The notes under the pieces: model-generated
Database searches by the model: none
What the model was told of the DNA's origin: nothing
What the model saw: the letters and a program-made list of their open reading frames with translations, nothing else
Translations under genes and position numbers: made by a program
Assembly: GCA_964643065.1 (NCBI GenBank)
Contig: CAZXPD010000005.1
Span: forward strand, 8-64,007
Origin: an uncultured Gammaproteobacteria bacterium
GTDB taxonomy: Bacteria > Cyanobacteriota > Vampirovibrionia > Gastranaerophilales > CAZEDP01
DNA length: 64,000 nt
Direction of reading: 5' to 3'
Shown here: piece after piece, positions 1 through 64,000 of the stretch
Layout of the letters: every line of letters begins with the position of its first letter
Numbering within the stretch: position 1 is the first letter of the stretch

Positions 1-1
1 G

Positions 2-388
2 ACAATAGTAACCGAGGAATTTAAGAAAAATTCAAGTCAGGAAATTAACAAAGAACTCCAGCTTCTTGACAGTCAAATTATGCAGTTGGAACTTCAGAGT
101 AAACAAATGCAAGATCAGCTGGCAAATGATTTTTCGGTATCAGAAAATGCACCTCAAATAAGACAGGCTATTAATGAAATATCTCAGAGACTCACACAGT
201 ACGCAGGTGTAAAACAAGAACTTTTACAGCAGAGAGAAAATATCAATGGTCTTGAGCCGGGCAACTTGATAAACACGGGAAATTTGGAAAATTATGTTGA
301 AATATCAGTCGGCGATAACATATACGAGAAGTATAAAACAGCCAGTATTATTGTTAAAGACGGTATAATACAGGAAATTAGAGAATAA
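2..388 (+). CDS. YlqD-family protein, 5'-truncated by window edge
   Basis: Frame 2 is open from base 2 (TIVTEEFKKNSSQEINKELQLLDSQIMQLELQ...). Coiled-coil N-part and C-terminal ENYVEISVGDN...IIVKDGIIQEIR are typical of YlqD. Lies directly upstream of rimM-trmD. Confidence 0.8.
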   Translation, partial: TIVTEEFKKNSSQEINKELQLLDSQIMQLELQSKQMQDQLANDFSVSENAPQIRQAINEISQRLTQYAGVKQELLQQRENINGLEPGNLINTGNLENYVEISVGDNIYEKYKTASIIVKDGIIQEIRE

Positions 389-403
389 ATTTTATAAAAA
401 AAC

Positions 404-925
404 ATGACTGAGAATCAAAAACTTCTATCAATAGGGAAAATTCTTAACTTTTGCGGATTATCCGGTGAAGTTAAGGCAGGTTATTCGGCAGACAAAAAAA
501 AGCTTATTGAGCACCTTAAAGCCATAACTGCCGTACAAAATAACAAAGAAATAAATTTGACAATAAAAGCCGTCAGATTCTACAAACAGCATGTTTATAT
601 CAAGTTCAATGAAATCAACTCAATTGAAGAAGCAATTGCGCTGAAAAATGCTTATTTGAAGATTTCAAAATCTAAAATAGAGCGATATCTTGATAAAGAT
701 GAATTTTTAATTGACGATTTATTGGATAAAGAAGTATTTGACATTAACAATAATCTTTTAGGTGTTGTAACAAATATAATCAACATTAAAGAAGAAGATT
801 TGATAGAGATAAAAACCCCTGAAGGAAAAGAAATCCTGGTTCCTTTTGTAAAAGAACTGGTACCGGAGATAAATTTAAAAGAAAACAAAATTAAAATTAA
901 TAATATTCCCGGTCTTATAAATTAA
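404..925 (+). CDS. rimM: 16S rRNA processing protein RimM
   Basis: IGKILNFCGLSGEVK N-motif, PRC-barrel C-terminus (EILVPFVKELVPEINL), adjacent to trmD. Confidence 0.95.
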   Translation: MTENQKLLSIGKILNFCGLSGEVKAGYSADKKKLIEHLKAITAVQNNKEINLTIKAVRFYKQHVYIKFNEINSIEEAIALKNAYLKISKSKIERYLDKDEFLIDDLLDKEVFDINNNLLGVVTNIINIKEEDLIEIKTPEGKEILVPFVKELVPEINLKENKIKINNIPGLIN

Positions 926-939
926 AAGGCTTTTTAACT

Positions 940-1683
940 ATGCGCTATGATGTAATAACCCTTTTTCCTGAAATTATTAGCAACTATTGCTCTTATAGTA
1001 TTTTAGGAAGAGCCGCAAACAAAAAGATTATAAAAGTGAACACAATAAACCCCAGAGACTTTGCGAAAGACAAACATAAAAAAGTTGACGACACTCCATA
1101 TGGCGGTGGAGCAGGCATGGTCCTCAAATGCGAACCGTTTTTTTCAGCATATGAGTCAATAAAAATTTTACCCGACAGCGCAACCGTTTTATTAACTCCT
1201 CAAGGAAAAGTATTTAATCAGCAAATTGCCGGCGAATTGAGCAAAAAATCCCAACTAATACTAATATGCGGGCACTATGAAGGTTTTGACGAAAGAATTA
1301 GGACGGGTATAAATCTCATAGAGCTGTCTTTAGGAGATTTCGTTCTTACCGGAGGAGAAATAGCCGCGCTAAGTGTTATTGATTCAACTGCAAGGCTAAT
1401 TCCGTCAGTGCTTGGCAAAGACGAATCTTTTCAAGACGATACTTTTTCAAGCGGACTATTAGAATATCCCCATTATACAAAACCGGCAAAATATAAAAAC
1501 ATGGAAGTGCCGGAGGTTTTATTATCGGGAAATCATAAAGAGATTGAAAAATGGCGGCGAAAAGAAGCAATCAAAAGAACCTATCATAAACGTCCGGACT
1601 TATTTAAACTTTTTATCCTACAAAACTTATCTAAAGAAGACAAAGAATTTATTAAAGAACTAAATCTGCAAGAGGAGAAATAA
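940..1683 (+). CDS. trmD: tRNA (guanine-N1)-methyltransferase
   Basis: VDDTPYGGGAGMV, CGHYEGFDER, SLGDFVLTGGE, LLEYPHYTKP motifs. Confidence 0.98.
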   Translation: MRYDVITLFPEIISNYCSYSILGRAANKKIIKVNTINPRDFAKDKHKKVDDTPYGGGAGMVLKCEPFFSAYESIKILPDSATVLLTPQGKVFNQQIAGELSKKSQLILICGHYEGFDERIRTGINLIELSLGDFVLTGGEIAALSVIDSTARLIPSVLGKDESFQDDTFSSGLLEYPHYTKPAKYKNMEVPEVLLSGNHKEIEKWRRKEAIKRTYHKRPDLFKLFILQNLSKEDKEFIKELNLQEEK

Positions 1684-1684
1684 A

Positions 1685-2533
1685 TTGGAAGTTTTGCAAG
1701 CATCAATAACAGGATTAGTACAGGGATTAACCGAATTTTTACCGATAAGCAGTTCAGGTCACCTTGTTCTAACTTCTTCCATCTTTAAATTAATTACAGG
1801 TAAGCCAATGACATCAGGTGGAGATGAAGAAATTTTCTTCGATATTATGCTGCATGTAGCGACGCTAATTGCTGTCTTTATTTACTTTAGGAAAGATATC
1901 AAACATCTTTCCGGTATTTTTATAAAATCTCTACAAAACAAAACGCTTAAAAAAGATAAAGAAGCTCAATTCCCTATTTTTATAGGAGTGGGTACTATGG
2001 CATCCGTTGCGGTTGCATATCCTTTAAAAGATTTTTTTGAGTCTCTTGTCTATAATCCCTCAGCAGTCGGTTTAATTCTGATTTTAACCGGAATTGTATT
2101 GTACTCTTCAGAGATTTTGGCTGAAAAGATAAAAAACAAAACAAATGAGCTTGACTTAAAAAAATCGCTAATTATAGGAATTTTTCAAGGTCTTGCCGTT
2201 GCTCCGGGTTTATCCAGATCCGGTTCGACAATTGCTGCGGGTTTGGCATGCGGCTTAGACAGGGTTAAAAGCGCACGATATTCATTTTTGCTCAGCGTTC
2301 CGATAATTATTCTTGCAGCTTTGTTTAACGCTTTTGGAATGACCGGCATTTTTGAAGTTTTAAAATTTAACTGGACAGCCATCCTTGCCGGTTGTCTAAT
2401 TTCGGGAATTTCAGGATATTACTGCATTAAATACCTTTTAATTTTTCTCTCAAAATACAAACTCAATGTTTTTGCTTATTATTGTTGGGCAGTAGGAATA
2501 TTTATGTTCTTTTTCTTTTCCAAGGTTCATTGA
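1685..2533 (+). CDS. uppP: undecaprenyl-diphosphate phosphatase (BacA/UppP)
   Basis: GLVQGLTEFLPISSSGHL and PGLSRSGST motifs, multiple TM segments, TTG start. Confidence 0.96.
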   Translation: MEVLQASITGLVQGLTEFLPISSSGHLVLTSSIFKLITGKPMTSGGDEEIFFDIMLHVATLIAVFIYFRKDIKHLSGIFIKSLQNKTLKKDKEAQFPIFIGVGTMASVAVAYPLKDFFESLVYNPSAVGLILILTGIVLYSSEILAEKIKNKTNELDLKKSLIIGIFQGLAVAPGLSRSGSTIAAGLACGLDRVKSARYSFLLSVPIIILAALFNAFGMTGIFEVLKFNWTAILAGCLISGISGYYCIKYLLIFLSKYKLNVFAYYCWAVGIFMFFFFSKVH

Positions 2534-2594
2534 TTCTTAATCAAAATCTGATTTTTATGCTAAAATTCCGGTAAATCAGTTCAGGTAAGAGTTT

Positions 2595-2927
2595 GTGAAA
2601 ATAAGAACAATATCTTTTCCCAATGTTTCAATGAGAGGAAAATATACAGGTTCTAATGAGCTGAAAATCCTGAGGGAATTTGTTATTAAGGAACTACCCG
2701 ATAATATATCTCTTACAACCAATATTAAAAGGAAATGTACAAGGTTAATAATTGAACTGGAAACAAAAAACCCTGATTTGATTCATACTTGGGAAGTTCG
2801 GACAAGGCTAAAGAATCTCACAAACAGTCAATACCAAATTATAGACGAAGTGAAGATAATTTTTTCAAAAGAATTAGATAGAATATACAATGATTTACTT
2901 GAACAAAACTATCAAAAACCTTTTTAA
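2595..2927 (+). CDS. hypothetical protein (leader-motif class, MKIRTISF...)
   Basis: 110-aa ORF filling the gap between uppP and surE. No recognisable domain. Confidence 0.6.
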   Translation: MKIRTISFPNVSMRGKYTGSNELKILREFVIKELPDNISLTTNIKRKCTRLIIELETKNPDLIHTWEVRTRLKNLTNSQYQIIDEVKIIFSKELDRIYNDLLEQNYQKPF

Positions 2928-2932
2928 AAACA

Positions 2933-2958
2933 GCTTAAAAACCCGCTTTTTTGGGTAT
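2933..2958 (+). promoter_or_regulatory. candidate SigB/SigF-type promoter for surE
   Basis: GCTTAA(2933-2938)-N14-GGGTAT(2953-2958) versus the B. subtilis sigmaB consensus GTTTAA-N12-14-GGGTAT. Confidence 0.35.
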
Positions 2959-3021
2959 AAATATATTGGTGCATTGGGTTATACTTAAATTATTAACACT
3001 GTTTATTGAAGAAAGGATTCC

Positions 3022-3798
3022 ATGAGAATATTATTAGCTAACGATGACGGAATACATGCGGCAGGGATTAGAACACTCGCCGAAAGGCTGTCTTTTGAAC
3101 ACAAGGTTTATGTAATCGCTCCTGATAGAGAAAGAAGTGCTACAGGACACGCATTAACACTTCATAAACCGCTAAGAATTGAAGAAATACCTTTTGACAG
3201 CGATGTTGTGAAAGCCTGGGAAACCACAGGAACACCCGGGGACTGTATAAAAATCGGCTTGAGTTGTATTCTTGAAGAAAAGCCCGATTTAATTATTTCA
3301 GGCATAAACCATGGTCCGAATTTGGGAGCTGATGTTCTGTATTCCGGAACAGTTAGTGCTGCTATGGAAGGCGCAGTTTTAGGACTTCCCAGTATTGCGG
3401 TATCTCTTGCCAACGGCGGCTGTCAATCAACAGATTTTATGTATGCAGCTGATTTCATTGTTCACTTTTTGCCAAAGATTAAAAATATTAATTTTCCGAA
3501 AAAAACCATATTAAATATTAATGTTCCTTCAATTGCCGCAAACGACATAAACGGAATCCAGATAACCAGGCTGGGAACAAGAATGTATACCGATACCTAC
3601 GAAAAAAGAATAGACCCGAGAGGCAAAGTATACTATTGGCTTGCAGGCGAAATTATAGAAACAGCCGAAGAGGAAGGCACAGATATTATGGCTATTAGAA
3701 ACAACAAAATATCTATTACTCCTGTTACATTTGAAATGACGCACAGGAGCATTATGCCCGAACTCGAAAAAGCCTTTTGCGACGGTACTTGTTATTAA
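3022..3798 (+). CDS. surE: 5'/3'-nucleotidase SurE
   Basis: ILLANDDG, APDRERSATGHALT, GTPGDC, SGINHGPNLGADVLYSGTVSAAMEG. Confidence 0.97.
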   Translation: MRILLANDDGIHAAGIRTLAERLSFEHKVYVIAPDRERSATGHALTLHKPLRIEEIPFDSDVVKAWETTGTPGDCIKIGLSCILEEKPDLIISGINHGPNLGADVLYSGTVSAAMEGAVLGLPSIAVSLANGGCQSTDFMYAADFIVHFLPKIKNINFPKKTILNINVPSIAANDINGIQITRLGTRMYTDTYEKRIDPRGKVYYWLAGEIIETAEEEGTDIMAIRNNKISITPVTFEMTHRSIMPELEKAFCDGTCY

Positions 3799-4226
3799 CT
3801 TTCTTTATTTTTAGAAGATTTTCTGCCTCTGCGGGAAAGTTTAATTCTGTTTTCCTGCTGAATTTCCGGAGATATGTCCAGGGAAGTTGCTATATTGTTT
3901 ACATGTTCAATATACTTATCTTCGGAAACTTTTAACTGAGAGAGCAAATTAAATATAATTTTAATACCTGCAAGATTTATACCGAGTTCTCTTGTCAGAT
4001 ACTGAATAAATTTACCTCTTTCAACTTCGCTTAGCGAGTATAACCTTCTGTTTTTAGGTGATCTTGACGGAACGAGTATCTTTTCATCATCATAAATTCT
4101 AAGCGTTCTCTGATGAACTTTAAGAATATCAGCTACAACACTAATGGGGAACATTGGTTTTTCAGGATCCAGCCCTTGTACATCAGAACCCTGAATGGTA
4201 CTAATGATCAAATTTTCTTTTTTCAT
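3795..4226 (-). CDS. MerR-family (HspR-like) transcriptional regulator
   Basis: PMFPISVVADILKVHQRTLRIYD...RSPKNRRLYS HTH followed by LTRELGINLAGIKII. Confidence 0.9.
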   Translation of the reverse strand: MKKENLIISTIQGSDVQGLDPEKPMFPISVVADILKVHQRTLRIYDDEKILVPSRSPKNRRLYSLSEVERGKFIQYLTRELGINLAGIKIIFNLLSQLKVSEDKYIEHVNNIATSLDISPEIQQENRIKLSRRGRKSSKNKES

Positions 4227-4429
4227 GTTCTTTCTTCCTTCTTACCCTTAGAGTATCACGCAATAAAATATCTCTTTAAATCCAACTTTTACTATATATC
4301 GGGTTTTAAACAACTTCAAACTGCTTAAAAAAGTTTTTTCCTATAACATATAAACATAAAAAGGAAAAAATAAAACATTTTTTTAAGTAGAAATGTAAAA
4401 TTTTAAATTTTATACTTCTAAAATATTAA

Positions 4430-5338
4430 TTAATGCTTTTTGACTTTTGTTGGCGGGATTATTAACACAGGACACATTGAATTGTCCAAAACTCTTTTAC
4501 TTACGCTTCCAAGCAAAAATTCTGAAACTCCGCTTCTGCCATGTGAGCCCATTACAACCAAATCTTTAGGGTTTTTTTCAATATAATCGATAATCATATC
4601 AGCAGAATCGCCTTCCAGAGAAATTTTTTCGTCAGATTTAATTTCCATTTGATTAAGCAAGTCCTCAGTTTTCTGCAAAATTTCACCGGCAACTTCCTTT
4701 TGTCTTTCAATGCAATCCTTTAGCCATTCGGTATCCATCGTTATTTCAACCGGAAAAGAATCTATACCGGCTCTTACGGTTAAAATTTCCACTTCCGAAT
4801 CTTTGAGGTCAAAGATTTCAGGAGCTTTGGTTACGGCATTATAAGAACATTCTGAACCGTCAACAGCAAAAAGAACTTTTTTGCTTGATTTTTTAGGAAG
4901 ACCTATCAGGTTTTTTGGCGGTCTTGCTATAAAAACAGGAGCTTGGGATTTTGTAACCACTACCCGGCTAACGCTGCCAAGCCATTTCCCAACCCCTTTT
5001 TTGCCATGCGAACCTAAAACAGCCAGTTCATAACCTTCGCTCTTAATCAGTTCCAGTATTTCATCAGCGGGTCTTCCGCTAAAGTAATGGGAGTCAGATA
5101 CTTTATAACCCTTTGATTCTATTAAAGCCTTTGTTCTTTCGAGAATTAATTCAGCCGCATTTTTTCTTTCGGGATAACCTACTTCCTCTTCCTGAGGAAA
5201 AGTAACATAAGTCGGCAAGAATCCCCAGTCCATGACATTTACAAGGTATATTTGAGAATCTTTGCTTAGAAAATTTAATGCTTTTTCGATTGCATAAAGA
5301 GACGCATCAGAACCGTCTGTACAAAATAATGCTTTCAC
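4430..5338 (-). CDS. tandem-domain universal stress protein
   Basis: Two USP repeats (LFCTDGS...VLGSHGKKG; LFAVDGS...VMGSHGRSGVSEFLLGSVSKRVL...PVLII). Confidence 0.93.
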   Translation of the reverse strand: MKALFCTDGSDASLYAIEKALNFLSKDSQIYLVNVMDWGFLPTYVTFPQEEEVGYPERKNAAELILERTKALIESKGYKVSDSHYFSGRPADEILELIKSEGYELAVLGSHGKKGVGKWLGSVSRVVVTKSQAPVFIARPPKNLIGLPKKSSKKVLFAVDGSECSYNAVTKAPEIFDLKDSEVEILTVRAGIDSFPVEITMDTEWLKDCIERQKEVAGEILQKTEDLLNQMEIKSDEKISLEGDSADMIIDYIEKNPKDLVVMGSHGRSGVSEFLLGSVSKRVLDNSMCPVLIIPPTKVKKH

Positions 5339-5628
5339 GTCTTTCTCCTTTCCTTAAACGTTTACTCAACATGATTATGATATCCTTTTTTTTGATATTT
5401 TACTATCTGTGGGATATTACCCGACCGGGTAAAGTTATAAAAATAAGCAGCAATTCAAGGAAATCAAAATCAGCAATCCTTGAAGTTTTTATACCACTTT
5501 GCAATTAATAAAGTAAGATTAACAAAGGCTATAAAGTGGTATGGCGTCAGCGGGAGCGTTAAAAAAGTGAAACGATGAGTTTTACTTTTTTAAAAGCTCA
5601 TTCCCATTAAATAATCAAACTTGTATAA

Positions 5629-6492
5629 TTAACTGCGAGCTATATCTATATGGGCTTTTTCTTTCTTTAAGGCATCCAAAACCCACGCAGGAACAAAATT
5701 TTTGCCAAAATTCTTTTTGTTCTCTTTTGGTCCATGGAAATCAGAACCGCCTGTAACAATTAGCCCATATTTTTCAGCAAGTGAAGAATAATATTCTACC
5801 ATCGCAGGAGAATGTTTCTTATGATAAACTTCAATACCCCGTAAACCATAGTTGATAAACTCTTTTATCAGACTTTCTATAATTTCTTTATCTCCGGGAT
5901 GAGCCACCACAGGGATACCTCCCGCCTCGTAAATAATTTCTATTGCTTCATGAGGAGCAACAGTTTTTCGTTTGATATAAGTCGGGGCTTCATCGTTCAA
6001 ATATTTTATGTATGCTTCTATAACATTTTTTGTACTGCCGGTATTAGTTAAAGCTCTTGCAATATGAGGTCTGCCGATACTACCGTCTTTCATAACAAGA
6101 GAAGTAATATCTTCCATCCTTATTCTAATACCTGGTTCTTTATTAAGTCTGTCAACAATTTTGATTGTCTGCTCATAGCGTGCTTTCTGCTGGTGTTTTA
6201 AAAGATCAAGAAAGGACTTTGAATCAAGGTCCATATAATATCCCAAAATATGAACTTCTATGTCCTTCCAAATTGTATTTATTTCAACACCGGGAATAAT
6301 ATCCGCAAGACCGACACCGTCTTCTTTAAGCCGCTTTTCAGAATAAGCCGTTGCGAGGGAATATGACAATATATTGTCATGGTCAGTAATCGAGATGGCA
6401 GAAATACCTAGCTCGATTGCTGTATCTACTATCTCCTCAGGCGATAAACTACCGTCGGAATAGATACTGTGAATATGCAGATCCGTTTTCAC
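5629..6492 (-). CDS. PHP-domain metal-dependent phosphoesterase (TrpH/YciV-like)
   Basis: DLHIHSIYSDG, ITDHD, PGVEI, HILGY, VAHP, TGGSDFHG. Confidence 0.93.
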   Translation of the reverse strand: MKTDLHIHSIYSDGSLSPEEIVDTAIELGISAISITDHDNILSYSLATAYSEKRLKEDGVGLADIIPGVEINTIWKDIEVHILGYYMDLDSKSFLDLLKHQQKARYEQTIKIVDRLNKEPGIRIRMEDITSLVMKDGSIGRPHIARALTNTGSTKNVIEAYIKYLNDEAPTYIKRKTVAPHEAIEIIYEAGGIPVVAHPGDKEIIESLIKEFINYGLRGIEVYHKKHSPAMVEYYSSLAEKYGLIVTGGSDFHGPKENKKNFGKNFVPAWVLDALKKEKAHIDIARS

Positions 6493-6510
6493 CTTATTAT
6501 CCTTTCATAT

Positions 6511-7317
6511 TTAACTTTCTCCTTTAAAATCGTAAATATTTCTAATTCTTTCAATTCTGTTTGAACATCCGGTTTGCGTATTAATCAATATTTCTACAGC
6601 GTTTACTTCTGTTTTTTCGGACATAACCACATCATATCTTTCAGGCAAACCGGTTGTAAGTCTTTTTAACGAACTTTCGGTTTCCATGCCTATTACTCCG
6701 TCATAAATTCCGCAAAAGCCGGCATCTGTTATATATGCACAACCGTTACCAAGGATTCTTTCATCGGATGTTTGGATGTGTGTATGAGTACCGATAACGG
6801 CACTTACACCCAATCTGTCGGCAAAATAGCCCATGGAAATCTTTTCTGCGGTTGCTTCGGCATGAAAATCTATTATCACAATATTAGTTTTTTCTTTGAT
6901 TAATTTTATCACTTTTTCAAGGCTTTCCCATGGCGAATCAATAGGGTTCATAAAAACCCTTCCTAACAGATTAATAACGCAGATTAAACAGCCGTTAACT
7001 TCAAAAAAATCGTATCCCTTGCCCGGAACTGAGCAAGGGTAATTTAGAGGTCTGATTAGTTTATCTGCTTTATGTATATAATTAAAAATTTCTTTTTTAT
7101 CCCAAATATGATTACCGGAAGTTAAAACATCTATACCGTAACCAAGCAAATCAAAATAGTTTTTTTCGGTCAGTCCGAAACCATGTGAAGCATTTTCAGC
7201 ATTAGCAATGATGAAATCGGGTTTTTCACCGATTTCATCAAGGTATTTTGCTGCTGAGTGGCGTCCCGGCCGTCCTACTATATCACCTAAGAACAGGACT
7301 TTGAGAAAGTTGTTCAT
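6511..7317 (-). CDS. ymdB: YmdB-family metallophosphoesterase (TIGR00282-like)
   Basis: [46 protein letters not shown] overlap with the rny stop. Confidence 0.93.
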
Positions 7318-8858
7318 TTTGCAATTTCCGTAGTCCTTATTTCTCTAACTACCGTTACTCTTATTTGACCCGGATAATCAAGTTCTGTTTCTATACGTTT
7401 TGCAATATCTCTGGCAAGCTTACTTGAAGCGACATCATCAAAAACAGTAGGTTGAACCATAACCCGGATCTCACGACCGGCTTGCACCGCAAAAGATCGT
7501 TTTATCCCTTCATAGCTCATAGCAATTTCTTCAAGTTTTTGAATACGCTTAATATAAATTTCCAGAGTATCACGCCTTGCTCCCGGTCTTCCGGCGCTCA
7601 TTGAGTCTGCAATTTTAACGAGAACCGCTTCGACGGAATTAGCTGCCACATCGTCATGATGGGCTTCTATCGCATGTATTACCGCTTCATTCTCACCATA
7701 GCGTCTTGCATACTCAACACCAAGCTGTATATGAGTACCTTCATGTGTTTGATCAACGGCTTTACCGATGTCATGAAGTATTCCGGCTCTTTTCGCCAAA
7801 TTAATATTCACGCCCAGTTCAGTTGCAAGCATGCCGGCAAGATGTCCAACCTCAATAGAGTGTTTAAGAACATTTTGTCCGTAGCTTGTTCTGTAATACA
7901 ACCGCCCGAGCATTTTTATCAATTCAGGATGAATGTTTATTATGCCCATTTCGAGCATTGCGGATTCGCCTTCTTTAAACATTCTTTCTTCAACTTCTTC
8001 CCGGGCTTTGGTAACCATATCTTCGATTCTGACCGGATGAATTCTGCCGTCGGTAATCAATTTTTCCAAAGCAGTTTTGGCAACTTCCCTTTTAACAGGG
8101 TCAAAGCACGATAACACAACCGCTTCAGGAGTATCATCAATGATTAAATCAACTCCTGTAAGTGTTTCTAAAGCTCTTATATTTCTGCCTTCTCTGCCTA
8201 TAATTCTTCCTTTCATTTCATCATTCGGAAGATTGACAACTGATACCGTAGATTCAACAACCTGATCTATAACACATCTTTGCATTGATTCTGAAATAAT
8301 TTCGCGAGCCTTTGAATTAGAGGTTTCTTTAATATAGACTTCATTTTCGCGAATAAGCTGAGCTGCTTCCATCTTAAGCTCATCTTCAAGCTGCCTCAAA
8401 AGCAAAGCCTTTCCTTCTTCGGCAGTAATACCGGAAATTCTCTCAAGTTCTCTCAGCTGTTTTTCGACCAGTTCGGCAAGATAATCTTCTTTATCACAGA
8501 GTTCATCGAGTTTTTTTGCTAGGTCTTGTTCTTTTTGACTAACCGTATTGGATTTTAACTCAAGATTTTCCTCTTTTTGAAGAAGTCTCTGCTCTAGTCT
8601 TGCAAGTTCTGTTTTTCTTTCCCTGATTTCGTTTTCGAATTCCTGTCTTTGGTTATGAAGGGCTTCTTTGGCTGAAATCAGTGCTTCTTTACGTTGAAGC
8701 TTTATTTGTTCCTCTGCTTCTGCTGATTTTCTTGAAGCTTCGGCTCGAATTTGCTCTACCTGAGAACTTTTGACTTTTAATTGAAAGTGAAGATATATTA
8801 TATAGGTTATTAGTGCAACTACGGTTACTGATATTATTATTTGACCGATATTTTCGAT
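7314..8858 (-). CDS. rny: ribonuclease Y (514 aa from inferred non-canonical ATC start)
   Basis: KH ([13 protein letters not shown]) and HD (LHDIGK) domains. The frame stays open 151 codons upstream of the track's TTG at 8405 and encodes the coiled coil and N-terminal TM helix ([24 protein letters not shown]). The start position is less certain than the identity. Confidence 0.95.
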
Positions 8859-8880
8859 TGTCCTATACCTCGTATTTCTT

Positions 8881-8910
8881 ATTGTAACGACATTTGGTGC
8901 GGACAGTCAA
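8881..8910 (-). promoter_or_regulatory. sigma70-type promoter of rny-ymdB-PHP
   Basis: On the minus strand TTGACT(8910-8905)-N18-TACAAT(8886-8881), followed by SD GAGGT (8871-8867). Confidence 0.7.
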
Positions 8911-9030
8911 AAAGGACACTATCGATCCTAGCAATTACAATATTATCATATAATGTAATTTTTCACCAACCAATAAAATATTATTTGCCCGCTTTGTCGG
9001 TCATTTATTGATAATTGAGATAAATTGTTA

Positions 9031-10089
9031 TCATTCTTCGGATATTGTGTCGGATACAGCTGCTGACGTCGTTGAATTTATATTTTCTCTTATTTTAGTT
9101 TCAATTTCAGCTAATATATCAGGATTTGCGGTTAAAAATTCTTTTACTTTTTCTTTGCCTTGTCCGATTTTTGAATCACCGTAGCTGAACCATGCACCTG
9201 ACTTGTTAATGATATTCATAATCGTTGCTACATCAATAATGCAGCCGATTTTTGAAATACCTTCGCCGTATATAATATCAAATTCAGCCAATCTGAAAGG
9301 CGGAGCAACTTTATTTTTAACAACTTTAACTCTTGTTCTGTTGCCAAATTCCTGTCCGTCTTTCTTTAAGGTTTCTATTCTTCTGATATCAAGCCTTACG
9401 CTTGCATAATACTTAAGAGCATTTCCACCGGTAGTAGTTTCGGGGTTGCCGAACATAATGCCGATTTTTTGTCTGAGCTGATTTATAAATATTATTGTCG
9501 TTTTAGTTTTGCTGACAATGGCAGTCAGCTTTCTCAAAGCCTGACTCATAAGCCTTGCCTGAAGACCCATATGGCTGTCTCCCATTTCCCCTTCGATTTC
9601 TGCGCGGGGGACGAGAGCGGCAACTGAGTCTATTACTATAACGTCAATAGCACCGGATCTTACAAGCTCCTCAGCTATATCAAGAGCTTGTTCTCCTGTA
9701 TCAGGCTGGCTTATAAGAAGTTCATCAACTTTTACGCCCAGTTTTCTCGCATAATCAGGATCAAGGGCATGCTCTGCATCAATGAATGCACATATACCGC
9801 CTTGTTTTTGAGCTTCAGCTACGATATGCTGGGCAAGTGTTGTTTTGCCGCTGCTTTCAGGACCGTATATTTCGATAATTCTGCCTCTCGGCACTCCGCC
9901 TACGCCTAATGCGATGTCTAATGAAAGGGCTCCTGTTGGAATTGAATCTACGTTTAATGTGACTTTATCGCCAAGGCGCATAATAGAGCCTTTGCCGAAG
10001 TCTTTTTCTATTTTGTCTATCGCGTTTTCAAGAGCTTTTTTCCGTTCTTTGGAGGCTTCATCAACTTTTGATTTTTCTTCAACAACCAT
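9031..10089 (-). CDS. recA: recombinase RecA
   Basis: [51 protein letters not shown]. Confidence 0.99.
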
Positions 10090-10168
10090 TTTTTACCCCG
10101 AATATTAATTTCTTAATCCTTTATATTATAGCTTAAAGCAGTTAATAACCAAAAAGGAAGTTTTTAGT

Positions 10169-10558
10169 TTAAGCAAAAACATCCAAATGTCCAAGTCTAA
10201 CGATATCTTTAATCATTGTTTCTTTTTCATCATTATCCTGTTTCATAAAAATTCGGTTACCAGCACATTCACAACAAAGTTCTCGTAGATGAAGAGTACT
10301 AAATTTCTTTTTATTAGTTAGCTTTGTAAGATCAATACAATCGAATTCATACTCATCTAACATTGTATTAGTTACTTTAAAATTGGTAATTAAGCCCACA
10401 GTAGACCGATTATCGTCAATGTTTATTTGAATTGTGTCGCCGCTTTTCATATCTTCCCAAATACTTTCCAAATTCTCATAATTCCCTTGAGGCTTAACTT
10501 CAAGCTTGCTGTAACTTAACGGTTCACTTCCGTAAAAACTTATTCCATTCGCTTTCAT
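10169..10558 (-). CDS. hypothetical protein (leader-motif class, MKANGISFYG...)
   Basis: 129-aa ORF with upstream GGAG SD. No recognisable domain. Confidence 0.7.
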   Translation of the reverse strand: MKANGISFYGSEPLSYSKLEVKPQGNYENLESIWEDMKSGDTIQINIDDNRSTVGLITNFKVTNTMLDEYEFDCIDLTKLTNKKKFSTLHLRELCCECAGNRIFMKQDNDEKETMIKDIVRLGHLDVFA

Positions 10559-10583
10559 TTCTATCTCTCCAATTTATAACTAA

Positions 10584-10667
10584 TTTATTTAAAACCCGCA
10601 CGTGAAAAAAATTGACAGTAATTGTAATTTTTTTGGCAAAAAATTTTTTCAGCGGGTTTTAATAAAA
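10584..10667. repeat. imperfect inverted repeat across a divergent promoter region
   Basis: Left arm TTTATTTAAAACCCGCACGTGAAAAAAATT, right arm AATTTTTTCAGCGGGTTTTAATAAA (about 25-30 bp arms). Confidence 0.7.
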
Positions 10668-10696
10668 TATAGGAAAAGTTTTTTAAAAGGTCTGGG

Positions 10697-12307
10697 ATGA
10701 TAAAAGCAATAATACAATCAAATATTACAAGCGTTATATTAAAACTCTCCGAAACAAAAGAGAATTTTTTACAAAAGATTCATGTAAGAATAGGCGGAGA
10801 TTCATTTGTAAAACAGGACAATTCTGAGGAAATAAAAACCAAAAAACTTTTTGAAGCAAGAATAGACAAATTAAAAAATAATTATCCTCAAGACTATCAA
10901 TATCTGAAAGAAATTGCCACAAGTCTAAATCAAGCAGGGATTGAATTAAAAGAAAACGAGCTGTACAAGCTGGCTCCGCTTGTTGGTGAACAGGAATTTA
11001 AAGATATCTTATACGAATTGAAACCTGAAGAATTTAATACCGGAAAAAACTTTGATAATGTAAATAAGGGAACTTTCAGAGCGAATATGCACATACATAC
11101 AACTTTTTCAGACGGTAAAATGTCCGTGGAAGAGGTATTAGATCAAGCATCGAGATATTCTCAAAAAATTGCCGCTCTGCAAATGAAAAACGGAATTGCC
11201 GAAGAAGAAGTTAAACCGTTTGTATTTGCGATTACAGACCATGACAGGTTTGACGGTACAAGAAAGGCAATTATTGAAATTATAAAAAACCCGACAAAGT
11301 ATAAAAACATAAGATTTGTTCCTGCAGGTGAATTGACCGCACTTTACATGAATAAAGAATTTTTGGAAACACCTGTACCTTTTGATTTTGAGGCATACTG
11401 CGTAAACCCTTTCGATAAAGAGCTGAATAAATTTTTAGAATCCGTAATTAGCAGCAGATTCGATGCATTTTATGAAATTTTGGATAAAATTAACGCGAAA
11501 ACAGGCAAGGGCTTGAGCTTAACAGAGGCAATCAAAAGATATCCCGATATAAAAAGTTTTAAAGACGAGAAATTTAAAATTTACGTTGCTGAAAAACTGA
11601 CGGAAAATAATCTCAAAAAATTAATCCCTGAATGCGATGAAATCTTTTGTGTGTACGATAACGGCCAAAAAGGCAATAACGAAACAAACCGTAAAATCAT
11701 GCTGAAAATAATTAATGATATTAATAATTTAGAAGGAAATCCCGGTTTAAGTTTTGAAAGAGTTCAGCAGAATCCTGAAATCAGCAAGCTTACAAGAATG
11801 GGAATTTCCAACAGCTCATTTAAAAACATGCAGCTTTATTTTGAAAAACGGACAGGGCTTGAGTTACAGGATATTTTTGACGGAAAACTTGAAGAAACAA
11901 CTCCGGACATAAACAAAGTTGTTGATGCGGTTAATAAAAGCGGTTGCGGAATAACGGGCTTTGCGCATCCAGCAAGGATACCCATTGAAAAACATATTAA
12001 TAAAGATGCTCCGCTTTTGAAGAACATACCCGATAAGAGCAAAAATGCCGAAGCAATCGGTCTGCTTCTTGAAATCGCGCAAAAAGAAATAGGTATTAAA
12101 ACTGCCGAGTTAAATTACCAGTACGATAAGAATTATCAGGGATGCAAAAACAGAAAAAACATAGAAGGTATTGTGGGAGACATTAATAAATATTGTGAAA
12201 TATTGGGATTATTCCCGACAGGCGGTTCTGACGCTCACGGGAATAATATATTCACCGGACATGAAGAGATTAGCAAACTTAAAATGGATAATCTGCTGAG
12301 CTGCTGA
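10697..12307 (+). CDS. enlarged PHP-domain phosphoesterase with N-terminal extension
   Basis: ANMHIHTTFSDG, AITDHD, FAHPARI, TGGSDAHG. About 130-aa N-extension plus internal insertions (536 aa). Confidence 0.85.
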   Translation: MIKAIIQSNITSVILKLSETKENFLQKIHVRIGGDSFVKQDNSEEIKTKKLFEARIDKLKNNYPQDYQYLKEIATSLNQAGIELKENELYKLAPLVGEQEFKDILYELKPEEFNTGKNFDNVNKGTFRANMHIHTTFSDGKMSVEEVLDQASRYSQKIAALQMKNGIAEEEVKPFVFAITDHDRFDGTRKAIIEIIKNPTKYKNIRFVPAGELTALYMNKEFLETPVPFDFEAYCVNPFDKELNKFLESVISSRFDAFYEILDKINAKTGKGLSLTEAIKRYPDIKSFKDEKFKIYVAEKLTENNLKKLIPECDEIFCVYDNGQKGNNETNRKIMLKIINDINNLEGNPGLSFERVQQNPEISKLTRMGISNSSFKNMQLYFEKRTGLELQDIFDGKLEETTPDINKVVDAVNKSGCGITGFAHPARIPIEKHINKDAPLLKNIPDKSKNAEAIGLLLEIAQKEIGIKTAELNYQYDKNYQGCKNRKNIEGIVGDINKYCEILGLFPTGGSDAHGNNIFTGHEEISKLKMDNLLSC

Positions 12308-12395
12308 TTTATTACTTATCCAAGATAAGAACTTAACATATTTTGAAATAATTGTTAAAATTGTAATAATGGGGAATTTTTTAAAGGGTTAATCA

Positions 12396-13442
12396 TTGAG
12401 AAACGAAAAATTATTAAGCATAGTTAACCAAAGTATAAAACAATTCAAACTCGACCTTTCCGGTTACGGAATTTTTATACCTGCTTTTTCTTATGAACCT
12501 GTTCTATTTCCTTTAATTGCAGCTATGGCTTCAGCAAAAAATGTTTTTGTACAAGGGGCTCAATGTAGTGTTATCGAAAAACTTAAATCATTTGAAAACC
12601 AGCCCGAAATCAAAACAAATTTTATATTTGTCGATAGAGAAAGCCCTCATGTGCTTTCCAACACGGATATTTTGATTAAAAACGAAGGCATGCCTTATAT
12701 TGATGCAAAAATAACGGCTGCCCTAAAGCGAAACTCCGTTATATCAGTTTTTCCGAATGATTTGGATTTTCTTCACATTAAGGATATTAACCTTGAAGAT
12801 TGCTCTAAAAATGGAATATCCGTAATATCAGTTGATCCGAGTGACAATAATCTGTCTCTGTACAAATATTTTGCAAATATTGTTTTAAAACGCTGCTATA
12901 AATCAGGTCTCAATGTTTTTAAATCCAAGATTATCATTTTAGGTACCGGAGAGCTTATGGAAAATATAATAAGCCTCCTGAATTCATGTGGTGCGCAGGT
13001 TTATGCGGCTCATGCAGATAGCCCCGACAGCCAAAATTATGTTATCAAGCATTTAAAAGAAGCTGACGGTCTTATCATTGCTGATTATCCTCCTAAATCC
13101 GGCTTGCTTATCGGAAACGAAGGTTTGATAAAAATTATAGATCTTGTTGATTTAAACCCTGATATTAAAATTATTCATATCTCGGGCAAGCTTCAAACCC
13201 ATTCATTAACTTTGAGTAATATCAGACTTATGCCTGAAGTAATTACCCAAAGTTCACTAAATTTCGATATTTCAAAGACTGATATAAGAACACTCAGTAA
13301 CTGTATTGCTGCTGTGATGAAAGTAGCGGAAGAAAAACTCGGCTTGATTCACAAATCCGGTTGCTCATCTGCCGTACCTTCAGTAAAATATAATACTTTA
13401 AATGCAATCAAACCCTTATTGACCGAACAAATGTATATTTAA
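12396..13442 (+). CDS. hypothetical protein, possible Rossmann-like fold, heading the ArnT operon
   Basis: 348-aa ORF with an IIILGTG-type segment. Family assignment uncertain. Confidence 0.6.
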   Translation: MRNEKLLSIVNQSIKQFKLDLSGYGIFIPAFSYEPVLFPLIAAMASAKNVFVQGAQCSVIEKLKSFENQPEIKTNFIFVDRESPHVLSNTDILIKNEGMPYIDAKITAALKRNSVISVFPNDLDFLHIKDINLEDCSKNGISVISVDPSDNNLSLYKYFANIVLKRCYKSGLNVFKSKIIILGTGELMENIISLLNSCGAQVYAAHADSPDSQNYVIKHLKEADGLIIADYPPKSGLLIGNEGLIKIIDLVDLNPDIKIIHISGKLQTHSLTLSNIRLMPEVITQSSLNFDISKTDIRTLSNCIAAVMKVAEEKLGLIHKSGCSSAVPSVKYNTLNAIKPLLTEQMYI

Positions 13443-13556
13443 GCAGTATAATGATTGTTTTTTCACTATTTTAAACATAATTTAACCGGTTTTTTGGATA
13501 AAAGTTTTATTTCAGTTAAAATCTAGTTGATACAATTAAAAATCAACAGGTTTATT

Positions 13557-15272
13557 ATGAAGTTTTTGAAAAAAGAAAATTTGCTTTTCTTGATACTTAT
13601 CGCATTATGCGGCTTATTCTTTTTTTTAATGCTCGGTTCTTATCGTCTTATTGATGTGGACGAACCGAGATATGCCGAAGCAGCAAGAGAGATGTTATCA
13701 TCGGGAAATTGGATAACTCCGTATTTTAATTACGAACTAAGATTTGACAAGCCGGTTTTCTTTTACTGGCTAATAGCCTTATCATACATTGTTTTTGGTG
13801 TAACGGAATTTGCGGCAAGATTTCCTTCGGCATTGCTTGCAACTTTAACCGTTTTATTCACATATTTTTACGGCAAAACTGTTATTTCTAAAACCTTCGG
13901 ATTTATTTCATCCGTAGTTCTTATTACTATGCTTGAGTTTATTGCTCTTTCCAGAATGTCAATAACAGATATGACGCTATCTTCCTTTATCTGTGCAACA
14001 ATATTTTCGGGTATTTTAGGGGATTATTTTGCAAGAAAACAGCCGGACAGCCGCAAAGGTTTTATTTTATGGCTGTGCGCATATATATTCAGTGCGTTTG
14101 CGGTACTTACCAAAGGTCCGGTCGGATTTGTTCTTCCGGCATTAATATTCGGAATCTATTTCCTGCTGAAAGGAAGATTAAAAGAAAACTTAAAACCTGT
14201 TTACGTACTGCCTGGCATAGTTATTTTTTCCGTTATTGCAATCCCTTGGTATTATTTGATGATTAAAATACACGGGAACAGTTTTATTGACTATTTCTTC
14301 TTAAAACATAACTTGAAGAGATTTGCTTCGAGCGGATTTCATCAGCACAGACAGCCGTTTTATTTTTACTTGCCGGTAGTTCTTGTAGGAGTTTTTCCTT
14401 GGACTGCTTATTTTGTTGCTTCATTGATTAAGTATGCAAAAACCGTAATTAAATATGTTAAAGAAACAGCCCTCAAAACAACCGGAAAAATTAACATCGC
14501 AATCTTCAAAGACTCAGACGAAAAGATCGATGTCATTTTATTAAATTTAATCTGGTTTTTGATTGTTTTAGTTTTCTTTAGTTCTTCATTGGCAAAATTG
14601 GTAACTTATATTCTGCCGTTATTTCCTCCTTGCGCGCTTATAACAGGTTTGTATCTTTATGAATTTTTTACCGAAAACAAGAACAAACGAGGCATGATAA
14701 TTTCGTCGGCAGTATTTTTATTAATTTGCTTAGGGCTTTCATTAGTACTTATTTTTTCTTTTAATTCAATTCTTCCGCGAGACGAAAAACTTGTTTTCTC
14801 AATATCAAATTACTTACCGGCAGCAATATTATTGTTAACGTCAGTTTTATCGTTTTTATTTTTATTGAAGGGGAAAAAATTCTATGCCTTTGGTGTTAAT
14901 GTTGTTTTGATGTTTTTAATTTCCGTAATTGCGGTTACAACGGTATTACCTGCCGTTTATAATTCAGGACAGAAAGATTTGATAGAGTTTATAGGTATTT
15001 ATAAAAATTCCGGAATAAAGAACAGCGAGCTTTACACCTTTTCTCTTGTTAAACCCAGTATCGTATTTTACTCAAGAGAAAGAATTCCGTGGATAAAGAA
15101 TAGAAACTATTCAGGTCTTTCAGAAACAATATCGAAAGAAACCCCTGTATTTCTAATAATAAAAAACAAAGATATCGTAAATATTCCGAAAAACATTAAA
15201 TATAATTTAGTCAAAAAAGGCGTGCGATACAGCTTTATTTCAAACAGAAAAATACAAACGAAGGAAGAATAA
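13557..15272 (+). CDS. ArnT/PMT-like polyprenyl-phospho-sugar glycosyltransferase (GT-C fold)
   Basis: DVDEPRYAEAAREM, FDKPVFFYW, ARFPSA, LTKGPVG, many TM helices. ATG at 13557 preferred over TTG at 13527. Confidence 0.9.
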   Translation: MKFLKKENLLFLILIALCGLFFFLMLGSYRLIDVDEPRYAEAAREMLSSGNWITPYFNYELRFDKPVFFYWLIALSYIVFGVTEFAARFPSALLATLTVLFTYFYGKTVISKTFGFISSVVLITMLEFIALSRMSITDMTLSSFICATIFSGILGDYFARKQPDSRKGFILWLCAYIFSAFAVLTKGPVGFVLPALIFGIYFLLKGRLKENLKPVYVLPGIVIFSVIAIPWYYLMIKIHGNSFIDYFFLKHNLKRFASSGFHQHRQPFYFYLPVVLVGVFPWTAYFVASLIKYAKTVIKYVKETALKTTGKINIAIFKDSDEKIDVILLNLIWFLIVLVFFSSSLAKLVTYILPLFPPCALITGLYLYEFFTENKNKRGMIISSAVFLLICLGLSLVLIFSFNSILPRDEKLVFSISNYLPAAILLLTSVLSFLFLLKGKKFYAFGVNVVLMFLISVIAVTTVLPAVYNSGQKDLIEFIGIYKNSGIKNSELYTFSLVKPSIVFYSRERIPWIKNRNYSGLSETISKETPVFLIIKNKDIVNIPKNIKYNLVKKGVRYSFISNRKIQTKEE

Positions 15273-16268
15273 ATGAACGAATTATTAATGGAAAAAGACC
15301 GGTGTAACACTTGTTATAAACCTGAAATATCAATAATAATTCCCGTATTTAACGAGTCCGAAAACGTTGAGCTTCTCGCTGAAAAAATTACCGGAGCTTT
15401 TGAAAAATTAAACAAAACTTACGAAATAATTTTTATTGATGACGGTTCATCTGATGATACTCCCAAAATTTTAGAACGGCTCTCAACAGCTAATCCTAAA
15501 ATAAAAGCGGTTATTTTCCGGCGTAATTTTGGGCAAACAGCAGGTTTATCAGCCGGGTTTGATTATGCGAAAGGCAATACGATAATTACAATGGACGGAG
15601 ATATGCAAAATGACCCCGATGATATTTCGCGTTTATTGGAAAAACTGGACGAGGGTTATGATGTTGTCAGCGGATGGAGAAAAGATAGAAAAGACAAACT
15701 TTTCAGCCGTAAAATCCCTTCAATGATAGCTAATAAAATAATTAGCAAACTTACCGGCGTTTATTTACATGATTACGGCTGTGCGCTTAAAGCCTATAAA
15801 GCCGAAATTGCCAAGGAAATACCTCTTTATGGCGAATTACACAGATTTATACCGGCTCTTGCCAGTATAGAAGGAGCTAAAATCATTGAGATACCGGTGA
15901 ATCATTATGCAAGAAAATTCGGCAAAAGTAAGTACAACATTCTCAGAACATTTAAGGTAGTTCTTGATCTTATTACCGTTGTATTTTTAAGAAAGTTTAT
16001 AACGCGTCCGCTTCATATGTTTGGCAGACCGGGACTTTTTTCTCTTGCAGCAGGCATATTAATATGCGCTTATTTAGCGTTTGAAAAAATATTTTATCAT
16101 ATGGAAATAGGTAACAGACCGCTGCTTTTGCTCGGTGCACTGCTTATAATAACAGGCATTCAATTCATAAACAGCGGTATTATTGCAGAAATTCAAATTA
16201 GAACGTATTATGAATCACAGAATAAAAACATATACAAAGTAAGAAAAACATACGGACTTAAGGATTAG
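15273..16268 (+). CDS. GT2 undecaprenyl-phosphate glycosyltransferase (ArnC-like)
   Basis: IIIPVFNE, FIDDGSSD, RNFGQTAG, MDGDMQNDP, HDYGCALKAY, two C-terminal TMs. Confidence 0.92.
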   Translation: MNELLMEKDRCNTCYKPEISIIIPVFNESENVELLAEKITGAFEKLNKTYEIIFIDDGSSDDTPKILERLSTANPKIKAVIFRRNFGQTAGLSAGFDYAKGNTIITMDGDMQNDPDDISRLLEKLDEGYDVVSGWRKDRKDKLFSRKIPSMIANKIISKLTGVYLHDYGCALKAYKAEIAKEIPLYGELHRFIPALASIEGAKIIEIPVNHYARKFGKSKYNILRTFKVVLDLITVVFLRKFITRPLHMFGRPGLFSLAAGILICAYLAFEKIFYHMEIGNRPLLLLGALLIITGIQFINSGIIAEIQIRTYYESQNKNIYKVRKTYGLKD

Positions 16269-16271
16269 GTT

Positions 16272-17288
16272 TTGGGCAGGAAAAAAGCATTAAAACTTCT
16301 CATAAGAATTACAATAAGCGTCATTTTTATTTCGCTGCTGCTTCATAATGCGGATGCCGTACAAACCATAAAGTCTTTGCTCAAAACAGACATAAGAGTG
16401 TGGGTTTCGGGGATTTTTCTGTATATATTGGGACAATTCATCAGTGCATACAAATGGAAGCTCCTTGCAAATGCGGCAGGTTATCAAAAAAAATTCAAAG
16501 ATTATATGAATTTTTATTTTATGGGCATGTTCTTTAATCTTTTTTTACCGACAACGGTTGGAGGAGATGTAGTTAAAGGCTATTATCTTTCTAAAGGCGA
16601 TGTTGAAGGAAGAAAAGCCCCTGCTATTTACTCAATTTTGGCTGACAGATTTACCGGTGTTGCAGTTATAGTCTGGATAGCAACGATAGCATCTTTATCT
16701 CAGGCTGGAAACCCTGTACCCTTAATTTTCAAGATTTTTTTGGTCTCTCTTTCCCTTGGCATAATTATTTTAACTCCGGCCTTTCCGCTTATTCTTCACA
16801 AATATTTCAAAAGAAAGAAACTTGCAAGAAGTATCCTTAAAGATACAAAAACCTATTGGACAAACCCTAAATTAATGGCAACAATTTTTATGTGGTCATT
16901 AATTTTCCATATAACAGTTGTTATAATTCACGTTATTATTGGGCATGCTCTTAAATTAAATATACCTTTCGGATACTATTTTATCGTTTATCCTATTTCT
17001 GCCATTGCAGGATTTATTCCGTTTACTTTCAACGGAATAGGACCGAGAGAAGCTGCTTATGTTTTATTTTTACATTTTATAGGAATAACCAAAGCGGAGG
17101 CGGTTGCTTTCGGATTATTATGGCTGGGAATTGTTATCTGCTCAAGTTTATTCGGCGGAATATTTTATATCAAAGGCAAGCATGTGCCTCCTCCCGAAGA
17201 GCTTGAAGAAGAAGAGGAAGAATTCAATCTTTTACAAAAAGCATATGAAGATGATGATGAAACAACTGAAGCTCCAGATAATGTTTAA
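16272..17288 (+). CDS. lysylphosphatidylglycerol-synthase TM region / flippase-like protein (UPF0104)
   Basis: FFNLFLPTTVGGDVVK, SILADRFTG, PFTFNGIGPRE. Acidic C-terminal tail. Confidence 0.85.
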   Translation: MGRKKALKLLIRITISVIFISLLLHNADAVQTIKSLLKTDIRVWVSGIFLYILGQFISAYKWKLLANAAGYQKKFKDYMNFYFMGMFFNLFLPTTVGGDVVKGYYLSKGDVEGRKAPAIYSILADRFTGVAVIVWIATIASLSQAGNPVPLIFKIFLVSLSLGIIILTPAFPLILHKYFKRKKLARSILKDTKTYWTNPKLMATIFMWSLIFHITVVIIHVIIGHALKLNIPFGYYFIVYPISAIAGFIPFTFNGIGPREAAYVLFLHFIGITKAEAVAFGLLWLGIVICSSLFGGIFYIKGKHVPPPEELEEEEEEFNLLQKAYEDDDETTEAPDNV

Positions 17289-17376
17289 CTGAACAAATTC
17301 AGATAAAACAACATATATTGATAACTTTGCCTGATTGTGAAAAAGTGTAACTATATTACTCTGAGAGTTTTTTAAA

Positions 17377-19800
17377 ATGACCGTTTCCGATGTGCTGCCT
17401 GAAAGCATTGATATGATAAAAAAGGCTGTTGATGTTGAAATAAAACATCATTATATAGATATTTACGGTAAAAAATGCAAGTTTTCCCGATTTGTTCTGG
17501 AAGAACTATATAAACTTTCTAAAGCTGATAAAAAAAACGATAAATGGCAGTATCTTTACAATGTTTTTGAAAGTTATGCCGTAAATGATCTTTCCAATCG
17601 AATGAAATCAGTAAAACAGCTTTTGCGGTATCTTCAACCTGCCGATAAAAAAGAAATTCCGGCAGGGAAAAAAGTTTTTGACGATAAAAGACCTCTTGAC
17701 GAAATTGATGTTGCTTATATAAAGGGAGTAGGACCAAAGGTTGCCTTGTTGTTCAATAAACTCGGCATTTATACCGTGGATGACCTTTTATCTTATTATC
17801 CGAGAAAGCATCTTGATTATGCCTCACGAACTCTCATTAAAGATTTAGAACCCGGCAGAGAAGTTACTATTTTTGGAAATATCAAAAATATAGGCATTTT
17901 TAACAGTAAAAGACGTCAAAATTTAACTATAATTACTGTAACTATTGCTGATGAATCAGGCACTCTTCCCATTAATTGGTTTTACGGAAAGTCAAATAAA
18001 TTTATGACGGACAGGCTAAGAGCTCAATTCCCTTTAGGGGCTGATATTATTGTTTCCGGCATGGTAAAAATTGATAATTATACCGGAAAGCTAACGATTG
18101 ATAAGCCGCAATTTGAAATTATTAAAGGAAAACATGAAGATTCTGCCGAAGATTCTTTGCATGTCGGACGTATTGTTCCGGTTTATTCTCTTACTGAAAA
18201 TCTCAATGTCAAAACTCTAAGAAAAGCGGTTCACAATGCTTTGGAAACTTACGGTTCAAAAATACGGGACTTTTTGCCGGAAAAATTAATAAAAAAATTT
18301 CAATTTTTAGACAAAGAAAATGCGGTCAGGCAAATTCATTTTCCCGATTCAACAGAAAATCTTGAGCAGGCAAGGAAAAGAATTGTATTTGACGAACTTT
18401 TCCTCTTACAGCTAAGGCTTGCTTTAATGAGAAAACGTTATAAAACCGAATCCGAAGGATTTGCTCTCAAAACCCAAAAAGACGGGTATATTGAAAAATT
18501 TAAAAATTCCCTGCCGTTTGAACTCACAAAAGCTCAAGAAAACGCTTTTAAAGAAATCCTTGCGGATTTAGGCAAATCTGAGCCTATGCAAAGGTTGCTT
18601 CAGGGCGATGTCGGGAGCGGGAAAACGGTTGTTGCCTGCATGGCTCTTTTAGCCGCAGTCGAGAACGGCTTTCAGTCAGCGATTATGGCGCCGACAGAAA
18701 TACTTGCGGAACAACATTACCGTAATTTCGTTCAATGGCTAACGCCTCTTGGATTGAGCGTAGGGTTGTTTGTAGGCAAACACGGGCAAAAGATAAGAAA
18801 AGAACAGAAACAAAATTTAAGAAACGGACAAATCAATGTTGCAATAGGAACTCATGCTCTTATTCAGGAAGGGGTGGAGTTTAATAATCTCGGACTTATA
18901 GTTATTGATGAACAGCACAGGTTTGGTGTTAAACAAAGGTCTATGCTGAAAGGAAAAGGGCACAATCCTGAAATGCTGACCATGACAGCTACGCCTATTC
19001 CCCGAACATTGGCACTGACAGTTCACGGAGATTTGGATTTAACAATAATAAACGAACTTCCGCCCGGAAGAAAGCCTGTAAAAACTGCCTTTATCGGCTC
19101 AAAAGACAGACATAAAGCGTATTCTCTTATAACAAAGGAAATAGACAAAGGACATCAGGCTTATATTGTATTTCCTCTTATTGATGAATCCGAAGCTCTA
19201 TCGGCAAAAGCGGCAACGAACGAAGCTGAAAGGCTTAAGAAAACAGTTTTCCCAAATTTAAATATCGGACTTGTTCACGGGAAACTTCCTCCGGCAGAGA
19301 AAGATACGGTCATGGAGGACTTCAGAGCAGGTAAATATCATATTCTTGTTAGCACAACAGTTATAGAGGTGGGAGTTGACGTTCCGAATGCAACGATTAT
19401 GGTTATTGAAAATGCTGAAAGATTTGGTTTATCCCAGCTTCATCAGCTGCGCGGACGTGTCGGGAGAAGCGATGAGCAGTCCTACTGTGTATTGATTGCA
19501 GATTCTTCTTCGCAGGAAACCAGAGAAAGACTTTCCGTAATGACACAAACAAATAACGGATTTATAATAGCAGAGAGCGATTTAAGATTAAGAGGTCCGG
19601 GAGAATTTATGGGAACTAAACAAAGCGGCATACCGGATTTAATCCTTGCAGATATAGTAAATGATGCTGATATACTTGAAATTGCAAGAGAAAGTGCGTT
19701 TGATTTTGCAGAAAATGAAGATATAACAAAATATCCTGTTTTAAATGCTAAAATAAGCCAAAAAATCGAGGAAGGGCTTGAATTAATCGGGGCAGGATAA
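17377..19800 (+). CDS. recG: ATP-dependent DNA helicase RecG with cyanobacterial-type N-terminal extension
   Basis: LLQGDVGSGKT, DEQHRFG, MTATPIPRT, QLHQLRGRVGR. Extra N-terminal segment AVDVEIKHHYIDIYGKKCKFSRF. Confidence 0.97.
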   Translation: MTVSDVLPESIDMIKKAVDVEIKHHYIDIYGKKCKFSRFVLEELYKLSKADKKNDKWQYLYNVFESYAVNDLSNRMKSVKQLLRYLQPADKKEIPAGKKVFDDKRPLDEIDVAYIKGVGPKVALLFNKLGIYTVDDLLSYYPRKHLDYASRTLIKDLEPGREVTIFGNIKNIGIFNSKRRQNLTIITVTIADESGTLPINWFYGKSNKFMTDRLRAQFPLGADIIVSGMVKIDNYTGKLTIDKPQFEIIKGKHEDSAEDSLHVGRIVPVYSLTENLNVKTLRKAVHNALETYGSKIRDFLPEKLIKKFQFLDKENAVRQIHFPDSTENLEQARKRIVFDELFLLQLRLALMRKRYKTESEGFALKTQKDGYIEKFKNSLPFELTKAQENAFKEILADLGKSEPMQRLLQGDVGSGKTVVACMALLAAVENGFQSAIMAPTEILAEQHYRNFVQWLTPLGLSVGLFVGKHGQKIRKEQKQNLRNGQINVAIGTHALIQEGVEFNNLGLIVIDEQHRFGVKQRSMLKGKGHNPEMLTMTATPIPRTLALTVHGDLDLTIINELPPGRKPVKTAFIGSKDRHKAYSLITKEIDKGHQAYIVFPLIDESEALSAKAATNEAERLKKTVFPNLNIGLVHGKLPPAEKDTVMEDFRAGKYHILVSTTVIEVGVDVPNATIMVIENAERFGLSQLHQLRGRVGRSDEQSYCVLIADSSSQETRERLSVMTQTNNGFIIAESDLRLRGPGEFMGTKQSGIPDLILADIVNDADILEIARESAFDFAENEDITKYPVLNAKISQKIEEGLELIGAG

Positions 19801-19810
19801 AATATCCACG

Positions 19811-20617
19811 CTAATTTGCAACCAGTTTTAATTTAGTACACTTTTGCTTTATGACTTTTTTCTCTGTTTTTAGTTCTTTCATTCGTTGAATAATATAACT
19901 TACATTCGCAGAATTAGGCTTTAGATTTAAGTATTTTTTATAATATCTTAAAGCGTCAGACGGACAGAACATCCTGTCAAAAGTTATTGCAATTCCCAAA
20001 TATGCTCTTGAAAATTCCTTATTAGCTTTAATTGCCTGCCGAAAAATTCTTAAAGCCATTGAGAAGTGTTCTACCCGCAAATATAAACTTCCCAGATTGT
20101 TATATGCAGAAAGGTAATCAGGATTTGTTTCAATCACCTTATTATAAATTTTGACCGCCATCTCGGTTTCACCGATAAGTTCGTGAACAAGAGCAAGATT
20201 ATTTTGTGCATCCACAAAGTCGGGATCGAGTTTAATAACTCTTTTAAACTCTTTTAAAGCCTCATTTAAATTATTGTTTTGATAATACGAACTTGCAAGT
20301 TCGTATCTTATTGTTTTATCAAACGGAGCAAGTTTGACGGCTTTTTCAAAAGCAACAATCGCGTTTTGAATTTTGCCGAGCTGTTTGTAGGATAACCCTA
20401 AGCCCCTATACGCATCCTTATTATTTTCATCATAAGAAATAGCAAGGAGATATTCACTTATTGATTCCAAAAAATAATTTCTTATCCGAAGCGCATCTGC
20501 TTTAACGCAGTGTTCATATGAGTGTTTGCGTTCTTTATCGAGGTTCTCGTTGATAATTGCCTTATTCAGAAATCCTTGAATTTTATCTGTCACAAGATTA
20601 TTGATAATAATAACCAT
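19811..20617 (-). CDS. tetratricopeptide-repeat protein
   Basis: Repeated TPR signatures (AYRGLG, AQNNLA, AYNNLG, AYLGIA). Confidence 0.9.
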   Translation of the reverse strand: MVIIINNLVTDKIQGFLNKAIINENLDKERKHSYEHCVKADALRIRNYFLESISEYLLAISYDENNKDAYRGLGLSYKQLGKIQNAIVAFEKAVKLAPFDKTIRYELASSYYQNNNLNEALKEFKRVIKLDPDFVDAQNNLALVHELIGETEMAVKIYNKVIETNPDYLSAYNNLGSLYLRVEHFSMALRIFRQAIKANKEFSRAYLGIAITFDRMFCPSDALRYYKKYLNLKPNSANVSYIIQRMKELKTEKKVIKQKCTKLKLVAN

Positions 20618-20821
20618 TTATAACTTACCCCTGTCTATATCTCCTCAAGTGTTATGAATAACTGTTCTAATGTATTGTATCCTTTTTTTTTACACAAGAA
20701 ATCATCCTGTGGATTTAAATATCCTGAATGATATATTTTTTAAAATGGCACACTTTAACAGCTGAAAAAAAACTTTATTAGTGCTTAAATCCTTTATATA
20801 AGACTTAAATGAGTATTATAA

Positions 20822-21130
20822 ATGCTTATAAGTAATAAAAGCAGTCATATTAAATTCGGAATTTCGTGCTCCAATTGGCAGCTAAAATTAAGAGAGTACA
20901 AATCGGTATCGGAAAAACTCAAACTGATTGAAGAAATTTTCCGAAGAACGAAAGAATTTATTGATGAAGGCGACAAATTTACTTCACAGCAAACAATTAC
21001 TCAGGATGACAAATTAAAAGCAGTTAAAAATTATGAAGCCGCCGTGGGCAATCTTCGCTTTCTGAAGTACTTAATTGACCAAATTATTACCAAACTGGAA
21101 GATAAAATAAAACAAATAAAACCGGAATAA
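20822..21130 (+). CDS. hypothetical helical protein (leader-motif class, MLISNKSSHIKFG)
   Basis: 102-aa ORF, amphipathic helices, no known domain. Confidence 0.65.
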   Translation: MLISNKSSHIKFGISCSNWQLKLREYKSVSEKLKLIEEIFRRTKEFIDEGDKFTSQQTITQDDKLKAVKNYEAAVGNLRFLKYLIDQIITKLEDKIKQIKPE

Positions 21131-21231
21131 TCGCGCCGAATGATTATGAATAATGAAAAAGCTTGATTTTCCCGCATCTCCCGTGTAAATAATCACTTTA
21201 GGCAACTTACTGCAATATATAATTAATTTCA

Positions 21232-21240
21232 TGCTAAAAT
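21232..21240 (+). promoter_or_regulatory. extended -10 promoter of SRP RNA
   Basis: TG-c-TAAAAT, ending 7 nt before the predicted RNA 5' end. Confidence 0.65.
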
Positions 21241-21246
21241 AATTAA

Positions 21247-21514
21247 GATCGCGCTACACGGGGAACTAGCGATGCCCTGTACCTGCAATCGCTCCAGCAG
21301 GGTGGACAGCCCGCAGTGAGGCTTGATTGGTTGCAGAAGGCGGTTATGTAAAATTGTTGAGCAAAGGCTCCGATGCGGCGAAAGCCGGTGAACCTTGTCA
21401 GGTCGGGAACGAAGCAGCAATAAATCGTTACTTTCGGGTGCAAGCGGGTTTGCCTTTAGGAGATTTTACAGAACAATTCCTTGCAGCAAATCTTGTCGAA
21501 TGCGGGGCGCGGTC
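21247..21514 (+). ncRNA. ffs: large (Alu-domain) bacterial SRP RNA
   Basis: 5' Alu region GGGGAACTAGCGATGCCCTGTACCTGCAATCGCTCCAGCAGGG closely matches B. subtilis scRNA as I recall it. Helix 8 is GTCAGGTCG-GGAA-CGAAGCAGC. Terminal helix GATCGCGC/GCGCGGTC. Confidence 0.95.
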
Positions 21515-21540
21515 AGTTTTTATAACAAGTGTTATTCATA

Positions 21541-21966
21541 ATGAAACATGAGAATATTATAAAAATTTATCATAAAGATACTGATTGTTACGGTGTTGTG
21601 TGGCACGGGGCATATATTCAATGGTTTGAAATCGGTCGTGTAGAGCTTTCAAACATGGTAGGAATAGACTTCATTTCTCTTCAGGAAAACGAAATATTAA
21701 TGCCCGTGGTGGAGCTTAATTGCCGGTACAAACACCCCGCGAGGCTTTTTGACAGGCTGTTGGTAACAACCGAGTTAAAAGAATTAAAACCGATAAGCAT
21801 CACTTTCAGCCAAACCATTAAAAACGCCGATACCGGAAATCTCATTTTGTCTGCAGTTGTAACAGTTGTTACAACAAACAAACAAGGTAAAATGCTCAGA
21901 AAAATGCCGGATGATATTTTTGAAAAATATAAAAAGCTTTTGCCTGTTTTAGTAAGTAAAATTTAA
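21541..21966 (+). CDS. acyl-CoA thioesterase, YbgC/4HBT family
   Basis: DTDCYGVVWHGAYIQWFEIGR hot-dog-fold motif. ATG 21541 preferred over GTG 21529. Confidence 0.9.
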   Translation: MKHENIIKIYHKDTDCYGVVWHGAYIQWFEIGRVELSNMVGIDFISLQENEILMPVVELNCRYKHPARLFDRLLVTTELKELKPISITFSQTIKNADTGNLILSAVVTVVTTNKQGKMLRKMPDDIFEKYKKLLPVLVSKI

Positions 21967-21967
21967 A

Positions 21968-23086
21968 TTATACGCTTACAAGTGACACATTTTGTTTTCT
22001 TCTGCGCATCAAGTCAACAAAGGCTTCAAGTCTGGTAATATAACCGGCTCTACCTGTTTGCTCGTCAAGAACAATAGACAACAGAGGAACGGAACCGTCT
22101 TCTCTGATTGACGGAAATATATTTTGAGACATTATTTCAGGCATGCATGTGAAAGGACTGATATGTATAATGCCGTCAATACCGGTCTTTTTTGCGTTTG
22201 CAACGTCGCTTACACATTCAATAGCATCACCGCCTATATCTCTTGTCAAATAAGGTTTTGCAAATTTATAGGCTTTTTCAAGATGAGTTTCTTCTTTACG
22301 AAAAATATCCGGCACCATAGCGGTTTTAATCCATCCGCCGAGTGTAAGGCTTCTTCTTGTTTCAACTCCCAGCCTTCCGAGCTCTCTTTCCAAATTTTGA
22401 TTTGAAAACGCATCAAGCACCATAAAAATTTCACCAGTGAGATCCACTCTTAAAACCTCTTTTTTGTCATTAATGGAAGTTTTTTTGATTTCATTTAAAG
22501 CTTCCGATTTTGCTTCTTTAAGTTCTTTTTTATTGGAAGCCGAATCAACCCATTTCAATCCTCTCAAGTATGCTTTTTCCGCATCACCCTGTGTATATTC
22601 GCGTGCGCGGTAATATGAAAGTGTTTTATCAAGACTGTCCAGAATAAAAATCTTGTTTATTGCCAGATGCAGCGCTTTTATAACTTCGATAATATTGTTG
22701 TTGCCCGTAACACTTTTAAGACATTCGAACATTTCCGTAAATTTGCCCTTATATAGGTCTAAATCGATATATTTAATGTTATATCCCAAATCATCAAGAG
22801 CATTTTTAATTGTTTTACTGTATTCTCCGAGTCGGCAAATACCGGGACTGCTAATCATAATCACGGCTTGAGCGCCGGATTCAATAGCTTCAATATAATT
22901 GCCCAATAAGAGTTTATACGGCAGACACATTGCTTCAGGACTGTATTTAGTTCCGATAGACAGAGTTTTTTTGCTTGTGAAAGGCGGAATGATAACTTCT
23001 CCTCCTAAAGATCTTATCAGAGAAGCAACAACAATATAAATAGTTCCCATATGGGGAAAAGAAACTTTTATTTTAACTTCTTTCAT
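21968..23086 (-). CDS. 2-hydroxyacyl-CoA dehydratase-like Fe-S protein (often annotated CoA protein activase)
   Basis: FPHMG, PEAMCLPYK, GICRLG, PFTCMPE and C-terminal DEQTGRAGYITRLEAFVD. Confidence 0.8.
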   Translation of the reverse strand: MKEVKIKVSFPHMGTIYIVVASLIRSLGGEVIIPPFTSKKTLSIGTKYSPEAMCLPYKLLLGNYIEAIESGAQAVIMISSPGICRLGEYSKTIKNALDDLGYNIKYIDLDLYKGKFTEMFECLKSVTGNNNIIEVIKALHLAINKIFILDSLDKTLSYYRAREYTQGDAEKAYLRGLKWVDSASNKKELKEAKSEALNEIKKTSINDKKEVLRVDLTGEIFMVLDAFSNQNLERELGRLGVETRRSLTLGGWIKTAMVPDIFRKEETHLEKAYKFAKPYLTRDIGGDAIECVSDVANAKKTGIDGIIHISPFTCMPEIMSQNIFPSIREDGSVPLLSIVLDEQTGRAGYITRLEAFVDLMRRRKQNVSLVSV

Positions 23087-23189
23087 TAACTGCCTCTATG
23101 CCAAATCTAAAAACTCTTCATCCAAGCCTGGCGTCTTATTTATCAAATATAGGGTAACAAGAATAATCTTACAATAAAATCGCCTTAAT

Positions 23190-23546
23190 TTAGCGGTAAA
23201 GATTTTCAAATTTTCTCTGCATATCCTGATTGGTTGATTTGCTGCCTTCTATTGCGCCCTTTGCCAAAAACACGGTTAACGGTATAAAAACAGCAATCAA
23301 AAAGGCTATAATAGCCCCCTTAAGGGCTAAATCCAAATATTGTGAAGGAATTAGGTTTTTAAAACCGGTTGTTTTGTACTTAACTAAAAGCTCGTTAACA
23401 ATATCATGGCGTTCTTGAAATGAAAGCGATTCAACATACTTCACGTTTTCGGGATAAATATGAAAAACAAATTTCTTTGCTTTTGGCACAATATCCTCTT
23501 CGGAAAATTTCTGGCGTTTCTCGCCTGGTTTAAATATTTTTGGCAT
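23190..23546 (-). CDS. hypothetical single-TM protein
   Basis: 118 aa, hydrophobic stretch GAIIAFLIAVFIPLTVFLA. Confidence 0.65.
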   Translation of the reverse strand: MPKIFKPGEKRQKFSEEDIVPKAKKFVFHIYPENVKYVESLSFQERHDIVNELLVKYKTTGFKNLIPSQYLDLALKGAIIAFLIAVFIPLTVFLAKGAIEGSKSTNQDMQRKFENLYR

Positions 23547-23651
23547 TTTGCCACCTGCAATTATTAAGTACTAAACAAACTTGTAAATAAATCCATTTTA
23601 GGCTTATAATTTAATGTTTTCAAGAATTTTTACAATGGGGGTTAATAGTTC

Positions 23652-24692
23652 GTGTCCGTTACTAAAAACGCATTAGATAAATTAATTAAAAATCTTAACA
23701 AAGGCAGAGTTCTTGTTATAGGTGATTTTGCCATCGATGAAATGATATACGGACAAACGTACAGGATCTCAAGAGAAGCTCCTGTTCTAATTTTGAAACA
23801 TGCTCATACAAATATAATTCTTGGCGGTGCGGCTAACGCTGCTCATAACATAGCGTCGCTCAGTAAAGGAAAAGTTACAGGCATCGGTGTATACGGCAAC
23901 GACTATCATGGACCCGTTTTAATCGAAGCGATGAAAAAAGCAGGCATTGATTATTCACATATGATAGCCGATTCCGAAAGAGTTACCACAACAAAAACAA
24001 GAATATCCGGTATGTCAACCCAGTCCGTTACCCAACAGATTGTCAGAATTGACCGCGAAGTTAATGAAGCTGTCAGCGTTTCAACCGAAAACAAAATTAT
24101 TGACACGATTAATAAAATAGCGGGAAATTATGATGCCGTTTTACTTTCGGATTACAGAATAGGGGCGGTAACGGATACTGTTATAGACGCTGCTGCCAAA
24201 GCTGCAAAAAAACACGGTTTATTTTTGGCTGTTGATGCCCAGAGCGACTTAAGACGCTTTAAAGGCGCTGATATTATTACTCCAAATCAGCCGGAAGCCG
24301 AAAGGACGCTCGGGTATGAAATAAAAGACAAAAAAACCCTCATAAAGGGAGGCAGGGAACTTTTAGAGCAAACCGGAGCAAAGTCTATTTTAATTACCAG
24401 AGGCAGCGACGGAATGGTTTTATTTGAAAAATCAGGTAATATTTGGAATATACCTGCATTTAACAAAACAGACGTATTTGATGTTACCGGAGCAGGAGAT
24501 ACGGTAGTGGGAACTATTTTGCTTGGTTTGTGCGCAGGAGCATGTTCGTTGGAATCAGCGGTAATCGGTAATTTAGCAGCCAGTATTGTTGTGAGACATT
24601 TTGGCTGTGCTACAACAACCATAGAAGAGCTTTCTGCAACCCTTCACAAACTTAAGCTGGAGAATTTCGATATCAAAAAGGAGCATAGATAA
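23652..24692 (+). CDS. PfkB-family kinase, RfaE/HldE heptose-7-phosphate kinase domain only
   Basis: GDFAIDE...RISREAPV, GGAANAAHN, TTTKTR, ITPNQPE, DVTGAGDT. Confidence 0.88.
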   Translation: MSVTKNALDKLIKNLNKGRVLVIGDFAIDEMIYGQTYRISREAPVLILKHAHTNIILGGAANAAHNIASLSKGKVTGIGVYGNDYHGPVLIEAMKKAGIDYSHMIADSERVTTTKTRISGMSTQSVTQQIVRIDREVNEAVSVSTENKIIDTINKIAGNYDAVLLSDYRIGAVTDTVIDAAAKAAKKHGLFLAVDAQSDLRRFKGADIITPNQPEAERTLGYEIKDKKTLIKGGRELLEQTGAKSILITRGSDGMVLFEKSGNIWNIPAFNKTDVFDVTGAGDTVVGTILLGLCAGACSLESAVIGNLAASIVVRHFGCATTTIEELSATLHKLKLENFDIKKEHR

Positions 24693-24703
24693 GGAGTTTA
24701 TTG

Positions 24704-25219
24704 ATGACAAAAAAGGCAAAAAGACTTAGAATTTTCAATTTAATTGATTTGTTTATAATATTTTTTATAATTTTAGGTTTATTAGGCATATATTTGGTTA
24801 AATCGGGAAAATTTAAAACCTCTTCAGGTGTTATAAAGAAAGAAGCGGTTATTGAGTTTGATACTGTAATAAGGGGGCAAAAACTTTCCGGAAAAGAAAA
24901 TCTTTTTAAAGCGGGAGAAAAAACTTTTATTACCATAAGAAACGTTCCATATACCTCGCTGAAAATCATAAAATCTGAAAAAACAAATTGGCAGACAGCA
25001 ATTCCCGATCCCAAAAATCCTTCAAAGGCTATTGCAGTTAATGATCCCAGTGAAAATTATACATATAATTTTCTTGTAACGGTTGAGGATAAAGCTCTTC
25101 TTACTGATGACGGTCCTGTTATCGGGGGAAACAAAATTAAAATAGGCTTGCCTGTAAGTCTGGAAGGTTATAATTACAGAGCTTACGGCGTTGTATCAGA
25201 TGTAAGAGTTAAGAACTGA
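24704..25219 (+). CDS. DUF4330-family protein
   Basis: FNLID N-motif, TM anchor, IGGNKIKIGLPVSLEGYNY. SD AAGGAG 7 nt before ATG 24704. Confidence 0.75.
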   Translation: MTKKAKRLRIFNLIDLFIIFFIILGLLGIYLVKSGKFKTSSGVIKKEAVIEFDTVIRGQKLSGKENLFKAGEKTFITIRNVPYTSLKIIKSEKTNWQTAIPDPKNPSKAIAVNDPSENYTYNFLVTVEDKALLTDDGPVIGGNKIKIGLPVSLEGYNYRAYGVVSDVRVKN

Positions 25220-25221
25220 GC

Positions 25222-26667
25222 ATGAATTTTTTAACTTCGTCATTTTTTATCAAATTACTAAATAAACTGGATGTTCAAAAGGATTCTTATATTGCAAAAG
25301 CAGTAGAAGAAAGCTTTTTTGTCAGAAATTTTAATAAAAACCTTGAAAATGTTCAAAATATATTCTCATCTGTCACTGACAAAAGTCTTTTTATACAAAA
25401 TATTGACACTTTTATTTTGTTGATTATCTCATTTTTGATTATTTCAATAAATTTTGTTTCTACGGGCATTATAGGACTTTTAACCACTGTTGCTTTTTTG
25501 TGTTTTCTGTTAAAACTTTTTTTGAAAAAAGGCGAAAAATATACTTTTAACTCTTTTGACATACCTGTATTTCTTTATTTTATTCTTGCAGGTTTAAGCG
25601 TTACTTATTCATCTTTTTTCATGCCCAGCCTAAAGGGTTATGCCAAAATGATAGTTTATCTGGGAGGCTATCTGACTTTTTTTAATATTCTGAAAGATAA
25701 CCCGAAAAGAGTGCTTTACATAATGGGGTTGTTAGCTTTAAATGTCAGTTTTGAAGCATTTCTTGCAATTAAACAACAAATTTTCGGTATCGAACCTTTG
25801 GCAAGCTGGCAGGATATTGAAAACACAAATCCCGAACAGCTGATGAACAGAGTATACGGTACACTTCAGCCGTACAATCCAAATCTTCTGGCAGGATATC
25901 TTGTTGCAGGTTTTTCATCGGTTATAGGATGCGCATTTGTATTCCTTAACAGAAGAAAATTCCTGGCAAGTGCCGGATTTTTAACTTGTTCTTTGGCTGT
26001 TTTAGCCGCAATAGTTTTTACGGGCTCAAGAGGAGCATATATTGCAACTTTTGCAATGATGTTGCTTTTTACTCTAATTTCGGGACATTTTGTATGGAAC
26101 GAATTTAAACATATTAAATGGCTGAAAAAACTGTGGATAATATTAATAATACTGGCAATAGCTGCAGTTGCACTTTTAATTGTCAGCTCACCCGCAATAC
26201 AGCATAGAATAGTCTCAATATTTGCCGCAAGAGAAGACAGCAGCAATTCGTACAGATTTAATGTTTACGCTTCCTGCCTGCACATGATAAAAGACAATTT
26301 TTGGACAGGAATTGGACCGGGAAATACAACATTCAGACTGGTTTACGGCTTATATATGGTAACAGGCTTTGATGCGTTGGGAGCATACAGCGTTCCCTTG
26401 GAAGTTGCCGTCGAAAGCGGAATATTTGGTTTTTTAGCTTTCCTGTGGATAATATTGCTCATCTTTTTAAAAGGGATTAAATCAATTTATTCAAACATGC
26501 AAATTGAAGATAAAATCATCATTGCCGGTTGTATAACAGGTGTTATAGGCATAATGTTTCACGGGCTTGTAGACACTGTATTTTACAGACCTCAAATACA
26601 GATTGTTTTTTGGCTTCTTGTAGCTGTTCTTGCGGTCAAAACAAGGCTTCTTAAAAAGGACTGGTGA
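25222..26667 (+). CDS. IctB-like / O-antigen ligase-family membrane protein
   Basis: EPLASWQD, RVYGTLQPYNPNLLAGYL, TGSRG, REDSSNSYRFNV, GIGPGN, GAYSVPLE. Confidence 0.88.
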   Translation: MNFLTSSFFIKLLNKLDVQKDSYIAKAVEESFFVRNFNKNLENVQNIFSSVTDKSLFIQNIDTFILLIISFLIISINFVSTGIIGLLTTVAFLCFLLKLFLKKGEKYTFNSFDIPVFLYFILAGLSVTYSSFFMPSLKGYAKMIVYLGGYLTFFNILKDNPKRVLYIMGLLALNVSFEAFLAIKQQIFGIEPLASWQDIENTNPEQLMNRVYGTLQPYNPNLLAGYLVAGFSSVIGCAFVFLNRRKFLASAGFLTCSLAVLAAIVFTGSRGAYIATFAMMLLFTLISGHFVWNEFKHIKWLKKLWIILIILAIAAVALLIVSSPAIQHRIVSIFAAREDSSNSYRFNVYASCLHMIKDNFWTGIGPGNTTFRLVYGLYMVTGFDALGAYSVPLEVAVESGIFGFLAFLWIILLIFLKGIKSIYSNMQIEDKIIIAGCITGVIGIMFHGLVDTVFYRPQIQIVFWLLVAVLAVKTRLLKKDW

Positions 26668-26727
26668 TAAACAGAAAAAATGAGCTTTTTAACTATGCAT
26701 CATCATTTCCTAAAAATGGATAATAAA

Positions 26728-26757
26728 GTAAAACCGCTGTATCAACAGCGGTTTTAC
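26728..26757. terminator. bidirectional intrinsic terminator
   Basis: Perfect 13-bp stem GTAAAACCGCTGT-atca-ACAGCGGTTTTAC between convergent genes. Confidence 0.85.
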
Positions 26758-26779
26758 GATAATTATTAGATTTTTGAAA

Positions 26780-29700
26780 TTATAAATCAGCCCATGTCTT
26801 TTTGTAATCAGGTATCTGGAACGGCTTTGTAGGAAGACCGTTCATTGCCCATTCGTTATAGAGAGACATTTCAGTATCTTTAATATCATTGTAGAATTGA
26901 CTGCCTTTAAATGTTTTGTCGATATGAGTTGCATTACCGTTCTCATCGAAAACTCGCAGATTATTAATAGTATAATCTCTGTCAATAAGCTGTTTATGCA
27001 TATCTGTTCTGTTTCCGCTGAAATATCCCATTGTCTGAGCAAACTTCAAACATTTTGCTTTGTCGCTGCCCGCTGCATAGGCTTTAGTTTTGGCATCCGT
27101 TCCCGAAGGTCTAATTTCAACATACTGGGTGAGTTTACCGTTAGGGTCTCCGCCGTCAGTAAATTTCAAATAGGTGCCGTCACCGACAAACTTAATTTCC
27201 GCAAGATCGCTGAAATCAAGTTTTGGATATTTGTTGTTGAGCTTAGTTACCGCATCTTCAAGTTTAACATCGTCATTAAGAACTTTATTAAACATAACTT
27301 TTAGGTCGTTGATTTGATCTATGTCGAGTATTCTGAAGTCATTCTTAACATTATTTGTGCTTTTGATATTACTATTAAGAATTTCTGCCGAGTACTGCTG
27401 TTCCTTATCATCAAAATCGTATATTGCTTTATCTATCGTACTGCGTTCGTTTTGAATGGTAATTTTATCAAAAATAGCACCTATTTCAGACGGAAATTTT
27501 GTTGTATCTTTTAGCATATCTTTAGCATCGTCAAGCGATGCTATCTTATTAAAATACTTATCTGTAAGGATTGCCCTTATGTCGGTGAGTTGTTCAGTGC
27601 TTAATTTCTCAAAGACTTCTCTGCTGCCAAAATTAGCCGCAAATATTTCTACCGTTTCTTCTTTACTTAGTTTTTTAGCATCGATTTCTTTAATAGTTTT
27701 AATCATTGTCTCTTTTGTTAAACCCGAGAAATCGATACCCTTAAATGTATCTTCAAGAACTTCCTTGGCCTGAGCCTGAGTCATTGTTCCTAATTTAAGA
27801 GCAATTGCCATACTCAAATAGAATGAATCATTCTTTGTCCGTTTGTATTCACCTCTTTTTTTGGCGGCATCTCTAATGTTTGGATTTGTTTCACTTTCGT
27901 TATAGTAAAGAATATCTTCTCTGACATCGTATCTGCCTTGAATTTTATTTTCTTCAAAAACTTTGGCAAGATGGTCGGAAATACTCATTCCTTTAGGCAA
28001 ACTTGCAGCAAGAGCGGCTGAAACAATAATGGATTCGGTAGCACTTTTTTCTCTCATTGCAATGGCGACTCTGCCTGCTTTACTTTCAACAAGTTTCTCG
28101 GGTCCTATAATCATGCCTCCGCTTTCTTCGCCTGCAAAAACCATTCTCGGCTCTTCGAGCTGAATTTTTCCGTCAACTTCCTTTTTGCCCTTGCTGAGTT
28201 CTATTATGTTTCCATAGATATCTTCGATTTCAATCGGTTTAATTTTGTCATAGTTGTTATTTTGGAAGGCATTTCTGTTTTCTACAATCTGCTTTTCAAC
28301 TTTCTTCATTATATTGGCAATTTCTTTGAAACCTACAGGAACGTTAACAACGTTAACCCCGTTTGCATTTGCCCATTCATCCCATGACATTGCTGAAGCT
28401 GTTGTTTTAATAATAAATCTCGGGTGATTATCCCACAGGTCATCTTTTTTAAGCTGCTTCATCCAAAAGTCCATATTAAGCATAAAGCTTTGATTAGGGG
28501 TATATGATGCTAAAATCTTGCCTGTTCCCTGTAAAGACTTATTGGTATCACAAACATAGTCTATTCCGAGTTTATCGAGCTTTGCCCTGTTTTCAGGAGT
28601 ATCCTGTTCAACCTGCGCTATACAGAGCCTGTCATGATCAGGGTCGGTAATAAGTATGGTAGTTCCTACCGGTTTATTTGCTACATCAAATTCTACAAGT
28701 TCTTTGCCTTTATTGTCATACATTTTAGTATTGGCAAAATCAATGGTATCCAATACAGGGAAAGATTTTTTGCCGTCTTTTACGATAACTAATGAGCTGT
28801 CAACGGTATAATCATAAAACTTGCCGTCTTTTTCCCCCGTACCGATATTATGGAAGAAGGGATCTTCCTGAGGATGAAGCCAACGGAAATTTTTGCCGAT
28901 TTCCAAATTATCAAGCACTTTACTGAGGTTTCTAAAGGCAACACCACCGACGTTTTCGATTATCATAGGATTTTCCGTATTTTTTATGGCGTTAATGTTT
29001 GCAGGTGTTGCGATGCCGTCTCTAAGATATTGAGTATAAAGGTCTAAGCCGTTGTTAATTTTTTTCATTAATTGGGTATCAATGTGTTTATCGTCTCTGG
29101 CGGCGATTTCAATATCAACATAACCGTTGGGGTTGCTTTTAAGCTTATTCATTACGTTATTTTCAATTTGAGCAACGAATTTATTAGACTCTTCCGGAAT
29201 GTATTGGCTGCCCTGATCGTTAATATCTTTTGTAGCAGTCTTGAGCCTGATGGCGTGACTTGATGTTACATATTCGGCGCCAAGCATGTCTAATTTAAAG
29301 GCAAGGAAGGATGTAAGCCATACAGGCAGAGTAGTTCTTTGGCCGTCTTCATAAGGCGATTCATGAGTATAAATTCCGTTTGCTGCCTGAACTCTCTTGA
29401 TAAGATCAATATATGTGTCAGTATTGTATCTGACTTCACCGGTAGCAATTTTGTGAAGTTCTTCATTCGGATGGTCTGCTTTTGCTACCTGAGATTTACC
29501 CCAAGTTGCAAGGATAATGCCTATTGCATTAATAAAGTTCCTTGTATCCCAGGGATAAAGAGCGCTTTGATTTCCTCTAATGCCTGCTGTCGAAATATTT
29601 GCTTCTCTTTTATATGTATCAAACCATCTTTCTAAAGAAACTCCGAATTTATCTTCTTTTTTATCCCCTGCTTTATAATCTTCAAGATATTTACTGCTGA

Positions 29701-30109
29701 TTCTTAATGTATAGCCTTTATCAAGTTTTAAAATTTCGCTGAAAGGCATTGAAACAAATTGGTTTGTTCCGCTGATTTTGACATCATATTTAAGATTTTT
29801 GATATCGTTGGGTGTATTCTTATCAAGATTACTGAATAAGGTTCTTTCTGTCTCGCAGGAAAAATCTCTGCCGACTCTCTCTCTGTATCTGTCTTCAAGT
29901 GTCATCTCAACATCTTGAGCTTTAAAAGATACATTTTTATTCATATTGGTTACATTTACCAATTGTTTATTTAATTCACTCATTAATTGCAAGCCTCTAA
30001 GATCTGTACAGTTTTGGTTAACATTAACGGTATTTTTATTTTCGCAGTTTGCTTGTTTGTCCAAAGACACATTGGGTTTTGTTGATAAAATCAGATTTTG
30101 AAGTTTCAT
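26780..30109 (-). CDS. giant alpha-D-phosphohexomutase (phosphoglucomutase-like), 1109 aa
   Basis: STAGIRG, catalytic-Ser loop TSSH, metal loop DPDHDR, VGFK, GEESGG, RPSGT, all in the canonical order. Confidence 0.88.
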   Translation of the reverse strand: MKLQNLILSTKPNVSLDKQANCENKNTVNVNQNCTDLRGLQLMSELNKQLVNVTNMNKNVSFKAQDVEMTLEDRYRERVGRDFSCETERTLFSNLDKNTPNDIKNLKYDVKISGTNQFVSMPFSEILKLDKGYTLRISSKYLEDYKAGDKKEDKFGVSLERWFDTYKREANISTAGIRGNQSALYPWDTRNFINAIGIILATWGKSQVAKADHPNEELHKIATGEVRYNTDTYIDLIKRVQAANGIYTHESPYEDGQRTTLPVWLTSFLAFKLDMLGAEYVTSSHAIRLKTATKDINDQGSQYIPEESNKFVAQIENNVMNKLKSNPNGYVDIEIAARDDKHIDTQLMKKINNGLDLYTQYLRDGIATPANINAIKNTENPMIIENVGGVAFRNLSKVLDNLEIGKNFRWLHPQEDPFFHNIGTGEKDGKFYDYTVDSSLVIVKDGKKSFPVLDTIDFANTKMYDNKGKELVEFDVANKPVGTTILITDPDHDRLCIAQVEQDTPENRAKLDKLGIDYVCDTNKSLQGTGKILASYTPNQSFMLNMDFWMKQLKKDDLWDNHPRFIIKTTASAMSWDEWANANGVNVVNVPVGFKEIANIMKKVEKQIVENRNAFQNNNYDKIKPIEIEDIYGNIIELSKGKKEVDGKIQLEEPRMVFAGEESGGMIIGPEKLVESKAGRVAIAMREKSATESIIVSAALAASLPKGMSISDHLAKVFEENKIQGRYDVREDILYYNESETNPNIRDAAKKRGEYKRTKNDSFYLSMAIALKLGTMTQAQAKEVLEDTFKGIDFSGLTKETMIKTIKEIDAKKLSKEETVEIFAANFGSREVFEKLSTEQLTDIRAILTDKYFNKIASLDDAKDMLKDTTKFPSEIGAIFDKITIQNERSTIDKAIYDFDDKEQQYSAEILNSNIKSTNNVKNDFRILDIDQINDLKVMFNKVLNDDVKLEDAVTKLNNKYPKLDFSDLAEIKFVGDGTYLKFTDGGDPNGKLTQYVEIRPSGTDAKTKAYAAGSDKAKCLKFAQTMGYFSGNRTDMHKQLIDRDYTINNLRVFDENGNATHIDKTFKGSQFYNDIKDTEMSLYNEWAMNGLPTKPFQIPDYKKTWADL

Positions 30110-30369
30110 TTTAATTATCCTTCTTTATTTTACATAAAACTATTACTTGTAAATTCACACGAAATACTCGCAATCATGTATAAACTGCTGAAGATTGAAA
30201 ATTGTCATTCAAAAGAGCAAATGTTTAGAAAAATTTACATAAAAAATTTCAAAACGTAATAATTTTTAATTTTTTTGTTATTATTCAACATGTTTAAAGA
30301 AAAATTTTAAGCATATAAAACTTTTCTTAATTACTTGCAAGAAGTTAATTCAGGGATAAAAACAAGGAA

Positions 30370-31050
30370 ATGATATTTTCTGAAAGCAAAGCGCATGAAG
30401 TAACAGTCGACATAGTTATTTTTACGGTGCGAAAGAAAAAACTTGAAGTATTGCTTATCAAAAGAGGGCATGAACCTTTTAAAGACAAGTGGGCTATTCC
30501 CGGCGGATTCATAACCTTATCTGAAAATCTTGACGATGCTGCAAAAAGGGTTTTGTTTGAAAAAACGCAGGTCAGAGATGTTTATCTTGAGCAGCTTCAT
30601 ACATTCGGTGAACCTGAAAGATACCCCGGCACCAGGGTTATTACAGTCAGCTATTTTGCATTAATAAGGTCGGATGACTTAAAACCGGCAAAAGGAACTG
30701 ATACAAATGTTCAGCAGGTCAGTTGGCAGCCGGTTTATAATCTGCCTCCGTTAGCATTTGACCACAAAGACATTATCGAGCACGCCCTGAACAGGCTCAG
30801 AGACAGATTGGAATACACACCTGTTGCTTTCCAGCTACTCCCGAAAAAGTTCACCCTTACTGAACTGCAAAAAACTTATGAGCTCATTCTTAATAAATCT
30901 CTTGATAAGAGAAATTTCAGAAAGAAAATGGTTTCACTCGGAATCCTCAAAGAATCCGACGAATTTACAAAGATTTCCTCAAAACGCCCTGCAAGATTAT
31001 ATTCATTCAACAGTGAATACATTGATAACAAAAAGGGCATGATAGCTTAA
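30370..31050 (+). CDS. NrtR-like Nudix + winged-HTH regulator
   Basis: TVDIVIF, WAIPGGF, RVITVSY, LAFDH, FTLTELQKTYE, NFRKK, RPARLY. Confidence 0.9.
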   Translation: MIFSESKAHEVTVDIVIFTVRKKKLEVLLIKRGHEPFKDKWAIPGGFITLSENLDDAAKRVLFEKTQVRDVYLEQLHTFGEPERYPGTRVITVSYFALIRSDDLKPAKGTDTNVQQVSWQPVYNLPPLAFDHKDIIEHALNRLRDRLEYTPVAFQLLPKKFTLTELQKTYELILNKSLDKRNFRKKMVSLGILKESDEFTKISSKRPARLYSFNSEYIDNKKGMIA

Positions 31051-31184
31051 TACATAAGATTTCCGCATATTTTATTGTAAAGAAGTGTTGCAATTTTACA
31101 TAAAATTCAAAAAAATATGTAAATTAATTTTTCTTGCGTTTTTACATGTATATACGTTTATGCAGACTGTAGAATTTAAAAAAT

Positions 31185-31919
31185 ATGCGTGGAATTACAA
31201 ATCAAAGAAACAATTTCCTTTATACCAAGAATAATCAACAAAAAATAAAAACCGGTTCGAATTTTTCAATCAATCATAATAAAAATAATCTGTCCTTTAA
31301 AGGCGGTGCAGGGTTGGAATTTTGGATGGGATGGTGGCAAACTTTTTCTTCAGTGCTTGCGGTTGACATACTTTTGATTGTAGCCGCCTATTCAGCAAAA
31401 AAGAAACTTAGTCTCAATTCTGAACTTAAAAACGTCATCTGGCTTTTTAAAGACAGAGAAAAAGACTTCTGCAAAGAAATGAGCAGTGAAATCCAGTCAG
31501 TAATCTCATGTATGGATAATTGTCTGACTTCAAGAGCCAATTTAAAGCCGTCCGACAGGAAAAAAATACTGTCAATACAAGGTGCTCTGACCGAAACAAA
31601 TGATAAATATCTTATTTTATCTCCTGAAACTTCAATACAGGAAAAATTATCAAGGCGTTTATTTAACCCTGATAAAAGAGAAAGCCATACCCAAGAAGTT
31701 CTGCCGACGAAATTTCATCTTATTAACAAGCTGAACGATATCGAGACCAAATGGAAAAAATATTGGAACGGACAAAATATTGATGCAAAAGGGCAGACTT
31801 TAATTTATCAGCCTGTCGTGATGAAGTTGGAAAAAGCTATTGGAATTTTGAACTCTATTCACAGCGGCAATTTTGCAGCGGCTACGGATGCTGCATTTGA
31901 AACAGTTGCACATACTTAA
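31185..31919 (+). CDS. hypothetical protein with Asn-rich leader (..NLSFKG) and one hydrophobic segment
   Basis: 244-aa ORF, no known domain. Confidence 0.75.
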   Translation: MRGITNQRNNFLYTKNNQQKIKTGSNFSINHNKNNLSFKGGAGLEFWMGWWQTFSSVLAVDILLIVAAYSAKKKLSLNSELKNVIWLFKDREKDFCKEMSSEIQSVISCMDNCLTSRANLKPSDRKKILSIQGALTETNDKYLILSPETSIQEKLSRRLFNPDKRESHTQEVLPTKFHLINKLNDIETKWKKYWNGQNIDAKGQTLIYQPVVMKLEKAIGILNSIHSGNFAAATDAAFETVAHT

Positions 31920-32235
31920 TACTTTGTTTAAATTATCCTGCAATAGCAACGTCATACATTCGTATGATGGTTTAAACCCTTATTATCTAAGTAAATTCAC
32001 CCTATGGATGATGTTATGAACCAGGTAAATATGGCAAACTGTTTTTTAGAAAATGCTTTTATAAGAATGGAATCTTTAAATGAACTTAAACGAGGAATGT
32101 CTTTTACAATTTTTGAATAATCCGGAGCGGCTTGAATTTTTATCGGAAAAGTTAAAGAGCTTAATTTTTTGTTCCGAAAGTAATATTATTAAGTTTGAAA
32201 ATAAAATACAGCTGAGCAGCAATAAAGTTTTATAA

Positions 32236-34074
32236 ATGCGAAACAATAAAATCAAAACTTTCTTAAATGCAAAAGCAGGTGAGTACTTGCTTTATTTTAT
32301 GCTGATGGCGGTAACGGTTTTGTCGCTCTGGTTTATAATCAAATTTGTTGATCAGAACAACTTTTTTGAAGTCATGGAGCATAAAACCCTTGATATAAGG
32401 TTTAACCTGACAAACGGAAAACTCAAACACAATTCTGACATAATTATTCTTGCAATTGACGATACAAGTCTCGATACTCTTCAAAATGAATACGGTATCT
32501 GGCCCCTTACCCGTGACATCTATGCCAAAGCTATAAACTATCTTGAAAAAGATAGTGTTGATTCGATAATATTTGACCTAATGTTTGTAGGTTATCAAAA
32601 GAACAATAAAAAGCAGGATATTGAACTGGCAAAAACAATAAGCAGTTATAACAATGTTTTTACCGCAATGAATTTTACTAATACCCAAAATAAAAACCCC
32701 CCGAAACTTCCCGACAAACTTAAACTTAATGTTAAATTACAGAGTAACAAATATAATTTTTCGGGATATGAATTTGACGATTGTCAGCTAATCCTTCCCG
32801 AAATCATTTCCTCAACTGAGAACATAGGTTTTACCAACATAGTCAGGAGCAAAGACGGAATTATCAGAAAAGTACCTCTTGTTCTTAAATACCAACGTGA
32901 TTTTTACCCTTATCTGGGTTTCAAAGCCGCTCTTGCCTACATTAACAAACATGAAAAAGCAAACATAAAAACGCTGACTTTTACTAAAGATAACACTTTA
33001 AAAATCGGCAAACGGACTATTTATGTTAATAATGACGGCACTATGATTCTCAATTGGTACGGACCCGGGAAAACCTTCCAATACGTTTCTTTCGGCGATG
33101 TAATTAAGTCCTACGAAAACGAAAAAAACGGTATTCCTCCAATTCTTCCGAAAGATACCTTTAAAAATAAAATAGTGTTTATCGGAATGACTGCAACATC
33201 TATGTTTGACATAAAAAGCGTACCGCTAAGCTCTGTTTATCCAGGTGTTGAAGTTCAGGCTACCACTCTTAACAACATTCTGGATGCAAATTCAGTGACG
33301 CCGATAAATAAAAAAATCGATATTATTACCTGTATTATATTAAGCATAATAACCGGCATACTGGTACTGCGAATTCCGTCTGTATTGGGTTCTCTTTTGG
33401 CTGTTCTTTTAACGACCATATTTTATATAGTTTTTGCGGGAATATTATTCCAAAAATATTTTATATGGATAGGTTTGGTTAACGAAATTATAACCGTGGC
33501 ATTAACAATAATAATAATGTACATTTACAAATACCTGCTTAAATCCCGCGATTTCGATTATACATACAAACTTGCAACAACGGACGGTTTAACGGCGCTT
33601 TATAACCACAGATATTTTCAGGACAGTCTTGCAGATCTGATTAAAAAATCCGAAAAACAAGCTCTGCCTTTTTCCTTATTGATTGTTGATATAGATTTCT
33701 TTAAAAAGTTCAATGACACATACGGTCATCAGGCAGGCGACGAAGTTCTCAGAAAAACAGCAGACTTGCTTAAAAAATCAGTCAAATCTATGGATGTTGT
33801 AGCAAGATACGGTGGCGAGGAAATGGTTATTATTCTTAAAAAAACCGGCAAGAAAGAAGCTGTTATTGCTGCGGAGAGAATTTGCCGCACGGTTGCCGCT
33901 AAAACATATGTTTTGGGTGAGGGAGTGGAAACAAATGTTACAATAAGCCTTGGAGTTGCAACATATCCCGAAGACGGAATATCCCCACAGGAATTAATTG
34001 AATTCGCCGACAAAGGGCTTTATCATGCTAAACAGAGCGGAAGAAACCGCGTAGGAATATACGAAAAACATTAA
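32236..34074 (+). CDS. CHASE2-domain diguanylate cyclase
   Basis: N-terminal TM, CHASE2 (IIILAIDD, WPLTR, IIFDLMF, DGIIRK, YPGVEVQA), three TMs, GGDEF domain (DGLT, DIDFFKKFNDTYGH, RYGGEEM). Confidence 0.92.
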   Translation: MRNNKIKTFLNAKAGEYLLYFMLMAVTVLSLWFIIKFVDQNNFFEVMEHKTLDIRFNLTNGKLKHNSDIIILAIDDTSLDTLQNEYGIWPLTRDIYAKAINYLEKDSVDSIIFDLMFVGYQKNNKKQDIELAKTISSYNNVFTAMNFTNTQNKNPPKLPDKLKLNVKLQSNKYNFSGYEFDDCQLILPEIISSTENIGFTNIVRSKDGIIRKVPLVLKYQRDFYPYLGFKAALAYINKHEKANIKTLTFTKDNTLKIGKRTIYVNNDGTMILNWYGPGKTFQYVSFGDVIKSYENEKNGIPPILPKDTFKNKIVFIGMTATSMFDIKSVPLSSVYPGVEVQATTLNNILDANSVTPINKKIDIITCIILSIITGILVLRIPSVLGSLLAVLLTTIFYIVFAGILFQKYFIWIGLVNEIITVALTIIIMYIYKYLLKSRDFDYTYKLATTDGLTALYNHRYFQDSLADLIKKSEKQALPFSLLIVDIDFFKKFNDTYGHQAGDEVLRKTADLLKKSVKSMDVVARYGGEEMVIILKKTGKKEAVIAAERICRTVAAKTYVLGEGVETNVTISLGVATYPEDGISPQELIEFADKGLYHAKQSGRNRVGIYEKH

Positions 34075-34077
34075 AAA

Positions 34078-34812
34078 ATGGCAGAAAATCACAAAAAATT
34101 GATAGGAATTTGGGGTTATCCTAACCCCGAAGTTTTAGAAGAAGTCAAAATAAAATATCCGAATCACGATTTTATTGATTTGGATATTAATTACGCCGCG
34201 CCTGCTTCTGACATGCTTCCCGATGCTTATTGCAAAATTATTAAAAACATTATCGATAACAGCCTGCATTATCGTAAATCGCTTGAGCTGATTGTTGCAT
34301 CAGTCGGCGAAGAAAAATGCAATTCCGCAAAAATTTCCGCAAAAATTTTACAAGATTTGGGCTTTAATGTTATTGAAACCGAATACGAAACTTACGGTAA
34401 GTCAAATCTAAAAACGCCGGTTTCACAAAGCACACTTCCTCTTAAGACAAAAATAACGTCAATTATGGACAATATTATTCAAAAAAAAGATATTAAAACA
34501 AAACAGTGCAGCCCCAAGTTCGGTTTTTGGGGTGTGCCGCCTAATGATGACCGTATTTTAGAACTTTTTCCCGACGAAACACATGTTTACGGATGGGTAC
34601 GCTGTGTTGAAGCTCAAAGACCGGCTGATCTAGAACTGGAAATGTTTGTTGACGAGCACGTTCCGACAGTATTTTTTGCTCAGACTTTTTGTTCCAAAAT
34701 GCAGCTTGCTAAATATCTTGCCAAAAAATACGACGGTATGTACGCAGATGCGGATGATTTAGCTTCAAATTCAGTTAAGGCAAAAATAACCGCATTTTTG
34801 AGGCTGGGTTAG
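34078..34812 (+). CDS. miniature 2-hydroxyacyl-CoA dehydratase (HgdA/B)-fold protein
   Basis: Two WG-P-led half domains, Cys at DAYC, EEKC, VRC, TFC, and C-terminal VKAKITAFLRL resembling the RIEAFLE end of the family. Sits before an activase. Confidence 0.55.
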   Translation: MAENHKKLIGIWGYPNPEVLEEVKIKYPNHDFIDLDINYAAPASDMLPDAYCKIIKNIIDNSLHYRKSLELIVASVGEEKCNSAKISAKILQDLGFNVIETEYETYGKSNLKTPVSQSTLPLKTKITSIMDNIIQKKDIKTKQCSPKFGFWGVPPNDDRILELFPDETHVYGWVRCVEAQRPADLELEMFVDEHVPTVFFAQTFCSKMQLAKYLAKKYDGMYADADDLASNSVKAKITAFLRLG

Positions 34813-34815
34813 TTT

Positions 34816-35571
34816 ATGCGGAAACTTTTCATTGATGCGGGAACAAGCTGGTGTAAGGTCTTAGAGCTTTTTGACGAAAAAAGTTCTTCAAAAATTCTTA
34901 TTAAAGAGACTTTAGCTAAATATAAAGCAAAAAACAGCCCTAAGAACTTTACGGACAGAGAAAACGATGTCTTTCACGGCAACTTATATCTTTTTCCCAC
35001 AACTGTTCTCAGTACCCTAAATCTTAAATTTGACGTCGGAACGGGGCATATGTCTAAGAATTTTATCAAGAAGCCCGATAATTATGAAAATGAGGTTGTA
35101 GCGCTTGCCTATGGCGCAAAAAAAATACTGAATAATCCGGAAAATGCGGTTATTGTTGATATCGGGAGCAGAGATATTAAGTGGGTAAGATTTGAAAACG
35201 GAAGATATAAAGATTTGGATTGGAATGCAACCTGCGGAAGCGCGACGGGAGCAACAGCCGAAATGCTTTGCAAGTTTTATGACGTTAATCCTAAAAAGCT
35301 CAAAGCGCTTAAAGAAAAAATTCCCGTTACTTGCGGTGTATTTGCCATGGAAAAGATAATGGATGCGATAGCAAATAAAACCCCTCCCGAGAAGGCAATT
35401 GCTCAGTATTTGCATGGGATTGCATACAACACATGGAATTTTGCCAAACGTCCCGAAAAGATTTATCTTTCGGGCGGGTTTTGCTTGAATCCGTGTTTTA
35501 TTGATTCACTCAAGTTTTATTGCGAAGTTGTTCCCCTTGGGAGGTTTGTAATCCTTGAGGGGTTGTATTAG
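34816..35571 (+). CDS. BcrAD/BadFG (HgdC-like) ASKHA ATPase activase
   Basis: IDAGTS, VDIGSRDIK, NATCGSATG, TCGVFA, LSGGFCLN. Both cluster-ligating Cys positions present. Confidence 0.85.
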   Translation: MRKLFIDAGTSWCKVLELFDEKSSSKILIKETLAKYKAKNSPKNFTDRENDVFHGNLYLFPTTVLSTLNLKFDVGTGHMSKNFIKKPDNYENEVVALAYGAKKILNNPENAVIVDIGSRDIKWVRFENGRYKDLDWNATCGSATGATAEMLCKFYDVNPKKLKALKEKIPVTCGVFAMEKIMDAIANKTPPEKAIAQYLHGIAYNTWNFAKRPEKIYLSGGFCLNPCFIDSLKFYCEVVPLGRFVILEGLY

Positions 35572-35596
35572 ACAATACAGCAATCCGACATAAACC

Positions 35597-35916
35597 GTTA
35601 TCCTGACCATAAAACCGTCTTTCTGAGTCGCAGCCGAAGAATCTCAATCCTGTTATGTCATTCTCAGCCACGCAGTGGCGTGAGAATCTGCCCCTGTCCT
35701 GCCCCGAACTGTCATTCTAAGCGCAAAACCGTCATCTTGAGCATAAGCGAAGGATCTCAAGGTCGTCATCACTCTGTCTTACCTCTTATGTCTTCCTGAA
35801 GCATCCTGCTATGCAAAATAACTATAATAGCTGATGTTCAGGATCTGACCATCGCTAATAACCACATAAAACCACTATTTGTCATCCTGAGAGAGCGAAG
35901 CGAACGTGAGGATCTG
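35597..35916 (+). repeat. tandem cluster of REP-like palindromic elements GTC(A/T)T(C/T)CTGA...(A/G)GATCT
   Basis: Five near-complete copies (35617-35645, 35657-35690, 35731-35758, 35790-35847, 35881-35916) and two stubs (35597, 35711), all in one orientation. Confidence 0.8.
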
Positions 35917-36171
35917 AAAAATCAATATTTCATCGGTACTTGTTCTTTCTATATGGTTGACAGCTTTAGATGTCGAAACAAATAAAGAACCGAAAGGACT
36001 TGTCTTTTCTGCAAACAAAAAGGTCAATAAACAATGTTTAAAACCCTCACCCAAAAATAATTTTTATATGTATAATTTTGTGTAATAAAAATCGCCGAAA
36101 ACCATACAGCAAAAAGAGGACGGCGACCTTAAATTTAAACCTTCAAACTGTGCAAAAATTTAAACGGGATA

Positions 36172-37638
36172 TTACCTGACATTAACCTGCATTCTTGCAA
36201 TACTGTGCTCTGCCAGATTGATGTAAGAAGTCGGGGCAATACCGATAAACAAAACAATCAACGCCATTGCAATGCAAACACCCTCTAATACCTTGGTTTC
36301 AACATCTTTGTTGATATCAGTTTCCTCAATGACAGCTGATTTTTCAAATATAACCTTTATAACCCTGAAGTAATAATAAAGCCCGACAACGGTGTTTATA
36401 AGGGCAATCAGCAGCAGCAGTATGAAATAACCCCCTCCGAAGAAAATTGATTTGAATAAGTAAAACTTACCTATGAAACCGGCAGTTAAAGGTATTCCTG
36501 CAAGCGAGAGGAAACATAATACCAAAGTCATGGCTGTTGCAGGTTCTTTATAAAGAAGTCCCCTGAAATCCTCCACAGTGCTCTTTCCTGTTTTGTTTAC
36601 CAAAGCCTCAATAGCTGCCCACGCTCCAAGGTTTGTAAAGATATAAGCTATTATGTAGAAGACGCTTCCCGAAAATCCTTCGGCTGAAATCACCGCAACG
36701 CCTGCTAGCAGGTAACCGCATTGTGCAACTGAACTGTAACCCATAAGCCTTTTTATATCGGTTTGTTTTATTGCGGCAAGGTTGCCTATTGACATACTGA
36801 CAGCGGCAATAAACCCGAGTATGAGACACCATAAAGGAGAATTTCCGAAAATAATACCCGTAAAAACTATTAATGCACCCAATCCTGCCGTTTTCGACAC
36901 AACCGAAATAAATGCCGCTACAGGTACCGGTGCGCCTTCATAAACGTCAGGCACCCAGAAATGAAAAGGGAAACTGCCCAGCTTGAATAAAAAACCGCCC
37001 ATAATAAGGACAAAGCTGATAGCCATAATAATATCAGGCTTTGCAAGTGATAATGACTTTGCAATTACTTCATAGTTTGTATCTCCTGCTGCACCATAGA
37101 GGAAAGACAGACCGTAAAGCATGACGGCTGAAGCAGTTGCACCGATAAGTAGGTATTTTAAACCGGCTTCGTTTGAAAGTTTATCGGACTTCGTGAAAGC
37201 GCAGAGCATGTAGCTTGAAATACTGACAGTTTCCAAAGATACAAAAAAGCTAATCAAATCCCTTGAGCTAACAAGAAGCAGGCCGCCTAAAGCTGCCGTC
37301 ATCAAAAGACTGTAAAATTCGCCTTCGCTCTTACCAAAACCGGAAGTGTAACTCTTTGACATCAAGACGGTTATTATCGTACCCGTCAAAATCAGAAATC
37401 CCATAAGGCAGGAGAACGGATTAGAGATAAAACTGCCGTTAAGCAATGTTATTTCGTTGTTCAACGGAACAAATCTGTATGAAAAAAGCGACAGGAACAA
37501 GCCCGTCAGCGATACATAAAATACTGTGCAGGGTTTTATCTTTTCCGACAAAAAAGACAGGGCAATACTTGTCAAAATTGTCATTAACAAAATCATTTCA
37601 GGTAAAAATGCAATCTGTTGGCTATAAAAAAAACTCAT
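36172..37638 (-). CDS. nuoN: NADH:quinone oxidoreductase subunit N (NdhB-like)
   Basis: FVSLETVSI, SNEAGLKY, FKLGSFPFHFWVPDVYEGAP, IKRLMGYSS, SLAGIP. Confidence 0.92.
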   Translation of the reverse strand: MSFFYSQQIAFLPEMILLMTILTSIALSFLSEKIKPCTVFYVSLTGLFLSLFSYRFVPLNNEITLLNGSFISNPFSCLMGFLILTGTIITVLMSKSYTSGFGKSEGEFYSLLMTAALGGLLLVSSRDLISFFVSLETVSISSYMLCAFTKSDKLSNEAGLKYLLIGATASAVMLYGLSFLYGAAGDTNYEVIAKSLSLAKPDIIMAISFVLIMGGFLFKLGSFPFHFWVPDVYEGAPVPVAAFISVVSKTAGLGALIVFTGIIFGNSPLWCLILGFIAAVSMSIGNLAAIKQTDIKRLMGYSSVAQCGYLLAGVAVISAEGFSGSVFYIIAYIFTNLGAWAAIEALVNKTGKSTVEDFRGLLYKEPATAMTLVLCFLSLAGIPLTAGFIGKFYLFKSIFFGGGYFILLLLIALINTVVGLYYYFRVIKVIFEKSAVIEETDINKDVETKVLEGVCIAMALIVLFIGIAPTSYINLAEHSIARMQVNVR

Positions 37639-37653
37639 TTTTTTCTCCGTCCC

Positions 37654-39192
37654 TTAAATAACAGCTAAAAAACCATTTACCGCAGTTTGAAACAAATTCG
37701 TAAGTCCGCTCGGAAATATTCCGAACAATACTGTAACCGCGGTTAAAGAAATCAGAACAACGGTTTCGTGAGGGGTTATATCATGAACTTTATTCCATTT
37801 TTCAAACATTGTGCCGAAAAATACTTTTTGGAGCATCCAAAGCAGGTACCCCGCCGTCAAAATAATTCCCGAAGCCCCGATAATAACCAGGACTTTAATT
37901 GAAAGAGGTGTAACAGACTTCAGGAAATATACCTTGCTTAGTGAATCAGATATAAAAGCGCCGTAAAACGAAAAAGTTTCGGCAGGGAAGCCGATTAATA
38001 ACGGCAATCCCAAACTTGCCAGAGCTATTATCATTGCAAAATAAGAAAGCCTTGGCATGACTTTTGCCAATCCTCCAAGTTGAGCCATTTCTCTTGTGTG
38101 TGTCCTTAAATAAACGATTCCTGCCACCATAAACAATCCGGCGCTGATGATTCCGTGTGCAAACATTTGAAATACCGCTCCCGACAGACCAAAAGGATTT
38201 AAAGCCCCGAGCCCCAGGAGTACGATTCCCATATGGCTGATACTGCTGTATGCCACAAGCTTTTTAATATCCGTCTGTGCAAGAGCGACAAAAGCACCGT
38301 ATATTAAATTTATTACTCCTAACAGTATGATTACCGAAGCAAAATATTGGGTAAAATCGGGCAAAAGCTGCAAATTCATTCTAATAAGCCCATATCCGCC
38401 CATCTTTAATAAAATACCCGCTAACAGCATACTTGTAGGAGTTGAAGCATCAACATGCGCATCGGGCAGCCAGGTATGGAACGGAACTATCGGTAGTTTG
38501 ACGGCAAAGCCGATAAAGAACCCCCAAAATGCCAAAGTTCCAAACCAAAGAGGATAATTATGATTGTTCAGCATAGAAAGAATACTGTGGTCGAACGTAA
38601 GAACCCCTGTCTGAACCCAGTTTTGATAACATACCGCAAGAATGGACAAAAGCATAAAGATACTTCCAAAGAAGGTATACAGGATAAATTTCGTTGCCGA
38701 ATATTCTTTTCTGCCGCTTCCCCAGATTGAAATCAGGAAAAACATCGGTATAAGTTCGATTTCCCAAAATAAAAAGAACAGAAATAAATCTCTTGAAGTA
38801 AAAACGCCTAATATTGCCGTTGTAAGAAGAAAAACCAATGAATAATAAAGTTTATGTCTTTTCGTTATGTTGCTTTTACTTGCTATTAAAGCCATTAATA
38901 CAAGAAAAGCCGTTAAAATAACCATTATTAAAGATAAACCATCAATCCCGAATGAAAAACTGATACCTAACGGCTTAATCCAATCATAACTCTGCGCAAA
39001 CTGATATCCATTTGCGGTATTGTCGAAAAATAACGCGAAAAGAAGCGAATAAATAAAAAGCAGTGTACCAAAGCCCTTTGCAAACCTTCTTATTTTAACT
39101 TCATTATTGGGGAAAAAAGGACATAATATAATAATTGAAGCTAAAACAGGCAGAAGAACCAATGCTATCGGTGATAAGAATTGAATATTCAT
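37654..39192 (-). CDS. nuoM: NADH:quinone oxidoreductase subunit M (NdhD-like)
   Basis: GIDGLS, LFFLFWEIELIPMF, VKLPIVPFHTWLPDAH, LLKMGGYG, AYSSISHMG. Confidence 0.93.
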   Translation of the reverse strand: MNIQFLSPIALVLLPVLASIIILCPFFPNNEVKIRRFAKGFGTLLFIYSLLFALFFDNTANGYQFAQSYDWIKPLGISFSFGIDGLSLIMVILTAFLVLMALIASKSNITKRHKLYYSLVFLLTTAILGVFTSRDLFLFFLFWEIELIPMFFLISIWGSGRKEYSATKFILYTFFGSIFMLLSILAVCYQNWVQTGVLTFDHSILSMLNNHNYPLWFGTLAFWGFFIGFAVKLPIVPFHTWLPDAHVDASTPTSMLLAGILLKMGGYGLIRMNLQLLPDFTQYFASVIILLGVINLIYGAFVALAQTDIKKLVAYSSISHMGIVLLGLGALNPFGLSGAVFQMFAHGIISAGLFMVAGIVYLRTHTREMAQLGGLAKVMPRLSYFAMIIALASLGLPLLIGFPAETFSFYGAFISDSLSKVYFLKSVTPLSIKVLVIIGASGIILTAGYLLWMLQKVFFGTMFEKWNKVHDITPHETVVLISLTAVTVLFGIFPSGLTNLFQTAVNGFLAVI

Positions 39193-39271
39193 AACTTAAA
39201 AACCTTTATAAACAAAAATCAAATTTCTTTTTACGAAACAAGTATAGCACGGTCATTACAGTTAGTTTTAT

Positions 39272-39302
39272 AAAAAAAGGAGAGAAGGATTTCCCTCTCT
39301 CC
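39272..39302 (-). terminator. intrinsic terminator after the peroxiredoxin gene
   Basis: Minus strand GGAGAGAGGG-AAAT-CCTTCTCTCC followed by a T run. Confidence 0.75.
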
Positions 39303-39320
39303 CTGGTGTTAAAATTAATA

Positions 39321-40004
39321 TTATACTTTTCTTTTGCATAAGAACCAGTCTACGCACTCTTCATGTTTTTCTTCCATTCTTTTTTCTGCGGCATCAACCG
39401 TATTTGGGGGCGGAACTATAACATTTTCGCCGGGTTTCCAGTTTGCAGGCGTAGCGATTTTTTCCTTATCACCAAGTTGAAGACAATCAAGAACTCGGAG
39501 AATTTCGTCCATATTCCTTCCGACACTTGCGGGATAAGTAACCATAAACCTGATTATTCCTTGCGGGTCAATAATAAAAACCGTTCTGACTGCATGAACT
39601 TCACTCATGGCAGGGTGAATCATACCGTATGTATGTGCCACTTCCATAGTCAAATCGGCAATTACCGGGAATTTTATTTTAACATTGAACTTTTTCTCTA
39701 TAAGCCTTACCCAGGCTATGTGGGAAAATACGCTGTCTATGCTCAGCCCCATTATTTTTGTGTTCCTTTTTTTGAATTCGTCATGAAGCTTGGCAAAAGC
39801 AACAAATTCAGTGGTGCATACCGGCGTAAAATCGGCAGGATGCGAAAAAAGGATTACCCAGCTGTCTTTTGCAAATTCCGAGAAAACTATTTTTCCCTGA
39901 GTGGTATCGGCTTCGAAATCAGGGGCTTCTTCTCCAAGTTTCGGGCATGTGCAGAGTTCCATATCATCATCGTATTCATCGCAGTATGTGCAGTTGTGTT
40001 CCAT
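39321..40004 (-). CDS. peroxiredoxin, Prx6/archaeal-type, with Cys-rich N-terminal extension
   Basis: HPADFTPVCTTEF, TPANW, C-terminal CVDWFLC. GGAGG SD places the start at ATG 40004 rather than TTG 40016. Confidence 0.92.
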   Translation of the reverse strand: MEHNCTYCDEYDDDMELCTCPKLGEEAPDFEADTTQGKIVFSEFAKDSWVILFSHPADFTPVCTTEFVAFAKLHDEFKKRNTKIMGLSIDSVFSHIAWVRLIEKKFNVKIKFPVIADLTMEVAHTYGMIHPAMSEVHAVRTVFIIDPQGIIRFMVTYPASVGRNMDEILRVLDCLQLGDKEKIATPANWKPGENVIVPPPNTVDAAEKRMEEKHEECVDWFLCKRKV

Positions 40005-40100
40005 GTTTTCCTCCAAGTTTATCTTACAAGAGCCTATATTAAACTAACTAATATTTTATTTCAATTAATGCTTTTATACGGCAATGTTAATAAATGAGGA

Positions 40101-40865
40101 CTATTCATTAAGGAAAGGTTTTTCAAAAAGATACTTTATCGGTTTGCTTCTGCTGTTAGGCACTTCTCTAAAACCGGCTTCTTGCAAACTGTCCATAATA
40201 TGAAGGCTTCCGTTTACGTTTTTGTTATATTCCAGTTCACCAACCACGAGGATACTTCCGGGCTGAAAATTATTATATAGGTCAAGAGCCAGTTCGCGAA
40301 CCTTATTTGGAGTTTTTAAATCTACCCATGCATTTCTGAAAAATAAAACAACCGGCTTTTTAAATTCTTTTTGAGCATCAACGGTTATATCCCCTTTTTC
40401 GAAAACAACTTTATTCCTGATTTTTTCTGATACCGCATAAGTGTTGTTTTTCTTATGTATGAAATAATCATCGAAAACCAGGTTTTTCAAAAGATTTCCA
40501 AATAGTCTTTTTTCATCTCCTTCAATTGTTAAAACACCGTAATCTGCAGCCTTAAGCATTTTTGAGGAAATATCTTTTGCTTTAATTTCAAAATATTTTT
40601 CGGCTCTTTTTTCTCCGAAAAAGTTGATAATTAAAAGAGCTATGCTGTATGGTTCAGAACCGTTTGAGCACCCGTAAGAGATTATTTCAGCGCCGTTTGG
40701 AAATCTTTTTGAAAGAATTTGGGGCAGTTCAACCGGCATTTCCCTCAAAATTGAAGTTGCATTATCGTGCATGACATGATCACTGCTTCTGCTTCTTTTA
40801 TAAGTTCGTTCAAAATTAGGGCTGAAAGCATGGGTTTTATATGTGTTTAATCCGCAAATTTGCAA
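40101..40865 (-). CDS. orphan CheR-like SAM-dependent methyltransferase
   Basis: SYGCSNGSEPYSIA, AKDIS, KVVFEKGDI, LFFRNAW, PGSILVVGE. CheR N-domain absent. Confidence 0.75.
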   Translation of the reverse strand: MQICGLNTYKTHAFSPNFERTYKRSRSSDHVMHDNATSILREMPVELPQILSKRFPNGAEIISYGCSNGSEPYSIALLIINFFGEKRAEKYFEIKAKDISSKMLKAADYGVLTIEGDEKRLFGNLLKNLVFDDYFIHKKNNTYAVSEKIRNKVVFEKGDITVDAQKEFKKPVVLFFRNAWVDLKTPNKVRELALDLYNNFQPGSILVVGELEYNKNVNGSLHIMDSLQEAGFREVPNSRSKPIKYLFEKPFLNE

Positions 40866-40987
40866 AATTCTCGAACCTTATTTCTATACATGGTTTAAAA
40901 AAAGAAACAAATTTTGTTGTTAGAAAAGAAAGGTTCAGGCACAAATTTTTTACAAAAATTAATGTTTTTAAACTGCCCTGCCGGAGT

Positions 40988-41383
40988 TCAAAGCTTGAAG
41001 GGGTAAGGCAAAAGTTCGGTTATGCTTTTTGCCGTGGGCTCACCGTTTTCATCTTCGAAAATAACAACCGCCGAATCTGAAAATTCATATATCCATTGCC
41101 TGCAAGCTCCGCAGGGATAGCAGAGTTTTGAGTTAGGACTGAAAACGGCTACTGCCAAGAGTCCGTTCTTTTTGCCTGCTGCTATGGCAGTGGATAAAGC
41201 GTTTCTTTCAGCGCAGATTGTTAAGCCGTAACTTGCATTTTCAACATTGCATCCGCAGAAAGTGCTGCCGTCATCAAACAAAATACAAGCTCCTACTTTA
41301 AAATTAGAATAGGGAGCATAGGCATTTTCGGCGGCTTTAGACGCCGACTCTATCAGCTGTTTGCAGTTTATTTCTTTCATCAT
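40988..41383 (-). CDS. cdd: cytidine deaminase
   Basis: [34 protein letters not shown]. Confidence 0.96.
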
Positions 41384-42986
41384 TTATTTCATTTTCCAAA
41401 GATGCTTTTACTAAGCCGTAGAAAAGAGGATGCGGATTTTCCGGTCTTGATTTAAATTCCGGATGGAACTGGGATGCCACAAACCATTTTTTATCCGGCA
41501 GTTCAATAATTTCAACAAGTTTGCCGTCGGGTGAAATCCCGGAAAATACAAGTCCGGCTTTATTAAGCCTTTCTCTGTATGAATTGTTAACTTCGTATCT
41601 GTGTCTGTGCCTTTCGGAGATAACATTTTTACCGTAAGCTCTTTGTGCTGCGGAATTCGGAATTAAATGACACTCATAAGCCCCAAGTCTCATTGTGCCC
41701 CCATATTCTGTAAAGCCCTCCTGATCCGGCATTAAATCTATTACCGGGTGAGGAGTTTCCGGCGCAAATTCCGAGCTGTTCGCATCTTTAAGTCCTGTTG
41801 CGTTTCTTGCAAACTCAATAACCGCGCACTGCATGCCCAAACAAAGCCCCAAAAACGGAATGTTATTTTCCCTTGCATATTTTATTACGTTAACTTTGCC
41901 TTCAATACCGCGGTATCCGAAGCCCCCCGGTATTACTATTCCCTGAACATCTGACAGAAGCTCTTTTGCCTTTTCGTTATCAATGCAGTCTTCCGAGGAA
42001 ATCCACTTTAATTCAATGGCGGTTCCTAAAGCGGCGCCGGCATGTTTTAATGCTTCAGCAACAGATATATAGGCATCCGACAGTTTTGTATATTTTCCGG
42101 CTATGGCTATTTTAACGCTTTTAGAAGGATTCTTGATTTTTTCAAGAAGCAGATTCCATGAATCTAAATTTGGCTGTGTATCTTCCATATTTAATCTTTT
42201 CAAAACTTCATGGGCTAAACCTTCATTTTCAAGAGCAATAGGAACTTCATAAATGGACTTTAAGTCCTTGCATTCAATTACCGCTTCCTGCGGAACACTT
42301 GTAAACAGCGCCAATTTCTTTCTTTCAGTTTTCGGTATACTTTTCTGACTTCTGCAAACCAGAATATCCGGCTGAATACCTATACTGCGCAGGGTAATAA
42401 CACTGTGCTGAGAAGGTTTAGTTTTTAATTCGCCTGCTGCATTGAGATAAGGCACGAGAGTAACATGAATGAATAACGCATTTCCATAACCTACATCGGT
42501 TTTAAATTGCCGAATAGCTTCCAAGAACGGCAAGCCTTCAATATCGCCGACAGTGCCGCCGATTTCGGCAATCAGGAAATCCGGTCTGGTCTTTGAGGCT
42601 TCTTTAATCCGGCTTTTAATTTCGTTTGTTACATGCGGAATGGTTTGAACCGTTGCACCGAGATAATCCCCGCGTCTTTCTTTTGTTATTACGTTTAAAT
42701 AAATGCTGCCTGCGGTTACATTATTTATTTTACCCAGATTTGTGTTGGTAAATCTTTCATAGTGCCCTAAATCCAGGTCTGTTTCGGCACCGTCATCCGT
42801 TACAAAAACTTCTCCGTGCTGAAAAGGGCTCATTGTCCCGGGGTCAACGTTTATGTAAGGGTCAAATTTTTGTATCGCAACGCTGTAGCCTCTTGCTCTG
42901 AGCAATTTTCCCAACGATGCCGCTACTATACCCTTGCCAAGCGAACTAACAACTCCACCCGTTACAAAAATGTATTTAGTTGCCAT
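41337..42986 (-). CDS. pyrG: CTP synthase
   Basis: [42 protein letters not shown]. Confidence 0.99.
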
Positions 42987-43014
42987 AGTATATTCCCTGC
43001 TAATTTACTTTTTA

Positions 43015-43302
43015 TTAATCTTCAGTGATTTTGGGTACTCTAAAATACCCGTTTTCTTCCTGAGGAGCATTGTTTAGAATTTCTTCACGCAAGTTTGCGT
43101 CAACGGCAATGTCTTCGCGCATTACGTTAACTATCGGCACCGAATGTGCCATAGGCTCAATCCCCTCTGTGTTAACTTCGTTCAATTGATTAAAGTAGCC
43201 GATTATCTTGTTTAGCTGTTCCAAAAATTGAGTCTTTTCATCTTCAGTCAGTTCTAATCTGGCTAATTTTGCTACATGCTCCACTTCTTTAATCGTAATC
43301 AA
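43015..43302 (-). CDS. gatC: Asp/Glu-tRNA amidotransferase subunit C
   Basis: EVEHVAKLARL, VNTEGIEP, MREDIA, YFRVPKI. Confidence 0.93.
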   Translation of the reverse strand: MITIKEVEHVAKLARLELTEDEKTQFLEQLNKIIGYFNQLNEVNTEGIEPMAHSVPIVNVMREDIAVDANLREEILNNAPQEENGYFRVPKITED

Positions 43303-43382
43303 ATTCTTGACTCCGCATACAAAAAATAACCATAAAATATTTTTGCATGAGAGAGGGTTAATTACCAGCGTTGATTTTTATT

Positions 43383-44867
43383 TCAAATTAATGTTTCAGC
43401 AATCTCTAGATTATAGTCATTTAAAACTTCTTGTGTTGAAATTACCGATAAACAGGGGAAAATTTCTTCAAAAAGTAAAAAAAGATTAAGCCGTATTTCA
43501 GGTTGAGCGATGATTACCGGATATTTGTTCTCAAGATTGGAATTTTTAATAAAATCGGATACTTTTTTAAGAACCTGCTTTAATTTTGGAGATTTTAATT
43601 TTTTTTGAATTGTTTCTTCCGGTAATTTAAAAAGCTTTTTCATAAATAAAGCAAATTCTTTATTTATGTCAATTGCTGTAATATTGCCGTTTTCATCACT
43701 TATATTGTCACAAATTTGTCTCGAGAGTTTTTTGCGGATAATTTCAAGGATTTCCTCGTTACTTTCAGCTTCCGGCGCAATGTCGTTGAGCTTTTCGAAA
43801 ATGTAAATTATATCTTTAACGGAAACTCTCTCTCTTATTAGTGAAGCAAGAATAAACCTGATATCTCCGACCGATAAATTATCGGGAATGAGGTTTTCAA
43901 TGAGATAAAGATTTTGTGTACCCACTATTTCGACATATCTGCTGATATCCGTGTAATCCATAATTTCATCAGCGTACTTTAAAACGATAAACTCTAAATT
44001 CCGTGTAATAACCTGAGCAGGATCCAGGCCCTTTTCCCAATAGTTTTTGGTTTTTGATTCTTCTATCCAGAACACTTTTTTTAAACTGATTAAATCAAGG
44101 TCTTCAATCGAATCTTTAGGTTTTTTTGTTATATTTGACTGACCTTCGTAGTATCTTAAATAGTTGGGATAAACAATTCCCGAATAAACCTTTACGCCTC
44201 GTACATCAATCCTGTATTCATTTGCGTTTAAGGTTTCAGAATTGGTAAATTTAATGGCGGGAATCACATAACCGAGTTCATCGGTAAGTTTTTGTCTTAA
44301 TTTCACCGTTTCGGTTATAAGCGGAGCGCCCTTTTTATTTTCTAGAAGCGAAATGAGCTCATCGCTTAGAACTATGGTAAGCCTTTCCTGATTAACTCTT
44401 TCGTACATTTTCTCAGGATTCAGCACGTCTGCCAGTTGACTTTTGAGGTTCTTAAGCTCATTAAGTTTTTTTGTTATCTCTTTGTTGAGCTTTTCATGTT
44501 CGACATCGCTGCTCACTGAATCGAGAAGGTTTTTGACTTTATCTGTTTCTTTCTGTTTAGAATCAATTTTTTCCAATAACTCTTTTGCCAGAGTATATGG
44601 TTCATCCTGCGGGTTAAACATTTTTTCCAGTCTGGATTTAAAATCCGGGACATCGACCATTTCGTCCGATTCAAGTCCTGTTTCGATTTCAGTTTCTCTG
44701 GTAAATATACAATTATATTGAATAGAGCCCTTCTTAGATTCTGCTTCATGAAGCATATAAAGCTCCCAGCCTTCTTCTGCCATTGAATTAAGCAAGGCTT
44801 CAAGCGTATCAGGTTCATTAACCGGGCATGTTTTGACACTGTATTCGTTGCGGGTATCTTTAATCAT
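43383..44867 (-). CDS. soluble FHIPEP protein: DUF4177-like N-domain + coiled coil + FlhA/SctV C-terminal domain, no TM region
   Basis: LEALLNSMAEEGWEL (DUF4177-like). LRQKLTDELGYVIPAIKF...NEYRIDVRG and DPAQVIT...LSVGDIRFILASLIRERVSVKDIIYIFE match FlhA-C patterns. Confidence 0.8.
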   Translation of the reverse strand: MIKDTRNEYSVKTCPVNEPDTLEALLNSMAEEGWELYMLHEAESKKGSIQYNCIFTRETEIETGLESDEMVDVPDFKSRLEKMFNPQDEPYTLAKELLEKIDSKQKETDKVKNLLDSVSSDVEHEKLNKEITKKLNELKNLKSQLADVLNPEKMYERVNQERLTIVLSDELISLLENKKGAPLITETVKLRQKLTDELGYVIPAIKFTNSETLNANEYRIDVRGVKVYSGIVYPNYLRYYEGQSNITKKPKDSIEDLDLISLKKVFWIEESKTKNYWEKGLDPAQVITRNLEFIVLKYADEIMDYTDISRYVEIVGTQNLYLIENLIPDNLSVGDIRFILASLIRERVSVKDIIYIFEKLNDIAPEAESNEEILEIIRKKLSRQICDNISDENGNITAIDINKEFALFMKKLFKLPEETIQKKLKSPKLKQVLKKVSDFIKNSNLENKYPVIIAQPEIRLNLFLLFEEIFPCLSVISTQEVLNDYNLEIAETLI

Positions 44868-44916
44868 TTAAAAGACTTTGTTGAATTTTAATTATTATAG
44901 CAGGAATTAGGGGTAA

Positions 44917-45900
44917 TTAATCAGCTCTTACAACTTTAAATCTTCTGCCGAGAGAAGGCAAAGTTATCACCCGCATAATTTTAATATAAATATTGCGCCT
45001 GATTTTGCCCCAAAATACCGATAAGCCGGTTGCAGCACCTTCTTTAACGGCTTTTTCGATGAATTCATATTCACTCATTGTCTGTTTATTTACCGTACAC
45101 CAATAATACTCGTTTATTAGCCATTTATAGCTTCTTGCAGTGAAAACTCTGCCGTTTTTCGTAAAAATACTGTCTCCCAAAATTTTGTGAAATGTTTTAT
45201 TCAAAGCAATAATTTGTTCTATAAAAGGACCCGACGTATTATCGCTGCTGTCCTGCCCTTCGTGAATTCCGCATTTTATGTATTTGTCTTTCATTACAAT
45301 AGAAGGACCAAAATATGCGGCATCCATCAAAAACGGTTTGTCCGCAATCTTACCGTAAATTGAGCATTTTGTTTTAATTTTTTTGAAAACTTCAGTTCTA
45401 TATATCGTTGAACAGTAGTCAAAACCTTTTCCGCAGTATAAATAAGCGGCAAAATCTTCAAGATTTTTACAGTAGCTTCCCGCTGCTCTGACTTTTTGCC
45501 AATTTTCATTAGAAGGCGGCTGTTCCTTAGCATTAAGTGTAGCGGCTATAAGTGAAATATCAGGGTATTTATTTATTAGTTTCAATGCATTTTCTATATA
45601 CTTCGGGTGCATCAAATCATCGTCATGAAAGACCATTGCCCATTTTTTTGAAGCCAGTTCCTGTGCTCTGTTGAAGTTACCTTCATGTCCGAGATTTTCA
45701 CTGCTTGGAATAAATTCAACCCCGTATTTTTCAAACTCCTTAACAATTTGTGTCGTATTATCAGTGCTTGCGTTATCAAGCACCGCAATTCTAAAGCCTT
45801 TTGCAGTCTGATTTACTATGCTGATTAAGGTTTCCTTTAGCAATTCAGCCCTGTTGTATGTGGTAACAAATATTTCAATATCTTCAGGCTTGTATTTCAT
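44917..45900 (-). CDS. GT2 family glycosyltransferase
   Basis: FVTTYNRA, VLDNASTD, NLGHEGNF, VFHDDD. Confidence 0.9.
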   Translation of the reverse strand: MKYKPEDIEIFVTTYNRAELLKETLISIVNQTAKGFRIAVLDNASTDNTTQIVKEFEKYGVEFIPSSENLGHEGNFNRAQELASKKWAMVFHDDDLMHPKYIENALKLINKYPDISLIAATLNAKEQPPSNENWQKVRAAGSYCKNLEDFAAYLYCGKGFDYCSTIYRTEVFKKIKTKCSIYGKIADKPFLMDAAYFGPSIVMKDKYIKCGIHEGQDSSDNTSGPFIEQIIALNKTFHKILGDSIFTKNGRVFTARSYKWLINEYYWCTVNKQTMSEYEFIEKAVKEGAATGLSVFWGKIRRNIYIKIMRVITLPSLGRRFKVVRAD

Positions 45901-47011
45901 TTAATTCTCTCCGTGCAATATCTTCAACACGCTTTGCAAATCCCTGAAAACTGTGCAGTTTCCCATTATTGCTGTTTAAAAAATCTCTTCCCGCCGAAAT
46001 TATTTTTAATGACTCATCTTCAGATAACGACTGCAAAAATTTATTTAATTCGCTGAAATTTTTAAAATCTCGCATGTCGATAAAAGTTTCTTCAGGTATA
46101 AATTTTTCTATATCTTCTGCACCCAAGTATATCGGAATAGTGCCCGCACAGAAACAGTCAATTATTTTTTCTGTAAAATACCCGGGATATGACGTGTTTT
46201 CAAAGCATATCGCAAATTTATAATCCGACATTGTTTTGATTTTGTCTTCACAAGTCTGAGGGTTAAGTTCTTTCAGAATTCCTCTAAGCCTGAAATGCCA
46301 TATTAAAGGGAGTCTGTTGAGTTTACCCCACCCTTCTCCGAATATATCAAGACTTTTGCGTTTTGCGAAATACTCAATTGCTTGGAGCCGTTTTGTCTGA
46401 AATTGGTTTTTGAGAGCATCAGAGAAACTTTTTGACGTTAACTGCATTAATCTTTTGAGGTATTTGTCTTTTTTAAATCCCAGATAAAAAACTCTTCTTT
46501 TTACGAATTTGTTTGAAGCTACAAGAACCGCAAATTTTCTTTCATTCCAGGGTTTTACGAGGTTGATGATATCGCCCTGCTCAAAATTAGGAAAGCGCAT
46601 TATATAATTAGTGCCGGTTTTCAATTTTGCATTATCAAAAGAGCCCGCAAACAAAAGGCGGTTAGGATAAATTTCTGCCAGTTCGGGAATTTTGTCATAA
46701 AAACGCCACGCATAAAGAGGCGATTCAAAGCATGTCAGAAGCAAAGCCTTTGCGCCTGCTTTTAATAGCTCATCGGAATGTAAGTTTTCGAGTTCCTGAA
46801 TAACATAAACATCTTCAGGTTTATATCTGCCGTCTTTAACTCCCTCAAGAGCCAAATCGCCGGTCATAACCTCAATGTTTTCTTTTGCCAGAGACTCTTT
46901 CAGATAATAACACCAAAGAGCCCCCGGAAAGTTTTTGGCATAGTCTTTATCAAAGATTTTGTTGCCGTTAAGCTTGTCGATATTTGTACATAGTGCGATG
47001 ATTTTTGACAA
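45884..47011 (-). CDS. GT10 (alpha-1,3-fucosyltransferase-like) glycosyltransferase
   Basis: YKFAICFENTSYPGYFTEKIIDCFCAGTIPIYLGA. GAGG SD favours TTG 47011 over 47083. Confidence 0.85.
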   Translation of the reverse strand: MSKIIALCTNIDKLNGNKIFDKDYAKNFPGALWCYYLKESLAKENIEVMTGDLALEGVKDGRYKPEDVYVIQELENLHSDELLKAGAKALLLTCFESPLYAWRFYDKIPELAEIYPNRLLFAGSFDNAKLKTGTNYIMRFPNFEQGDIINLVKPWNERKFAVLVASNKFVKRRVFYLGFKKDKYLKRLMQLTSKSFSDALKNQFQTKRLQAIEYFAKRKSLDIFGEGWGKLNRLPLIWHFRLRGILKELNPQTCEDKIKTMSDYKFAICFENTSYPGYFTEKIIDCFCAGTIPIYLGAEDIEKFIPEETFIDMRDFKNFSELNKFLQSLSEDESLKIISAGRDFLNSNNGKLHSFQGFAKRVEDIARRELNEIQA

Positions 47012-47139
47012 TTTGCAGCCTCTTCTTAATCTGCATGAGTCAAAGATATTACAAAATAATAAAAAATGTTTAAAAATTGGCAATTTTTAAACGCCTTTTG
47101 TTTTTATAATTTCAGTTAAAAAATTGGCATTTAAAATAT

Positions 47140-48417
47140 ATGAATATAGCCGGTTCAAATCCTTTTAAATCTTTTAATACGCTCAAAAAACATCCTCGGC
47201 AAAATGTCGGCAATGATAAACAAATATGCCGAAACAATAAAGATTCTTTTGAAAGAGTCAGCTTTAAAAATTTTCCGGTAGGAGCTGAGGGTTTTCTCTC
47301 AGCAAGCGTGTTAAAGGGTACCGGAAGAATTAACCCTGCTGATGTTGCCAGATTAAGCGAACTTATCGGGGAGGAAATGTCAGGTCTGATACAGAGAGCT
47401 ATTCAAAGTAATATTCCTTTAGACCCAACTCAACTTGAAATGATAAGCTCAATAGCTAATTTGAAGAAAGTGCTTGAAGAGCTCCAGTCAAAAGTGCCCT
47501 GCGGAGAGTATAGAGTTGAAAAAGACAAGCTTATTGTAACCTATTTTAAACCTGATTCCGCTACAAATAAGATAGTGCCTAAGACAACAGAAATTTGTAT
47601 CCAAAATCCCAGAGCAAAGAAACCGGTTAAAGTATTCGGACCAAACACCGATGCTCTGCAGTTTAAGGAACAGGCGTTTTCAGTCAAGCCTTATGTTACG
47701 GTAGGACCTGTGGGATGGACAAAACTAAAACCGGCTATTGTTGAAGCAAACGGATTTGATTTGTCATACTGGGGAGATGAAAAAGCGAAGGTAACGGCAT
47801 TGGCAAAAGCTTATGCAAAAGGCACCATGAAGTTGTTTACACCTGTTTATGATTATTTGCTGAAGGCGGACTGTAAACGTGAAAGAATAGCGTTTGTTAC
47901 AAGTGCCACGAATGAAGGTGTTGACGAAATATTTATGACCCTTTCAAAAAAACGAAAGGTTCCTACGGCAACCATAATCCCTTATCAATATGCAAGTTAT
48001 ATGGATAAAAACCACAGATTTCCACTTCTGATAACAAATAACATCCCCCGTTACGGAGATGCATTTTCTGATATTGCCGATATAACGCTTATAACCGGCG
48101 GAAGAGATCACGTTTGGCACGTTGATTTAAAAGATCAGCTTGTTGATAACAAAAAATGGGCTATTCCGGTGGATGTCCTGAAAGAATATCTGGGAATAGA
48201 AATCCCCGCGACAAACAGTCAGGGCGATTTGGAAAATTCCGCAAGACTTCTTTTGGATAGAGGATTTACTCCACCGTACAATCTTGATAAATTGTTTGGT
48301 GAACTTCCGGAAAATGAACTTAAATCAAAATTGACAACGGATTCCCAAAAGCTCTTAGCTGTTCAGATGTACAAAAAATACATTGCCGGTGAAAGAGCGG
48401 CCAGGATTGTTGCCTGA
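47140..48417 (+). CDS. hypothetical protein with leader (..DSFERVSFKN) and possible SLOG-like C-terminal domain
   Basis: TVGPVG...VTSATNEGVD...TIIP...ADITLITGG...WAIPVD echoes SLOG/LOG motifs. Family call tentative. Confidence 0.6.
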   Translation: MNIAGSNPFKSFNTLKKHPRQNVGNDKQICRNNKDSFERVSFKNFPVGAEGFLSASVLKGTGRINPADVARLSELIGEEMSGLIQRAIQSNIPLDPTQLEMISSIANLKKVLEELQSKVPCGEYRVEKDKLIVTYFKPDSATNKIVPKTTEICIQNPRAKKPVKVFGPNTDALQFKEQAFSVKPYVTVGPVGWTKLKPAIVEANGFDLSYWGDEKAKVTALAKAYAKGTMKLFTPVYDYLLKADCKRERIAFVTSATNEGVDEIFMTLSKKRKVPTATIIPYQYASYMDKNHRFPLLITNNIPRYGDAFSDIADITLITGGRDHVWHVDLKDQLVDNKKWAIPVDVLKEYLGIEIPATNSQGDLENSARLLLDRGFTPPYNLDKLFGELPENELKSKLTTDSQKLLAVQMYKKYIAGERAARIVA

Positions 48418-48439
48418 TGTAAATTAAATCAGCACAAGC

Positions 48440-50230
48440 CTAAATGTTGCAAATATTTCCTTTAAACTCTTCCCTGCTTAAAAAAGGAAACATGTCTTCA
48501 AGGGGCTTTGAGATGATTTTCCCGTCGGGAAGCTTCTCTGACGACAATTTCGGGCTGAAAGTATAATCGGTCTCAAGCATTACTTCGCAGACAACAGGTC
48601 CTTTTGTTGTCAGTACTTTTTCGATGTTTTCTTTCAGGTTTTTACTGCTTTCGATTTTTATTGAAGGCAAGTCGAAAGCCTTGGCAACCTTGACAAAATC
48701 AGGAATGCTGACGCCTGATTCTTTGCCCGAAGCAACGTATCTGCCTTCAAAAAACGCATCCTGAGTTTGTTTTATGGAAATATAACCCTCGTTATTTAAA
48801 ATGAAAAGTTTGATAGGAAGCTTGTAATGACGAACTGTTTGAAGCTCCTGAAGGTTCATCATAAGACTTCCGTCACCCGCAATGCAGACAACGTCTTTTT
48901 CTTGGTTTGCAAAACAGGCTCCTATTGCGGCAGGCAAATCATATCCCATAGACGCGCAGCCCGAGTTCCAAAAAATCCTCTGCCCCTTTTTAACCTTTCC
49001 GGCCTGAAAAAGACAGACACATGCCGTTCCGTTGCCCGCAACGGCAACATCTTTTTCTTTCATGCAGGAGGTTAAAACCTCGATAAAGTAATAAGGATTT
49101 ATCAGTCCTTCTTTTTTTCTGTATTCGGGAAGGACAACAGGGTATCGTTTTTTTCTTTCAATGCACCACTCAAGCCACGAATTGTATGAGGATAATTTGT
49201 CTTTTTTGAGGAGGGCTTTTAGCTCGTATAAAAAATCTTTTACATCAGCATTTATGGCGATATCGGGCTTTACGGTTGGCTTTTTAAGCTCGGCTTCGTC
49301 AATATCAACAATTATTTTTTTACCTTTTCTGACAAAGAACTCACTGTTGTAGCTGACCTGCCTTATGTTATTTCGTGTACCCACAAACAAAACAACATCA
49401 GCGTTTTGTAGAGCAAAATTCCCGGCTCTGTCTCCTACGGTTCCAATTCTGCCGACAAATAACGGACTATCGGATTCTATTAAATCAAACCCGTTAAAAG
49501 TTGAAACAACAGGAATTTGAAGTTTTTGAATCAGCTCTAAAAATAACTCTTGAGCTTTTCCGAGCCTTACGCCATGCCCTGCAACAATTAGAGGTCTTTT
49601 GGCATCTTTGAGCAGTTTATATGTTTCCCGAACTTTTTCTTTCAGGGAACTCTTATTATTCTCTTTATCAGGTTTAAACCCTTCAAGACTTTCTTCATCA
49701 ACAAAAGCCCCCTGAATATCTATCGGAACGTCAATCCAGACCGGACCGTGTCTCTTGTCGGTCATCAAAAAAAGAGCCTTATCCATTATGAATTTTATAT
49801 CTTCAGGCTTTTCAACAGTTACGGCATACTTTGTGAGAGGTTTTATAACAGTCGTTATATCGACTTCCTGATCGCCGAGCTGTCTTAATCCGATGTCGGG
49901 ATTAAATTTAACACAGGTTTGCCTTTTTACCTGTCCTGAAATGTATATCACAGGAACGCAATCCGTCCATTGTCCCATTAAACCCGTTAAGGTGTTTAAT
50001 CCTCCCGGACCCGTGGTTACTATAACAGCGGCGGGCTTGCCCGAAACTCTTGAATATCCCTCGGCGGCTATTGAGGAAGCCTGCTCATGATGGTTGCAAA
50101 TGTACTTAATGTCTTTACATTTGCCGACGGAGTCGTTTAAATGCATTGCCCCGCCGCCGGAAATCATAAAAACATGCTCAAACCCCTCTTTTACCAGTCT
50201 TTTTATAATATAGTCAGATACTTTTATCAT
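48440..50230 (-). CDS. ThDP-dependent acetolactate-synthase-like enzyme (polysaccharide-locus type)
   Basis: GGGAMHLND, HHEQA, TTGPGGLN, GDGSLMMNLQEL...LNNEGY. Confidence 0.9.
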   Translation of the reverse strand: MIKVSDYIIKRLVKEGFEHVFMISGGGAMHLNDSVGKCKDIKYICNHHEQASSIAAEGYSRVSGKPAAVIVTTGPGGLNTLTGLMGQWTDCVPVIYISGQVKRQTCVKFNPDIGLRQLGDQEVDITTVIKPLTKYAVTVEKPEDIKFIMDKALFLMTDKRHGPVWIDVPIDIQGAFVDEESLEGFKPDKENNKSSLKEKVRETYKLLKDAKRPLIVAGHGVRLGKAQELFLELIQKLQIPVVSTFNGFDLIESDSPLFVGRIGTVGDRAGNFALQNADVVLFVGTRNNIRQVSYNSEFFVRKGKKIIVDIDEAELKKPTVKPDIAINADVKDFLYELKALLKKDKLSSYNSWLEWCIERKKRYPVVLPEYRKKEGLINPYYFIEVLTSCMKEKDVAVAGNGTACVCLFQAGKVKKGQRIFWNSGCASMGYDLPAAIGACFANQEKDVVCIAGDGSLMMNLQELQTVRHYKLPIKLFILNNEGYISIKQTQDAFFEGRYVASGKESGVSIPDFVKVAKAFDLPSIKIESSKNLKENIEKVLTTKGPVVCEVMLETDYTFSPKLSSEKLPDGKIISKPLEDMFPFLSREEFKGNICNI

Positions 50231-50243
50231 AATAACTGCCTTT

Positions 50244-51263
50244 TTAATTTAGTATTTCGTCAAATTTTTCTTCAGGTACATTATCGATATTATCAGTTTT
50301 CGGCAAAACATCGGGCATTGTACAGTATTTACAGGACGGATTTTCGTGTCTTCTTCTTTGAAGATGCATAAGCCTCATCTCCCTTAGTTTTTCACCTTGC
50401 CAAATTTCAGACAGGCTTTGTTCTTTGAGGTTACCGACTATTGTGGCATTGTTCCAGTCAACGCAGCATAAGACAACATCTCCGCCGGACTTAACCGCAA
50501 GCGTAAAAAACGGATACGGACAGACTTCTTTTTTGTCTATCACTGCAAAATTCCAATCATCGCAATTGTTTTCAAAAGAGTTTTTTGTAATTTTGTTCCC
50601 TTCATAACCGTTCCAGTTCGTAAGAGGTTCAACCGCAATTTCATCGGCAATATCCTTATAAGTATTTAGAAAAGCCTCTGTTTCAATGTTATTAAGAGAA
50701 TCTATTGTTTTTATGTACAAAAACGGCTCTTTTTTATTTAATTCATTGCGTATTTTTTTAAAATTTACGATGTTATTATAAATATCTTTCACATCAAAAT
50801 CAGTTCCGGTTATTTGGGAATTCATTCTCTGATTGACTGAATAAATAGATATGCGTAAATGAGTTAAACCTGAGTAAATCAGCTTTTTAGACATTTCTTC
50901 CGTTAAAAGGACGGCGTTAGTATAGATTTCAATTCTATCTGCAATATTTGACTGCGAAGCCAGCTCAATCATTTCGGGTAAATTCCTGTTCAATAAAGGT
51001 TCTCCCTCATCAAACAGACGCAAACACTTTAGTTTTCCCATTGATTTTATGTCGCTTACAATTTTTTTATATAAATCCATATCCATGTTGCCTTTATATC
51101 CGGCAAACTGTTCATATTGGGAAAATGATTGGACACAGTGATAACATTTAAAATTGCATAAATTTGTCGGTTCGATATTTATACTTAGCGGCATTTTTAA
51201 CGGAAGAATGTCGCTAAGCGGACTTCTGTAATCTGCCCTGTTTTCATAATAAACCTGTTTCAC
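50244..51263 (-). CDS. radical SAM protein with SPASM/twitch domain
   Basis: CNFKCYHC (CxxxCxxC), GEPLL, CPYPF...GDVVLCC...CKYC. Confidence 0.92.
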   Translation of the reverse strand: MKQVYYENRADYRSPLSDILPLKMPLSINIEPTNLCNFKCYHCVQSFSQYEQFAGYKGNMDMDLYKKIVSDIKSMGKLKCLRLFDEGEPLLNRNLPEMIELASQSNIADRIEIYTNAVLLTEEMSKKLIYSGLTHLRISIYSVNQRMNSQITGTDFDVKDIYNNIVNFKKIRNELNKKEPFLYIKTIDSLNNIETEAFLNTYKDIADEIAVEPLTNWNGYEGNKITKNSFENNCDDWNFAVIDKKEVCPYPFFTLAVKSGGDVVLCCVDWNNATIVGNLKEQSLSEIWQGEKLREMRLMHLQRRRHENPSCKYCTMPDVLPKTDNIDNVPEEKFDEILN

Positions 51264-51286
51264 CCTAAATCTTCTTTCCTTCTTTT

Positions 51287-52063
51287 CTATTTTTGAGAAA
51301 AATATTTAAGTATTTCTTTTAAATCTTTGAAAACTAAAAAATTATCGTCAGATTTTTCTTTGTATAAATTATCACGGGAAATTAAAAAAGAGGCGCATCC
51401 AAACTTTTTAGCCATTTCTATATCACTGGAATAGCTGTCGCCGATAACCAATATTTCTTTATTTTTTAAGCCTGTATCATTTGATAATAATTCAATCATC
51501 AAAGTATTCGGCTTACCTGCTATATAATCGGCTTTTTTGCCGCCGGCGGCTTCAAGCGCGGCAACCAGAGCGCCGCAGCCGGGCAGTGTTTTGCAATCTC
51601 TGCCGGGATAATTAACGTCATAGTTGCAGGCAATGATTTCAGCTCCGTTTAAAACAACTGACGCGGCTTTAGAAAGCTTTTCATAATTGAAATTCAAATC
51701 CAGACCTACTACAACAGCCTCAGCTTGTTCTTCTTCGGTTATATTAATTCCCTGAGAAGATATTTCTTCCCTTAAACCCTTTTCTCCGAGAACAAAAACA
51801 TTTTTATAACCGTTTTGCTTCAGATAAAGCGAAACGGTAAAAGCCGATGTGTATAATTCTTTTACAGAGAGCTCAAAACCAACCGATAAAAGTTTATCGA
51901 CAACTCCCTGCCGTGTTTTGCTGGAGTTATTGGTCAAATAAAAAACTTTTAAGTTCTTTTTTTTAAAAAAATCTGTTAATTCAATTGCTCCGTCTATCGG
52001 AGTGCTTCCGTAGCATAGTGTTCCGTCAATGTCCAGAGCAACCGCTTTTATATCATTAATCAT
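51287..52063 (-). CDS. HAD-IIA (NagD-like) phosphatase
   Basis: DIDGT, LTNNSSK, GKPN, IGDSYSSDI. Confidence 0.92.
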   Translation of the reverse strand: MINDIKAVALDIDGTLCYGSTPIDGAIELTDFFKKKNLKVFYLTNNSSKTRQGVVDKLLSVGFELSVKELYTSAFTVSLYLKQNGYKNVFVLGEKGLREEISSQGINITEEEQAEAVVVGLDLNFNYEKLSKAASVVLNGAEIIACNYDVNYPGRDCKTLPGCGALVAALEAAGGKKADYIAGKPNTLMIELLSNDTGLKNKEILVIGDSYSSDIEMAKKFGCASFLISRDNLYKEKSDDNFLVFKDLKEILKYFSQK

Positions 52064-52078
52064 AGCTGTTCTCTAAAA

Positions 52079-52894
52079 TTAAACGCAAACTCCGCCCGCT
52101 TCGGCAATCAATTTTTCATACCTTGCTTCCAGATACTGGATTCTGTATTGGTCTTCCATGTGTATCATTCCGTAGAAATTACGTTTATTTTTCAGCCACA
52201 TGAGCTCAAAACCGACTGCTTTCAGAATTCCTTTATCAGGATCTTTTTTAAGAGCTTGCGGGCATTTAAATATTACTTTTCTGGTTTCGTAACGGTCAGT
52301 GAGACCTTCCGGCAGTTTGTTTATAAACCTGACCGTTTCTGCGGAAACCCCGCCTCCGATTGCACACTCCAGAGATTTTTCTTTTGCTTTTTGAAATATA
52401 ACATTTGTTATATCAAAGATTTCATCACAGTTAATGTCTTCTCTTGTTAATCCCATTGACTGCGTCATATCAACTCTTCCCAACACTATACCGTCGAGAT
52501 ATTTAACTTCTTCAATTGAAAGAATTTCGTCAAGGTTTTTAAAAGCTGTTATAGTTTCAATATTGACGAGGAAATCAACCGTATCGTATTCTTCTTCGGT
52601 AAAAACCAGTTTTGTTGCAGAAATAAATTTTTTCAAAGCATAAGCTGTTTCTATCATCGGGGCAACAATTCTTGAAACGCCTATAACTCTTGCTTCATAC
52701 ATATCTTTAATTGCTTCACATCCGCCTATTTTAATGGTTAAATCTAAATCGGCTCTCGAAACGACTTCTTTAAGCCTAAGAGCTTCTTCCAGTCTGGTTC
52801 CTTCAGCTTCAAATTCTGCTTTAACCCCTATAACTTCATGATTTTCCTTTAAGTCAATAAGCGTATCGACCATTCTTTGTTCGAGATTATTCAC
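52079..52894 (-). CDS. HpcH/HpaI aldolase / citrate lyase-family protein
   Basis: GVKAEFEAEG, IKIGGCEA, VAPMIET, VNIET, LGRVDM. Confidence 0.8.
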   Translation of the reverse strand: MNNLEQRMVDTLIDLKENHEVIGVKAEFEAEGTRLEEALRLKEVVSRADLDLTIKIGGCEAIKDMYEARVIGVSRIVAPMIETAYALKKFISATKLVFTEEEYDTVDFLVNIETITAFKNLDEILSIEEVKYLDGIVLGRVDMTQSMGLTREDINCDEIFDITNVIFQKAKEKSLECAIGGGVSAETVRFINKLPEGLTDRYETRKVIFKCPQALKKDPDKGILKAVGFELMWLKNKRNFYGMIHMEDQYRIQYLEARYEKLIAEAGGVCV

Positions 52895-53030
52895 AAATTA
52901 TCTCCTTGATTCAGCCTGTAAGTTATTAAAATAATTATAATCTGACAATTTTTTTTTTAATACAAAAAGCAAAAAATAAGCTGCCAGTTCAAAGATTTGT
53001 AACAAAATTTATAAAAACTAAATTAAAGAA

Positions 53031-53232
53031 GGAGGATACGGAAAAAGTCTGTTTTTTTGGAAACATCGGCTTTTTTCGTATCCGACCTTGGAAAGGTTTG
53101 CATAACTCATTCATGTGAGAGGCAATGGCGACGGCGAGGAGCCGTCGGTTTTGCCTCGACACTAGATCATGCAAGATGCGAGAAAAATGTAATTTTTCCG
53201 CATCTTCAAGCGGGTTTATAGCCCGCTTCTTT
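53031..53232 (+). ncRNA. unannotated structured RNA, ~200 nt (6S RNA-like candidate)
   Basis: About 46% GC (hand count) in an AT-rich intergenic gap, with five stem-loops and an alternative 176-nt rod. Upstream TTGTAA-N16-TAAATT, and a terminator-like hairpin AAGCGGG/CCCGCTT + CTTT. Confidence 0.6.
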
Positions 53233-53254
53233 AAAATCGCCTGTAAATGCCTAT

Positions 53255-54598
53255 TTAAGGGACAACATTTCCTGTTGATAAATCAACGGAGAGAGGATTT
53301 TGCAGTTTAATAAAGAGAGGTTCGCCGCTTGGCAAAATAATTGCTCCCCCTTGCTGTAATATTGCGCCCAGTGCACCGAGTCCTCCGCCGATAGCTGTCC
53401 CGTATATAGCGCCTTTGCCGGTTTTTCCGGTAATTGCACCGAGAGCTGTTCCTAATACGGCACCGGCACCTGCTCCGCCGGCAGTTTTAAGCAGTCCTCT
53501 TCCGAGAGTAGATTTCATTGAACCGGCTTGAATCATACCTGTTTCAGTTGCAACACTTGCCTGAAGCGGGAATGTTTGTCCGTTTGTCAGCTGAAGAGTG
53601 TTAAAAGTAATATTCATGCTGGCGTTTCTGTTTGCGTATTTAGCGGGTTCAACTAACGAAATTGTTCCGATTATTTTGCTGCCCGCGGGAATTAAAACAG
53701 TACCCTGACTCGTGCTGACGTTTTCGGATACTCTTACTATTACGGTATCGCCGACTTTTGCTAATTCACTGCTTATAGGGGTTTCAAGAATTGTCGGGAT
53801 AACACTGTTTTCCTGAATAGTTGCAATGTTGCCTTTCAGCACAACTTGATTAACTCCTCCTGTTGCAAGACTTTCCGTAACCTGCTGAACGTTAACCGGC
53901 TGCTGCTGATAACTTTGACTTTGTGAAGGCTGCATTGCTTGCTGTTGAGGCATGTATCCTATACCTAAATTGTTTCTTAAATTAAAAAGCATTTCGGCAA
54001 CTTCTGCTCTTGTTGCTCTTTTTTGAGGAGAAAGAAAATTTGGCTGGGGATAATTAACCGCAATATTTGCTCTTACTGCCTTTGCAACCGGGACTTTTGC
54101 CCATGAAGGAACTTTATACCCGTCATAGAAGCTTTTCAGTATCTCATCGGCTTGCGCATTAGTCATATAATCATTAGTCAAAGCAGATGAAAGAATTGCC
54201 AGAACTTCGGCTTTTGTAATATAGGCATTGGGACGGAAAGAACCGTCGGGAAAACCTTTTATTAAGCCGGCAGAATATGCTCTTTGAATATTATCGTAGC
54301 CCCAGAAATAATTTGACACATCATTAAAATCATACATGTTGGAAGGCGCAACATTATCTCTGCCAAGTGCTTTTACAATCATTGTTGCAAATTCCGCTCT
54401 GGTTACGGGATTATTAGGTTTAAAGGTCATATCCTGATAGCCTGTTAGAATATTTTGTTCCGATAATGCCTGAATAGAATTATAAGCCCAATATCCCGAA
54501 TTTAAGTCACTGAAATTTTGAGCATTTACCGAATTAAATACGCTAAAAGCGATGCCTGCAGAAACTAAATAACACACCAAATTCTTTTTGGTTAACAT
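53255..54598 (-). CDS. S-layer homology (SLH) domain protein with C-terminal TrbI/VirB10-like beta domain and glycine zipper
   Basis: Signal peptide, three SLH repeats (FKPNNPVTRAEF, FRPNAYITKAE, ATRAEVA), IPAGSKIIG, GAGAVLGTALGAI. Confidence 0.88.
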   Translation of the reverse strand: MLTKKNLVCYLVSAGIAFSVFNSVNAQNFSDLNSGYWAYNSIQALSEQNILTGYQDMTFKPNNPVTRAEFATMIVKALGRDNVAPSNMYDFNDVSNYFWGYDNIQRAYSAGLIKGFPDGSFRPNAYITKAEVLAILSSALTNDYMTNAQADEILKSFYDGYKVPSWAKVPVAKAVRANIAVNYPQPNFLSPQKRATRAEVAEMLFNLRNNLGIGYMPQQQAMQPSQSQSYQQQPVNVQQVTESLATGGVNQVVLKGNIATIQENSVIPTILETPISSELAKVGDTVIVRVSENVSTSQGTVLIPAGSKIIGTISLVEPAKYANRNASMNITFNTLQLTNGQTFPLQASVATETGMIQAGSMKSTLGRGLLKTAGGAGAGAVLGTALGAITGKTGKGAIYGTAIGGGLGALGAILQQGGAIILPSGEPLFIKLQNPLSVDLSTGNVVP

Positions 54599-54763
54599 TA
54601 TGAACCTCCTTTCAGTAAAACACTGTTTGTCAGGCAGTGCATTTTATTTGCGAACAATAAAACCTTATCATAATTACAAAATTTTCCAATTAGTCAATAC
54701 AGCAGATGTTGATGCATATAGAAGCATAAGATAAGATAATTTTATAAAAAGGATGAAATCCTG

Positions 54764-55300
54764 ATGAATTTTTTAAAAACATTTTTTTTGATTATTTCGG
54801 TTTTGTTCTTGTGCGGTTCGGGTTATGTGGGCGATTTACCCGAACTGGGAAAGGTTTCAAGGAACATTGATCCTAAACGTCCTGAAAAAACTTTGCCGGT
54901 TGAACCTTTGGCTCCGAAAAATTATACGGAATTTAAAAAACCGGTTAAGAGCAAAGGAAATTATTCGGAATATATTGCGAAAACAAAAGACTATTTGCTG
55001 TCGTTAAAAAATGTCAGGGATTTTCTGGAAAATGAGGAAAACCCCAATTCCCAGCTTCTCAGTGCAAAAGCTGGCATCAGCCGTCTTTATCTGAATAGTC
55101 TTGTGGAAAGATATAAAGGTAAGCCGGAACTAAATTATAAGTCTTTTAAAAAAATTACGACTGTAAATGCAGATATGCAAGGCTTATTGCATTTAATAAA
55201 AATGCAGAATACTGACAAAAATCTGATAATACAAAAGAAAAAAGCACTGATTAAATCCATTGATGAAATTATCGAAGATTTTAAAAGCAGTGAAATTTAA
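54764..55300 (+). CDS. hypothetical exported protein
   Basis: Signal-peptide-like N-terminus MNFLKTFFLIISVLFLCG, helical body. Confidence 0.7.
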   Translation: MNFLKTFFLIISVLFLCGSGYVGDLPELGKVSRNIDPKRPEKTLPVEPLAPKNYTEFKKPVKSKGNYSEYIAKTKDYLLSLKNVRDFLENEENPNSQLLSAKAGISRLYLNSLVERYKGKPELNYKSFKKITTVNADMQGLLHLIKMQNTDKNLIIQKKKALIKSIDEIIEDFKSSEI

Positions 55301-55752
55301 ACCGGAACTGCCTCGGAAAGTTTAGAACGTAAATCTTCAACGCAGACGTGTATAATTTTGGAATTAGCATCCCTCTTTAAATATACATCAGTAATACCTG
55401 CCTGGACGATGAACCTTTCACAGAGAATGCAAATAAAATCATGCCCGTATACGTACAATACAGAACCTCTGCATTTTTCTTCACCGGCTTGTATAATGGC
55501 ATTTTGCTCCGCATGGATGCTTCTGCAAGTTTCGTATTGAGTGCCTGATTCAATGTTATTTTCTATTCTGTAACAAAATCCCTTCTCTTTACAGGATAAA
55601 ACCTTTGTCGGTACGCCGTTATATCCCGAAGCCTTAATTTTTTTAGCTTTATCCACCACAATGGCGCCGACTTGTTTTCTGATACAGTTCGACCGCAAAG
55701 AAACCGTTTTTGCTATTTCTAAAAAATAATCTGTCCAGTCAATTACAGTCAT
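55297..55752 (-). CDS. dCMP deaminase (ComEB-like)
   Basis: RSNCIRKQVGA, SGYNG, HAEQNA, CILC. Confidence 0.9.
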   Translation of the reverse strand: MTVIDWTDYFLEIAKTVSLRSNCIRKQVGAIVVDKAKKIKASGYNGVPTKVLSCKEKGFCYRIENNIESGTQYETCRSIHAEQNAIIQAGEEKCRGSVLYVYGHDFICILCERFIVQAGITDVYLKRDANSKIIHVCVEDLRSKLSEAVPV

Positions 55753-55756
55753 AATT

Positions 55757-56914
55757 TTATTTCTTTTCCGCTTTACCGCCTATTTCTATAACGGGAGCAT
55801 TTGATGCTGAAGAAGTCGGCGGTTGGGGTGTAACTTTCGCTTCTTGTTCTATCTTGTCAGGGTCGTAACTTGAATCAATATAGACAATTTTTGCAGATTT
55901 TTTTGAGCTTTCAATAATCTTTTGAAGAAGTTCCATTTTTTGTGTGTCAACCAGGTACTTGCTTATGTCGCTTTTTACTTCTTGAAAAGGCATGATACCC
56001 GAGGTTTTGCGGTCAGAAACTTTGATAATGTGAAAACCGTAATAAGTTGTAACTAAATCGCTTATTTTTCCGGGTGTTAATGAAAAAGCAACTTTTGAAA
56101 ATTCGGGAACCATGTCATTTTTGGAGAAAAATCCTAAATCCCCTCCTTTGGCAGCGCTTGAAGGATCATCGGAATATTTTTTGGCAAATTCCTCGAATTT
56201 TGAGGGATTTGCTTTAATCTGCTTCAAAATGCCTGAAGCTTTTTCTTTGGCTTTATTAATTTCTTGCATTGCTCTTTTTTCTTTTTGAGGATTGGAAAGC
56301 TTTTCGGATTTTAACTTTTCTTTAATATCGTCGAGATTTGCACCTATCAAAATATGAGAAGCTCTAATCTGTTCGGGATATGTAAATTGGGCTTTTTTAT
56401 TTTTATTATAAAAAGCCATAAGTTCTTTATCAGAAGGTTTAATATTGAGTGCAAGAGTGTCAAGAAGCTTCTTGGTAAGCAAATCAAGCTTGAGACTGTC
56501 AATAAATTCAGCTTTAGTTAAGCCATGGATTACAAGAGTAGCTTCCATTTTTGCTTTTCCGCCCATCTTGTCGATAATCTCATTGTAAGTTTTGTCAATT
56601 TCTGCTTTGCTGACTATAATATTTCTTTTTTCAGCTTCCTGCTTGATTAATTCCCTGATAATGAGCTCTCTTACGGTTCGGTCTTTAAACATAAGATATA
56701 CAAATTTATTTTCGGGACTTTTAATATTAAGATCGTTGGATGCCATAGGAGAACTTTTATAAACCATATCAAACATTTTATCAAACGATCTTTGGGTGAT
56801 TGTTCCGTTATTTATTTTTATCAAAGGCTTGGAATTATCTGCCTGATTCGGTTTGCCGCAGCCTGTCAGTATCAACAGTGATAAAGCAGCTATAGAAAGT
56901 GCAAGTTTTTTCAT
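55757..56914 (-). CDS. PrsA-like PpiC foldase lipoprotein
   Basis: Lipobox LTGC, IRASHILI, FEEFAKKYSDD, KGGDLGFF, YYGFHIIKV. Confidence 0.9.
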   Translation of the reverse strand: MKKLALSIAALSLLILTGCGKPNQADNSKPLIKINNGTITQRSFDKMFDMVYKSSPMASNDLNIKSPENKFVYLMFKDRTVRELIIRELIKQEAEKRNIIVSKAEIDKTYNEIIDKMGGKAKMEATLVIHGLTKAEFIDSLKLDLLTKKLLDTLALNIKPSDKELMAFYNKNKKAQFTYPEQIRASHILIGANLDDIKEKLKSEKLSNPQKEKRAMQEINKAKEKASGILKQIKANPSKFEEFAKKYSDDPSSAAKGGDLGFFSKNDMVPEFSKVAFSLTPGKISDLVTTYYGFHIIKVSDRKTSGIMPFQEVKSDISKYLVDTQKMELLQKIIESSKKSAKIVYIDSSYDPDKIEQEAKVTPQPPTSSASNAPVIEIGGKAEKK

Positions 56915-56928
56915 ATTTATCTCCTCAT

Positions 56929-59900
56929 TTAAGCTTTGTTAAATAATTTTGTCACACTAAGAAACAAATCTTCCAGTATATTTAACTTTTCATCTCCCGA
57001 AAATCCGATGCAGTTCAAATTTATTATAAGACTCCCGTTTTGGGAAGAAACCGGTGCGTTTGTCGCAGTCAGCCTTTTGATTAATTTTTCGGGGAATTTT
57101 GACTTAATTTCTCTCCACTCAAATATATCATAATCGGAAAAAATTCGTATATTATCTTCAATTTCTCTTATCAGGTTTACTTTTGCATCCAGTGCAAGCT
57201 GTCTTATTTTTACAACCTGAATCAGCCTCAAAACTTCCGGCGGAATTTTGCCGAACCGATCAGCCCATTCATCCTGTATTGCCTCAAGTTCTCTCAGGCT
57301 CATCACGTCGGCAAGACGTTTATATTCAATCATTTTTTGTTCTTTATTCTCAATCCAGCCGTCGGGAATATATGCAGTAATGTTTATATCAACAACGGGA
57401 GGCTCTTTTCGAGCAGTTTTTTGACCGCGCAGTTCATTAACGCTTTCTTCAAGCAAATTACAGTATAAATCAAACCCAACGGCCGCCATGTTTCCGTGCT
57501 GTTGAGCGCCTAAAATATTACCCACACCGCGAATTTCCAAATCCCTTAATGCTATTTGATATCCGCTGCCAAGTGAACTGAAATCCCTTACGGCTTCCAG
57601 CCTTTTTTGAGCTTCCGGCGATAATGTCAGGTCGGGTTTGTAAAAACAATACGCATAAGCCTGAACATCGCTTCTGCCCACTCTGCCTCTTAACTGATAA
57701 AGCTGTGCCAGCCCCATTTTGTCCGATGAGTCAATAATTATAGTATTTACATTCGGAATATCAAGCCCTGATTCGATTATAGTAGTGCAGACAAGTATGT
57801 CATATACTTTTTCGGAGAATTCCTCCATAATTCTTTCCAGCTCTTTTTCGTTAAGCTGACCGTGAGCCACGGCTATTTTTGCGTCAGGCAAAAGCCCCTG
57901 AAGCTCCTTTGCTTTAGAATATATTGACTGAACACGATTATGGACAAAATAAACCTGCCCTTCCCTTTCCAGCTCGTGATTTATTGCGGTTTTAATCAGA
58001 GAATCATTATAATGTCCGAGATATGTTTTTACCGGCGAACGGTTAACGGGCGGTGTGTTTATCAGGCTTAAATCCCTTGTACCGGACAAAGCCATATATA
58101 AAGTACGCGGAATTGGAGTTGCAGACATCGCAATAACATCAACTTCCGCCCTTAAATGTTTCATTTTTTCTTTATGAGCTACTCCGAAACGATGTTCTTC
58201 ATCTATTACAACCAATCCGAGATTTTTAAACTCGATATCCTTCGATAAAAGTCTGTGAGTTCCAATTACGCAATCGCATTCTCCTGTTAAGAGTCTTTTA
58301 ACGGTTCCTTTCTGCTCTTTAGAGCTTTTAAATCTCGACAGCAGCTCAACTTTAACCGGATATGCGTTAAATCTGCCGGTGAAAGTCAAAAAGTGCTGAT
58401 GCGCAAGAATTGTAGTCGGTGCAAGAACGGCAACCTGCTTTCCCGATAAAATTGCTTTAAAAACAGCCCTTAAAGCAACTTCGGTTTTGCCGAAACCCAC
58501 ATCCCCGCATATCAGCCTGTCCATTGGTTTATCCGATTCCATGTCGTTTTTAACATCATTTATGGCATTTAACTGGTCAGGAGTTTCGGTATAAGGAAAT
58601 GTTTCTTCCATTTCTATTTGCCACGGGGCATCCGGCTCGAAAGAAAACCCTTTTGATTTTGCCCGTTTGGCGTACAAGTTTAATAAATCCTGTGCAATAC
58701 TGCTTATAGATTTTTTTACCTTGCGTTTAACTCCTTCCCATTCAGTGCCGCCCATTTTTGACAATTTAGGTGCAGTTCCGGCTCCTCTGTACCTTGACAG
58801 AAAATTTATCTGTTCAGCGGGAATGTAGAGTTTGTCATTTCCTGCATATTCAATAGATAGGTAGTCTTTTTGCTCTTCTCCGACTGATTGTTTGCTCATG
58901 CCGATGAATTTTCCTATGCCGTGCCGTGCGTGAACGACAAAATCCCCTTCATTTATGTCGTTTATGGAAGTTAAAAAGTCTATATTCTCTTTCTTGGAGG
59001 TCATTTTTGAAATAGTGGGCTTTTTAACCTTCCTTTCATAAAGCTCTCCGTCCGTAATAATGCAAAGATTTGCATCAGGAAGAACAAATCCGCTTTGAAG
59101 TGGTTTTTTTATCAAAATAACTCCGGCTGAAATGTCTAAATCCTCTGTAATATCTTCCGAAAAAGCAACGGGACACTCTTTGTTTTTGAGCGTTTCTTGA
59201 ATTTGAATCGGGTACTGCGTAAAAATAAATATACTTTTCCCCGATGCTCTTTCCCGAATAATATAATCAACAGTTTTATCAAGGTTTGACATAAATTTTG
59301 GAACATAATCGCACTGTATATCTTCATAAATACAGCCTTCTTCTCCTATGAAACTGTCAAGATTCAGCTGATTATAACCTTTTAAATTTGCTGAAATTTC
59401 ATCTTCTCTAAAATGCAAAAGTTCCGGCAATATTAATGCAAGACCTTTTTCGGTATTTTCCTCATATTCTTTGCGGTATTTTTCATCGCAAACAAAGATT
59501 TTTTGACGGATTTCGTGAGACTCATGGTTTATAATCAACGCCTCTTCAGGAAAATAATCAAATACGGTTCCGCTTTTTGAAGATAAAAGGGGAGCAAAAT
59601 ATTCTATTCCCTCAAAATACCCGTCTTTTTCAATGTTTTCAAGAATATTTTCATATGTGATGTTCAAAGCGTCTGCAAAAGCTTTATTTATGGATTTTTC
59701 CTGTTTTTCTTTCAGTCCCTGCAATTTTTTCAGCAGAGTTTCTTTTTTATCTTCCGTGTAGATGACCTTATAGAGAGGTTCAATTGAAACTTCATTGACG
59801 TTGCCTATTGAACGCTGATTATCAATGCTGAAATTTCTTATATTTTCTATTTCATCGGCAAAAAAGACAATTCTTACGGGCTTTGCAGAAATCGGATAAA

Positions 59901-60492
59901 CATCAAGAATATCGCCTTTTTTGCTGAATTCTCCGGGATCCGCAACGGTGCTTGCTCTTTTATAGCCGATTTTGACGAGCTTCTCTACGGTTTCGTCTAT
60001 GTCATATTTACCTTTGACCGACAGCTTTACGGTGTTTTCTTCCTGTTCTTCCCGAGAAAGCAGCTTTGTACTCAGAGCTTTAGCGTTAACCACGAGGGCT
60101 TTAATTTTTCCGTCTCTGAATTCCTCAAGTATTTTTAACTGTTCCCCGAGAACAAAAACATCCGAAAACATTGCTTCGTAGGGTGATATTTCCTGCGAAG
60201 GAAGAAACTTAACACGGCTTGAGCTTAGTATATTAAGAGCCGACATATATTTTAAAGCTGTTGAAATATCAGGCGTTATGATGACAACGGGTTTTTTTAT
60301 ACTGCCGATAAGAAAAGAAGCCAAAAACTCTTTTGAAGGAGTATTTAATCCCGAAACCGAAAGATTTTTGTATTTGCCGATTTTTCTTAATAAGTCAAGA
60401 AATCGTGCCGATGAAGATATTATTTTATTAAAAATATCAGATATATTTTGATTTGCCACGGCAGAAAAAACCTTGAAAATTAATGCTTCCAA
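56929..60492 (-). CDS. mfd: transcription-repair coupling factor
   Basis: VVHARHGIG (CarD-like RID), CGDVGFGKT, DEEHRFG, QLRGRVGRS, DLEIRGVGNILG. Confidence 0.98.
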   Translation of the reverse strand: MEALIFKVFSAVANQNISDIFNKIISSSARFLDLLRKIGKYKNLSVSGLNTPSKEFLASFLIGSIKKPVVIITPDISTALKYMSALNILSSSRVKFLPSQEISPYEAMFSDVFVLGEQLKILEEFRDGKIKALVVNAKALSTKLLSREEQEENTVKLSVKGKYDIDETVEKLVKIGYKRASTVADPGEFSKKGDILDVYPISAKPVRIVFFADEIENIRNFSIDNQRSIGNVNEVSIEPLYKVIYTEDKKETLLKKLQGLKEKQEKSINKAFADALNITYENILENIEKDGYFEGIEYFAPLLSSKSGTVFDYFPEEALIINHESHEIRQKIFVCDEKYRKEYEENTEKGLALILPELLHFREDEISANLKGYNQLNLDSFIGEEGCIYEDIQCDYVPKFMSNLDKTVDYIIRERASGKSIFIFTQYPIQIQETLKNKECPVAFSEDITEDLDISAGVILIKKPLQSGFVLPDANLCIITDGELYERKVKKPTISKMTSKKENIDFLTSINDINEGDFVVHARHGIGKFIGMSKQSVGEEQKDYLSIEYAGNDKLYIPAEQINFLSRYRGAGTAPKLSKMGGTEWEGVKRKVKKSISSIAQDLLNLYAKRAKSKGFSFEPDAPWQIEMEETFPYTETPDQLNAINDVKNDMESDKPMDRLICGDVGFGKTEVALRAVFKAILSGKQVAVLAPTTILAHQHFLTFTGRFNAYPVKVELLSRFKSSKEQKGTVKRLLTGECDCVIGTHRLLSKDIEFKNLGLVVIDEEHRFGVAHKEKMKHLRAEVDVIAMSATPIPRTLYMALSGTRDLSLINTPPVNRSPVKTYLGHYNDSLIKTAINHELEREGQVYFVHNRVQSIYSKAKELQGLLPDAKIAVAHGQLNEKELERIMEEFSEKVYDILVCTTIIESGLDIPNVNTIIIDSSDKMGLAQLYQLRGRVGRSDVQAYAYCFYKPDLTLSPEAQKRLEAVRDFSSLGSGYQIALRDLEIRGVGNILGAQQHGNMAAVGFDLYCNLLEESVNELRGQKTARKEPPVVDINITAYIPDGWIENKEQKMIEYKRLADVMSLRELEAIQDEWADRFGKIPPEVLRLIQVVKIRQLALDAKVNLIREIEDNIRIFSDYDIFEWREIKSKFPEKLIKRLTATNAPVSSQNGSLIINLNCIGFSGDEKLNILEDLFLSVTKLFNKA

Positions 60493-60521
60493 TAAATCGT
60501 AGCACGTTCACAGATTAATTT

Positions 60522-61658
60522 TTAGGAAGCGGTAATTTTGGCGATTGTTTGTTCAATGAGACTGAGACTTTCTCTGTCACCCTGTTTTGAATAATATTTT
60601 CTTGCTATTTCAAAGTATTCTAACGCTTTGACCTTATTTCCCAATGTCAGATTACATTCTCCGAGTTCAACAACGGGGTCGATTTCATAATAAGGCATTA
60701 ATTCGTAAGATTTTTCAAAATCAGCAATGGCAGCGTGAATATCTCCGGCAGATTTATTGATAAAACCTCTTATATGGTAATAAACATGATTCTGTGAATT
60801 ACATTTAATGGCAGAATCCAAGTCTTTTAATGCTTCAGGATATCTTTCCAGACCCATGTAAGCTAAACCTCTTTGAAAAAACGCGCCTTCATTATTAGAA
60901 TCTTTGCTCAAGCACTTATTGCAAGTTGCGACTGCCAAGTCATAAACGTCCAGATTGACTTCACAGTTTGCTTTTTTTACCAGTATTTCCGTTATTTTGT
61001 TATTTGGGTTTTCTGTTTTGCCGTAGCATTCTAAAGAATTTTCGAAGCAATCATAGGCTTCATCAAGACGGCCTGTTTCTAATAATATTTTACCCTTTGT
61101 ATAATAACAATCAGAATCATAAGGAGCTAAATCTATTGCCTTATCAATAGTTTCTTCCGCTTTATCTAAATCATCAATGTCAATATATGCATTAGCCTTT
61201 ATGTAATAAAGAAAAGAACTTTCGGGATCAATTTCAAGTGCGTTGTCGCAGCATTTAATAGCGTCAGGGCTTCTGCCCTGACGTCTAAGGCTTTCAGCTA
61301 AAAAACCATGGGCAGTAGTGAGCTTAGGATTAATTACTGTTGCCATTGAGAAGTCTTCTTCAGCTTGTTCATAATTTTTTAAGTTTAAATAAGCCAAGCC
61401 TCTTCGAAAAAACGCCGTTTCATTATTAGGATTTAATTCAATAATGTCGTCCAGCACTGTAATTGCTTCAGTATATTTCTTTTTGGCGGACAATGCCCTA
61501 GCCTCTTCCAAAAGAGCATCTTCATCTAAATCTTTGTATCTGACTCCAAAACAAACAGTATCTGCTGACAGGACGTGTTTCTTCGTGAAAGAATCCCCGT
61601 TTTCTTTAAGAAAAACAGGAGGAGTAGAGTTTATAAATGGTATATGGAAAATTTTCAC
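60522..61658 (-). CDS. TPR protein with N-terminal leader (MKIF...DSFTK...DTVCFG)
   Basis: Multiple 34-aa TPRs. GTG start overlaps the upstream stop (GTGA). Confidence 0.9.
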   Translation of the reverse strand: MKIFHIPFINSTPPVFLKENGDSFTKKHVLSADTVCFGVRYKDLDEDALLEEARALSAKKKYTEAITVLDDIIELNPNNETAFFRRGLAYLNLKNYEQAEEDFSMATVINPKLTTAHGFLAESLRRQGRSPDAIKCCDNALEIDPESSFLYYIKANAYIDIDDLDKAEETIDKAIDLAPYDSDCYYTKGKILLETGRLDEAYDCFENSLECYGKTENPNNKITEILVKKANCEVNLDVYDLAVATCNKCLSKDSNNEGAFFQRGLAYMGLERYPEALKDLDSAIKCNSQNHVYYHIRGFINKSAGDIHAAIADFEKSYELMPYYEIDPVVELGECNLTLGNKVKALEYFEIARKYYSKQGDRESLSLIEQTIAKITAS

Positions 61659-63004
61659 TGTTTATAATTCCCTTCTTGCAATAAATCTTGGATTAAATTT
61701 TTAATTTGATCAATTTTTTTCGATTGTTTGCTTTGGATATAAATTTTCATAAGCCTTTTAGCATCTTCCAACGCACCTGAAATATTAGCTAATTTTCTTC
61801 TGCAGTCAAGCCTGTATAATAAGTAATGCTCATTGTCCGGTTCTTTTTTAAGCGCTTGTGAATAATCTTTCTCTGCACTCTTAAAATCCCCCGTTTTTTC
61901 TTTGTAAGTGCCTCTGGCAAAGTAATTTTGAGCATTATCGGGAGACAGACTGATTGCAGTGTTTATGTCTTCAAGAGCTCCTTTGATGTCATTCAATTTG
62001 AACTTTGAATATGATCTTATATAGTAAGCAACAGAATCCCCGGAATCCAACTTTAATGCTTTATCAGCTTCAGCAATTGCCAAATCATATTTATCTATGT
62101 GATTAAGACACATGGCTTTGTTTAATAATGCAAATTCGTTTTTGGGGTTTAAATTGAGACAGTTGCTATAGTCATCTATTGCGCTGTTGTAATCTTCCTT
62201 TTTTTGAAAGATAAAACCTCGGTACTGGAACCATTCGCTTTGTTTTGGATTAAGTTTAAGGGCTATAGACTGATCTTCCAGTGCTTCTTCAAAAAGACGT
62301 AAATTAGCTTTACACAAGCCTCTTTTCATATATGCTTCGGCATCTTTATCGTTAACGTCAATTGCATTATCAAAGCTGTTTATTGCTTCTTCAAACTGTC
62401 CTGTCGCAGAAAATATACAGCCTTGCGAAAAGTAATACTCACCTTGATTAGAATCTAATTCAATTGCTTTTTCAATATCCTTTAAAGCCGCATCGTATTC
62501 GCCCATATCAAAATAAAACGTAGAACGATTCGAAAACAGTTCGGGACTTTTTGGATCTAGTTCTATCGACCTGTCAAAACTTTCAAGCGCCTCAGCAAAT
62601 TTCCCCTGACAGGAAAGAACATTACCTAACATACCGTAATGAAAGGCATTCAAAGGATCAATCGCGGTTGCCATACTTGCATCTTCTTCAGCTTCCTCAT
62701 ATTTGCCCAAATTCAAATATGCATCGGCTCTGCAAATAAAAGCCTCATCATTGGAGGGATTTATTTCTAGTGCTCTGGAATATTGTTCTATTGCATCATC
62801 AAAATTACCGTCCCCGCATAATTTATGTCCTTTTTCCACAAAAGCAGCTTCCTCACCTGGAAGAGCAGATACATTCTGTCCGAAGCAAATGGTATCAGTA
62901 TTAAGGGGCTGTAAAAAAGGAACAGAATGACCGTAGTTTTTACTTTTTTGCTGCTGTTTCACACAATCAATATTACTAAATGCCGGTGCCGAAAAAATTT
63001 TCAT
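61655..63004 (-). CDS. TPR protein with N-terminal leader (MKIF...DTICFG)
   Basis: About 11 TPRs after a 42-aa leader. Confidence 0.9.
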   Translation of the reverse strand: MKIFSAPAFSNIDCVKQQQKSKNYGHSVPFLQPLNTDTICFGQNVSALPGEEAAFVEKGHKLCGDGNFDDAIEQYSRALEINPSNDEAFICRADAYLNLGKYEEAEEDASMATAIDPLNAFHYGMLGNVLSCQGKFAEALESFDRSIELDPKSPELFSNRSTFYFDMGEYDAALKDIEKAIELDSNQGEYYFSQGCIFSATGQFEEAINSFDNAIDVNDKDAEAYMKRGLCKANLRLFEEALEDQSIALKLNPKQSEWFQYRGFIFQKKEDYNSAIDDYSNCLNLNPKNEFALLNKAMCLNHIDKYDLAIAEADKALKLDSGDSVAYYIRSYSKFKLNDIKGALEDINTAISLSPDNAQNYFARGTYKEKTGDFKSAEKDYSQALKKEPDNEHYLLYRLDCRRKLANISGALEDAKRLMKIYIQSKQSKKIDQIKNLIQDLLQEGNYKQ

Positions 63005-63016
63005 AATATTTTTTCC

Positions 63017-64000
63017 CTATTTATTTGAACTTTGAGAGAATTCGTTTAACAAACTTTCAACTGATGACATACCAGTTGCATCGTTTTCTGAAGAGTATAA
63101 TTCCAGTGCTTTTTTGCAATCTTTAACTGCGCCTTCGTTATTTTTTAATTCTTTTCTGCATCCGGCTCTGTATAAATAGACATCACCGTCTTCAGAACCG
63201 GCTTCAACTAATTGCGTTAAGATTTTTTCTGCTTCTGCAAATGACTTTGCGTCCATAAGACAAAGTGCTTTTACGACAAAATTGCTCTTATCATCCGGAT
63301 CAAGGCTTATAGCTTTGTCAATATCAGCTATTGCACCTTTGTAATCATCCAGCTTGCTTTTGGCGCTTGCTCTAATCGAGTAAAGCATAGCATTTGAGGG
63401 GTCAACTTCGAGACCTTTACTTGAAGCATCAATTACTTCCTTATATTTACCGAGGTAATTAAGGCAAACAGCCTTATCTTCGTGAGCTTCGATACACTTA
63501 GAATTAAGTTTTATCACATTATTGTTATACTTTACGGCATCTTCGTATTGTCCTAAGTCTAACAAAACGGAAGCTGCATTATACCAATATTTTTCATTTT
63601 TTGGATTCAATTCGATTGCATTTCTAAAATCCTCAAAAGCTTTTTTCGGCTTATCCCCGATTTCAAGCCGGCAAAGCCCGCGGTAATTATAGGCTTCAGC
63701 ATTATCAGGGTTTATTTCGATTGATTTATTCAGATATATTAATGCTTCATCATATTTTTCATCATCAAGCAAAGCCGACCCCATATTTGTTAAAGCTTCA
63801 TAATCTTTAGGGTCTATATCCAAAGCATTCTCGTAGCACTCAATCGCTTTTTCATACTGCTCCTTTTCCTGAAAAATCTGACCTTTTAATATATAATACT
63901 GGCCGTTTCCTGGATCTCCGTCTATCGCAACGTCAATATCGGCTATTGCTTTATCATTTTCACCAAGCTTAAACAATAATTCAGACCGGTAATAATATAA
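63017..64000 (-). CDS. TPR protein, 5'-truncated by window edge
   Basis: Frame open to base 64000 (LYYYRSELLFKLGEND...). Track start 63976 is internal. Confidence 0.9.
   Translation of the reverse strand, partial: LYYYRSELLFKLGENDKAIADIDVAIDGDPGNGQYYILKGQIFQEKEQYEKAIECYENALDIDPKDYEALTNMGSALLDDEKYDEALIYLNKSIEINPDNAEAYNYRGLCRLEIGDKPKKAFEDFRNAIELNPKNEKYWYNAASVLLDLGQYEDAVKYNNNVIKLNSKCIEAHEDKAVCLNYLGKYKEVIDASSKGLEVDPSNAMLYSIRASAKSKLDDYKGAIADIDKAISLDPDDKSNFVVKALCLMDAKSFAEAEKILTQLVEAGSEDGDVYLYRAGCRKELKNNEGAVKDCKKALELYSSENDATGMSSVESLLNEFSQSSNK

Follow-up and report, generated by a model that had tools for sequence, protein, structure and literature searches.

RNase Y of Gastranaerophilales-type Melainabacteria probably initiates at a conserved AUH codon behind a dedicated ribosome-binding module

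Main finding

The rny gene in the window (the whole 64,000-nucleotide stretch of DNA analysed here) most probably, at roughly 80%, yields full-length, membrane-anchored RNase Y of 514 amino acids from an AUC codon at 8858-8856, by way of a dedicated ribosome-binding module that is the majority state in Gastranaerophilales-type Melainabacteria. Melainabacteria are the non-photosynthetic sister group of Cyanobacteria. RNase Y initiates most mRNA decay where it is present, and global gene expression is shaped by how much of the enzyme is made and by its anchoring in the membrane. The AUH (AUU, AUC or AUA) start of rny is a real, clade-wide and undescribed example of a known mechanism; none of the papers in the literature collection searched mentions RNase Y together with Melainabacteria.

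The rny reading frame lacks a canonical start codon before residue 152

The rny frame and its landmarks are as follows.

7314..8858, minus strand: proposed coding sequence of rny, 514 codons beginning with ATC 8858-8856 and ending with Lys 7319-7317, then stop TGA at 7316-7314; product RNase Y
8907..8909, minus strand: upstream in-frame stop TGA, which bounds the rny frame
8403..8405, minus strand: TTG, codon 152, the first canonical in-frame codon of rny
8781..8843, minus strand: N-terminal transmembrane helix, rny residues ~6-26, placed by the translation, the RNase_Y_N match from residue 7 and a periodic T

After the TGA at 8909-8907, the frame runs through 167 sense codons without ATG, GTG or TTG until the TTG at 8405-8403, as the preliminary description had reported for the interval between these two codons. 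Near-cognate codons in this stretch include CTG 8906, ATA 8882, ATC 8858, ATC 8849 and ATA 8840/8837/8834. Across 22 other genes of the window, 3.9% of in-frame codons are ATG, GTG or TTG, and a run of 151 codons without any of them is therefore unlikely by chance (P = 0.002); the remaining 363 codons of rny hold 23. Among about 50 long open reading frames in the window, antisense shadow frames aside, rny alone has its first canonical start more than 15 codons past the upstream stop, and the window gives no sign of genome-wide use of non-AUG starts. An alternative genetic code with TGA as a sense codon was ruled out: recA and rny each terminate at a TGA that coincides with the end of their homology, and TGA is therefore a true stop in the source genome.

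The start-less segment encodes the N-terminus of a complete RNase Y. The 514-codon product scores 684.1 bits against the TIGR03319 RNase_Y model (equivalog cut-off, 454.35 bits), with profile positions 2-514 aligned to residues 9-514, and Pfam places RNase_Y_N at 7-198, KH_1 at 208-265 and HD at 330-422. A hydrophobic stretch at residues 6-26 and the motifs LHDIGKA and EAHHDD can be read directly from the translation, and the protein is 70-81% identical to Melainabacteria RNase Y proteins. The match to the equivalog model is full length, and the domain order, transmembrane helix, coiled coil, KH and HD, is that of the RNase Y family. The preliminary description had assigned the transmembrane anchor and coiled coil of RNase Y to the start-less part of the frame and counted 514 amino acids from ATC; the profile matches beginning at residues 7-9 bear out the former, and the codon count the latter.

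The AUH codon and its ribosome-binding module are conserved among relatives

The proposed initiation region consists of three adjoining elements.

8856..8858, minus strand: proposed initiation codon ATC (AUC), at fixed 8-nt spacing from GAGGT, with ATH at the homologous position in 107 distinct loci
8867..8871, minus strand: Shine-Dalgarno (SD) core GAGGT, nearly invariant at -13 to -9
8859..8866, minus strand: 8-nt spacer ATAGGACA, consensus A-Y-R-G-G-A-M-A from the information profile, with GGA at -5 to -3

GAGGT at 8871-8867 is followed by exactly 8 nt (ATAGGACA) and then by ATC at 8858-8856, and this arrangement, which had been proposed from the window alone, recurs with ATH at the same spacing in 107 related loci. 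The rny SD ranks among the strongest in the window, where GAGGTNNNGGANA occurs at a ribosome-binding site only at rny. In a comparative set of 161 related Melainabacteria loci (Gastranaerophilales-type), GAGGT-N8-ATH stands in frame just before the transmembrane helix in 107 distinct sequences, the codon being ATT in 47, ATC in 37 and ATA in 23, with G as the third base in none of this motif class. ATH occupies the homologous position in 74 of 80 loci from GTDB species representatives. Conservation of the start codon had been suggested as a check on the reading; what is conserved is AUH, with AUU more frequent than AUC and AUC more frequent than AUA, and not AUC specifically.

The frame upstream of ATH is equally restrictive in most relatives. 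In 66 of the 107 loci, the stretch from the upstream in-frame stop to ATH is free of canonical codons, and in 21 loci the stop is at most 6 codons from ATH (2 codons in locus L011). In the other 41, some canonical codon is found in frame upstream of ATH, and many loci also have TTG or GTG inside the transmembrane helix; given these codons, alternative starts could be used at individual loci. Where ATG, GTG or TTG occurs upstream in relatives, its position is scattered and it has no SD.

The information profile of 105 relatives reveals positions -15 to +5 as a single contiguous conserved block. Within it, the SD bases at -13 to -9 are G in 98, A in 100, G in 99, G in 104 and T in 95 of the 105 sequences, and the spacer GGA at -5 to -3 varies as little as the SD itself. 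Positions -1, -4, -10 and -13, which would be third codon positions if the region were translated, carry 1.05-2.39 bits, and downstream of ATH third positions fall to about 0.05-0.6 bits while second positions show the periodic T of the transmembrane helix. Codon periodicity, the coding signature, starts only after ATH; the constraint upstream of ATH acts at the nucleotide level. Beyond -18 the upstream sequence is unconserved. About half of the relatives have ATH at codon 4 of rny as well.

Like genes with a conserved AUH start of the infC, pcnB and ccpN type, rny has a near-cognate codon at a functional distance from an SD, no canonical start upstream of a conserved N-terminal protein segment, and a non-canonical state that is kept among orthologues. 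Judged from these sequences, initiation at the ATC 8 nt past GAGGT is by far the best reading for rny, and the AUH module is the majority state of rny in Gastranaerophilales-type Melainabacteria. Several other origins of the conserved block were considered and rejected. Extended SD/anti-SD pairing does not account for conservation of the spacer, as reasoned from the sequence, since the bases past GAGGU are out of register with the anti-SD. A -10 promoter element of a leaderless mRNA would not fit, since TAYRGG lacks the invariant final T. Termination-reinitiation from an upstream open reading frame ending at the UAG in GGUAUAGG was likewise dismissed, because this UAG is unconserved and relatives have UACAGG, UACGGG or UAUGGG.

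The AUH state is not obligatory, as about 36 relatives, about a quarter of the distinct ones, have AUG. On a neighbour-joining tree, the third base is estimated to have changed among T, C and A at least 13 times, and AUH and AUG to have replaced one another about 7 times. Relatives that use ATG always show a remodelled ribosome-binding site: GAGGTATGTC-ATG, GAGGTATAAACA-ATG, GAGGT-N11/12-ATG or AAGGT-N9-ATG, with ATG at or near the same site, and the spacer GGA is lost in these lineages. Locus L059 has gained an in-frame ATG 3 codons upstream; its ATH has turned into CTA and its SD has degenerated to GAAGT.

Candidate promoter and predicted 5' leader

Upstream of the module, the following candidate elements were located.

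8940..8948, minus strand: candidate extended -10 TGATAATAT, ~90 nt upstream, conserved in relatives
8881..8910, minus strand: TTGACT-N18-TACAAT promoter-like site, 10/12 matches, hexamers unconserved in relatives
8901..8911, minus strand: upstream strand TTTGACTGTCC, complementary to GGACAATCGAA (8863-8853), which comprises spacer, AUC and next codon

From the extended -10 TGATAATAT, transcription is predicted to begin near 8933, which would give the mRNA a 5' UTR of ~75 nt. Of 100 related loci, 23 contain an exact TGNTAATAT between -47 and -143, versus 0 of 100 coding controls, and an alignment of rny upstream regions agrees with a conserved extended -10. The TTGACT-N18-TACAAT site, put forward as the promoter in the preliminary description, is present with 10 of 12 matches, but it is unconserved, this AT-rich stretch holds no more promoter-like matches than chance would give (3 versus 1.7 ± 1.2 expected), and the site falls within the 5' UTR that the conserved -10 predicts.

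The predicted 5' UTR of the window folds so that the SD-proximal spacer and AUC are paired (minimum free energy of 8933-8835, -24.3 kcal/mol; z = -2.9), and this fold, if real, would lower initiation further. RNAalifold on 8 relatives kept 9 pairs of the long-range helix, with no covariation found among them, and a duplex of the TTTGACTGTCC type reaches z < -2 in few clades besides that of the window. The TTTGACTGTCC/GGACAATCGAA pairing is thus, from folding models, a possible start-sequestering helix specific to the window clade. A start-sequestering helix general to all relatives was rejected by a duplex z-score test of 101 loci with a median of about 0, which makes it clade-specific at most. 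Per-sequence folding of gut relatives gave a different, covarying 5' hairpin; RNAalifold found no consensus in the gut-clade leaders, whose variable stems were misaligned by MAFFT, and an Rfam search of 8700-9100 matched no family.

Authenticity of the sequence and alternative readings

The apparent absence of a start codon could in principle be an artefact, either a sequencing or assembly error or a private mutation of ATG to ATC or ACG in a decaying gene, and a few close relatives (loci L003, L082, L085 and L111) do carry ATG where the window has ACG at 8873-8871. We regard this explanation as having next to no probability. The bases at 8856-8858 and 8871-8873 are identical in X1, X3 and X8, which come from three unrelated studies, and in L001, and such identity in independent contigs rules out assembly error. 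ATC is retained in three independent assemblies and in a roughly 95%-identical strain, where ATG at 8858-8856 had been named as the observation that would overturn the reading. The ATH state is common to more than 100 distinct loci, and rny itself is intact: its HD and KH motifs are present and it scores 684 bits against TIGR03319. The -5 codon, ACG 8873-8871 in the window, varies in relatives (AAG, ACG, TTG, CTG, ATG) and is unconserved; on the same ground we rejected the idea that ACG 8873 is a start derived from ATG or a site of editing. Editing of AUH to AUG in the RNA, or recoding of rny by a frameshift from an upstream open reading frame, was considered because the -5 codon is ACG while relatives have ATG; no support for either was found, and we treat both as practically negligible. 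No single editing chemistry would convert a third base of T, C or A to G in every case, and a frameshift is opposed by the lack of a conserved upstream open reading frame in any frame, the sequence being unconserved beyond -18. RNA-run contigs from four chicken-gut metatranscriptomes show the rny gene of Adamsella (locus L022) to be transcribed with ATC unchanged, which speaks only weakly against editing because such contigs drop minority variants. These Adamsella contigs continue from recA into rny and mark no 5' end, and a search for RNA runs for the window found none.

Initiation elsewhere in the frame is also poorly compatible with the data. A start at TTG 8405 would leave the upstream 151 codons untranslated and give a soluble RNase Y of 363 amino acids without membrane anchor; it is the output of gene callers restricted to ATG, GTG and TTG, as exemplified by the public protein P0099, and we judge it very improbable. 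The 151 codons stay open, match RNase_Y_N as well as TIGR03319 from profile position 2, show coding periodicity and are 70-80% identical in protein to relatives, whereas the TTG is unconserved as a start and no SD precedes it. Another in-frame near-cognate (ATA 8882, ACG 8873, CTG 8906, ATC 8849 or ATA 8840/8837/8834) is an improbable start, although less remote than TTG: these codons lie upstream of or at the edge of the transmembrane helix, NCBI begins protein P0003 at an ATA 7 codons upstream, and codon 4 is ATH in many relatives. However, ATH at 8858 alone is invariant with the 8-nt distance to the SD; ATA 8882, ACG 8873 and CTG 8906 have no SD and unconserved positions, ATC 8849 is 17 nt from GAGGT, and in L006, L009, L011, L035 and other loci an in-frame stop 2-8 codons upstream excludes upstream starts. 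A reading that deserves more weight, while still unlikely, is that the conserved block serves chiefly as a regulatory element in the RNA (a protein or RNase Y site, or a strand of a 5' UTR switch), the non-AUG codon being a by-product of this constraint and not selected for weak initiation. The spacer GGA, as conserved as the SD and unexplained by SD/anti-SD pairing, is consistent with this view, as are the UGUCC-containing strand complementary to spacer and AUC in the window clade (z = -2.9) and the different, covarying 5' hairpin in gut relatives. Nevertheless, the third base of the codon is free among T, C and A and so lies outside any sequence-specific site, the long-range helix lacks covariation, and the complementarity is missing in most clades (median z about 0). 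An AUH start would still be needed, so an RNA element would complement initiation at AUC 8858-8856 and not replace it.

Annotated N-termini of RNase Y

Public protein sets give RNase Y at least 4 different N-termini for the same locus, many of them without the transmembrane helix. The closest relative's public protein, P0099 (98% identical), was called at TTG with 363 amino acids, and the 363-residue call from TTG 8405 lacks the transmembrane helix and most of the coiled coil. The NCBI proteins P0015, P0016 and P0031 from three relatives start at the codon homologous to ATC 8858, and the NCBI start for P0003 (locus L083) is the ATA 7 codons upstream. The expectation that automated callers would drop 151 codons and the anchor therefore holds for P0099 but not for the three NCBI records that start at AUH. 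Such N-terminal truncation in public sets would mislead work on localisation, structure and phylogeny.

Proposed mechanism

In model bacteria, translation initiates very poorly at AUC. In the mechanism that we favour, the initiator tRNA would read the near-cognate AUC at 8858-8856, and the ribosome would be positioned by a dedicated module, A(A/C)GAGGUA-Y-R-GGA-M-A followed by AUH, in which AUU, AUC and AUA would be interchangeable; an SD unusually good for the source genome would keep the weak start usable. The weak AUH start would hold RNase Y synthesis low and make it sensitive to IF3 and to initiation capacity. Low synthesis is suggested because IF3 is established to reject starts other than AUG, GUG and UUG, and these starts give roughly 10% of the AUG output in S. 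aureus reporters (PMC5499595, PMC13009471). By analogy with infC, pcnB and ccpN, throttling of RNase Y translation by the weak start, or its coupling to IF3, is plausible. More speculatively, sparse initiation may leave the 5' part of the rny transcript open to cleavage by its own product and thereby sharpen autoregulation, after the model of B. subtilis rny.

A further, tentative suggestion, to which we give a minor share of probability, is that GAGGU-AYR-GGA-MA-AUH is a dedicated translational control element in which GGA and clade-specific 5' structures set RNase Y synthesis according to initiation capacity (IF3 and 30S availability) or to the activity of RNase Y on its own leader. The partners of GGA would be the anti-start strand in the window clade and the covarying 5' hairpin in gut clades. 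If this were true, global mRNA decay would be directly coupled to translation status.

Comparison with known non-canonical starts

The gene for IF3, infC, has an AUU, AUC or AUA start with IF3 autoregulation in E. coli and AUA in S. aureus. Like rny, it combines a near-cognate AUH start conserved across many species with a good SD, and, by the known mechanism, IF3 would be expected to discriminate against the AUH start of rny as well (PMC5499595, PMC13009471). Conservation of AUH is clade-wide in Melainabacteria for rny, whereas it is pan-bacterial for infC. Unlike infC, which encodes the codon-sensing factor itself, rny encodes an endoribonuclease, and any effect of IF3 on it would be feed-forward coupling and not autoregulation. 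infC was sought in the window for comparison of initiation regions and is absent from it.

Other comparable genes differ from rny in their products or in the architecture of the start. E. coli pcnB also encodes an RNA-decay enzyme with a non-canonical start; the synthesis of its product, poly(A) polymerase I, is limited by the AUU start according to work cited in PMC5499595. In contrast to rny, pcnB encodes an unrelated protein in another organism, and the invariant SD-spacer module is described here for rny and not for pcnB. Conserved non-canonical starts were mapped by Ribo-RET in ccpN (AUA; S. aureus and B. subtilis) and cvfC1 (AUU; S. aureus) and were read as translation attenuation, with about 10% of AUG output in reporters (PMC13009471). 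These genes share with rny a conserved non-canonical start behind a strong, well-spaced SD, but they use extended SD/anti-SD pairing, whereas rny has a 5-nt core GAGGU and a separate invariant spacer GGA; their starts were mapped experimentally, whereas that of rny is predicted here from sequence. B. subtilis rny is kept at low expression by cuts in its 5' UTR and in the initial ~100 nt of the open reading frame (Korobeinikova et al. 2023, PMC10303841), with an outcome that depends on ribosome occupancy of the start site (PMC10303841). The two rny genes have their enzyme family and their recA...rny-ymdB neighbourhood in common; B. subtilis rny has AUG and a 164-nt leader, whereas rny in the window has a weak initiation codon and a predicted leader of ~75 nt.

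To our knowledge, the list of genes with deeply conserved non-canonical starts is very short (infC, pcnB, ccpN), and rny adds a central decay enzyme to it. For comparison, the rny set offers some 100 natural variants as well as about 7 cases of natural reversion to AUG. The AUH start of rny offers a testable link between initiation fidelity, through IF3, and RNA turnover.

Proposed start of rny

The gene for RNase Y (rny) and its surroundings in the window are as follows.

10089-9031, minus strand: recA
172 nt, minus strand: gap between recA and rny
8909-8907, minus strand: in-frame TGA that opens the rny frame
8858-7314, minus strand: rny, with the proposed start ATC at 8858-8856
7317-6511, minus strand: gene for a ymdB-type metallophosphoesterase, whose own ATG overlaps the rny stop

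The preliminary description had proposed initiation at ATC, and its statements on the sequence (a start-less frame, GAGGT 8 nt before ATC and a product of 514 aa) were all correct. The rny frame has no ATG, GTG or TTG for 167 codons, from TGA 8909-8907 to TTG 8405, and GAGGT (8871-8867) lies exactly 8 nt before ATC. Translation from ATC 8858 gives 514 residues, a reading that matches TIGR03319 (RNase Y equivalog) at 684 bits against a cut-off of 454 over profile positions 2-514. Pfam matches cover RNase_Y_N (7-198), KH_1 (208-265) and HD (330-422), and the hydrophobic helix usual at the N-terminus spans residues 6-26. In 22 other window genes, 3.9% of the codons in frame are canonical start triplets, so the probability of finding none in 151 codons is 0.002 and the start-less run is unlikely to have arisen by chance. 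Among ~50 long ORFs of the window the start-codon problem is confined to rny, and thus characterises this one gene and not the genome at large. The ATGA at 7314-7317 joins the rny stop to the phosphoesterase start; the order recA, rny, ymdB is also kept in L001, a contig of an unrelated metagenome (~95% identity here), and is the same in Bacillus.

Sequence error and RNA editing were considered as other accounts of the ATC. L001 carries an identical ACGAGGTATAGGACAATCGAAAATATCGG, and positions 8856-8858 and 8871-8873 are the same in assemblies of runs from three different studies (one on biofilm from 2018, one unlabelled from 2025 and one on a bioreactor from 2019), which together rule out an assembly artefact. 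RNA-run contigs of Candidatus Adamsella show that rny is transcribed there and that its ATC is kept, evidence against editing to AUG. A search for RNA runs of the window itself returned none.

Conservation of the proposed start across relatives

The best protein matches were all Melainabacteria/Gastranaerophilales RNase Y (68–81% identity), with annotated N-termini so variable that lengths range from 448 to 539 aa; several carry variable N-terminal extensions followed by a common peptide, RYRTIENIG. Using the N-terminal alignment as query, we retrieved DNA for 80 species representatives from GTDB and for 80 contigs from metagenomes, and followed every rny frame upstream as far as its stop. Read at the DNA level, the common "peptide" is really a nucleotide element, A(A/C)GAGGTA(T/C)(A/G)GGA(C/A)A, followed by ATT, ATC or ATA (ATH) always 8 nt after GAGGT. 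ATH occupies the homologous position in 74 of the 80 species representatives. Alignment of related 5' ends, the check proposed at the outset, found the block with ATH in 107 distinct sequences across all loci; the site stood, but the codon is not fixed as ATC (ATT 47, ATC 37, ATA 23, G at the third position 0). No canonical codon separates the upstream in-frame stop from ATH in 66/107, and in 21/107 the stop lies at most 6 codons upstream (2 codons in locus L011), so that ATH is the first codon able to initiate there. Upstream ATG, GTG or TTG, where present, are scattered (-5, -8, -10, -17, -22 and others) and lack a Shine-Dalgarno (SD) sequence. Downstream, the first canonical codon mostly encodes Leu or Val within the TM helix, at varying positions, and lies more than 40 codons away in 14 loci.

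A profile of 105 distinct sequences aligned on ATH separates coding from non-coding constraint. One unbroken conserved block spans -15 to +5, and upstream of -18 the profile is flat. Would-be third codon positions in the block (-1, -4, -10, -13) hold 1.05–2.39 bits, indicating that the upstream constraint acts on RNA or DNA itself. Past ATH, third positions drop to ~0.05–0.6 bits and second positions show the 3-periodic T that marks a hydrophobic helix; translation-type constraint therefore starts at ATH. The spacer (8859-8866 in the window), A-Y-R-GGA-M-A, is nearly invariant, with GGA in 103, 88 and 102 of 105 AUH-class sequences (those with GAGGT-N8-ATH). Extended SD/anti-SD pairing was rejected as its role, since spacer bases do not extend such pairing. 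At the level of sequence comparison, our analysis shows a ribosome-binding module with an AUH start for rny.

ATG is used by ~36 distinct relatives, and the ribosome-binding site is remodelled in every case: GAGGTATGTC-ATG (5-nt spacer), GAGGTATAAACA-ATG (7-nt spacer), GAGGT-N11/12-ATG or AAGGT-N9-ATG, with the spacer GGA gone in all ATG-using lineages. A single inserted nucleotide in one mouse-gut group puts the ATG of GTATGGG in frame, 3 codons upstream; the SD of this group has degenerated to GAAGT, and the former ATH is CTA in locus L059. On a neighbour-joining tree, Fitch parsimony counts at least 13 T/C/A changes and ~7 AUH/AUG switches. These counts make AUH a long-lived majority state without its being an absolute requirement.

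In rny codons 2-151 (8406-8855), the window clade is nearly free of in-frame ATG, GTG and TTG, a scarcity that extends over the first 150–190 codons, and four relatives (L003, L082, L086, L111) have none. Within codons 2-170, AUH-class loci average 6.7 canonical codons and AUG-class loci 9.3. The scarcity could reflect avoidance of internal starts yielding an anchor-less enzyme, or could be compositional.

Annotation of rny in public databases

We matched public proteins to the loci and compared their starts. The starts of the NCBI records P0015, P0016 and P0031 coincide exactly with the conserved codon (ATC or ATA), and that of P0003 is an ATA lying 7 codons further upstream. The starts that other pipelines chose for the same genes were TTG +10, GTG +12, ATG +23 to +31 (without the TM helix), GTG +60 or TTG +151. 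The expected truncation by automated callers thus holds for those restricted to ATG, GTG and TTG, as in P0099, the public RNase Y entry for the L001 strain (98% identical; called at TTG, 363 aa), but not for all (P0015, P0016, P0031). Single loci (L008, L009, L004, L083, L001 and others) have at least three different public N-termini, for example ATC 0, TTG +10 and GTG +12 in L008, and the TM helix is missing from many public calls. Seven loci with Gastranaerophilales-type rny and the module (L014, L018, L024, L033, L067, L080, L081) are titled "uncultured Muribaculaceae" or "uncultured Gammaproteobacteria"; such MAG labels are probably wrong.

Probable promoter and predicted leader

The TTGACT-N18-TACAAT promoter proposed earlier (8910-8881) is present, but its hexamers are not conserved in relatives. 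An extended -10, TGATAATAT (8948-8940, minus strand), ~90 nt upstream of the start, is conserved, and exact TGNTAATAT occurs 47–143 nt upstream of ATH in 23/100 related loci versus 0/100 coding controls. As judged from this pattern, the extended -10 is probably the real rny promoter, which would set transcription start at ~8933, give a leader of ~75 nt and place TTGACT-N18-TACAAT inside the 5' UTR.

The fold predicted for this leader, at -24.3 kcal/mol (z = -2.9), contains a helix of UUUGACUGUCC (8911-8901) with GGACAAUCGAA (8863-8853) that would bury the spacer and AUC and reach codon 2, and pairs GAUCGAUA near the 5' end (8920-8927) with UAUCGGUC in codons 4-6 (8843-8850). The motifs CGGCUGUCC and GCUAGGAUCGA recur in close relatives at variable distances (37–198 nt). 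RNAalifold on 8 close relatives retained 9 UUUGACUGUCC-GGACAAUCGAA pairs, with zero covariation in support of the fold. Beyond the window clade, a duplex test on 101 loci found the complementarity in only a few other groups, and Rfam gave no family match in 8700-9100. The modelled start-burying helix is a lead, not a finding.

Gut-associated relatives (L024, L031-L033, L035, L036, L042, L043, L045, L050, L053, L055, L057, L058, L065, L069, L079, L081, L118) carry a 6–11 bp hairpin ~50–22 nt upstream of ATH, just upstream of RGAAAGAACGAGGUA (z < -1.5 in 18/20 loci, mean z = -3.4). Its stems differ by locus (GUGCAU/AUGCAU, GUACAU/AUGUAC, AUACAC/GUGUAU and others), so that the stem-loop covaries; it probably sits where the mRNA begins. 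In many cases the 3' arm introduces an ATG or GTG that is in frame 10 codons upstream but not conserved.

Possible implications for RNase Y expression

Conserved non-canonical starts are already known as attenuators. IF3 tolerates no start codon besides AUG, GUG and UUG and represses the rest, with infC autoregulation as an example (PMC5499595), and the conserved AUA and AUU starts of Staphylococcus aureus infC, ccpN and cvfC1 give ~10% of AUG output (PMC13009471). An AUH start in rny across a class-level lineage, together with an invariant module, appears to be undescribed: our literature searches found no paper with both "Melainabacteria" and "RNase Y", and no relevant link of RNase Y to non-canonical starts.

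We infer that the AUH start would reduce rny initiation and make it sensitive to IF3. Across ~45 window gene starts, about half lack a recognisable SD within 20 nt of the first canonical start and the remainder have mostly AAGGA or four-base matches; the rny GAGGT is among the strongest SDs of the window and stands out as unusually strong in this genome, which fits the view that a good SD can make up for a poor start codon. Bacillus subtilis rny, which has an AUG start and a 164-nt leader, controls its own expression through cleavage of its leader and the early part of its ORF, with an outcome that hinges on ribosome occupancy at the start (PMC10303841). The window rny differs in its proposed AUC start, and by analogy we speculate that this weak start could serve the same end as the autoregulation in B. 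subtilis.

Follow-up and report, generated by a model that had tools for sequence, protein, structure and literature searches.

The alpha-D-phosphohexomutases shift phosphate between the C1 and C6 positions of hexoses via a phosphoserine, with Mg2+ and a bisphosphate intermediate; a mutase requires both Mg2+ and a bisphosphate primer to function. Among the solved structures, those most similar to the protein described here are the putative phosphoglucomutase (PGM) of Thermus thermophilus (2Z0F) and Salmonella PGM (3OLP and 2FUV), which are 491-545 aa in length. Three of the superfamily's motifs are set out in PMC5570346: the phosphoserine loop is defined as TASH; a GEES loop is found in PGM1, in which the Glu and Ser touch sugar hydroxyls; and a DPDxDR metal-binding loop is found in PGM2 and 2Z0F. 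There is also precedent in eukaryotes for this fold in non-metabolic roles, examples being PGM5 (PMC7761743) and Paramecium parafusin. The literature searched contained no relevant paper on phosphoglucomutase in Gastranaerophilales or Melainabacteria.

This work concerns a long-form alpha-D-phosphohexomutase of 1109 aa (P0001), encoded within a window of 64,000 nucleotides from a metagenome-assembled genome (contig CAZXPD010000005.1 of GCA_964643065.1). It has the same four-domain fold as 2Z0F, 3OLP and 2FUV (best Foldseek matches, with E values from 5.9e-12 to 3.5e-11) and the same four active-site loops, including the Asp-Pro-Asp metal loop of 2Z0F, but is only 11-13% identical to these enzymes, has TSSH (Ser replacing Ala) where they have TASHNP, and adds an N-terminal extension and a leader. 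The spacings of the loops are 106, 207, 171 and 340 residues, compared with 97, 139, 86 and 109 in the canonical enzyme of the same genome; hence there is extra sequence in every inter-loop interval. P0001 combines a sugar loop of the human PGM1/PGM5 type with a metal loop of the human PGM2/2L1 type, as these sub-groups are described in PMC5570346, while scoring below the NCBIfam cut-offs for pgm, glmM and PMM/PGM. Unlike PGM5 and parafusin, it keeps all catalytic residues.

The long-form mutase and its family

The residues of all four catalytic loops (Table 1) coincide with invariant columns in a 59-sequence family alignment, with the phosphate loop reading RPSGTDAKTK from residue 1000, which bears out the original sequence-only reading of this gene as a phosphoglucomutase-superfamily protein with every catalytic motif present. 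Of the Pfam domains, PF02880 (domain III) scored 32.8 bits, above its cut-off of 20.7, whereas PF02878, PF02879 and PF00408 (domains I, II and IV) occurred in the correct order at 13-15 bits, below their cut-offs. The AlphaFold model of the full-length protein had a pLDDT of 83.1 and a pTM of 0.84, and all 40 of the Foldseek PDB matches listed were PGM, PMM/PGM or GlmM structures (E values of 5.9e-12 to 3.7e-7), with 2z0f, 3olp, 1tuo and 2fuv the best. Identity to the solved enzymes among these matches was 9-14%. None of the NCBIfam equivalogs (pgm TIGR01132, glmM TIGR01455, TIGR03990, PMM/PGM) reached its curated cut-off, the sole match being to TIGR03990 (archaeal GlmM), which gave 16.6 bits where 439 are required; P0033, which is typical of the family, scored 40 bits. 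With three of four Pfam domains below threshold, and every NCBIfam equivalog far below, no substrate is assignable to P0001. Nor did the neighbourhood comparison find gene order conserved between families, hence there is no pathway context to back a substrate.

Table 1. Features of the P0001 gene, with positions numbered from the first letter of the window
Feature	Residues	Positions	Strand	Basis
Shine-Dalgarno AAGGA, 8 nt 5' of ATG		30118..30122	(-)	Sequence reading and SD scan
Whole gene, long-form alpha-D-phosphohexomutase P0001, 1109 aa		26780..30109	(-)	ORF and translation; ATG start
Leader (MKLQNL...NVSFKA), polar, predicted disordered	1-64	29918..30109	(-)	Composition, model, motif scan
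Family-specific N-terminal alpha/beta region, preceding domain I start STAGIRG	~76-172	29594..29884	(-)	Alignment; pLDDT 82-93 in most blocks
Phosphoserine loop TSSH	282-285	29255..29266	(-)	Family alignment; motif definition PMC5570346
Metal-binding loop DPDHDR	489-494	28628..28645	(-)	Family alignment; PMC5570346
Sugar-binding loop GEESGG	660-665	28115..28132	(-)	Family alignment; PMC5570346
Left copy of duplicated family segment, LGTMTQAQAKEVLEDTFKGIDFSGLT	773-798	27716..27793	(-)	Family-profile match
Insert interior, helical, orphan sequence	799-944	27278..27715	(-)	Homologue search; P0002 comparison
Internal repeat unit 1	799-873	27491..27715	(-)	Alignment with 889-962
Length-variable spot between repeat units		27501..27505	(-)	Related strain in run X10: 177 letters replacing 3
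Internal repeat unit 2	889-962	27224..27445	(-)	Alignment with 799-873
Right copy of duplicated family segment, NDDVKLEDAVTKLNNKYPKLDFSDLA, continuing into domain IV strand EIKFVGDG	945-970	27200..27277	(-)	Family-profile match
Phosphate-binding loop RPSGT	1000-1004	27098..27112	(-)	Family alignment
Lineage-specific 26-aa insert near C-terminus, one of several small inserts	~1047-1072	26894..26971	(-)	Alignment; predicted two strands

The protein had been described as a double-size PGM. The 1109 aa length stands, but the proper baseline is an unnamed family whose members are 735-823 aa long and, among the genomes searched, confined to the order Gastranaerophilales, and "double" is therefore an overstatement. 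Of the 120 homologues among the matches listed, 119 were 698-823 aa in length (one being partial) and 44-51% identical to P0001, with several coming from named Gastranaerophilales; their source annotations are "hypothetical protein" or "phosphomannomutase". Open frames of the family in relatives' genomes were 735-823 aa. The long form was matched in 24 of 41 genomes (40 relatives and the source genome), with complete frames outside the source genome being 745-823 aa, and in 22 of the 23 matching relatives the match was in two pieces that skipped P0001 residues ~798-956, the other being a short fragment only. In a phylum-wide sample, the long form was present in all 123 genomes of one family (f3), whereas a cut-off of E<=1e-40 gave no match in the 177 remaining genomes, which represent the phylum's other families. 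An enzyme family spread across the order, and retained by every one of the 123 genomes sampled from one family within it, has neither a name nor a curated model.

P0001 is collinear with 57 members of this family, at 50-55% identity in non-insert regions, with approximately 200 invariant columns. Long-form proteins such as P0033 (758 aa) have equal loops and an equal N-terminal alpha/beta region, whereas P0001 has in addition a 64-aa leader, a 172-aa insert, and smaller inserts of its own at residues 121-135 (15 aa, inside the N-terminal alpha/beta region of the alignment), 468-481, ~521-526, 612-650, 986-994 and 1047-1072. The lineage-specific part of the protein amounts to about 350 aa.

These additions would lie outside the real protein were the 1109-aa frame a product of chimeric assembly or of a wrongly called start. 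The genome is metagenome-assembled, in 102 contigs; the long N-terminal extensions of other family members' database entries look like mis-called starts; and G010:C8 has a strong Shine-Dalgarno (SD) sequence and a TTG where the canonical start falls. Nevertheless, such an artefact is extremely improbable, and has already been largely refuted by multiple observations. Firstly, an independent contig of 30,113 nt, assembled from a different study (run X3), spans positions 26700-30300, and thereby the full gene, with 20 differences but no gap. Secondly, the homologue P0002, on a 39-kb contig, is also 1109 aa, with 94% identity to P0001. Thirdly, Met1 is preceded by a good SD, to which nothing upstream of the internal Met codons 43, 56 and 69 was comparable by eye. 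Fourthly, the leader motif is common to 53 other open reading frames (ORFs) in amino acids, but not in DNA. Fifthly, the open frame persists over 3.3 kb of DNA at 36% GC.

Duplication within domain IV

Relative to the family alignment, domain IV contains an extra block of ~172 aa (residues ~790-962), which is helical in the full-length model (block pLDDT of 51-86), as had been predicted. The sequence-only reading further held that this insert was bracketed by similar segments, and had arisen by local duplication. Both proposals stand, although the former rests on different evidence: the two boundary strings originally quoted are only weakly alike when directly compared (a score of 26, which 46 of 2000 shuffles also attained), and their likeness is eroded in the DNA. 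Instead, a 51-position family profile matches twice, at residues 760-798 (profile positions 1-39, 42.9 bits) and 945-982 (profile positions 14-51, 38.5 bits), and the overlap of the two matches means that approximately 26 profile positions are present twice. A 151-position profile, matching residues 680-799 and 943-1010, agrees, placing the shared stretch at 771-799 and 943-971. The duplication is thereby shown by the family profile, rather than by a pairwise match. There is also an internal repeat, with residues 799-873 aligning to 889-962 at a score of 59 (reached by one of 1000 shuffles), and self-alignment of residues 773-970 scoring 74 (reached by none of 60).

A search of 1.84 billion representatives yielded no true homologue of the insert interior, which is 84.2% identical to the equivalent sequence of P0002, compared with 96.0% for the core. 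This makes it the fastest-evolving part of the protein, and one that differs in length between strains: the replacement in the related strain lies between the two repeat units (Table 1), and a minor-strain contig from run X1 breaks at 27479-27501 too. The insert occupies a helix-loop on the surface of domain IV and was built by serial tandem duplication of a unit holding the family's own helix-loop segment; it now evolves as a weakly constrained helical appendage. It may influence how domain IV closes or how a partner binds. The alternative raised in the sequence-only reading was a regulated PGM with an added domain. At this locus, a domain-sized insert can be seen growing within a mobile catalytic domain, through one local duplication after another, with its length still shifting between strains.

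A probable accessory enzyme on a long branch

One check proposed alongside the initial reading was for a normal pgm elsewhere in the genome, with the proviso that the reading would be refuted if this were the sole PGM and long forms with its N-terminus were standard in non-secreting relatives. P0001 is not the sole mutase, because a canonical PMM/PGM of 493 aa is encoded on contig C49 of the source genome, and of the 120 family members whose N-termini were examined, only two have a leader of the P0001 type. Relatives likewise encode one or two canonical mutases each, with or without the long form. The long form is consequently an accessory enzyme in the order, alongside one or two canonical mutases of ~460-520 aa.

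Within its family, P0001 is the most divergent member among those examined. In a quick tree its branch length was 1.18, compared with at most 0.52 for any other, and it alters 32 of the 271 columns conserved at 95% or above, where the median for other members is one. Such a branch, the 172-aa insert in the mobile domain IV, seven smaller lineage-specific additions, and a canonical PMM/PGM being available for metabolic work could together reflect a pseudoenzyme or scaffold: a copy recruited to binding, structure or regulation, for which the insert and leader supply new interactions. PGM5, inactive but with substrate binding intact according to PMC7761743, would be one precedent; another is parafusin, whose structures were matched by the fold search. 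However, the four catalytic loops are complete, with no changes at conserved columns within their motifs; the substitutions elsewhere are mostly conservative; and outside the insert the differences between strains are mainly at third codon positions, as are 32 of the 40 strain differences listed in all. Loss of catalysis is therefore unlikely. Rather, P0001 is most likely a working mutase in an accessory role, decorated in a lineage-specific manner and bearing a tag for addressing or handling; the gene has diverged fast in this lineage and acquired both the insert and the leader. Activity on a hexose substrate, at a cytoplasmic site of action, is predicted, as are the putative roles of both additions.

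The leader and its genome-wide class

The 64-aa leader, correctly identified from the outset as rich in Asn and ending VSFKA, is 20% Asn, compared with 7% for the rest of the protein, with NQST accounting for 41% of residues and D+E for 6%. Its pLDDT in the AlphaFold model is mostly below 50, and 58 of the 64 residues are identical in P0002. It is one of a class of approximately 54 leaders in the source genome ending (V/I/L)SFG or SFK(G/A), a class defined as N-terminal, polar and acid-poor sequences that are translated from Met1 and end in [VLIA]SFG or [VLI]SF[KR][GAS]; the P0001 leader falls within this definition. Both motifs are concentrated at N-termini. The former occurs within residues 1-54 of 42 of the 2774 ORFs, with later 50-residue bins containing at most four each, and the latter in 19 and seven ORFs in the first two bins, with 0-2 in each later bin. 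Among the 54 curated leader ORFs, an SD precedes Met1 in 36, and in none do the 10 codons past the motif offer another start with an SD of its own; the motif is spelled in many synonymous codons across the class. The leader is translated along with the rest of the protein.

The sequence-only reading had taken this leader to be export-like, and the mutase to be possibly exported to act on host or prey sugar-phosphate pools. This would require the leader to be a non-classical secretion signal, delivering the enzyme outside the producer or into another cell. Like many secretion signals, it is N-terminal, disordered and common to ~54 proteins, and the proteins bearing it evolve fast and are specific to the lineage, like many effectors. 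A FlgB-like ORF (named by sequence reading, not by family search) indicates flagellar parts are encoded, and hence that a flagellar type III route exists in principle. Yet Sec signals have a hydrophobic h-region of ~10-15 residues, and Tat signals a twin arginine and an h-region, whereas residues 1-64 contain neither a hydrophobic core (the best 12-residue Kyte-Doolittle mean being 0.4) nor RR. The same leader is also carried by a radical SAM/SPASM enzyme, a class II aminoacyl-tRNA-synthetase-like protein, a guanylate kinase and multi-HTH proteins, all of which require the cytoplasm, and the mutase itself needs Mg2+ and a bisphosphate primer. Searches of the genome for BMC shell and encapsulin genes gave none, and the two contractile-sheath genes were assigned to Mu-like prophages by ORF reading. 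The runs with matching DNA were from biofilm or landfill, or had no label, with none being host-associated and no RNA run among those listed, and neither host nor prey is indicated. Export is therefore quite improbable, and the leader is better regarded as a candidate address or handling tag, affecting localisation, processing or turnover, than as a Sec or Tat signal, although its occurrence on ~54 proteins, with no machinery for it found, leaves some probability to export into another compartment or cell. Its presence on an enzyme with a predictable activity provides a practical handle on whether that role is in cleavage, localisation or turnover.

The leader is also found on extra, divergent copies of triosephosphate isomerase (TIM), GAPDH, mannose-6-phosphate isomerase (cupin), alpha-amylase and guanylate kinase. 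It is conceivable, if rather unlikely, that the enzymes so marked make up a second, lineage-specific set of sugar-phosphate and glycolytic paralogues, which the leader would send to one shared place, package together or deliver. The shared place might be a condensate or a membrane-less metabolic body. Were this the case, it would represent either a bacterial counterpart of the targeted glycolysis of glycosomes and G-bodies, or a metabolic effector set, with an undescribed recognition system, of which P0001 would be the first tagged member with readable enzymology. Tagged spare copies of glycolytic enzymes would also bear on metabolic organisation in these uncultured, non-photosynthetic relatives of cyanobacteria. 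The proteins that such a set would comprise are the P0001 mutase, TIM, GAPDH, mannose-6-phosphate isomerase, an alpha-amylase-domain protein, a HAD hydrolase and guanylate kinase. The tagged GAPDH retains its leader in a genome of the same genus, at 97% identity.

The oversized mutase and its family

P0001, the mutase of the window, is encoded by 1109 open codons running from an ATG, with AAGGA 8 nt 5' of it. The sequence-only reading described an oversized mutase with catalytic motifs, a leader and an insert, and this observation is confirmed by the reading frame, by the presence of all four active-site loops, and by an independent contig of 30,113 nt belonging to another study, which spans 26700-30300 of the window with 20 differences and zero gaps. 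The insert is also partly covered by related strains from two landfill sequencing runs, leaving out joints that skip 108-989 bases, which had short sides or low likeness. No RNA run was among the listed holders of window DNA. The GC content is approximately 36% across the whole window, with no compositional break at the mutase gene.

Membership of the phosphohexomutase superfamily is evident from both structure and motifs. The Pfam domain III of PGM_PMM exceeded its cut-off, and domains I, II and IV were weak but in the correct order; no NCBIfam score came near any equivalog cut-off, and a phmmer search of PDB sequences returned no relevant match. The AlphaFold model, built from a 59-sequence alignment, was confident (mean pLDDT 83.1, pTM 0.84), and all its listed Foldseek matches were phosphoglucomutases, PMM/PGM or GlmM proteins, at 9-14% identity, the best being 2Z0F, 3OLP, 1TUO and 2FUV. 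In PMC5570346, the superfamily is defined by four active-site regions, all of which are found in P0001 (TSSH 282-285, DPDHDR 489-494, GEESGG 660-665 and RPSGT 1000-1004) and are invariant across the 59-sequence family alignment. As these loops are typed in PMC5570346, P0001 has a metal loop like that of PGM2 and 2Z0F, and a sugar loop like that of PGM1.

The suggestion that P0001 is a double-size PGM holds for its superfamily and its length, but not for its point of comparison. A homology search returned one other 1109-aa protein (P0002, 94% identity), followed by a list of 119 that measured 698-823 aa and shared 44-51% identity, several of which carried the label Gastranaerophilales. The proper size baseline is this long-form family, rather than 450-600 aa, and P0001 is a divergent member of it; the family is unnamed, and a literature search for Gastranaerophilales or Melainabacteria with phosphoglucomutase found no relevant paper. 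Relative to the canonical 493-aa PMM/PGM of the source genome, the long form is longer by approximately 50-60 residues at the N-terminus and in every interval between loops. It was matched in 24 of 41 genomes (40 relatives and the source genome), with complete frames outside the source genome of 745-823 aa. In 22 of the 23 matching relatives, the match was in two pieces that skipped P0001 residues ~798-956, the remaining one being a short fragment. The same search found no long form in the order's families f4 (0/3), f5 (0/9) and f6 (0/1), nor in the two incomplete genomes that share the window's family. In a phylum-wide sample, it was present in every genome of family f3 (123/123), and in none of the 177 remaining genomes from other families (E<=1e-40).

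In a quick tree, the branch to P0001 and P0002 had a length of 1.18, with all others at or below 0.52. Of the 271 columns conserved at 95% or more among the 57 other members, 32 were changed in P0001; the median for those members was 1. The changes in P0001 were mostly conservative, and none fell in the four loop motifs, a pattern that fits altered but continuing constraint.

Canonical enzymes and gene neighbourhood

A check for a normal pgm elsewhere in the genome had been proposed, and the 94% complete source genome has exactly two superfamily genes: the long form and the canonical 493-aa enzyme on contig C49, so the long form is not the sole mutase. The C49 enzyme has the motifs TASHNP, DGDSDR, GEMSGH and RASNTEP, and its best NCBIfam matches, PgmG and archaeal-type GlmM, were both below their cut-offs. 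Relatives have one or two canonical mutases whether the long form is present or absent, with no sign of a complementary distribution. Hence the long form is an accessory enzyme, and its presence or absence gives no indication of its substrate. Within the window's own family, G000 (the source genome), G001 and G002 (94%, 73% and 78% complete) have no glmM equivalog, and only one canonical phosphohexomutase (a frame of ~500 aa) was found in each of these incomplete genomes; two is the usual number elsewhere in the order.

The mutase gene stands alone, being convergent downstream with a gene for an IctB/O-antigen-ligase-like membrane protein, and divergent upstream from one for an NrtR-type Nudix regulator. 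The latter is a homologue of ADP-ribose-responsive repressors, scoring 193 bits against an equivalog cut-off of 400 bits, and its pairing with the mutase was absent from the 12 loci examined in relatives. No neighbour was conserved across families at these 12 loci, conservation being seen only within families. In the two genomes of one genus (loci L021 and L026, on G017:C3 and G011:C4), a bifunctional ManC (mannose-1-P guanylyltransferase / mannose-6-P isomerase) lies directly 3' of the long form on the same strand, as in the classic manB-manC arrangement, while PlsC-type acyltransferases adjoin it in families f3 (5 loci) and f10 (2 loci). These neighbours point only faintly to the supply of sugar nucleotides for the envelope; assigning a substrate from gene context was rejected, as the neighbours are too lineage-bound.

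A duplicated segment in domain IV

Domain IV of P0001 holds a block of 172 aa that the family lacks, lying after the first long helix and before the strand EIKFVGDG. A profile of 57 family members over this region matched P0001 twice, with ~26 profile positions doubled at residues 773-798 and 945-970, and a longer, 151-position family profile confirmed the doubled segment. The interior also contains a repeat: residues 799-873 aligned to 889-962 with a score of 59, a value that 1 shuffle in 1000 attained, and self-alignment of residues 773-970 scored 74, where shuffles gave at most 55. The proposal that the insert arose by local duplication is supported by both the doubled family segment and this internal repeat. 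That it is a copy of upstream enzyme sequence was rejected, as the 151-position profile had no further match within it. The short profile matched residues 831-869 only weakly and without significance (E 0.09-0.2); the end of repeat unit 1 (SLDDAKDMLKDTTKFP) is a putative degenerate third copy of the family segment. The simplest history is that a unit including the helix-loop native to the family was duplicated serially in tandem, and that the copies then diverged. The flanking copies align poorly as DNA (36 of 82 columns identical), and therefore the duplication is old.

A phmmer search of residues 799-944 against 1.84 billion representatives returned two matches, a PDZ-repeat and an ankyrin-repeat protein, both spurious because they are short, repeated local matches, leaving the interior with no true homologue in this set. 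The Pfam matches BrxL_N (17.5 bits against a cut-off of 28.2), CsgA and DUF5617 were all below their cut-offs. Folded alone from a two-sequence alignment, the insert gave a low-confidence model (pLDDT 50.8, pTM 0.33), for which the best Foldseek match (E 1.6) was not meaningful. The insert is the fastest-evolving part of the protein, its interior being 84.2% identical between P0001 and P0002, compared with 96.0% for the core. First or second codon positions accounted for 7 of the 16 strain differences listed in the insert, but for 1 of 24 in the rest of the gene. In one related strain, three letters at the junction of the two repeat units are replaced by 177.

A lineage-wide class of leaders

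The first 64 residues of P0001 are polar and predicted to be disordered, with 20% Asn, few acidic residues and no hydrophobic core, such that a Sec or Tat signal was rejected. The sequence-only reading regarded this leader as export-like, for which we found no support; it belongs instead to a class of leaders found across the lineage. The motif [VLIA]SFG occurs within residues 1-54 of 42 of 2774 ORFs, and in no more than four per later 50-residue bin; similarly, [VLI]SF[KR][GAS] occurs in 19 and 7 ORFs in the first two bins, and in 0-2 per later bin. From 81 regular expression matches, 54 leader ORFs were kept for their low hydrophobicity, acidic fraction of <=0.13 and length of >=100 aa, with 27 dropped. 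Firstly, an SD precedes Met1 in 36 of these 54. Secondly, just past the motif, no ORF of the set offers another start preceded by an SD. Thirdly, the motif is encoded by many synonymous codons. Therefore the leaders are translated, and it is their protein sequence that is conserved.

A Pfam scan covered 40 of the 53 other hand-picked leader ORFs, and gave a family match for 16 and none for 24. The matches, some of which are listed in the table, comprise six types of enzyme (TIM, GAPDH, mannose-6-P isomerase cupin, HAD hydrolase, alpha-amylase-domain protein and guanylate kinase), as well as a class II aaRS-like protein, an M16 peptidase, an AAA ATPase, a radical SAM/SPASM enzyme, a SAM hydroxide adenosyltransferase-like protein and three multi-HTH proteins. 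The radical SAM, aaRS-like and HTH carriers argue against plain export outside the cell. For TIM, GAPDH, the isomerase and the kinase, the tagged protein is divergent and additional to a canonical copy in the genome, the untagged TIM and GAPDH being together on contig C78. The tagged GAPDH has a 97%-identical counterpart with the leader in a genome of the same genus, and otherwise a single distant relative among 40 genomes searched; the tagged TIM was absent from 40 relatives (E<=1e-30), and found only in the source genome. The mutase would gain in interest if the leader proved to bring together a second set of enzymes of sugar metabolism, marked by this tag.

Locations of leader-tagged proteins and of other features of the window, source genome (G000) and a relative (G010)
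Feature	Location	Basis
Long-form mutase P0001	window 26780-30109 (-)	
NrtR-type Nudix regulator	window 30370-31050 (+)	
Protein with leader ending NLSFKG	window 31185-31919 (+)	
Looser leader end ISFYG	window 10169-10558 (-)	
Looser leader end IKFG	window 20822-21130 (+)	
Looser leader end RVSFKN	window 47140-48417 (+)	
Looser leader end ICFG	window 61655-63004 (-)	
Leader-tagged TIM, divergent extra copy (L031)	G000 C10:27297-28262	Pfam
Leader-tagged GAPDH, divergent extra copy (L060)	G000 C18:2719-4242	Pfam
Leader-tagged mannose-6-P isomerase cupin, divergent extra copy (L032)	G000 C6:15115-15585	Pfam
Leader-tagged HAD hydrolase, divergent extra copy (L038)	G000 C6:14103-14900	Pfam
Leader-tagged alpha-amylase-domain protein, divergent extra copy (L059)	G000 C19:27174-31109	Pfam
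Leader-tagged guanylate kinase, divergent extra copy (L069)	G000 C47:12507-13361	Pfam
Leader-tagged class II aaRS-like protein, divergent extra copy (L043)	G000 C36:21856-23190	Pfam
Leader-tagged radical SAM/SPASM enzyme, divergent extra copy (L049)	G000 C17:20757-21734	Pfam
Prophage-like locus with sheath gene	G000 C1:about 27600-62400	
Prophage-like locus with sheath gene	G000 C2:about 18800-48800	
Two long-form paralogues (L070)	G010:C8:1-5500	

Other functions for the leader were rejected. A Prp-cleaved extension of the L27 type would involve a Peptidase_Prp, which was not found, and the 86-aa L27 frame matches its profile from position 1, with no N-terminal extension. A compartment or injection tag was rejected as searches of the genome found neither BMC shell genes nor an encapsulin, and both contractile-sheath genes sit in two near-identical, prophage-like loci. 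These loci, in opposite orientations and the source of both sheath matches, are read as Mu-like prophages from the N-termini of their transposase-, portal-, terminase-, sheath- and tape-measure-like ORFs.

Among the 120 mutase family members examined, only P0001 and P0002 have the leader. Seven of the 120 (P0017, P0025, P0035, P0039, P0049, P0058 and P0061) have hydrophobic, signal-peptide-like N-terminal extensions, in which conservation falls far below that of the core. The extensions probably reflect starts wrongly called in AT-rich DNA upstream, and are not evidence of export, because the residues just before the canonical Met, at least in the P0049 group, resemble a translated ribosome-binding site. 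One relative encodes two long-form paralogues, the second with an open, polar, 60-codon upstream extension ending YFGA; this extension is doubtful, and may not be translated, because a strong AGGAGG and a TTG are at the canonical start.

The second gene upstream of the mutase, on the opposite strand, encodes a 244-aa protein that belongs to no Pfam or NCBIfam family, and has a leader ending NLSFKG followed by a Trp-rich hydrophobic stretch. Looser leader ends are found in four further ORFs of the window, and therefore the regular expressions undercount the class.

Follow-up and report, generated by a model that had tools for sequence, protein, structure and literature searches.

In every type III export system the docking ring at the centre is formed by FlhA-C or SctV-C, and this domain has so far been studied only within a membrane protein. 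A gene in the 64,000-nucleotide stretch of Gastranaerophilales DNA analysed here as a whole (the window) was originally predicted to encode an FlhA-like cytoplasmic domain with no membrane part. What could such a protein do, and does it still belong to type III export? An FlhA-C that is soluble by nature and has conserved N-terminal modules of its own represents a natural experiment on the ring apart from the gate. It raises the questions of what can modulate the export of early substrates or the switch in specificity, and why a remnant of flagellar export persists in the non-motile Gastranaerophilales, which are enriched in the guts of non-industrialised human populations. There is also a practical side: a database call of "flhA present" for such a genome may be due to a protein unable to be the gate, and such calls affect inferences on motility and on "complete" flagellar gene sets.

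The gene and its upstream element

The gene, its upstream element and the segments of its product are located as follows.

43383..44867, minus strand: coding sequence of the soluble FlhA-C paralogue, ATG start, 494 aa plus stop (ORF list)
44894..44902, minus strand: extended -10-like promoter element TGCTATAAT (direct reading and pattern search)
44688..44867, minus strand: DUF4177-like beta-alpha-beta-beta domain, residues 1-60 (alignment, sub-threshold PF13783 match, AF2 pLDDT 93)
44604..44687, minus strand: acidic linker, probably disordered, residues 61-88 (AF2 pLDDT <50 for 61-87)
44421..44603, minus strand: two long helices, coiled-coil-like hairpin, residues 89-149 (AF2, helices 90-117 and 121-149)
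44382..44420, minus strand: FlhA-linker-like segment "NPEKMYERV", residues 150-162 (aligned to FlhA of E. coli and to P0147)
43386..44381, minus strand: FlhA-C four-subdomain fold D1-D4, residues 163-494 (Foldseek, Pfam, alignment)

The original prediction extended the gene from 43383 to 44902. The open reading frame is real, but its coding sequence stops at 44867 and position 44902 belongs to the promoter-like element. The start "MFKxxRxEY" is kept throughout the family alignment. The element TGCTATAAT, present where an extended -10 had been proposed, lies 26 nt 5' of the ATG, within the 49 bp separating the GT2 gene from the coding sequence. Its motif is not enriched (3 occurrences in the window by pattern search, compared to 3.7 expected), and it was not called in a scan for consensus -35/-10 promoters, a good -35 being absent. 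Together with the 32 nt upstream of it, the element is 100% identical in the related loci L090 and L091, despite a coding dS of about 1.1.

A complete FlhA-C fold in a protein with no membrane domain

In canonical FlhA the N-terminal domain spans the membrane with about 8 TM helices and contains the FHIPEP loop. The FHIPEP profile PF00771 matches the window protein with E = 2.6e-54 (185.3 bits against a domain cut-off of 29.1), and the match aligns residues 133-484 with profile positions 310-655 of 657, that is, with the C-terminal half only. The score against the NCBIfam FlhA equivalog TIGR01398 is 171.8 bits, far under the cut-off of 772.1, and that against the SctV profile TIGR01399 is 88.5 bits, under the cut-off of 692.25. 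Since the Pfam domain cut-off is passed and the equivalog cut-off is not, the protein is classified as an FHIPEP-domain protein and not as an FlhA equivalog; the two NCBIfam scores place it nearer to flagellar FlhA than to injectisome SctV.

The best sequence match in the PDB is the FlhA-C of B. subtilis (3mix, E = 3e-27). The AF2 model has a pLDDT of 83 and is matched by Foldseek to Salmonella FlhA-C (6ch3_A) with E = 7e-23 and a TMt of 0.82, while the best 50 Foldseek matches are all FlhA-C or SctV-C structures, the top FlhA-C matches having TMt values of 0.74-0.84. This similarity is far above chance, and the protein carries the complete FlhA-C fold. The original assignment to FlhA-C is thus upheld, as is the proposed architecture of a TM-less FlhA-C joined to a DUF4177-like domain and a helical segment.

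The lack of a transmembrane block was likewise borne out, and it is a property of the whole family. The best KD-19 hydropathy window of the 494-aa protein scores 1.59 and is located inside D4; a value of 1.8 is reached by none of the 84 family members, with a peak of 1.01 in the N-terminal 165 aa. TM-like segments are absent from all 84 members, compared to six in the canonical FlhA P0147.

Instead of the FHIPEP membrane domain, the protein has three N-terminal modules. The first 60 residues are predicted by AF2 to form a compact fold with a strand (5-15), a helix (19-31) and two further strands (35-43 and 49-60), and the family alignment shows (near-)invariant residues at Y9, L25-L26-N27, W34, E41 and Y51-N52-C53-I54-F55. 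DUF4177 (PF13783) is a family without assigned function, and the likeness to it consists of sub-threshold matches: the full-length sequence scores 14.7 bits and the domain scored alone 18.9 bits, below the gathering cut-off of 25 bits, and N-domains of 30 out of 32 family members have a match with E<=1, the best being 4e-5. DUF2812 is matched by the N-domain in 8 of the 32, also sub-threshold. The evidence from these profiles is sub-threshold but consistent, and we therefore call the domain "DUF4177-like", as originally proposed, and not a certified DUF4177 member; relative to both DUF families the window protein stays below the Pfam gathering score. A profile of its N-domain found no match in a sequence search of the PDB, and the corresponding fold search gave nothing significant, dodecins being nearest with a weak similarity (E~0.03, TM~0.5); neither search brought up a solved structure of DUF4177.

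The acidic linker varies in length and sequence across the family and is D/E-rich throughout. The following segment, originally described as a coiled coil, contains two long predicted helices and is a putative coiled coil; its Pfam matches are weak and of generic coiled-coil type only (Fib_alpha, E = 2e-4, below cut-off). In canonical FlhA, a flexible linker, FlhA-L (E351, W354, D356), lies ahead of D1. "NPEKMYERV" aligns at this position, although the residue correspondences shift between alignments. The lineage-specific "NPxxMYE" motif is common to the window protein, the canonical melainabacterial FlhA P0147 and the type B paralogues described below, and P151 is near-invariant (40 of 41 aligned family members).

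Distribution and selection

The gene is near-universal within Gastranaerophilales, a non-photosynthetic cyanobacterial order. Full-length homologues, 39-89% identical, fall into more than 120 protein clusters and are found in at least 443 GTDB species-level genomes, almost all of them Gastranaerophilales; at 50% identity about 15 representatives form a separate score tier. The length of ~485-500 aa and the architecture are constant in hundreds of genomes. Across 12 independent pairs dN/dS ranges from 0.02 to 0.065 (0.052 against L090). Purifying selection is strong in all four regions of the protein, including residues 1-60 (omega 0.00-0.10) and residues 89-149 (omega 0.00-0.06).

Conserved and altered sites

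Sites were compared among 84 members of the family, 133 canonical FlhAs and 55 type B proteins, using E. coli/Salmonella FlhA numbering. The equivalents of R391, G399, P403, W465, L544, F558, E559, D563, R579, R655 and E676 are invariant in all 84 members, and those of R423, D508 and D553 are kept in 83. The R391 equivalent (R191 in the window protein) is found in every sequence of all three sets (84/84, 133/133 and 55/55).

Two functional sites are different. The FlhA hinge motif GYXLI (residues 368-372 in E. coli/Salmonella) is absent from the family, which has S-(E/D)-E-L-I, with Ser at the G368 position in 84/84 members compared to Gly in 133/133 canonical FlhAs. The hydrophobic dimple by which FlhA binds chaperones is composed of D456, F459 and T490, and this triad is incomplete in the family. 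The D456 equivalent is kept in 84/84, but Thr or Ser (T in 59 and S in 21 of 84) occupies the F459 position, where about 130 of 133 canonical proteins have an aromatic residue, and the T490 equivalent is Arg or Lys (R53/K10). The substitutions at G368 and F459 indicate that both the hinge and the chaperone pocket are remodelled. Overall, the FlhA-C of the window protein is ~18-25% identical to canonical FlhA-C, with ~25% identity to the canonical melainabacterial proteins, and at this divergence, with the hinge and dimple altered, the conserved interactions of FlhA cannot be assumed.

Genomic neighbourhood

In the window the gene is standalone, in the order GT10-GT2-gene-gatC-pyrG, and no flagellar genes are found among the ORFs annotated at 19.8-64 kb (about 45 kb). 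The original description of a gene upstream of gatC-pyrG and outside a flagellar cluster therefore holds for the window and close relatives, but it is not general. At two of 83 loci (L014 and L016), both from one lineage made up of Ca. Adamsella avium and a MAG related to it, fliJ-fliK-flgD-flgE come directly after the gene in the same orientation (FliJ E = 1.4e-17, FliK 1.4e-18, FlgD 1.2e-20, then FlgE). Its place at the head of this operon ties the gene to flagellar type III export. A distribution unrelated to type III export, named in the original prediction as a point that would count against it, is contradicted by this operon and by the fT3SS core of the order.

At most of the 83 loci the gene stands alone among housekeeping genes, and none of its neighbours is a universal operon partner across the set. 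Genes for ClpP, PSP1/RicT-like, holA/holB-like, AspRS, BamA and Skp proteins are recurrent neighbours, and another recurrent neighbour, of ~175 aa, has no Pfam match. No injectisome genes were found at any locus examined.

A possible accessory role in flagellar-type export

FlhA-C forms a nonameric docking ring, and FliJ binds both the FlhA linker and FlhA-C. We propose, with about an even chance of being right, that the soluble FlhA-C paralogue is an order-wide accessory component of flagellar-type type III export and not the gate itself. The class of mechanism originally suggested, a soluble adaptor, sorting platform or decoy, appears reasonable. The conserved FlhA-C surfaces and the linker could serve in oligomerisation or in docking onto the export machinery, where the protein may engage FliJ and the FliI ATPase complex and may act on early (rod/hook-type) export. 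It would then either provide an additional platform for docking or holding, or regulate the activation of the gate or the switch in specificity, with the N-terminal domain and the hairpin possibly supplying oligomerisation or tethering in place of a membrane anchor.

Flagellar gene sets are complete in about 25% of Gastranaerophilales genomes, and the others keep flhB, fliI, flgG and others (bioRxiv 10.64898/2026.04.24.720558). The non-flagellated genomes retain FlhA, FlhB, FliP, FliR, FliI, FliJ, FliE and FlgB/C/F/G and are without FliS, FlgN, FliT, hook and filament (Soo 2014, PMC4040986 supplementary table). The accessory protein would be retained even where only this gate-ATPase-rod remnant survives. 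Given the remodelled pocket, in which only the D456 equivalent of the triad is kept, and the lack of FliS, FlgN and FliT in the non-flagellated members, its ligands are probably not classical filament-type chaperone complexes.

A second scenario, which we consider unlikely, is that FlhA is split in these bacteria, with a membrane FHIPEP-N protein and the soluble protein acting in trans as the only cognate FlhA-C ring, attached via its N-domain and hairpin. The near-universal presence of the gene in the order, its strong constraint, the linker-like motif, the retained R391 and D456 equivalents and the flagellar operon location in one flagellated lineage are all consistent with such a split. So is the report by Di Rienzi, where the 13 shared flagellar genes include only two "flhA", one of which apparently belongs to the present family; the supplements of that report hold no flhA text. 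The TM domains of FlhA, used as tblastn queries on every fetched locus, gave no match, and no canonical FlhA was seen from any Gastranaerophilales genome among the 50%-identity representatives, in the P0147 search, which Vampirovibrionales sequences saturated, or at the fetched loci, although in a library of 50%-identity representatives a Gastranaerophilales orthologue would collapse under the Vampirovibrionales FlhA and be hidden. Full-length canonical FlhA does exist in the same class (P0147 of Vampirovibrionales and more than 120 clusters). Other representatives of ~700 aa that were considered as Gastranaerophilales FlhA proved to be type B or to come from other phyla, and P0351 was rejected as environmental (GC 0.435). 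Further evidence against a split comes from the "FlhA" gene listed 4 genes from fliE (Soo 2014, PMC4040986). Inspection of the small ORFs that recur near the present gene at the 83 loci revealed no FliE-like gene, and the annotated "FlhA" is therefore probably a different gene. Moreover, the FlhA-C domain of the window protein is far more divergent from the canonical one than that of type B (~25% compared to ~41% identity), and canonical residues are changed at the hinge glycine and at the aromatic F459 position.

It is also conceivable, although improbable, that the protein is a decoy or negative regulator, a soluble FlhA-C that would compete with the gate ring for FliJ, the ATPase or substrates and thereby delay or limit export. 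Solubility, the FlhA-C fold with several of its surface residues kept, and the position as first gene of the fliJ-fliK-flgD-flgE operon fit this scenario, and competition at an FlhA-C docking site has a precedent in FlaG and FliS-flagellin competing for FlhA (PMC11536152). In a pure decoy, however, there would be no need to conserve the N-terminal domain and the hairpin so strictly (omega <=0.1), and the gene is kept in lineages lacking hook, filament and chaperones, where little remains to titrate.

Leader motif and secretion

A secretory function has been postulated for the fT3SS remnant of the non-flagellated genomes (bioRxiv 10.64898/2026.04.24.720558). A further scenario, which takes up the original prediction and which we regard as very unlikely, is that the protein is a repurposed sorting receptor for a residual gate-ATPase-rod secretion machine. 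It would select a particular class of substrates, perhaps those with a "MKIxxIxP...SFKG"-type N-terminal leader. The chaperone dimple is indeed remodelled in a conserved, family-specific way, and a leader-like motif recurs in the order, including in some genes adjoining that of the FlhA-C paralogue. This N-terminal motif, of the type [hydrophobic]-[STC]-F-[KGT]-[GN], was found in 10 cluster representatives compared to 2.2+/-1.5 in shuffles, and within the first 70 residues the density of its core is raised about 5-fold; the pattern was built from actual examples and the enrichment is modest. The N-terminal enrichment obtained with the first crude regexes was unconvincing, and raw tripeptide enrichment was discarded because homologous families dominate it. 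On the other hand, the original proposal that the protein reads the leader is unsupported: the adjacency of motif-bearing genes is anecdotal, no co-variation, fusion or operon link was found between the motif and the FlhA-C paralogue, and the strict motif occurs in only ~1.4% of protein clusters. In several carriers the motif is followed by predicted membrane segments, which suggests another role for it.

A more specific version of the receptor scenario, which we would rate as a long shot, is that the remnant is a working protein secretion machine in those Gastranaerophilales (~75%) where hook, filament, C-ring and chaperones have been lost, and that for this machine the putatively ring-forming protein might provide a cytosolic selection platform reading a new leader class through its remodelled D1-D2 pocket. 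If true, gut bacteria would have a new way of sorting proteins into a flagellum-derived secretion system without chaperones.

The weakest alternative, a decayed flhA fragment or a mis-called ORF without function, could draw on the low TIGR01398 score (171.8 against 772 bits) and on the match to the C-terminal half of FHIPEP only, but with omega of 0.02-0.065 in all regions, length, start and architecture constant in hundreds of genomes and a promoter element that is also conserved, it has practically no chance of being correct, and the pseudogene that the original prediction had weighed against itself is ruled out.

Related proteins

The canonical FlhA-C structures (PDB 3a5i, 6ch3, 3mix, 3myd, 7amy) share with the window protein the four-subdomain fold, and a linker-like segment of the latter aligns at FlhA-L, but canonical FlhA is encoded in flagellar clusters and the soluble paralogue mostly outside them. 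The C-domain of SctV/YscV/InvA/MxiA/CdsV has the same fold (Foldseek E~1e-18, TMt ~0.75-0.8) and is more distant in sequence; unlike these proteins, the soluble paralogue has no membrane domain, and it has no injectisome genes nearby.

A literature search for stand-alone FlhA-C paralogues found nothing. In concept the protein resembles FlhX, which has a "spare part" role in Helicobacter and is also a soluble, separately encoded cytoplasmic domain of an export-gate protein. FlhX differs in deriving from FlhB and not FlhA and in being a bare domain with no extra N-terminal modules, and there is no homology between the two. FlhX occurs as a stand-alone FlhB cytoplasmic-domain paralogue in Campylobacterota and some other bacteria. 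Reports that mention it include PMC9321776 and PMC10746217.

A second non-canonical melainabacterial FlhA-C family, here called type B, includes P0144, P0156, P0157, P0403 and others. Like the window protein, type B proteins have no FHIPEP membrane domain and carry FlhA-C with a linker of the form NPxxMYERxGVD. They differ in an unrelated N-terminal helical domain ("FDYKxFA...EWTFHK...QKIAF"), in often having 2-5 non-FHIPEP TM helices where the soluble paralogue has none, and in keeping the Gly of GYXLI in 52 of 55 members. Type B contigs have a similar GC content (0.36) and come from the same metagenomes as Gastranaerophilales bins. A type B N-domain profile search for contigs shared with the soluble paralogue returned short proteins and fragments only, and a FliE candidate near type B in L005 was Pfam negative. 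One member of type B, P0202, is fused to a FliI-type ATPase.

Domain identity and fold

The gene at 43383–44867 (minus strand) begins with ATG in the ORF list and encodes 494 amino acids. Over 40 homologues have a conserved start with which its N-terminus lines up, so the start codon is sound. The Pfam FHIPEP profile (PF00771, E = 2.6e-54) matches residues 133–484 only, corresponding to profile positions 310–655 of 657, the cytoplasmic half of FHIPEP. The NCBIfam model of flagellar FlhA (TIGR01398) scores higher than that of injectisome SctV (TIGR01399), with 171.8 and 88.5 bits, both far under the equivalog cut-offs of 772 and 692 bits, respectively. The closest solved relatives by sequence are the FlhA-C domains of B. 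subtilis (3mix, E = 3e-27) and H. pylori (3myd). An AlphaFold2 model computed from a 41-sequence family alignment has a mean pLDDT of 83, and its top 50 Foldseek matches in the PDB are FlhA-C and SctV-C chains only, led by Salmonella FlhA-C complexed with FliS-FliC (6ch3_A, E = 7e-23, target-normalised TM 0.82). These matches confirm the FlhA-C fold of the original prediction. The absence of membrane segments that it reported also holds: by Kyte–Doolittle hydropathy no transmembrane segment was found in the protein, where the highest 19-residue window (1.59) lies within subdomain D4, or in 84 family members (maximum 1.71 overall and 1.01 in the N-terminal 165 residues), whereas six segments were flagged in a canonical melainabacterial FlhA.

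Modules of the soluble FlhA-C protein
Residues 5–60: beta-alpha-beta-beta domain (AlphaFold2 of the isolated domain, pLDDT 93)
Residues 61–87: acidic stretch (AlphaFold2 pLDDT < 50)
Residues 90–117 and 121–149: two long helices (AlphaFold2)
Residues ~150–160: linker-like segment NPEKMYERV with the motif NPxxMYE, aligned with the FlhA linker
Residues 163–494: FlhA-C with the D1–D4 fold

The N-terminal domain is among the best-conserved parts of the protein in the alignment (Y9, L25-L26-N27, W34, E41, Y51-N52-C53-I54-F55). It had been described as DUF4177-like, and 30 of 32 family N-domains do match Pfam DUF4177 at E ≤ 1 (best 4e-5), but all fall under the gathering score, as do the DUF2812 matches in 8 of the 32. 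A search of PDB sequences gave no match for the domain, and a fold search gave weak matches to dodecins (E ~0.03, TM ~0.5). Given consistent but sub-threshold matches and only weakly similar folds, the label is fair, with membership uncertified. The proposed coiled coil stands in part: two long helices are predicted, but their Pfam matches are generic coiled-coil matches only. The NPxxMYE motif is common to this protein, to P0147, a canonical FlhA of the Vampirovibrionales (LINPNRMYEKLGVD), and to a second non-canonical FlhA-C family, here called type B.

Family spread and selection

A word-indexed search returned more than 120 protein clusters of 463–518 amino acids with 98–100% query coverage and 39–89% identity; where given, taxon names are Candidatus Melainabacteria or Gastranaerophilales, and product names are "FHIPEP family type III secretion protein" or "flagellar biosynthesis protein FlhA". 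When 1.84 billion representatives were searched exhaustively with a profile, the family formed a separate score tier, with 15 full-length representatives at 484–717 bits and the next at ~270 bits. A scan with one genome per GTDB species found a relative in at least 443 genomes. Of the best 80, nearly all are Gastranaerophilales MAGs recovered from the guts of humans, chickens, rabbits, ruminants and horses. One Gastranaerophilales MAG, CALOAD01, contains two family copies (L011 10001–11455 and L018 2276–3727, 48% and 42% identical to the query), which are either true paralogues or the product of a mixed bin.

The dN/dS ratio is 0.019–0.065 overall (Nei–Gojobori, 12 independent pairs; 0.052 between the window and its close relative L090) and just as low in each of the N-domain, linker, helical segment and FlhA-C, so that strong purifying selection acts on every module. 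Together with the near-complete query coverage of the clusters and the conservation across genomes, these ratios refute a decayed or non-functional flhA fragment, in agreement with the original prediction.

Gene neighbourhood and promoter

The window has the order GT10 fucosyltransferase-like, GT2, soluble FlhA-C, gatC, pyrG, cdd and CheR-domain protein gene, and L090 and L091, two close relatives, have the genes in that order too. The annotated ORFs at 19.8–64 kb (~45 kb) yielded no flagellar or T3SS gene. Across 83 loci the family genes have no universal neighbour; the gene of a ~175-aa uncharacterised protein lies upstream on the same strand in 28 of 83 loci and a PSP1/RicT-like gene in 22, other neighbours being housekeeping genes. 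Flagellar linkage appears in the Gastranaerophilales bin BRZ_CV bin38 (L014, 610-kb contig) and in Ca. Adamsella avium (L016, 852-kb contig; Cyanobacteriota/Melainabacteria group), where the family gene is located downstream of infC and rplT and is followed on the same strand by four genes:

First: FliJ (PF02050, E = 1.4e-17)
Second: FliK (PF02120, E = 1.4e-18)
Third: FlgD (PF03963, E = 1.2e-20)
Fourth: FlgE-type hook protein

This is the classical fliJ-fliK-flgD-flgE order headed by a soluble FlhA-C gene. The placement next to gatC-pyrG, outside a flagellar cluster, is thus correct for the window, L090 and L091, but does not extend to L014 and L016.

The previously noted extended -10-like element, TGCTATAAT (44894–44902, minus strand), is situated 26 nt upstream of the ATG in the 49-bp gap between the GT2 gene and the soluble FlhA-C gene. 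The pattern TGNTATAAT is not enriched in the AT-rich window (3 observed vs 3.7 expected), and a standard -35/-10 scan did not call the element. In L090/L091, an 89%-identical relative, the element and 32 nt upstream are identical to the window, despite five changes in the 26 nt between element and start codon and dS ~1.1 at synonymous sites in the gene, which makes a reasonable case that the promoter element is functional.

Flagellar gene retention and proposed role

Di Rienzi et al. listed 13 flagellar genes common to four genomes, one of them without a complete flagellar set; two of the 13 are "flhA", and the ACD20 contig that bears one of these is ~5.9 kb long and corresponds to family member P0006 (ACD_20C00161G0002). 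Of the nine Gastranaerophilales genomes studied by Soo et al., only three had complete sets. According to their table (PMC4040986), the non-flagellated genomes keep FlgB, FlgC, FlgF/G, FliE, one "FlhA", FlhB, FliI, FliJ, FliP and FliR, and do not have FliF/G/H/M/N, FlgD/E/K/L, FliC/D, MotA/B or the FlhA-C-binding chaperones FliS, FlgN and FliT. A 2026 preprint (bioRxiv 10.64898/2026.04.24.720558) reports complete sets in ~25% of genomes; the others retain flhB, fliI, flgG and others, postulated to act in secretion. These data place the family among the parts that persist, with FliJ and FliI, once motility is lost.

The favoured reading, at about even odds, makes the protein a soluble accessory FlhA-C within the flagellar-type export apparatus, working with FliJ and FliI on early export. 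This reading draws on the operon headed by the gene in L014/L016 and on its persistence with fliJ, fliI and rod genes after the late genes and chaperones are gone. In flagellar export, the nonameric FlhA-C ring docks chaperone-substrate complexes, and FliJ binding to the FlhA linker and FlhA-C activates the gate. The hook-to-filament switch is reported to be accompanied by remodelling of this ring (PMC8166844, PMC5916509, PMC10965912). Through predicted interactions with FliJ/FliI on early (rod/hook-type) export, the protein could serve as an extra docking or holding platform, or modulate how the gate is activated or switched. In place of the membrane anchor, oligomerisation or tethering would fall to the DUF4177-like domain and hairpin.

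A rather unlikely alternative is a split FlhA to which the protein supplies the C-domain in trans. The homologue loci retrieved contain no FHIPEP membrane domain. Vampirovibrionales fill the matches listed for a canonical melainabacterial FlhA, and the 50%-identity representative set would collapse orthologues under that sequence. The "FlhA" in the Soo table lies four genes from fliE, but no FliE-like gene was recognised by inspection among recurrent small ORFs of the 83 family loci, so that this "FlhA" is probably an FHIPEP protein other than the family. Coexistence of a canonical full-length flhA with the soluble gene in the same genomes is accordingly mildly favoured.

Functional sites

In an alignment of 84 family members with 134 canonical FlhAs, most of them melainabacterial, and 55 type-B proteins (E. 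coli numbering), each group keeps the R391 equivalent without exception. Within the family G399, P403, W465, L544, F558, E559, D563, R579, R655, E676 and the acidic dimple residue D456 (84/84) are invariant, and R423, D508 and D553 nearly so (83/84). At the F459 position, 80 of 84 members have Thr or Ser, where ~130 of 133 canonical FlhAs have an aromatic residue, the T490 position is mostly Arg or Lys, and the GYXLI glycine G368 is Ser in 84/84 members vs Gly in 133/133 canonical FlhAs. The family keeps the scaffold and several conserved charged positions, with a hinge and chaperone pocket altered in a fixed, family-specific way, a pattern that fits changed rather than lost function. That the protein is a decoy or negative regulator is rather unlikely.

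The protein is homologous to FlhA-C and may work in a similar way. It should not be annotated as an export-gate protein, because the membrane domain is absent, its score is below the FlhA equivalog cut-off, and both the GYXLI motif and the dimple are altered. In concept it comes closest to FlhX, a stand-alone paralogue, but of the FlhB cytoplasmic domain; an open-literature search for stand-alone FlhA-C paralogues found none described. Against melainabacterial canonical FlhA-C, the FlhA-C part shows ~25% identity and that of type B ~41%. The profile scores (268 bits for melainabacterial FlhA, ≤196 bits for other phyla) together with the linker motif in common suggest that the duplication is old and took place within the class.

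Type-B proteins and a leader-like motif

The type-B family, found outside the window, is the larger of the two non-canonical families (P0144, P0150–P0160, P0162–P0169, P0403 and others). Loci include:

L005 10001–12079
L007 10001–12103
L093 626–2407

These proteins consist of a conserved helical N-domain (FDYKxFA...AEWTFHK...QKIAF) unrelated to that of the soluble protein, a charged linker, 0–5 non-FHIPEP transmembrane helices and FlhA-C with an NPxxMYERxGVD linker. Each gene stands alone; the contigs have a GC of ~0.36 and derive from metagenomes that also gave Gastranaerophilales bins. P0202 (1139 aa, L092 630–4049) joins the type-B N-domain, FlhA-C (PF00771) and a FliI/SctN-type ATPase (PF00006 and PF18269) in a single ORF, a putative "Rosetta-stone" fusion of non-canonical FlhA-C and T3SS ATPase on one 4.5-kb contig, where an assembly artefact is possible. 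The N-domain also occurs alone as a ~232-aa protein (P0469, 234 aa; L094/L095 10001–10705), whose gene is directly upstream of a receiver-ParA/CbiA (TadZ/CpaE-like) gene and a T2SSE-family ATPase (neighbours 10977–13542), which hints that the domain may be an adaptor for secretion ATPases.

A leader-like N-terminal motif recurs, with modest support, on diverse and otherwise unrelated proteins of the order: MKI(N/S)xIxP... or similar, then ~10–45 residues on [hydrophobic]-[STC]-F-[KGT]-[GN], as in LSFKGG, PVSFGK and TICFGQ. Carriers are TPR proteins, a CheR-domain protein, membrane proteins, a glycogen-synthase-like enzyme and small uncharacterised proteins. Against 2.2 ± 1.5 in shuffles, 10 cluster representatives carry the motif; the density of its core is ~5-fold higher within the first 70 residues.

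Carriers of the leader-like motif
Window, plus strand: 47140–48417, 31185–31919, 2595–2927
Window, minus strand: 60522–61658, 61655–63004, 10169–10558, 40101–40865
Elsewhere: L038_10, L024_13, L021_8, L089_8; clusters c4, c9, c11, c23

That the soluble FlhA-C is a repurposed receptor for leader-bearing secretion substrates is very doubtful; no co-variation, fusion or operon tie between the motif and the gene was found.

Other features of the window

40101–40865, minus strand: CheR methyltransferase-domain protein (PF01739, E = 3e-21) with a ~55-residue N-terminal extension, among housekeeping genes; no other chemotaxis genes among the annotated window ORFs at 19.8–64 kb
21249–21512, plus strand: large-type bacterial SRP RNA (RF01854, 145 bits)
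53255–54598, minus strand: two SLH domains and a TrbI-like domain (PF00395 and PF03743), kept in L090
48440–52894, minus strand: block of TPP-dependent enzyme, radical-SAM/SPASM, HAD hydrolase and HpcH/HpaI aldolase-like genes
26780–30109, minus strand: 1109-aa protein with a long uncharacterised N-terminal region

The block at 48440–52894 adjoins two glycosyltransferases, is syntenic in L090/L091 and probably serves as a cluster for sugar or phosphonate-type modification. The sole Pfam signal of the 1109-aa protein is a weak phosphoglucomutase domain III (E = 8e-8), and a similar PGM-like protein is encoded close to a type-B gene (L093 5338–7632).
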